Shown here piece after piece: positions 1 through 20,000 of a DNA stretch of 20,000 bases. Source of the stretch: an uncultured virus (IMG/VR IMGVR_UViG_3300034082_001676) (lineage: Duplodnaviria; Heunggongvirae; Uroviricota; Caudoviricetes). Under the pieces are notes generated by a model. That model did not search any database and had not been told where the DNA came from. It was given only the letters and a program-made list of their open reading frames with translations. Position 1 is the stretch's first letter. Each line of letters begins with the position of its first letter. The position numbers and the translations under genes were made by a program. The stretch spans positions 52,578 to 72,577 of the IMG/VR virus record IMGVR_UViG_3300034082_001676. One strand, given 5' to 3'.

Positions 1-162
1 ATTACACCTGTGGTATTGCCACAGATTACACCTGTGGCAGTTAGCAGGGTTCAACCACAGGATTTAAATCTGTTGCAGGTCGACAACGAAGAATATAAAA
101 AGCGTCGAGACGAAGCACTACAGAAGCCAGGTGCTGTTGTAGGTAATATTACACTGCGTTGA
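1..162 (+). CDS. Partial hypothetical protein (3' end only)
   Basis: Frame 1 is open from the window edge (ITPVVLPQITPVAVSRVQPQDLNLLQVDNEEYKKRRDEALQKPGAVVGNITLR) to TGA at 160-162. It contains a 13-bp direct repeat ATTACACCTGTGG (1-13, 25-37). Confidence 0.6.
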   Translation: MTPVVLPQITPVAVSRVQPQDLNLLQVDNEEYKKRRDEALQKPGAVVGNITLR

Positions 163-178
163 TTGTTAGGTATTAAAA

Positions 179-529
179 ATGCGTTATTACATCGTCAGTT
201 GGGATCAGCAGGGTGTAGAGTTTTTTGAAGAGATCACAGAACATCATCCTGACAATTGGGCCAAGGATCATTTGTTTGACACCATCAAACAAAACAAGCG
301 GGTAGAAAAGCCCATGAGCTTTAGTATTCAATCATTGAAACTTCGTGCCCAATTCAACAGTCATCGCCACTATGAAATCTACGTATTCACCAGCAATGAC
401 GACATTACAAAAACAGATATTCAAGATTGGTTCACTACAGATGCTCAGAGCTTTGCCAATTGGGTACGCAAGAATTACAGCTACAAGATCTGGGATGAAC
501 GAGCCACAGAGCAAGCAGTAATTGTATGA
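179..529 (+). CDS. Hypothetical protein, 116 aa
   Basis: ORF with AGGT upstream and an ATGA overlap with the next gene; no recognised motif. Confidence 0.8.
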   Translation: MRYYIVSWDQQGVEFFEEITEHHPDNWAKDHLFDTIKQNKRVEKPMSFSIQSLKLRAQFNSHRHYEIYVFTSNDDITKTDIQDWFTTDAQSFANWVRKNYSYKIWDERATEQAVIV

Positions 530-744
530 ACCTACGAATTGATAAACTAATTGATGATGCTAGGTTGACTGCTGTGGCGGAGATGTTTGAGGTTGAATTG
601 ACCAAGTTTGCCGAGTTGATTGTGGCAGAATGTATTCAGACTATTCAGATGGGTATCACTCGTGATGGCCACAATACTGAAAAGTATCAAAGGTCAATTA
701 AACACATTAAACAGATTAAAGAACATTTCGGAGTTGAAGAATGA
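526..744 (+). CDS. MNERI/KFAELIV/FGVEE paralogue 1, hypothetical, 72 aa
   Basis: MNLRIDKL...KFAELIVAEC...IKEHFGVEE; ATGA overlaps at both ends. Confidence 0.85.
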   Translation: MNLRIDKLIDDARLTAVAEMFEVELTKFAELIVAECIQTIQMGITRDGHNTEKYQRSIKHIKQIKEHFGVEE

Positions 745-977
745 ACGACAGAATTCGTGAACTATACCAACAAGCCCATAGCATACGACACCATGACGGT
801 GATCCTATGCGGGACGGTAATCCACCTACTGTTTATTGGCAAGGTGAAAAGAGTGCTAAAAAGTTCGCCCAGTTGATTGTTCAGGAATGTGCAAGTATGG
901 TAGATCTTCATGGTCGATGGATTTTGTATGATAAACTTGCTGTAAAAATTAAACGAGAGTTCGGAGTTGAAGAATGA
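741..977 (+). CDS. MNERI/KFAELIV/FGVEE paralogue 2, 78 aa
   Basis: MNDRIRELYQQA...KFAQLIVQEC...IKREFGVEE; GGAG RBS in the junction repeat. Confidence 0.85.
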   Translation: MNDRIRELYQQAHSIRHHDGDPMRDGNPPTVYWQGEKSAKKFAQLIVQECASMVDLHGRWILYDKLAVKIKREFGVEE

Positions 978-1171
978 ACAATGATGAAGATCCTCAGCGA
1001 GAAAAAATCTTTGAACTTCTCCAAGAGATTATATATTTAAAAGGACAGATAACTTATCTGCAGGAACAATTAAGCAGCGTAGAAGATGACCGGGATAATA
1101 GAATTGATCGGTATGAAAAACAAGTTGCTGACCTTGAACAACAATTGGGCAATGCCCTATTTCGGAGTTGA
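974..1171 (+). CDS. Hypothetical coiled-coil protein, 65 aa
   Basis: Starts at a junction repeat; heptad-like L/I/E/Q-rich sequence; ends inside the next repeat in a shifted frame (FRS*). Confidence 0.75.
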   Translation: MNNDEDPQREKIFELLQEIIYLKGQITYLQEQLSSVEDDRDNRIDRYEKQVADLEQQLGNALFRS

Positions 1172-1174
1172 AGA

Positions 1175-1468
1175 ATGATTGTTCCAGATTTAATCAAAGC
1201 CGTTGAATCAGGTTGGGAGAAATCCAGACTTGAAGGACTTAAAATTCAAGGAAAACATCGTATGAACGAACGAATTAAAGAACTTGCTAGACAGGCAGGA
1301 CTAATTGCACCCTATGGTAGTGATCGTGAAGAGTTGAGTGATTTTGATTACAGAGAATTCGCCGAGTTGATTGTGAAAGAATGCGCCGGAAAAGTTGATT
1401 GGATCCTTGCCGAAGGTGGTAAGACACAGGGTGATTTGATTCGGGAACATTTCGGAGTTGAAGAATGA
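1175..1468 (+). CDS. MNERI/KFAELIV/FGVEE paralogue 3 (family domain starts at ATG 1262; 29-aa in-frame extension from 1175)
   Basis: MNERIKELARQAG at 1262 with AAGGA upstream; EFAELIVKEC; IREHFGVEE. ATG 1175 lies in the junction repeat. Confidence 0.8.
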   Translation: MIVPDLIKAVESGWEKSRLEGLKIQGKHRMNERIKELARQAGLIAPYGSDREELSDFDYREFAELIVKECAGKVDWILAEGGKTQGDLIREHFGVEE

Positions 1469-1542
1469 GTTTTATTTTAGGATTCATTGCAGGTTACATA
1501 GTAGCAGCTATCATATATGCATACCGTTCAAATGAAGATTAA
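1465..1542 (+). CDS. Small hydrophobic peptide, 25 aa (not in ORF track)
   Basis: MSFILGFIAGYIVAAIIYAYRSNED*; starts at the ATG of the junction repeat with its GGAG RBS and fills the gap; single TM-like stretch. Confidence 0.65.
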   Translation: MSFILGFIAGYIVAAIIYAYRSNED

Positions 1543-1556
1543 AGGACAACGACAGA

Positions 1557-1790
1557 ATGAATGAACGAATTCGACAACTTGCTGAACAGGCTGGGCTAAC
1601 CACGGTTGCTGATGTCTACCTTATGAAGAAATATATGCCTAACGAAGTAAAGTTCGCCGAGTTGATTGTGCAGGAATGCGCTAATATTGCACGTAATGTG
1701 GGAAACATTTCTGAACCCGATGACTGGGCGCTGGATAGATGCTATGAGATTGAACAAAGAATTCAAGACCGTTTTGGAGTTGAAGAATGA
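1557..1790 (+). CDS. MNERI/KFAELIV/FGVEE paralogue 4, 77 aa
   Basis: MNERIRQLAEQAG...KFAELIVQEC...IQDRFGVEE; AAGGA upstream. Confidence 0.85.
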   Translation: MNERIRQLAEQAGLTTVADVYLMKKYMPNEVKFAELIVQECANIARNVGNISEPDDWALDRCYEIEQRIQDRFGVEE

Positions 1791-1978
1791 AAAAAGATTG
1801 GGACACCCAAGAACAATCAGATATGTTTGACAAGTTTCTTGACGACACATCGGATTCAAGGTCGCAAACTTGGAAAGGTTGGCACGGCCGCCGTGCGCAC
1901 GGTTACGATGAACTAGAATGGGAAGCATTTCAGTATGGATGGAATGCCGCAAAGGTATGTTTTGGAGTTAAAGAATGA
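1787..1978 (+). CDS. Hypothetical protein, 63 aa; unrelated body but FGVKE C-terminus
   Basis: Bounded by two junction repeats; Trp-rich; lacks the MNERI and KFAELIV blocks. Confidence 0.8.
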   Translation: MKKDWDTQEQSDMFDKFLDDTSDSRSQTWKGWHGRRAHGYDELEWEAFQYGWNAAKVCFGVKE

Positions 1979-2208
1979 ACATAGATCACGGTGCGATATT
2001 TCAACAATGTGTATACGATGCAGATAATCGGTTTGTTGATTTAACACTCAGACCGGTTGCTGTGAATTCCCGTACATTTATGCTTACTATGACAGACACA
2101 TCCAACGATGCAGAAATGGACATGATGATTGAACTTTATCTCACAGAAGAAAATTTGAAAAAAGTGATTTACCGTTTGATAAATGTATTAGAAGGTATTG
2201 GAAAATGA
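1975..2208 (+). CDS. Hypothetical protein, 77 aa
   Basis: Starts at a junction repeat; ATGA overlap with the next gene. Confidence 0.8.
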   Translation: MNIDHGAIFQQCVYDADNRFVDLTLRPVAVNSRTFMLTMTDTSNDAEMDMMIELYLTEENLKKVIYRLINVLEGIGK

Positions 2209-2444
2209 ACGAACGAATCATAGAACTGGCTGACCACGCAAAAGAATATGCCAATCAGTGTACAAAGGATCTTGACGGTGACATTTCTTGGCACTGGATG
2301 GACTATTACACTGAAAAGTTCGCCGAGTTGATTGTTGAGGAATGTCTCTACATTGTCGAAGGTGAAGATGATGGTAGTGCTGATACTAAAAGTGTTCGAT
2401 TGGCAATGATAAGAATGAAACAACATTTCGGAGTTATAGAATGA
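2205..2444 (+). CDS. MNERI/KFAELIV/FGVEE paralogue 5, 79 aa
   Basis: MNERIIELA...EKFAELIVEEC...MKQHFGVIE. Confidence 0.85.
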   Translation: MNERIIELADHAKEYANQCTKDLDGDISWHWMDYYTEKFAELIVEECLYIVEGEDDGSADTKSVRLAMIRMKQHFGVIE

Positions 2445-2686
2445 ATCAAGTCCCGCTCAAAGCACACGAAGAATGGGCCCAGCAGAGAGTAGAAATTGCC
2501 CGGCGTGACACCGATCAGGCCTTGCATTTGGTTGCAATGGCGCATTTGAATTTGATGCAACATCTCAAGTACGGATTTGACCCAAAGACTGCACACAGCA
2601 CCTTGATCAGCGTGGGACAAATATATCCTAAACTAAAAGCAAAGATGAATGACTTGACTCGAGAGTTAGAGAATAAAAACGGTTGA
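2441..2686 (+). CDS. Hypothetical protein, 81 aa
   Basis: Starts at the last full junction repeat; its stop overlaps the -35 box of the next promoter. Confidence 0.8.
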   Translation: MNQVPLKAHEEWAQQRVEIARRDTDQALHLVAMAHLNLMQHLKYGFDPKTAHSTLISVGQIYPKLKAKMNDLTRELENKNG

Positions 2687-2711
2687 CATTAAATGATATT
2701 GAGTGTATAAT
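2683..2711 (+). promoter_or_regulatory. Consensus sigma70-type (phage early) promoter
   Basis: TTGACA at 2683-2688, 17-nt spacer, TATAAT at 2706-2711; an AAAGGA RBS and ATG 2744 follow. Confidence 0.9.
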
Positions 2712-2718
2712 ATACACT
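2702..2718. promoter_or_regulatory. Operator-like inverted repeat over the -10 box
   Basis: AGTGTATA-A-TATACACT, perfect 8-bp arms with a 1-nt spacer. The function is inferred. Confidence 0.5.
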
Positions 2719-2743
2719 TAGACAGTTAATCAAAGGACTTGAT

Positions 2744-3769
2744 ATGAGGAAGTTAGCAACCATTAGGAAGATTGATGCACTGCGTCCTATCCCGGATGCT
2801 GATGCTATCGAATGTGCAGTCGTAGGTGGATGGACGGCTGTGGTTAAGAAGGGTGAATATGCCGCAGGTGATCTTGCTGTGTACTGCGAAATCGATTCTT
2901 GGATTCCTCACGCACTGGCACCATTTTTGAGCAAGGGCAAGGAGCCCAGAGTGTTTGATGGTATTCAAGGCGAACGTCTGCGTACAATGAAGCTTCGAGG
3001 ACAGTTGAGCCAGGGGCTGTTGTTGCCATTGTCTACATTGACTATGATAGATTCGGAACTATTTGAAGGACTCGATGTATCATTTCCACTAGGCATTGTG
3101 AAATACGAAGCCCCCATCCCAGCACAATTGGCAGGAGAAGTCAAGGGCATGTTCCCAGGTTGGATTCAAAAGACTGACCAAGAACGTGTTCAAAACTTGA
3201 AAGAAGAATTGGACTACTGGCTTAGAGAACAACACGTTTGGGAAGTTACTGAAAAGCTGGATGGCAGCTCAATGACTGTGTATCTGCGTGATGGAGAGTT
3301 TGGTGTGTGTTCACGTAATCTTGAACTCAAGCCCAGCGAAACCAACAGCCTGTGGAAGGTTGCAGTACGCAATGATTTGGAGTTGAAGCTTCGTCGTGCC
3401 GATCGTAATCTTGCACTGCAAGGTGAGTTGATTGGAGAAGGTATCCAAGGTAATCCATACAAGCAAAAAGGACAGGAATTTTTCTTGTTTGATATCTACG
3501 ACATCGATACCAGCAAGTACTTTACTCCTGCCGAACGCAAGGCATTTGTTCAAGAACACGACATCAAACACGTGCCTGTGCTGGCATTTGGGGCTGAACT
3601 GTCAGATACCCTAGGAGTCAACAGCATTGACGGAATTCTGCGTTTTGCAGAAGGTAAATCAGTTATGGGAATGATAGGTTGTGAACGTGAAGGCGTTGTG
3701 TTTAAAAGCAAGGCCATGCAATGTTCGTTCAAGGCGATCTCTAATAAATTTTTGTTAAAAAGTGAATAA
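2744..3769 (+). CDS. ATP-dependent RNA ligase, Rnl5/DRB0094-type, 341 aa
   Basis: N-terminal MRKLATIRKI...IPDADAIE...VYCEIDS (OB-like) domain; nucleotidyltransferase motifs TEKLDGSS, GELIGEGIQGN, LFDIYD, REGVVFK and SFKAISNKFLL. Confidence 0.92.
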   Translation: MRKLATIRKIDALRPIPDADAIECAVVGGWTAVVKKGEYAAGDLAVYCEIDSWIPHALAPFLSKGKEPRVFDGIQGERLRTMKLRGQLSQGLLLPLSTLTMIDSELFEGLDVSFPLGIVKYEAPIPAQLAGEVKGMFPGWIQKTDQERVQNLKEELDYWLREQHVWEVTEKLDGSSMTVYLRDGEFGVCSRNLELKPSETNSLWKVAVRNDLELKLRRADRNLALQGELIGEGIQGNPYKQKGQEFFLFDIYDIDTSKYFTPAERKAFVQEHDIKHVPVLAFGAELSDTLGVNSIDGILRFAEGKSVMGMIGCEREGVVFKSKAMQCSFKAISNKFLLKSE

Positions 3770-3775
3770 GATATT

Positions 3776-4018
3776 ATGAAAACGAGCGGAACACCCTCAA
3801 GCTCTAGCCCGGGCATAACGGGCTTTATCGAAATATTCGAAGGTCGACTGAATAAGATGAAGTTGCATCTTAAAGAAGAATTGAGCAAAGCCAAACACGA
3901 ACGAAATCGTAAGCTGATCAAAAGTCAGTTGGCTGAGGCCCGCAAACTTAACCGGACACTGAAAGACATGCGTAATGCCAATACCCGACTGTGTCCACAT
4001 TGCGGAGAGAAGCTATGA
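3776..4018 (+). CDS. Hypothetical basic coiled-coil protein with C-terminal CPHC, 80 aa
   Basis: K/R-rich helix ending in LCPHCGEKL (half zinc ribbon). Confidence 0.8.
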   Translation: MKTSGTPSSSSPGITGFIEIFEGRLNKMKLHLKEELSKAKHERNRKLIKSQLAEARKLNRTLKDMRNANTRLCPHCGEKL

Positions 4019-4134
4019 CAGAAGGAGAACGAGCAGGACGCTGGGCTATGCTGTATATCTATACGGTGTTGTTTGCTTTATGGTTTAATATTGTCGCCAT
4101 TGCGGTCTGGCATATCAAGGAGTGGTTTTTATGA
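4015..4134 (+). CDS. Small membrane protein, 39 aa (not in ORF track)
   Basis: MTEGERAGRWAMLYIYTVLFALWFNIVAIAVWHIKEWFL*; GGAG RBS; ATGA overlaps at both ends. Confidence 0.75.
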   Translation: MTEGERAGRWAMLYIYTVLFALWFNIVAIAVWHIKEWFL

Positions 4135-4463
4135 ACGAAAGAATTAGAGAACTTGCTAAACAGGCTGGTGATTATGTAAATGAAGTATATACACCGCCTG
4201 TAAGATCCAAGACTCCGGGTAAGATTTGGGAAGATGGTCACATTGATTGGCATACACAGTTTAACGAAAAATTCGCCCGGTTGATTGTGACAGAATGTTG
4301 TCAAGCATTAAATCCCATGTTGCGTGACATGATTAGTCGCGGACAGGGAGTAGACATGGTTAAACAACATTTTGAAATGAATCTCAACGAAATCACAACG
4401 GCCATGCTGGACCGTACGATTAACCAATGTGAACAACAATTAGCGGAGAAGAAGAATGACTGA
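4131..4463 (+). CDS. MNERI/KFAELIV paralogue 6 with fused C-terminal extension, 110 aa
   Basis: Start placed at ATG 4131 (AAGGAG at 4117-4122). MNERIRELAKQAG...KFARLIVTEC...VKQHFE, then reads on into MNLNEITT. Confidence 0.85.
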   Translation: MNERIRELAKQAGDYVNEVYTPPVRSKTPGKIWEDGHIDWHTQFNEKFARLIVTECCQALNPMLRDMISRGQGVDMVKQHFEMNLNEITTAMLDRTINQCEQQLAEKKND

Positions 4464-4653
4464 TAGATTTGATTTAGAACAACAAATTATGGACTGCTGG
4501 AAGATCACTGATGACATTCCCATGATGGAAGCTCAAGGTGCCAATACCGCAGACATGACCTCATTGGCCTGTGTTTATGAATACAAGTTCAAACAACTGT
4601 GGGCTACCTTTGAAACTATGATTGCCGAACGGCAGTTCAAGGACACACAATGA
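4456..4653 (+). CDS. Hypothetical protein, 65 aa
   Basis: GGAG RBS; MTDRFDLEQQIMDCW...; overlaps both neighbours. Confidence 0.8.
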   Translation: MTDRFDLEQQIMDCWKITDDIPMMEAQGANTADMTSLACVYEYKFKQLWATFETMIAERQFKDTQ

Positions 4654-4826
4654 CACTTAGCGAAATATATATCAGCGTATGGTTTATGTCGTTGATATTT
4701 TTTACTATAACAACAGGTCTATCTATGTATGAGACCGAGGGAGTATTGGCAACAACTATATTCACTTCTATGATGAGTGTGGTATTTGTTATTTCTTTGT
4801 TTGCAACTGTGTTTTTAATTACCTAA
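4650..4826 (+). CDS. Small two-helix membrane protein, 58 aa (not in ORF track)
   Basis: MTLSEIYISVWFMSLIFFTITTGLSMYETEGVLATTIFTSMMSVVFVISLFATVFLIT*; AAGGA RBS and ATGA overlap; fills the gap. Confidence 0.7.
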   Translation: MTLSEIYISVWFMSLIFFTITTGLSMYETEGVLATTIFTSMMSVVFVISLFATVFLIT

Positions 4827-4836
4827 AGGATATAAA

Positions 4837-5352
4837 ATGATTAATATGAAAGAATGGATGGAATTGGTTGGTTATCGAATTACAGAGGGTAGTGCATACG
4901 GCTGGCAATGCTATGGTTCTGATGCATATGCATTAGATTCGTGGAATGGTGATCACGACGGGCATAGTTTCACAGTCATCTTTGATACCAAAGACCAAAC
5001 AGTTTACGAAGTGCAGGTACACGACTATGTGCATAATCGTGCATACCGTATGATCAATCCAGACTTCCAAAAGAAAAATAAAAAAGAAGCTCGTCGTCGA
5101 GACGTCAACAAAGACGAAGCCTGGGACGATGTCAATTATATTGATCTAGAAGTAGATGACGACTTTATCCAAAAGTGTTTGGCTATTCAAGCAGGTGAAG
5201 ATTATGATACAAAAGTGTCAGTTCCGTTGGAACTAGAAGATGATAAAATGTTTGAACTTATGCGTATGGCACACGAACAGGACATTACTCTAAACCAGCT
5301 GGTAGAAAATATACTGCGTAATATGATTGCCGAAAAAGAAATTACTGTTTAG
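4837..5352 (+). CDS. Hypothetical protein, 171 aa, possible C-terminal ribbon-helix-helix-like segment
   Basis: AAGGA RBS. C-terminus VSVPLELEDDKMFELMRMAHEQDITLNQLVENILR has a strand-helix-helix pattern (inference). Confidence 0.8.
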   Translation: MINMKEWMELVGYRITEGSAYGWQCYGSDAYALDSWNGDHDGHSFTVIFDTKDQTVYEVQVHDYVHNRAYRMINPDFQKKNKKEARRRDVNKDEAWDDVNYIDLEVDDDFIQKCLAIQAGEDYDTKVSVPLELEDDKMFELMRMAHEQDITLNQLVENILRNMIAEKEITV

Positions 5353-6229
5353 TAGCTTGGATGTCAAAGCCGTTGCGACAGGCATCGGCTTTGCAAATTA
5401 TAGAGTTTTGAACCCCTGTAAATTCTATTCCTAGTTTTCCAACAAGGCCACCTTGACCACAGTGGCCTCGTTTTATACGGCCCCAGGCATCAACGATTAG
5501 TTGTTCAACGCCGGCCATACACTGTTGTCCGGGAAACGTATTCTTTTTCTCAAGCATAAGAGTTTGAAAGTCTGAAAATTCTTCTTCTCCTGTGTCATTA
5601 ACGTAAATCAAATCTCCGTGTTGGCGTTTTAATTTTACAGCGTGTTCAAGTTTGTATTCCATCGGCTGTTTGTTAATAGCGGGATCTTCAAACAGCATCT
5701 TTCTATGAACGAGTTGATCGGGCCACATTTTTTTTATTTTAGTAATAGTATCTTCTAATTCTTGCCATCGGTCCGGCAACATACTCACTGTTATACTTAC
5801 GTTTACATTTTTCTTTTTAGCAGCATATAAGCATAGCATAAAATGACTGATCGGAGTGTGTTCTGAATGTACTTCTAGATTTATACTGTCAACTGTATCT
5901 AACAGGGTTTTCCATTCTGCAATAGGCATACTGGCATTGGTTCGTATGCATACGTTACTGTTTTTTGTCTTGATGTGTTTTATCAAATCCACAAGCCAGG
6001 GCCACTGAGTAACTTCCCCTCCTGTAAAATAATAATTACAGGTTTTGCCTAGGGTTTTGGCAAAGTCACTAACTTGATCAACAAATTTCAAACAGTGTTC
6101 GATGTTTGGCAAGTCAATACTGCCACTTTTTATAATATCAGGACAATAACTGCAATTGTAATTGCAGTGATTCATCAACCACCAGTCGATATAGAAATAT
6201 CGATTGTCTCTAATACTGCGAAGTTGCAT
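5342..6229 (-). CDS. Radical SAM protein with C-terminal Cys region, 295 aa
   Basis: CNYNCSYC, FTGGEV, IRTNAS; C-terminal CMAG...RGHC...ICKADAC..FDI. Confidence 0.92.
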   Translation of the reverse strand: MQLRSIRDNRYFYIDWWLMNHCNYNCSYCPDIIKSGSIDLPNIEHCLKFVDQVSDFAKTLGKTCNYYFTGGEVTQWPWLVDLIKHIKTKNSNVCIRTNASMPIAEWKTLLDTVDSINLEVHSEHTPISHFMLCLYAAKKKNVNVSITVSMLPDRWQELEDTITKIKKMWPDQLVHRKMLFEDPAINKQPMEYKLEHAVKLKRQHGDLIYVNDTGEEEFSDFQTLMLEKKNTFPGQQCMAGVEQLIVDAWGRIKRGHCGQGGLVGKLGIEFTGVQNSIICKADACRNGFDIQATKQ

Positions 6230-6787
6230 CTAGGCCATCCAACTGTCAGTGGCCTGTTCTCCGCATAACTGCGTGGATTCTATCCACATCTCTTTGGTAT
6301 TCGTTTCTAAAAGCCAAACTGGATCAGGTGTTTTTAAAGTCAGCCAGCTTTGTTGTCTGCTCCACGGCGGATCGCCTAGTAGCTCGCCTTCAAGTTGTCC
6401 TGGGCCCCAGCTGCTTTGTCCAAAAAATATTCTAAAACGCTCTGGATAATCGTTGTCGGCTAGATGATGAAACATACCAACATTGCTGGTCATTGACCAA
6501 TCGGCATTGATCCTATGTGTTGAATCCATCTTCCAATCACTGTGATGTAACATCCATACTGTGTTGAGTCCCACTGGACCACCCCAATAGAGATTGAAAT
6601 CTTGAGCCAGCTCTATGTTTATTTCTTTGAGGACGCTGTTTATTGAATGGCTTGTTGGGCGATTTACACAGAGTGCCAGAGAACCTCGATTTGTACTATG
6701 AGTGACCAGTAACACTGTTTTGTCAAATCTTGAATCGCTCATGTTAGGAGGAGATATTAATAAATCTCCTTTTTCGATTCTATGCAT
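6230..6787 (-). CDS. yqgE: YqgE/AlgH family (DUF179) protein, 185 aa
   Basis: GDLLISPPNMSDSRFDKTVLL, LCVNRP, YWGGPV, FRIFFGQSSWGPGQLEGEL...SWL match the DUF179 blocks. Confidence 0.88.
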   Translation of the reverse strand: MHRIEKGDLLISPPNMSDSRFDKTVLLVTHSTNRGSLALCVNRPTSHSINSVLKEINIELAQDFNLYWGGPVGLNTVWMLHHSDWKMDSTHRINADWSMTSNVGMFHHLADNDYPERFRIFFGQSSWGPGQLEGELLGDPPWSRQQSWLTLKTPDPVWLLETNTKEMWIESTQLCGEQATDSWMA

Positions 6788-6793
6788 TCTAGA

Positions 6794-7036
6794 TCAACTC
6801 CAGTCTGGAAGTGGGCCGCCATATTTCTTGCCCTTGATTCTTTTGCCTTTTACTGTGGTGCGCTCATTGCCAATCTTGTGTGATTTATTGCCGTGTCGAC
6901 CACGATAGCCTTGGCTCTTGCAGCTGGCCAGTTGACTGGCACCTAGTGCAGCATTGGGTTTGCCGCTCGTGCAAAGAGCTCGGCTCGCGGGCTCTTCGTC
7001 TAATTCTTTGTTTTGGATAACTTCAAATATTCGCAT
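6794..7036 (-). CDS. Small basic Gly/Lys/Arg-rich protein, 80 aa (start reassigned to ATG 7036)
   Basis: MRIFEVIQNKELDEEPASRALC...SCKSQGYRGR...KGKKYGGPLPDWS. This start removes the overlap with the upstream gene and lies 4 nt after TAAATA. Confidence 0.8.
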   Translation of the reverse strand: MRIFEVIQNKELDEEPASRALCTSGKPNAALGASQLASCKSQGYRGRHGNKSHKIGNERTTVKGKRIKGKKYGGPLPDWS

Positions 7037-7040
7037 CAAG

Positions 7041-7049
7041 TATTTATTA
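7041..7049 (-). promoter_or_regulatory. T4-like late-promoter-like motif (TAATAAATA)
   Basis: Minus strand reads TAATAAATA-CTTG-ATG; resembles the T4 late consensus TATAAATA; no SD between motif and ATG. Confidence 0.55.
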
Positions 7050-8216
7050 GGATTCAAAAGTTTTGTCGCCGGGCCAAAGAGGCAGTTTGGTACCTGGCGC
7101 TCTTTTAGGTATTTTACTGTCTGCACTGCTTACACAGCTAGGACTAATACAAGGTTTAGGGCCGTCAAAAAGCTGAAATCCTGTTTCTATATTACCTAAC
7201 GGTGCATCGTGGCAACTATAGCTACGTTTAATGCTGCCGTCTGGTTCACGTATAATAATGCCTCTGTAGCCGCTTGAGCATTCCCAATCTGTAAACTTGT
7301 TAAAATTAAAAGCATTGAACCGTTCAGCTTGATCCATGTACCAAATCTTCTGTTCTTTATCTACGAACTCTACTTGAAAATGCTGTGGTATTTTACTGTG
7401 TTCTTGCTTGTAAATAGGATCTGGTGTTTTAAAGAATTTGGGTTCAGGACGTTTAACTAACTTGGTCTTGGTTGCTTTATCTTCAGTGAAGGCACGTTGC
7501 GGCATACCGTTGTGTAGACGTTTTAACATGTCAGGAGTATATCCATCAACTACACGACTAGCAGTGGGATCACTCTGAGGCTTTAGTGTAACATTGATGC
7601 CTTGATTGTGAAAGAACAGAGCATTTTCAAAATCACGTTCAAACCATTCAGGAACCATAACCTGATTAATAGTTATTTGAACATCGTGTTGCTGGCATAG
7701 TATTAGTTTGTCGGCAAACTCCTGCATCTTCTCGGGTGTGTCTACGTGTTCTGTATGTAAACTAGCAGTGATACTAGCACGATGAAATTTACTAACAGCA
7801 GGACAATACTTTTCTTCAAACCATTTAAGTGGTCTACTCATATTGCTAGTCATGTGTACGCTAGTATAGTTTGTGTTTGCTACATCATCATTTAGATAAT
7901 TAAGGATATCAATATAACCAGGATGGAAGGTAGGCTCGCCGCCACTAAGACTAAAATGAAAACTGTTAAAATTGCGTTCTCTAGCTTGTCGTTTGATTTC
8001 ATCTATTGTGCGTAAACACAGTTCGGTTGGTCTGTGGTCTTTTGTATCACTGCGGGCATAGGGCCAGCAATAGCTACAACGGTAATTACAATAACGTCCT
8101 AACAGCCAACTGACTGTAAAGAGATCTTTGTACAACATTGTACGTTGTCCTACACGAACAATATCGTTGTAGGGTATTTGGGTAAAGTCGTAGGCCGACC
8201 AACTTAAATCATTCAT
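7047..8216 (-). CDS. Radical SAM protein with C-terminal Cys region, 389 aa
   Basis: CNYRCSYC, SLSGGEPT, MTSNMS; C-terminal CSSG...DGSIKRSYSC...PCISPSC..AD. Confidence 0.93.
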   Translation of the reverse strand: MNDLSWSAYDFTQIPYNDIVRVGQRTMLYKDLFTVSWLLGRYCNYRCSYCWPYARSDTKDHRPTELCLRTIDEIKRQARERNFNSFHFSLSGGEPTFHPGYIDILNYLNDDVANTNYTSVHMTSNMSRPLKWFEEKYCPAVSKFHRASITASLHTEHVDTPEKMQEFADKLILCQQHDVQITINQVMVPEWFERDFENALFFHNQGINVTLKPQSDPTASRVVDGYTPDMLKRLHNGMPQRAFTEDKATKTKLVKRPEPKFFKTPDPIYKQEHSKIPQHFQVEFVDKEQKIWYMDQAERFNAFNFNKFTDWECSSGYRGIIIREPDGSIKRSYSCHDAPLGNIETGFQLFDGPKPCISPSCVSSADSKIPKRAPGTKLPLWPGDKTFES

Positions 8217-8763
8217 AAGGTTGTTGTAACGGATCTATACTAATTTCATTTACACAAATATCTTTTGGTTGTTCTACAATCCATTTAATATATAGTGCGG
8301 CTTGAACAATGTCTAAACATTTTCTTGTAGGATGTTTAGATTGTACATTTGTTAAACTTCCAAAACTAACTAAGGTAATTTTAGGACCGTTATCCCAAAC
8401 ACCATTCATACCTAGTGTATTGCAGTAGTCTCTCAATGCTTTCTTTTCTGCGTTATACAACCAAGCGCCGCCTTTCTTCACACGGTCAGTGGTAGATCCT
8501 ATGCAAATGATTTGAAGTCTATGATTATTCTCTGTACATTTTTTGTAAACTGCATCTAATAAAATAGTTTGATTAAATTTATGTAAAGCACTACAGTTTA
8601 TAAAGATATCATAATCTAATGTGAGATCCGCTAGTTTTTTCTGATCATCATTTTTTGTTAGATCAAAGCCTGTAGTACGGCTAGCAAAAAAAACATCTGG
8701 GTACAATTTAAATAATTCGGCAGCAAGGCCGTAATTTTTATTTCCTGCTACTAGTATTTTCAT
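8209..8763 (-). CDS. Short atypical SDR-family oxidoreductase, 184 aa
   Basis: N-terminal MKILVAGNKNYGLA (degenerate Gly motif), DIFINCSA, CIGST, catalytic YxxxK (YNAEK), C-terminal VNEISI. Confidence 0.75.
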   Translation of the reverse strand: MKILVAGNKNYGLAAELFKLYPDVFFASRTTGFDLTKNDDQKKLADLTLDYDIFINCSALHKFNQTILLDAVYKKCTENNHRLQIICIGSTTDRVKKGGAWLYNAEKKALRDYCNTLGMNGVWDNGPKITLVSFGSLTNVQSKHPTRKCLDIVQAALYIKWIVEQPKDICVNEISIDPLQQPYE

Positions 8764-9919
8764 ATGATAATTCTGGTATTAAAGTTGCTAGATCTTGGTT
8801 GCGAGACTTGTCTAGTGCGTTTGTATAATGATAAAACTTAGGAAGTTTATGACTCCAGTCTTCTGCATTCATATAATCAATAATTCCTTTGACTTTATCT
8901 ATATGCAGATAAGGTTCTAATAATTTAACCACTTGTTCTTTTAGATGCTGTGGCAAGACCCGGATGTTTAATTCTTCCGGGTGATTTAAAATATTAAAAT
9001 AAATTCTATGTCCGTAGGGAACTGCCCAATCTATTAATTCGTTGAGGCGAAGTATATTATACATCTGTACTGTGCAATGGATCTCTATTGAACAATTTTT
9101 TAATGTTCTTATCTTTTCAAAGTTTTCTTGGATATGCTGCCAACTGCTGGGAAATCTAATATAACGATCAAGTTCTCCTGTTGCATCAATAGAACAATTC
9201 AATTGTACACGTTTAAAATGCGTCCACCGATCTAATAAATGTTTTGGAACATTAGTAAGATTTGTGTTGTATTTCAATCTAATATTTTTAGCAGTACCCC
9301 TATCTATAAAATAATCCAAGAGTTTGTGCTGTGCTTTAATAATTGTTGGCTCGCCGCCTGTTAGATATATTTCTTCTACAGTGTCAGCAATAAGATATAA
9401 ATTTTCCCAAGTTTTTTCTCTTTCAGGCCAATCCATGTTGTTTAATCTATTGTATTCGCTTTGACTAAGAACTTCTCCTATCAAGGGCCATTCTGCTGTC
9501 CACATATTACTAGCATAAGGATTACACATACGACATTTTAGATTACACAAATTACTTAATCGAATGTCAACATATCTAATATTAAATGTCGCCTGGATCG
9601 GATACTCTCGGTCCGTCCCCCATTTATCGTTGGCTGCTTGTCTTGCACTTTTAATACCTGCATCTTCTTCTCGAAAACATCTAACGCACATGTCAGGTCG
9701 TTCTCCATCTAAAAACTGCTGTCTTATTTTTGTATATGTAGGACTATTCCAAGCTTCTAACATATCATCACGTTGTATTTGATATGACGAGCCAGGACTT
9801 TTTAAAATGTTATTGTTTTTGGGATCGCTGTTGCAACAAACACGTAAATTTCCGCTGGCATTTGTAGCCAAATGCATCCATGGCAATACACAGAATGTTT
9901 TAGAAGTTATTTCATCCAT
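8738..9919 (-). CDS. Radical SAM protein with N-terminal twitch-like domain, 393 aa
   Basis: FCVLPWMH...LRVCC...MCVRC, then DIRLSNLCNLKCRMC, YLTGGEP, YNTN, SIDA...YIRFP. Confidence 0.93.
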   Translation of the reverse strand: MDEITSKTFCVLPWMHLATNASGNLRVCCNSDPKNNNILKSPGSSYQIQRDDMLEAWNSPTYTKIRQQFLDGERPDMCVRCFREEDAGIKSARQAANDKWGTDREYPIQATFNIRYVDIRLSNLCNLKCRMCNPYASNMWTAEWPLIGEVLSQSEYNRLNNMDWPEREKTWENLYLIADTVEEIYLTGGEPTIIKAQHKLLDYFIDRGTAKNIRLKYNTNLTNVPKHLLDRWTHFKRVQLNCSIDATGELDRYIRFPSSWQHIQENFEKIRTLKNCSIEIHCTVQMYNILRLNELIDWAVPYGHRIYFNILNHPEELNIRVLPQHLKEQVVKLLEPYLHIDKVKGIIDYMNAEDWSHKLPKFYHYTNALDKSRNQDLATLIPELSYENTSSRK

Positions 9920-11142
9920 TTTTTTAAAAACTCAAATTTTTCAAACGTTTCATCTCTTGCGCCGTCAAGTGTTTTATTATACTCTAAAAACTTATTCCAT
10001 TTAGTGTTATCATATTGTTCAGATCCATTAAAAAATCTAACAACATCTCTAATACTATTGCCTACATTTAATTGTAAACCGTTCAAGTTGTCTTGATGTT
10101 TTAGATAAGATTCTAGTTTTACTTTAATTTCTTGCCGGGCTTCACCGGTCCAGATTCTACTGTCTAAGAACTTTGGCCAAGTGACAAAATGAACTCCTGT
10201 GAACACCTTCATATTTTTGAACCATTCGAACGTTTCGGGGACATAGTAAATGTTCAGCGCCTGTACTGTTATTTTTCCCTGTATAAAAACATTAGGTAAT
10301 TCTTTCTGCAATAGTCTTATGTTATCTTCGATTACTTTGCTATCTGCTCCTGATCTAATATATTCATTAAGATCTGGAGGCCCATCTAAACTCACTGCTG
10401 CAATAACTTTTTTAAATTTTTTCCAGTAATCAACTACATTGTATTTTTTATTAGATAGCATACTTAAATTAGTTGCATAATTTAAAGTAATCTTATCAGC
10501 GCGATGCATTACACTTTCAAGAATTCTATAATGATCATTGTCGTATAAAGGTTCGCCGCCCGCAAACCAAATTTCATCTACATTACTCATCAACTCTGGT
10601 AAGTTTTCAAAAAATTCTTCCGGATAACTCTTTAACAATGATTTTTTAGTTAGATTAAGATCTATCATTTCTTGTTGCCAACTATCTTCGTGTAGGTGTG
10701 ATATTTTTTTATAATCTTCAAACCAACGTGTACTATCCATAGGGTGGCACATACGACATTTAAAATTGCAAAGATTGCTAAGTTTAAATTCTATCCAAGT
10801 AGGCTTATTGTTTAAACTATAATCTTCGTTAATAGATTTTAAATTTGTTTCTGCATTAATTACCTGTCTGCCCACTGAAGAGCTGTTGTACTTCATACGA
10901 AGACTTTGGGCGCCAACATCTTCCAGTTTCCAGCAGACATCACAGCGTTCGTTTCTAACGCCGTTTATAAGGTCGTTGCGAAGCTGTTTCATTTCTTCGT
11001 TGTTCCAGGCCTGAAGCAAAGTTTCTTTTTTAATATTTGATAATGCTGGCAAACTTCTGCAGCAGGCCTTTATACTACCGTCAGTTTTAGTAGATAGGTG
11101 TGTAAACGGAGCAATACAAAAAGTTTCTTTTTTTACATCCAT
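9907..11142 (-). CDS. Radical SAM protein with N-terminal twitch-like domain, 411 aa
   Basis: FCIAPFTH...IKACC...RCDVC, then SNLCNFKCRMC, FAGGEP, YATN, SLDG...YIR. Confidence 0.93.
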   Translation of the reverse strand: MDVKKETFCIAPFTHLSTKTDGSIKACCRSLPALSNIKKETLLQAWNNEEMKQLRNDLINGVRNERCDVCWKLEDVGAQSLRMKYNSSSVGRQVINAETNLKSINEDYSLNNKPTWIEFKLSNLCNFKCRMCHPMDSTRWFEDYKKISHLHEDSWQQEMIDLNLTKKSLLKSYPEEFFENLPELMSNVDEIWFAGGEPLYDNDHYRILESVMHRADKITLNYATNLSMLSNKKYNVVDYWKKFKKVIAAVSLDGPPDLNEYIRSGADSKVIEDNIRLLQKELPNVFIQGKITVQALNIYYVPETFEWFKNMKVFTGVHFVTWPKFLDSRIWTGEARQEIKVKLESYLKHQDNLNGLQLNVGNSIRDVVRFFNGSEQYDNTKWNKFLEYNKTLDGARDETFEKFEFLKKWMK

Positions 11143-13100
11143 CCGCCTTCTCCGTGTATAATCATATGGTATCTTGTCTCGTTGCTTTTATTAATTACAA
11201 TATGGAAATAGCCAATTCTTATTCTATTGGTATCACCAGCCTCCCAAGGAACCTGTCCTAAGTATTCCCAATTCTTGTTCCAAAAATGCATTTCGCAGCC
11301 TTCTGGATTGATTATAGCCATGTTGGTTGCCCAGGTATTTGGATCAGGATTATCAGAATGCAGTCCTATCATTCCGCCTGGATCTAGCTTCATTATTCGA
11401 AGTCTATGGTATCTGTCTTTAAACTTGTTTTCTTTAAACCAATTAACCAAGTTTGGGCAGTGTTCAATTGCTTCTTGAGTCCATTCGTAGGGAGCTGAGT
11501 CATTATTGTCATAGCCGTACACTTCATACCCTTCAGTTTTATCATACCCTAATCCGTGCAATACAAAACTTGACCAACCTCTGTGTAATTGCACTCCTTT
11601 AACATAATTATCACTTCTATGACGTGTGAATAAATTAAGATTCTCTAAAGATTTGATCTCATCAACAAAGTCTTTGTAGGGTAATTTAATGTCAATTGTT
11701 TTGTAAAAATTTCCCACAGCATTCGGTAAACTATTTGGTCCGGAACTTCTATGATTGTTGATTCCAACGCCTGACCAAGAAAAATTTAAATTATAGGATA
11801 GCAGTTCTGTTAGGTAAGCCTGAAGACTGTCGTCTCGATACAGTTGAGTTAAACTAGGAATGTAGCGTAGTACATTACTAAACCAAACATAGGGATGACT
11901 AGAAGTTTTCACGGCCTGTTTAATATTATCGTCTAGATGAATTATATCACCTTTAACAAAGTGAAAATTACAAGTTTTAATAATATTCCATTTTTCTTTA
12001 ATTTCAAATAGAAGTTTATCTTCATCTACTGATTGGCCTTTTGAACCAAATCTAATTAGACTATAGTCTTTGTTAAATTCTTCAACAATGTCTGAATAGC
12101 TGTCAAAGTTATAAAGATTATCTAAAATGTATTTTTGAAAGTCTAGACAGTTTTGATTTACATCAACAAAATAGATATTTGAATTAGGCTGAAGATCAAA
12201 TTTCGCAAGATAACTCCACGGAATAATTCCGCTGGCCACAGCAATAAAACAATCAACTTTTAAATTGTTATCAATTGATGTAGATTCTGTATTATAGGCC
12301 CAAAATCCTGCTTCGGGATTTAATAATGTTTTCCATTTGATTAAAAATTCTTTGTGGCCTTTTACTTGCGTTTCTATTTTGTTAATTTCAGATAACGGTT
12401 TATCTATCAATGCTTCGAGATCATTTGGTCTATTTAAATGATAGGTATAAGTTCTATTGTTTCTAAGTTCTTGAGGTAAGTTGTGTACAGTGTAATTTTT
12501 GTTAATAACAAATTTAATTAGATCATGAAAAAGACAAAATTCTGAATTTTTCTTTTCTATTTGCACAGTTTCTTCAGTTCCTTTTTTTATCCACAAAGGA
12601 GTATAGTTGTCGTGTATATTTGATTCACTTCGGTCGATTAGCGGCCAACTGGTATCACTATATTCAAATGTCTCTTCTATTGTAAAACCCTCAGTTACTA
12701 TGTCGGTTATAACTCTCTTAGAAATTATAAGGCATTGCTCATGCAATCCAAAGAAAGATTTCCAGTTATTGTTTTTAATTGAATGATCGATGATATGTCC
12801 AGCTATTGCAGGATCTGTTTTTATAAATTCTAATAGACCGTTGGCTACAGGGACTGGATTTAAGAAAATAGTTCCCGATGGTACTATAAACAAAAAATCT
12901 GCAGATTCTATACTTGCCTGTTTTATTATTGTGTTTATATTATCCGAAGCAATAATAGAACTGGCAGTACTATTATCTATTACTTCTTTTGCCAAAGTAT
13001 CACCGGTTGTCTTTGACCAATAAAAGGTTAGATCAGCAAAACTTTTTGTTATTCCTTTTGCTAATTTTCTAGTATCCCAGTATCCAAACAGTATTTTCAT
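11133..13100 (-). CDS. Multi-domain protein, 655 aa, with C-terminal Asp/Asn beta-hydroxylase-like 2OG-Fe(II) domain
   Basis: Start reassigned to MKILFG (AAGGA RBS, just after the upstream stop). C-terminal RLRIMKLDPGGMIGLHSD...FHIVIN..TRYHMIIHG gives HxD...H...R. The middle region is Rossmann/MTase-like (FIAVASG, IYFVDVN, VKGDII, VWFSNV). Confidence 0.8.
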   Translation of the reverse strand: MKILFGYWDTRKLAKGITKSFADLTFYWSKTTGDTLAKEVIDNSTASSIIASDNINTIIKQASIESADFLFIVPSGTIFLNPVPVANGLLEFIKTDPAIAGHIIDHSIKNNNWKSFFGLHEQCLIISKRVITDIVTEGFTIEETFEYSDTSWPLIDRSESNIHDNYTPLWIKKGTEETVQIEKKNSEFCLFHDLIKFVINKNYTVHNLPQELRNNRTYTYHLNRPNDLEALIDKPLSEINKIETQVKGHKEFLIKWKTLLNPEAGFWAYNTESTSIDNNLKVDCFIAVASGIIPWSYLAKFDLQPNSNIYFVDVNQNCLDFQKYILDNLYNFDSYSDIVEEFNKDYSLIRFGSKGQSVDEDKLLFEIKEKWNIIKTCNFHFVKGDIIHLDDNIKQAVKTSSHPYVWFSNVLRYIPSLTQLYRDDSLQAYLTELLSYNLNFSWSGVGINNHRSSGPNSLPNAVGNFYKTIDIKLPYKDFVDEIKSLENLNLFTRHRSDNYVKGVQLHRGWSSFVLHGLGYDKTEGYEVYGYDNNDSAPYEWTQEAIEHCPNLVNWFKENKFKDRYHRLRIMKLDPGGMIGLHSDNPDPNTWATNMAIINPEGCEMHFWNKNWEYLGQVPWEAGDTNRIRIGYFHIVINKSNETRYHMIIHGEGGWM

Positions 13101-13101
13101 A

Positions 13102-14226
13102 TTAGTCCTTGTATAGGTATTCAAAACAAGTTCTATGATCTAATCCTCTTAGCTCATCTATTTTATTCAAATATTCTTTTAGTTCTTTTAGTTTTTGTGG
13201 ATCGTGTTTGAGATTTTTAGTCATATTTTTAATTCTATCATTGGGATCATTTTTATATTGTGCTGTTATTTGATCTATTACACTGTGTGGTAAAGCATCC
13301 AATGTCATAAAGATTGGCCAAAATATAATACTTACATTAAAGTTAAGTGAAAAATTAAATTGATTTGAGTATAATCTAATTTTATCAATTTCAAAAATAT
13401 TTAAAGCACCCACTGCTATTTGTAATTTGACCTTGATATTTTTTGATCTTGTAGAAAGCAGTTTATAATTTTCTAAAAGGCTGTCATGATTTGTGGGGAA
13501 TCGTATATATTCATTAATTTGTTTGCCGCCATCTATGCTTAGGCTTAGATTAACTTGTTCAAAATGAGACCACATATCGATCCACTCTTGATCGATGTAA
13601 GTTCCGTTGGTATCATACCAAAGAACAATATTTTTTGCTAGATCTTTTTCAATTAAAAATTCTATAATTTGTCTATGTTTTTTTATTAGTAAAGGTTCTC
13701 CTCCACTAAAGTACAACACTCGTACCTTTGGAACCCATTCTTGATAGTTGTCTAAAAAACTAGGATGTAGGGGCCAGCGAACATTTTCATCCTTCTTAAA
13801 AAATTTGAGATGTTCAAAATTTTCATATTCATCATACCATGTATTGCTGTTGTCAGGAGTACACATTATACATTTTAAATTACACAGATTCCCCAATCTC
13901 AAATCAACTGCCCATGGAAAATCAACGGCCTGTGTTGGATACGATTTTTTTTCTATTTGAGACCATTTTTGATTTTCAAAACTTCGACGGCTTGGAATAC
14001 TTTTTTCTTCGTTAAGTCTACAGGTATCACACTCTGTGGGCCATTTGTTGTTTAAAAATTGTTCTCGAACACGTTGATAATCTTGACCTTGCCATATGTC
14101 TTCTAGGCTATTTTTGTTTACATGAAGATTGCCTAGTGTCTTTGATTGACAACACAGTCTAACTTTTCCGTGATTGGTTGTACTTAAATTAACAAAAGGT
14201 GCTACACAAAATATATTTTTATTCAT
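13102..14226 (-). CDS. Radical SAM protein with N-terminal twitch-like domain, 374 aa
   Basis: FCVAPFVN...VRLCC...ECDTC, then DLRLGNLCNLKCIMC, FSGGEP, YDTNG, SIDG...YIRFP. Confidence 0.93.
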   Translation of the reverse strand: MNKNIFCVAPFVNLSTTNHGKVRLCCQSKTLGNLHVNKNSLEDIWQGQDYQRVREQFLNNKWPTECDTCRLNEEKSIPSRRSFENQKWSQIEKKSYPTQAVDFPWAVDLRLGNLCNLKCIMCTPDNSNTWYDEYENFEHLKFFKKDENVRWPLHPSFLDNYQEWVPKVRVLYFSGGEPLLIKKHRQIIEFLIEKDLAKNIVLWYDTNGTYIDQEWIDMWSHFEQVNLSLSIDGGKQINEYIRFPTNHDSLLENYKLLSTRSKNIKVKLQIAVGALNIFEIDKIRLYSNQFNFSLNFNVSIIFWPIFMTLDALPHSVIDQITAQYKNDPNDRIKNMTKNLKHDPQKLKELKEYLNKIDELRGLDHRTCFEYLYKD

Positions 14227-15619
14227 TAAAAATATCCTTCATTTCTGGAAAAGTATCATAGAAAGATATTCCTCTATGTGCATCTATTTTTTCTAGATAG
14301 TCTTTCATTTCCGGCAATCGTTGACTCCAGTCTTCTGACTTCATAAAGCTGATCATGCCTCGAAGTCGTTTCACTCCGTAGCTGTTTGCTAGCCAACGTT
14401 CTTTAGTTATCTTTCCTCTATCTTTTTCAGATAGACACAATTCCCAGTTTTCTTCAAACCAAGGAATAAACTCTTCGTACTTGCGTTCACATTCATCTTT
14501 GAACCATTGTGGCAATACTTTTACATTTAAGAAAGCTGGCCAATAGACAAAGTGATAGTTTATACCTCCTGCTCCTAACGGCCACATATTAACTTTCTTG
14601 AAGTTCTGTTGCAGTTTCCATTTCAAGAAGTCTGGAATGTAATATATGTTTAGGGCATTTACAGCGCAGGCAATAGTTACTTCTACATTGTCTGTGGTCT
14701 GCTCGTCAAGTATACGGAATACTTGTTGTGTACGTTCCCACTTGCTGGGATACCGAATGTATTCATTCATAGCACCTATGCTGTCTACGCTGTAATGGAA
14801 TCGTACAATTTTAAAGTGGCTCCATAACTCAAACAGATCTTCACGCCATTCTACTCCATTGCTGTTGTAGCGAATCTCAATGTCTTTGGCACGACCCTGT
14901 CGAATAATCTCTTCCAGGATCTCGTAGTGTTCGTCGATGATTAGGGGTTCTCCGCCTGCAAAGTAAACCTGTTGCATATGTGGAATCTGTTCATAGAACT
15001 GTTGCCAGAACACAGGATTTTGTTTGTGCCAATTATAACTACTGCCGTTGATACTGCCCTTGTTATCCCATTGCCATATTTTTTTAACTCCCTCACTTTC
15101 CAGTGTGGGGAACACCTTCTGCCAATCTTTGATCCAGCCACTGCTGTCATGTGGGCTGCACATGATACAGGCCAATTGGCATTTGGTTCCAAAACGTAGA
15201 TCAATGTAGGCCAGCTGTGGGGGAACACTACCGTCTTCGTTGGTTTCGTTGATCAACTTGTCTACGCTTACACGTTGTTTCCAATACTCAGTTTCCCATT
15301 GACGTTTGCTATTATGACCAGCAGCTTCTTCTTTATAACATTTAGTACAGCTAGGAGGTTGTTCGCCGGCCAACATCTGCTTACGCACATTCTTCATGTA
15401 GTTGCTATTCCAAGCTGTTTGAAAGTCTGTGTTGTTGAGATTGCTTGGGAGACCTTCGTCGTCTTTGAGTACTCCTACTTGTGCTCCTCCAAGTTTTTTA
15501 TCGTTGCTGGCACCTACTCCACTGGCATTGGCTGTACAGCACACTCGCATACTGCCGTCTGGTCGAGTGCTTAGATGTACCCAGGGTAGGATACAAAATG
15601 TTTTACTAGGATAACTCAA
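14219..15619 (-). CDS. Radical SAM protein with N-terminal twitch-like domain, 466 aa (TTG start)
   Basis: FCILPWVH...MRVCC...SCTKC, then DLRFGTKCQLACIMC, FAGGEP, YNSNG, YIRYP. TTG lies 1 nt after the upstream stop. Confidence 0.92.
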   Translation of the reverse strand: MSYPSKTFCILPWVHLSTRPDGSMRVCCTANASGVGASNDKKLGGAQVGVLKDDEGLPSNLNNTDFQTAWNSNYMKNVRKQMLAGEQPPSCTKCYKEEAAGHNSKRQWETEYWKQRVSVDKLINETNEDGSVPPQLAYIDLRFGTKCQLACIMCSPHDSSGWIKDWQKVFPTLESEGVKKIWQWDNKGSINGSSYNWHKQNPVFWQQFYEQIPHMQQVYFAGGEPLIIDEHYEILEEIIRQGRAKDIEIRYNSNGVEWREDLFELWSHFKIVRFHYSVDSIGAMNEYIRYPSKWERTQQVFRILDEQTTDNVEVTIACAVNALNIYYIPDFLKWKLQQNFKKVNMWPLGAGGINYHFVYWPAFLNVKVLPQWFKDECERKYEEFIPWFEENWELCLSEKDRGKITKERWLANSYGVKRLRGMISFMKSEDWSQRLPEMKDYLEKIDAHRGISFYDTFPEMKDIFNE

Positions 15620-15620
15620 T

Positions 15621-16259
15621 TTATGACCTTACAAAAAATAGATTAAAATTCTCAACCCTATGAACTTCCCAACCTAACGGTTTCATAAAATTAACAAATC
15701 GCCAGAAAGGAACATCCGATTCAATACAAATGAGCTCTAATTCTGTTAGAGTCTCCCACGGAATACTAACCATTAACTCAAGATTAAATGATTCAACATC
15801 TATACTTATAAAATTATAATTAGTATTATGAAATATATCTTTTACTTTTATAGTATCTACTATAGTTTCTAATACTTTACCGTAATAAATGTTTTCATTT
15901 CTCAATATTTCTTTAGTGGAGTGTTCAAAAGAAAACCCGCCAACACCATTGCCGACTTCAAAGTGATCCATTCGATGTGTTTCGTAGAATTTCATTTGAG
16001 CTGGATAGTTATTGGGAACCGCAGCAGCTTCTATCAGTCTTATATTTGTTGTTAGATTTCTTTCTTCATAGTTGCTTTTTAATCTTTTAAACACCCAAGG
16101 AGAAGGTTCAATGACAGTACCCTGCCAACCTAGTTCAGCTAGAGCAAGAGTGTTGCTTGCCGCCACACCATCAAATGCACCTATGTCTAGATAACGGCCT
16201 ATGCGTCCGTTAAAGAAATTTAATATAATTTCTTGTTCGTTGTTTTGTGAATATTTCAT
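15621..16259 (-). CDS. FkbM-family SAM-dependent methyltransferase, 212 aa
   Basis: YSQNNEQ, YLDIGAFDG..SNT..L..LGWQGTVIEP, FISIDVES, LICIE. Confidence 0.9.
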   Translation of the reverse strand: MKYSQNNEQEIILNFFNGRIGRYLDIGAFDGVAASNTLALAELGWQGTVIEPSPWVFKRLKSNYEERNLTTNIRLIEAAAVPNNYPAQMKFYETHRMDHFEVGNGVGGFSFEHSTKEILRNENIYYGKVLETIVDTIKVKDIFHNTNYNFISIDVESFNLELMVSIPWETLTELELICIESDVPFWRFVNFMKPLGWEVHRVENFNLFFVRS

Positions 16260-16325
16260 ATTTTAAATTTTCGTGCTTTCATATCGTGTGTGCAGAAACA
16301 AGAATTAAATGGACATCTTACAGGT
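16212..16325. repeat. Direct repeat, copy A (98 bp identical plus 16 bp with 3 mismatches)
   Basis: 16212-16309 is identical to 17203-17300; similarity extends to 16325/17316; offset 991 bp. Confidence 0.97.
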
Positions 16326-16402
16326 ATACTGCCATCGGGTCTAGTGCTAAGGTGTACCCAGGGTAAGATACACCAAGTTTTTGAAGGATATTTTGATTGC
16401 AT
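16256..16402 (-). pseudogene. Chimeric 48-aa mini-ORF joining the ends of two different radical SAM genes
   Basis: MQSKYPSKTWCILPWVHLSTRPDGS-I-PVRCPFNSCFCTHDMKARKFKI*. First half matches the N-terminus of 14219-15619, second half the C-terminus of 17247-18272. Confidence 0.85.
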
Positions 16403-16412
16403 GTAATATGTA

Positions 16413-17183
16413 TTAAATAATTTTTTTAAGAGATTCGTTTATGATTTCTCCTAATTTTTTATTTCCTAGATTAGAAAAATGTCTGAGATAAGATCTAGGC
16501 AGCTCGATTTCCGAACTTAAATTCTTCAATGAATCATTTTTAATTTCATAGTATAAATTTGATGGCAAATCTAATCGAGTGGCCTTTGGCAAATTTTCAG
16601 AATTGGCATGCGGTTCAAATAATGAAAATACAAAAGATTTTAAATTATATTGTTCTATAGTTTGATTTATATAAGCCAAAGAAAATTTAACTAAATTTTT
16701 GTATGTAATTGATTCTAATATATCAAGTTTAAAATCAGTTGGTAAGGATGGGATTCCATAGTGATGTTCGCATATAGCGTCCAAGGTAGTAGGATTCTTT
16801 GAAAATACAGATTGCGGAGGGATAGAAAAAGCAGACCTGTGTTTTATTAACAGCTCTCTTCCCTCAATCTCTTTAGATGAATCTTCTCGCCAAGAAAAAT
16901 CTTGTTTTCTTAAAACAAATCGAGGTTCTGAAGTTTCCTGAATAATTAACATCGAGTAATCTTTTAATTTGCCGTTGGAATGCAAATCGTTGAGAGTCTC
17001 AGCAAAAGTGGTATAGCCACCACCACCATATGCAAAAACATCAATTTCTAAATCTTTTAAGCATTTTAAAGAATCATACCATCCGTACGATGAAACAATG
17101 CTCTCTTTAATTGATGATTTTTCATCTCTAGCGTAAGAACCTTGAGTAAGACTACATCCTAATATTAAAACTTTTTTACTCAT
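16413..17183 (-). CDS. SGNH/GDSL-like hydrolase or acyltransferase, 256 aa (start reassigned to ATG 17183)
   Basis: VLILGCSLTQG (block I), FAYGGGG (block II-like), LIIQET, C-terminal RHFSNLGNKKLG (block V His); AAGGA RBS. Confidence 0.65.
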   Translation of the reverse strand: MSKKVLILGCSLTQGSYARDEKSSIKESIVSSYGWYDSLKCLKDLEIDVFAYGGGGYTTFAETLNDLHSNGKLKDYSMLIIQETSEPRFVLRKQDFSWREDSSKEIEGRELLIKHRSAFSIPPQSVFSKNPTTLDAICEHHYGIPSLPTDFKLDILESITYKNLVKFSLAYINQTIEQYNLKSFVFSLFEPHANSENLPKATRLDLPSNLYYEIKNDSLKNLSSEIELPRSYLRHFSNLGNKKLGEIINESLKKII

Positions 17184-17184
17184 C

Positions 17185-17250
17185 TTATTTTTCCTTGATA
17201 ACAAAGAAATTTAATATAATTTCTTGTTCGTTGTTTTGTGAATATTTCAT
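17185..17250 (-). pseudogene. Truncated FkbM 5' stub, 21 aa
   Basis: MKYSQNNEQEIILNFF-VIKEK*; first 16 codons identical to 15621-16259; stop lies 1 nt before the SGNH ATG. Confidence 0.85.
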
Positions 17251-17316
17251 ATTTTAAATTTTCGTGCTTTCATATCGTGTGTGCAGAAACAAGAATTAAA
17301 CGGGCATCTTACCGGT
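17203..17316. repeat. Direct repeat, copy B
   Basis: See copy A; spans the radical SAM stop / FkbM start junction. Confidence 0.97.
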
Positions 17317-18272
17317 TCAAAGGGCCAAGTTAGTTCATCAAGATTATCTCTCTTCCAATTTCCTATTGGTGGACGTACATAACACATGGCATCCCTTCGT
17401 ATGTCTCCATTTTGTTCTAGATATAATGTATCTATACCAACAAAACAATTCCATCCCTTCCAATTATTTTGTTTTAGAGAAATAACTTCTTCAGCGTTTT
17501 GTATCTTGATTTCTTTGGTAACTGAGTTTCGCCATAATGTACTTTCCCAATTGGGTCCTTTTGGGGTATTTATTACCTTGCCGGCCTTGGGAAAGAATGT
17601 TGGATTGTCTTCTAACCATTTCCATTCTAGATCAGAATAAGGCCATCGATCATGGTTGCCTTGTTCCCCTATTAATGTTAACGGTCTTGCTCGTATTAAT
17701 TCAAACTTGCCATTTTCTACCATATAGTCAATGGTGTCTAAACACTTTTGCCAATGACTGGGTAACATCAGCATCAGTGCATGACTTTTTACATTGTTTT
17801 CTGTCAGTACATTCAATACATCAGTGCAATGTTCCTTTTCTGCAAACTCTGCATGAACACTCAAGGTAATATATTCAAAATATTTTCCATACTCTTGCCA
17901 CCATCTAACAGTTCTAACTCCGTTGGTAACTAGACAAACAGTATTACCTAAAGAATATATTAATTCTATAACTCTTTCAATGTCTTTCCAAAGTGTTACT
18001 TCTCCGCCTAGCAGTTCAAATTGAATTTTCTTCTTGTTGTAGGGGGCACTTTTATATATCTGATCAATTTTATTAATAATTTTAGCAGCCTGTTCATAAC
18101 TGGGCCAAGGGTATGTTCCGTCTTTACATCCTGGGGGGCAATAAACACAATTATTGGTACAGATGTTTCCTACCTGAAAACAAACTCTGAGATAATCTGA
18201 TTGCTCTGCTGTTTGTTGATCAAAAGGTTTGGTATTTTTTAATAACCATTGATTGTAGACATCAGTTGTCAT
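17247..18272 (-). CDS. Radical SAM protein with C-terminal Cys region, 341 aa
   Basis: CTNNCVYC, LLGGEVT, LVTNG, LSVHAE; C-terminal NCFVG...DAMC...RCPFNSCFCTHD. Confidence 0.92.
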   Translation of the reverse strand: MTTDVYNQWLLKNTKPFDQQTAEQSDYLRVCFQVGNICTNNCVYCPPGCKDGTYPWPSYEQAAKIINKIDQIYKSAPYNKKKIQFELLGGEVTLWKDIERVIELIYSLGNTVCLVTNGVRTVRWWQEYGKYFEYITLSVHAEFAEKEHCTDVLNVLTENNVKSHALMLMLPSHWQKCLDTIDYMVENGKFELIRARPLTLIGEQGNHDRWPYSDLEWKWLEDNPTFFPKAGKVINTPKGPNWESTLWRNSVTKEIKIQNAEEVISLKQNNWKGWNCFVGIDTLYLEQNGDIRRDAMCYVRPPIGNWKRDNLDELTWPFEPVRCPFNSCFCTHDMKARKFKI

Positions 18273-18333
18273 TAGTAATTTTTCTCTCTCTTATATCGTG
18301 TATGCATACACATCCCATATCTACATATTTCAC
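18262..18333 (-). pseudogene. 23-aa mini-ORF, probable relic of a deleted radical SAM gene
   Basis: GTG start overlapping the upstream TGA: MKYVDMGCVCIHDIRERKITNDN*. GCVCIHDIRERK aligns with SCFCTHDMKARK of the adjacent gene. Confidence 0.6.
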
Positions 18334-19499
18334 TTAAATTGCTCCTTGAATGCATCATATTTAGTACCGCAGGTTTTAGCACAGACTGCCAGTTTGCCGT
18401 CAGCACAACTAGATTTGCCCCAACTCTCGGGAATAACTTCTTGAAAGTATCTGCCATCAACTATGCTTTCTAGACTGTGATCAATGGCATTTAATGTGTC
18501 TTTGCCCACTTCATCGATGGCCGTCCATATTTGACCACCGTGCTCATTCCAATACCAAACATACATCTGATTGGCTGTCCAGCAGCAGGGTTGTACAATG
18601 CCCTCTGCTGAAATGTAAAGACTTTTTTCTTCTTGCACCTTGCATTTTATTTCTGCTTCGTCCCAGACACGTTCCATGGGTTTTTTCTTTAGAGGGTCTC
18701 TGTGGAACGTCTGTGAGTACAGCGTGTCTTTTACATCGACCACTCTGCTGGGCAAAAACTTCAAGGGTTGATTGTTTTTACTGATCTTGCTGAGTTCGTC
18801 GATTACTGAATTTCTGTATTTGGGATTGGTTGGAGGTTGCAACAGTGTAGTAGCCAGTCCTCGACGATTGGCAGCCTGATGCATTTCTTTGGTCATCCCG
18901 CTGCTATTACTGAAAAATCTAGCAGACTTCTTGTATTGGAAACGCTCAAAACCCATGTCTTTGCTAAGAGCTTCTGCAGCTTCTACCTGATGTTCATTGT
19001 GAGCAAACACAATGTAGTCCCAACGAGCACGACCACCTGCGGCAATAAAAGCTCGTGCATTTTCCATTATCTTTGACCATACAGTGCCCTGTCGGTACAG
19101 GTGGTTAGTGTCTTCTAGGCCGTCTAGACTGAATACCACATAGCCCTTGGGTCCTATCACCCGAGCCAACTCTGCCCACCATTCAGGTCGCTTGGCTGAA
19201 GCATTAGTATGCATACTAAGGTTGATGTTGGGGTTGGTAGTTCTAAAATAACTCAGTGCTTCTAGAGTATCTCGAGCTGCGATTGGATCTCCAAAATTGC
19301 CGCAGAGATAGATCCTATCCAACTGCCTAACAAACTCAGGATCAAATATCTTTTCTATGGCTGCTAGATCAAGTTCAGCGGCGGGCATCTGTGGGTTAAC
19401 TTCTCCCCCATTGATGTTGCGTGAGCACATGGGACAACTGGCATTACAGGCTGCTGTGATTTCTAGATGTACTGTTTTAATTTCGTTGTATCTGTACAT
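18330..19499 (-). CDS. Radical SAM protein with C-terminal SPASM/twitch-like Cys region, 389 aa (start probably ATG 19499)
   Basis: HLEITAACNASCPMC, YLCGNFGDP, MHTNAS, FSLDGLEDTNHLYR; C-terminal IKCK...GIVQPCCW...SSC...VCAKTC. Confidence 0.92.
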   Translation of the reverse strand: MYRYNEIKTVHLEITAACNASCPMCSRNINGGEVNPQMPAAELDLAAIEKIFDPEFVRQLDRIYLCGNFGDPIAARDTLEALSYFRTTNPNINLSMHTNASAKRPEWWAELARVIGPKGYVVFSLDGLEDTNHLYRQGTVWSKIMENARAFIAAGGRARWDYIVFAHNEHQVEAAEALSKDMGFERFQYKKSARFFSNSSGMTKEMHQAANRRGLATTLLQPPTNPKYRNSVIDELSKISKNNQPLKFLPSRVVDVKDTLYSQTFHRDPLKKKPMERVWDEAEIKCKVQEEKSLYISAEGIVQPCCWTANQMYVWYWNEHGGQIWTAIDEVGKDTLNAIDHSLESIVDGRYFQEVIPESWGKSSCADGKLAVCAKTCGTKYDAFKEQFK

Positions 19500-19501
19500 G
19501 A

Positions 19502-19861
19502 TCAATCCCAATACATTTTATTGTTCTGTTGATAAAAATAATCTTTTTTAACATTAAGCATATCTAGGTAATCTACTCTATGATGCATCCCTATGCCATT
19601 CTTATTGGCAGTCAATCTTACATAGTTAGCAGAACCGGCCTCAGGACGAGCAGTAGTTGTTTTATGTAGAATACTCCAGTGTACTCCAGAATAAACTGCA
19701 TTGATGCCCTGTGGTTTATCCCAGGTACTGATGAATTCGTTGAACTCGTCAATGGTAAAGGAATATTCAGTTACCAAAGAATCACTGATCCTTACACTGA
19801 AACTCACCTTGTTTTTTTCTTTAAACAGGTATATTTTTAAATTGCTGGAGAAGGCTAACAT
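19502..19861 (-). CDS. Hypothetical protein, 119 aa
   Basis: Fills the gap in the operon, abutting both neighbours; no recognised motif. Confidence 0.75.
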   Translation of the reverse strand: MLAFSSNLKIYLFKEKNKVSFSVRISDSLVTEYSFTIDEFNEFISTWDKPQGINAVYSGVHWSILHKTTTARPEAGSANYVRLTANKNGIGMHHRVDYLDMLNVKKDYFYQQNNKMYWD

Positions 19862-19864
19862 TTA

Positions 19865-20000
19865 TTATTCTACTATCAGTTTAACATCTCGACCCGGTCC
19901 TGTGCAACTGGGAAGATCACCGTACTGAGCCACATAGTCTCGGATCACGGCCTTGTACCAGTTTTCGCTGTTGTGATGAGCCTGCTGATTGTACTTGTAG
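19865..20000 (-). CDS. Partial hypothetical protein (3' end only)
   Basis: Open frame from the window edge: YKYNQQAHHNSENWYKAVIRDYVAQYGDLPSCTGPGRDVKLIVE*; stop lies 3 nt before the next ATG. Confidence 0.65.
   Translation of the reverse strand, partial: YKYNQQAHHNSENWYKAVIRDYVAQYGDLPSCTGPGRDVKLIVE

What the first reader, a model, noticed from the sequence alone, without database searches (positions are those of the whole stretch)
526..2686. Gene-cassette-like array delimited by an 18-bp RBS/stop/start junction repeat
Seen: TTYGGAGTTGAAGAATGA occurs 7 times at irregular 188-466 bp intervals. Each copy supplies a GGAG RBS and the ATG of the next ORF, and in six copies the overlapping TGA ends the previous one. 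It ends paralogues (FGVEE) and also unrelated genes (974-1171, 1787-1978), and it starts unrelated genes. Inference: the motif is a portable expression and recombination joint that lets small genes be inserted, deleted or shuffled while staying translationally coupled. This would be integron-like, but no integrase or attC hairpin is visible.
Basis: partly seen in the sequence, partly recalled or inferred. Interest (0 to 1): 0.8.

Follow-up and report, generated by a model that had tools for sequence, protein, structure and literature searches.

The report
Shared gene-junction repeat shuffles phage genes
An 18-base repeat at the boundaries of small genes in a large lake-water phage is both the conserved tail of a large family of small proteins and the ribosome-binding start signal of the next gene, and related phages differ by whole genes and half genes swapped exactly at such conserved stretches.

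Summary
There are 7 copies, all on the + strand, against 0.04 expected.

The repeat is mainly the 3' end (..HFGVEE + TGA) of a very large, unnamed family of small phage proteins. That end is fused to a GGAG Shine-Dalgarno and an ATGA stop/start overlap. Six family members lie in the window.

Its synonymous sites are not free. In 117 FGVEE ends from many phages, Gly is GGA in 115, Val is GTT in 114 and the stop is TGA in 114. Copies also occur in another reading frame and in non-coding DNA.

Two further blocks of the family, at the N-terminus and inside the gene, are equally fixed at the DNA level.

Comparative evidence supports a recombination joint:
- Two unrelated genes of the window are 97-98% identical to copies in other phages exactly from motif to motif.
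- A 204-nt one-gene cassette is present or absent between two motif copies in related contigs.
- Family genes exchange halves at the internal block.

No integrase or attC-like hairpin was found. Other indels in these phages sit at promoter, terminator, tRNA and RBS repeats. The mechanism therefore looks like general short-homology recombination, closest to the PeSL shuffling of T4-type phages, and not like an integron. The family's function is unknown.

The parts
727..744 (+). junction motif copy 1 (TTCGGAGTTGAAGAATGA): end of family gene F1, start of F2
960..977 (+). junction motif copy 2: end of F2, start of unrelated ORF 974-1171; left edge of the 97%-identical unit shared with L059
1161..1178 (+). 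junction motif copy 3: read in the +2 frame by ORF 974-1171 (stop at 1169-1171); its ATG starts F3
1451..1468 (+). junction motif copy 4: end of F3, start of a 25-codon hydrophobic ORF
1773..1790 (+). junction motif copy 5 (TTT variant): end of F4, start of unrelated ORF 1787-1978; left edge of the unit shared with L120/L125
1961..1978 (+). junction motif copy 6 (1 mismatch, ..FGVKE*): end of unrelated ORF 1787-1978, start of ORF 1975-2208; right edge of the shared unit
2427..2444 (+). junction motif copy 7 (2 mismatches, ..FGVIE*): end of F5, start of ORF 2441-2686
526..744 (+). family gene F1 (72 aa; MN.RI..L / KFAELIV.EC / HFGVEE)
   Evidence: A1; HMM
741..977 (+). family gene F2 (78 aa); its 5' half (714-892) is 89% identical to L051 6931-7109, and the similarity ends at the internal block
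974..1171 (+). unrelated 65-aa ORF (cassette); 95% aa identity in L059, where the RNA ligase is only 64% identical
1175..1468 (+). family gene F3 (97 aa; 29-aa N-terminal extension, family core from 1262)
1465..1542 (+). 25-codon hydrophobic ORF; a weak relative lies in L059
1557..1790 (+). family gene F4 (77 aa); 284 metagenomic relatives, none with a name; predicted three helices
1787..1978 (+). unrelated 63-aa ORF (cassette); body 167/170 nt identical in L120 between different neighbours
1975..2208 (+). unrelated 77-aa ORF; relatives in L127 and L051; ends ..GGAAAATGA, overlapping the start of F5
2205..2444 (+). family gene F5 (79 aa)
2441..2686 (+). unrelated 81-aa ORF; 84-89% relatives in L170-L178, each preceded by a motif copy, with or without a 204-nt cassette
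4122..4463 (+). family gene F6 (113 aa, different C-terminus), outside the reported span
607..623 (+). internal block (I-block, TTYGCCSAGTTGATTGT) of F1; further copies at 864-880, 1358-1374, 1653-1669, 2319-2335 and 4272-4288
   Evidence: D2
1262..1276 (+). N-terminal block (ATGAACGAACGAATT) of F3; further copies at 526-540, 741-755, 1557-1571, 2205-2219 and 4131-4145
   Evidence: D5
2683..2711 (+). perfect sigma-70-type promoter (TTGACA-17-TATAAT) just after the array; a repeat family in related phages that also bounds indels

Best explanation
The array is a translationally coupled operon of small early-type genes in a large uncultivated lake-water phage. It is built around a greatly expanded family of about 75-aa, three-helix proteins of unknown function. 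Each family gene has three short blocks that are conserved as DNA: N (ATGAACGAACGAATT), I (TTCGCCGAGTTGATTGT) and C (TTCGGAGTTGAAGAATGA). Two hypervariable segments lie between them. The reported 18-mer is the C block. It encodes ..FGVEE-stop and at the same time supplies a GGAG(T)TGA Shine-Dalgarno, a 7-nt spacer and the ATG of the next gene in an ATGA overlap. Shown: the nucleotide-level constraint, and the position of the exchange breakpoints. Inferred: (1) the C block is held constant mainly because it is the translation-initiation region of the downstream gene; (2) because the blocks are the only stretches identical between otherwise unalignable genes, the phage's general recombination machinery crosses over in them, within a genome and between co-infecting phages. 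The result is deletion, insertion and exchange of whole genes (junction to junction) and of half genes (junction to I block). Every recombinant keeps an intact frame end, RBS and start. Unrelated genes that have acquired the tail, in any frame, ride the same joints.
For: Nucleotide-level constraint. Of 117 unique FGVEE ends, Gly is GGA in 115 (28% elsewhere in the same genes), Val is GTT in 114 (40%), Glu is GAA in 115 and 117 (77%) and the stop is TGA in 114. An ATGA overlap occurs in 194 of 255 family genes. The C block was not part of the search patterns that fetched these loci.
Independence from the protein. Of 214 unique copies with up to 2 mismatches, 30 end non-family ORFs in frame, 5 end non-family ORFs in the +2 frame (..FRS*) and 12 are non-coding. 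One family gene in L051 carries a 1-nt frameshift yet keeps the DNA motif.
RBS role. 191 of 206 motif ATGs open ORFs of at least 40 aa. There is no internal promoter or terminator in 526-2686.
Breakpoints in the window's own genes. For ORF 1787-1978 against L120, the body is 167/170 identical and the flanks 37/84 and 34/91. For ORF 974-1171 against L059, the body is 178/183 and the flanks 28/80 and 33/90.
Presence/absence cassette. A 204-nt one-gene cassette lies between two motif copies in L172, L174 and L177 and is absent in L173, L175, L176 and L178. It is 203/204 identical in two backgrounds whose upstream flank is only 85/105 identical. Each background has a twin without the insert at 103/105.
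Endpoint statistics. 59 of 70 endpoints of inter-phage HSPs at 88% identity or more inside arrays lie in blocks that cover 24.9% of array DNA.
Half-gene exchange. Of 54 inter-phage gene pairs with one variable half at least 80% identical, 40 have the other half below 55% and only 3 have both halves at 80% or more.
Machinery. A RecA/UvsX-type gene is present in 3 of 5 related records, including both records that are at least 98% complete.
Generality. Other indels in these phages are bounded by tRNA 3' ends, a promoter repeat, a terminator hairpin and AAAGGAG RBSs.
Against: The first breakpoint test, with narrow blocks +-6 nt and HSPs of at least 60 nt at 80% identity or more, gave only 119 of 426 endpoints in blocks against 23% expected (p=0.015). 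The strong result uses block margins that I widened.
All data are metagenomic assemblies, and chimeric joins at repeats of 18-40 nt cannot be fully excluded. However, each state of the 204-nt cassette is seen in at least 3 contigs from different samples, and the window's array recurs in 3 IMG/VR contigs and 23 runs.
The array is stable in its own population: 23 of the 24 listed runs hold at least 93% of its sampled words. Shuffling is therefore not fast.
No read-level deletion or circle was shown. The joints have short sides and come from other family copies.
RBS activity is inferred, not measured. 8 of 9 family genes with no downstream gene still use GGA and GTT. RBS selection alone therefore does not explain the constraint, and it does not explain the I block either.
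Gene boundaries and motif copies coincide. Selection for intact genes after illegitimate recombination would therefore also put breakpoints there.
Confidence: 0.7

Rival explanations
1. The array is plain tandem duplication and divergence of one gene family. The repeat is conserved only because the protein needs ..FGVEE, and it has no role of its own in expression or recombination.
For: 96 of 102 exact copies sampled from IMG/VR end a family gene. Five of the 7 window copies do too.
Against: Synonymous sites are nearly fixed. Copies occur in the +2 frame, in non-coding DNA and on 30 non-family ORFs. The motif-to-motif units are 97-98% identical in foreign contexts, and a cassette is present or absent between copies.
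Confidence: 0.07
2. This is an integron-like site-specific cassette system. A dedicated recombinase recognises the repeat, as with attC, and excises or integrates circular cassettes.
For: The units are gene-sized, bounded by a repeat and all in one orientation downstream of a common transcription direction. One cassette is present or absent exactly between copies.
Against: PF00589 was found in 0 of 5 records, including genomes that are 98% and 100% complete, while the control rang in 14 of 14 genomes. No inverted repeat or hairpin lies next to any copy, and there is no Rfam match. Exchanges also occur at the N and I blocks and at promoter, terminator, tRNA and RBS repeats, which one site-specific enzyme would not explain. 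Serine recombinases and novel enzymes were not searched.
Confidence: 0.03
3. The DNA-level conservation of the blocks reflects an RNA-level regulator: a phage translational repressor or endoribonuclease that recognises the GGAG-containing initiation regions, as RegA and RegB do in T4 (recalled, not tested). Recombination at the blocks is only a by-product.
For: Positions that a minimal SD does not need are also fixed: TTC in 90 of 117 and the GAA GAA spacer. The I block shares C[CG]GAGTTGA with the C block. 8 of 9 ends with no downstream gene keep the codons.
Against: No candidate regulator was identified and no conserved RNA structure or family was found. This reading does not predict half-gene exchange. 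It is compatible with the best explanation and does not exclude it.
Confidence: 0.12
4. The mosaic patterns are artefacts of short-read metagenome assembly, which joins different phages at the shared blocks.
For: The k=31 contigs of the runs break exactly at the blocks, and depth rises there. Every comparative locus is an assembled contig.
Against: The blocks (17-40 nt) are shorter than reads. The same array was recovered in 3 IMG/VR contigs and 23 runs. The insert and no-insert states were each seen in at least 3 contigs of different samples, with consistent flanks. Duplicate recoveries include L120/L125, L130/L131 and L105/L106.
Confidence: 0.06

Closest known systems
PeSL (promoter-early stem-loop) cassettes of T4-type phages (Arbiol et al. 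2010, PMC2839356: abstract and sections 13 and 16 read; Comeau et al. 2014, PMC4122927: abstract read)
   Same: Both are short conserved expression signals repeated at the borders of small, mostly unknown genes in plastic regions. Indels and replacements between related phages are bounded by them. Recombination between two copies deletes one gene and leaves a hybrid copy. Inserted genes arrive with their own expression signal. The window's phage group also has a true PeSL-like promoter repeat (2683-2711).
   Different: PeSLs are intergenic, spread over about 100 bp, and consist of a sigma-70 promoter plus a terminator stem-loop. This motif is 18 nt (up to about 33 with the N block). It has no promoter or hairpin, acts at the level of translation (SD + ATGA) and is mostly coding: it is the C-terminus of a protein family. 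Mini-circles were shown for PeSLs but not here.
gp38 adhesin of T-even phages: hypervariable segments between conserved glycine-rich motifs (Trojet et al. 2011, PMC3157838: abstract and one passage read; Tetart et al. 1998, seen only as a reference title)
   Same: Within one gene, conserved motifs separate hypervariable segments, and recombination between the conserved motifs swaps segments.
   Different: That case is a single-copy host-range gene with a known function and protein-structural motifs. Here it is a multi-copy tandem family of unknown function. The conserved blocks are fixed at synonymous sites, and the terminal block doubles as the next gene's RBS.
Integron gene cassettes (IntI / attI / attC)
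   Same: Both have promoterless gene-sized units in one orientation, each bounded by a recurring site, and variable cassette content between relatives.
   Different: There is no integrase, no attC hairpin and no attI, and exchange also occurs at other repeats. The mechanism inferred here is homologous, not site-specific.
Conserved 'boundary' or linker sequences at gene borders of lambdoid phages, and relaxed homologous recombination by phage recombinases
   Same: Both involve short homologies at gene borders that serve as crossover points to generate mosaic phage genomes.
   Different: Those sequences are lineage-specific and sporadic. Here one sequence recurs at least 137 times across IMG/VR contigs and carries a defined translational function.

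Membership tests
Integron | Tyrosine-recombinase integrase (IntI) next to the array | tested here: not met
   PF00589 was found in 0 of 5 records (own contig plus 4 related, two at least 98% complete), while the control rang in 14 of 14 genomes. The own contig is only about 20% of a genome.
Integron | attC: imperfect inverted repeats that form a hairpin at each cassette's 3' end | tested here: not met
   No local inverted repeat lies beside any of the 7 copies. The 5 inverted pairs found lie 88-1131 nt apart.
Integron | Cassette content varies between relatives, with breakpoints at the recombination site | tested here: met
PeSL (T4-type promoter-early stem-loop) | Sigma-70-type promoter inside the repeat | tested here: not met
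   No promoter-like site overlaps any copy. The only perfect promoter is at 2683-2711.
PeSL (T4-type promoter-early stem-loop) | Stable stem-loop (terminator or attenuator) inside the repeat | tested here: not met
   Searches found no + strand terminator-like site and no hairpin at the copies.
PeSL (T4-type promoter-early stem-loop) | Indels and replacements between related phages are bounded by copies, leaving one hybrid copy | tested here: met
   A2: L178 carries the left copy's GTTGAAG followed by the right copy's downstream flank.
PeSL (T4-type promoter-early stem-loop) | Circular excision products | not testable with these tools
   Only k-mer contigs of the runs were available.
Translational-coupling junction (SD + ATGA overlap) | SD-like purine run 5-9 nt upstream of an ATG that overlaps the upstream stop | tested here: met
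   GGAG, then 7 nt, then ATGA in all 7 copies. An ATGA overlap occurs in 194 of 255 family genes. Complementarity of GGAGUUGA to the 16S 3' tail is from recalled knowledge, and the host is unknown.
Translational-coupling junction (SD + ATGA overlap) | Downstream translation depends on the motif | not testable with these tools
   This needs reporter assays.
MN.RI / KFAELIV.EC / HFGVEE small-protein family (unnamed) | Match to the HMM built from the six window paralogues | tested here: met
   6 window genes and 298 ORFs in the fetched loci match. 284 metagenomic proteins match F4. No Pfam, PHROG or PDB match was found.

The most novel reading that the evidence does not exclude
The three DNA-fixed blocks are not just tolerated crossover points. 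They are maintained because they recombine: a built-in shuffling scaffold. Through it, large freshwater phages combine two independently assorting hypervariable half-genes into new small proteins (plausibly host-takeover or anti-defence factors) and recruit unrelated genes into a ready-made translational slot. This would be a recombinase-free, translation-level counterpart of integrons and PeSLs, shared as a common 'socket' across many phage lineages.
Probability: 0.2. Interest if true: 0.8.

Novelty: new variant of a known kind. Interest (0 to 1): 0.6.

Why it matters
How phages gain, lose and trade their many small genes of unknown function is a long-standing question. Illegitimate recombination followed by selection, and homology at conserved signals (PeSLs), are the two standing answers. 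Here a single translational junction, partly coding, recurs in at least 137 stretches of viral contigs. It marks the borders of whole-gene and half-gene exchange. This extends the 'regulatory signal as recombination joint' idea from promoters and terminators to RBS/stop-start overlaps. It also shows a small-protein family assembled from independently assorting halves. The motif gives a simple sequence handle for finding hyperplastic early regions and their cargo in uncultivated large phages. It also offers a natural design for seamless, expression-ready gene swapping.

Tried and rejected
- Orthologous-locus comparison anchored on the RNA ligase. Apart from two contigs of the same phage (L008, L009), ligase relatives at 94-68% identity share no flanking genes at E 1e-4, except u_3776 in L021/L023. 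No graded series of arrays was therefore available from that anchor.
- Near and distant DNA searches of GenBank phages hit the RNA ligase only. tblastn of F4 gave no match. A 56-nt junction query gave only E=0.4 hits. The Rheinheimera phage Barba hit is an unrelated gene ending EHLGGEE* with GGAGGTGAAGAATGA. It is suggestive of a generic strong RBS but is not evidence of kinship.
- Reads. Only k-mer contigs were served. The listed joints run block to block, with sides of 20-39 nt at 85% likeness, and come from other family copies. They give no verdict on deletions or circles. One contig of run X24 places 1178 next to 2458 with 13 other letters between (table 5c). This would mean a relative in which the 974-1171 gene is followed directly by the 2441-2686 gene, but I could not inspect it.
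- Structure of F4: three helices, pLDDT 80. No PDB match with E<=0.001 among 76 weak rows. The Atlas gives only viral hypothetical clusters. The function stays unknown.
- Rfam: 0 matches in 1-5400 at E<=1.
- Test of whether the codon constraint relaxes when no gene follows: only 9 such genes, of which 8 keep GGA and GTT. Too few to decide.
- Literature searches for a prior description of this motif, family or type of joint found only the PeSL and gp38 papers. Subscription journals are not covered.
Full report
**1. The observation**

The pattern TTYGGAGTTGAAGAATGA occurs 7 times in the window, all on the + strand. The copies are at 727, 960, 1161, 1451 and 1773 (exact), 1961 (1 mismatch) and 2427 (2 mismatches). 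Shuffles give 0.04 expected, and 0 of 200 shuffles reach 7.

The window is the last 20 kb of a 72,577-nt IMG/VR virus contig that CheckV rates about 20% complete. These 7 are the contig's only copies (7 forward, 0 reverse).

Each copy carries GGAG, 7 nt, then ATGA. In six copies the TGA ends the upstream ORF. In copy 3 the upstream ORF 974-1171 ends in another frame, at the TGA inside GTTGAAG (..LFRS*).

**2. What the genes are**

Six ORFs of the window are paralogues, 29-43% identical to the first: 526-744, 741-977, 1175-1468, 1557-1790, 2205-2444 and 4122-4463. They share the pattern MN.RI..L ... KFAELIV.EC ... HFGVEE (A1).

No Pfam family matches any of the small ORFs, and PHROGs gives only E>0.002 hits for non-family ORFs. 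F4 has 284 metagenomic relatives at E<=0.001 among 570 candidates. None has any name other than 'hypothetical protein'. The Atlas places F4 among viral hypothetical clusters.

With a 44-sequence alignment F4 folds as three helices (pLDDT 80.3). No PDB match reaches E<=0.001.

ORFs 974-1171, 1465-1542, 1787-1978, 1975-2208 and 2441-2686 are not family members. An RNA ligase (PF09414/PF21189) follows at 2744-3769. A long minus-strand cluster of radical-SAM/SPASM genes fills 5342-19511. The rest of the contig encodes ribonucleotide reductase, DNA ligase and structural proteins.

Related contigs reach 286-365 kb, so this is a group of large phages. 23 of the 24 listed runs, all lake-water metagenomes, hold at least 93% of the sampled words of 400-2800.

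**3. The motif is conserved as DNA, not only as protein**

An HMM of the six paralogues finds 298 ORFs in the fetched loci, of which 255 are unique. Of those, 117 end FGVEE. Codon use at these ends, with usage elsewhere in the same genes in brackets:

| Residue | Codon | Count at FGVEE ends | Background |
|---|---|---|---|
| Gly | GGA | 115 of 117 | 28% |
| Val | GTT | 114 of 117 | 40% |
| Glu (first) | GAA | 115 of 117 | 77% |
| Glu (second) | GAA | 117 of 117 | 77% |
| Stop | TGA | 114 of 117 | - |

194 of the 255 genes end in ATGA. The C-terminal block was not among the peptide patterns used to fetch these loci.

Of 214 unique copies with up to 2 mismatches:
- 167 end a family gene in frame.
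- 30 end non-family ORFs in frame (..[FLY]GVEE*).
- 5 end non-family ORFs in the +2 frame (..FRS*, ..YWS*). These include the window's 974-1171 and its 95%-identical relative in L059.
- 12 are non-coding.

In L051 a family gene with a 1-nt frameshift ends HFRS* yet keeps the DNA motif. 191 of 206 motif ATGs open an ORF of at least 40 aa.

A family-independent sample points the other way on emphasis. Of 102 unique copies with enough upstream DNA, 96 end a family gene (91 in frame, 5 in the +2 frame). 71 of the 102 are followed by something other than a family N-terminus. The motif is therefore first of all the family's tail, and it usually starts a different kind of gene.

**4. Two more DNA-fixed blocks**

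The same synonymous constraint holds at the family's other two conserved stretches.

| Block | Genes with block | Residue and codon | Count | Background |
|---|---|---|---|---|
| N (ATG AAC GAA CGA ATT) | 141 | Asn AAC | 125 of 141 | 44% |
| N | 141 | Arg CGA | 129 of 141 | 33% |
| N | 141 | Leu CTT | 106 of 141 | 23% |
| I (TTC GCC GAG TTG ATT) | 206 of 255 | Ala GCC | 164 of 199 | 29% |
| I | 206 of 255 | Glu GAG | 142 of 168 | 20% (against the genes' own preference) |
| I | 206 of 255 | Leu TTG | 173 of 206 | 31% |

The C block's constraint can largely be read as an RBS. From my own knowledge of the 16S 3' tail, GGAGUUGA matches the extended SD GGAGGUGA at 7 of 8 positions, which would explain the third-position T of GTT. 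The host is unknown and this was not tested. The I block has no such role, so something else also acts.

**5. Breakpoints**

(a) Window genes.
- ORF 1787-1978 with both flanking copies aligns to L120, between different neighbours. The body is 167/170 identical and the flanks are 37/84 and 34/91.
- ORF 974-1171 aligns to L059, whose RNA ligase is only 64% identical. The body is 178/183 identical and the flanks are 28/80 and 33/90.
- Half-gene matches of the window also end at blocks. 714-892 matches L051 at 89%, 1271-1383 matches L114 at 87%, 4131-4298 matches L028 at 84.5%, and 4266-4453 matches L090 at 81%.

(b) Presence/absence. Relatives of ORF 2441-2686 (84-89% aa) sit behind a 331-334-aa gene.
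- In L172, L174 and L177, a 67-aa gene lies between two motif copies.
- In L173, L175, L176 and L178 there is a single copy and no such gene.
- The 204-nt unit is 203/204 identical between L177 and L172, although their upstream flank is only 85/105 identical.
- Each has a twin without the insert at 103/105.
- L178 combines the left copy's sequence with the right copy's downstream flank, as a crossover inside the repeat would.

(c) Statistics.
- My first test used narrow blocks +-6 nt and HSPs of at least 60 nt at 80% identity or more. It was weak: 119 of 426 endpoints in blocks against 23% expected, p=0.015.
- I then listed the 59 inter-phage HSPs at 88% identity or more and widened the blocks to the protein-conserved columns +-4 nt. 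This choice was made after seeing the data.
- With the wider blocks, 59 of 70 endpoints inside arrays lie in blocks that cover 24.9% of array DNA. The figures are 58 of 75 for HSPs at 83-88% and 75 of 98 for HSPs at 78-83%.
- Of the 59 HSPs, 16 touch a contig end and 7 lie outside arrays. The remaining 36 split as: junction to I 13, I to junction 9, junction to junction 2, one end in a block 11, and neither end in a block 1.

(d) Independent assortment. I examined 205 family genes with both variable segments. 54 inter-phage pairs have one segment at least 80% identical in DNA. In 40 of these the other segment is below 55%, in 11 it is 55-80%, and in only 3 are both at 80% or more.

**6. Mechanism**

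No tyrosine recombinase is found in 0 of 5 records, two of them at least 98% complete, while the control rang in 14 of 14 genomes. No hairpin lies beside the copies and no Rfam family matches.

A RecA/UvsX-type gene is present in 3 of the 5 records, including both complete ones.

Other indels between related contigs carry 9-39-nt direct repeats at their edges. These repeats are tRNA 3' ends, a promoter repeat (AACGGTTGACATTAAATGGTTTTGGGTATATAATAC), a terminator hairpin, and AAAGGAG or TAAGGAG ribosome-binding sites.

The simplest reading is general short-homology recombination at whatever conserved functional signals recur, with the junction motif as the commonest such signal in these arrays. 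This is the logic described for PeSLs in T4-type phages (PMC2839356, sections 13 and 16 read; PMC4122927, abstract read) and, within a gene, for the conserved motifs of gp38 (PMC3157838, passages read).

The joint here differs from those cases. It is translational rather than transcriptional, partly coding, 18-33 nt long, and shared by many phage lineages.

Whether the blocks are kept identical because they recombine, or only recombine because other constraints keep them identical, is open. The fixed synonymous sites of the I block, and 8 of 9 ends with no downstream gene keeping GGA and GTT, lean slightly towards the first. The sample is too small to decide.

**7. Caveats**

All comparative loci are short-read assemblies. 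The k-mer contigs of the runs break at the blocks. The reproducibility of each arrangement across samples argues against chimeras, but long reads are needed.

The array itself is stable in its population. No read-level deletion or circle was seen, because the data served could not show one. RBS activity and the family's function are untested.

**8. Verdict**

It needs three corrections: the motif is the tail of a protein family, it is one of three blocks per gene, and the mechanism is homologous, not integron-like. I rate it a new variant of a known kind (signal-mediated modular shuffling), with moderate to high interest.

Noticed in passing
window 2677-2747 (promoter 2683-2711): A perfect TTGACA-17-TATAAT promoter with conserved flanks lies just after the array. 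The same roughly 40-nt element recurs many times in related loci (for example 6 times in L088, and in L041, L046, L048, L052 and L053). It forms the direct repeats at the edges of indels in L052, L170 and L038. It is a PeSL-like promoter repeat, but no stem-loop was checked.
   Followed up: partly
window 5342-19511, minus strand: This is a dense cluster of about nine radical-SAM genes, four of them with SPASM domains. It also holds an Asp/Asn beta-hydroxylase-domain protein (663 aa), an FkbM-type methyltransferase and an AlgH-like (DUF179) protein. That is unusual cargo for a phage and suggests peptide or nucleotide modification.
   Followed up: no
window 2744-3769 and loci L010-L087: The RNA ligase has relatives at 94-88% aa identity whose flanking genes share nothing with the window at E 1e-4. 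The ligase itself therefore sits in a mosaic region or moves as a unit.
   Followed up: partly
window I blocks (e.g. 1358-1374) versus C blocks (e.g. 1451-1468): The internal and terminal blocks share TTCG..GAGTTGA with a 2-nt offset, so they are read in different frames. Both resemble an extended Shine-Dalgarno. The reason is unexplained.
   Followed up: no
window 1536-1577: The stretch before F4 looks like the F1/F2 junction (713-756) with the 18-mer itself missing (repeat finder D6, D12), leaving an AAAGGA-type RBS. It may be a scar of an older rearrangement. L059 has a similar end on its small hydrophobic ORF.
   Followed up: partly
L035 3665-4661, L049 2140-2773: Indels of about 0.66-1.0 kb between related contigs are bounded by 27-nt repeats that look like tRNA 3' ends (..GTTCGA.TC....CACCA). 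This suggests tRNA genes are gained and lost by recombination between tRNA ends.
   Followed up: no
L187 (Rheinheimera phage Barba1A) 1279-1524: A cultured phage has an unrelated Cys-rich 81-aa gene ending EHLGGEE* with GAACATTTAGGAGGTGAAGAATGA, overlapping the next start. It is the same junction design with a perfect GGAGGTGA, found only at E=0.4.
   Followed up: partly
window 620-760, 1666-1830, 1935-2027: Alternative-frame ORFs run from the I block or from variable regions through the junction and read it as ..ELKNE... They are probably by-products of the conserved DNA and not genes.
   Followed up: no
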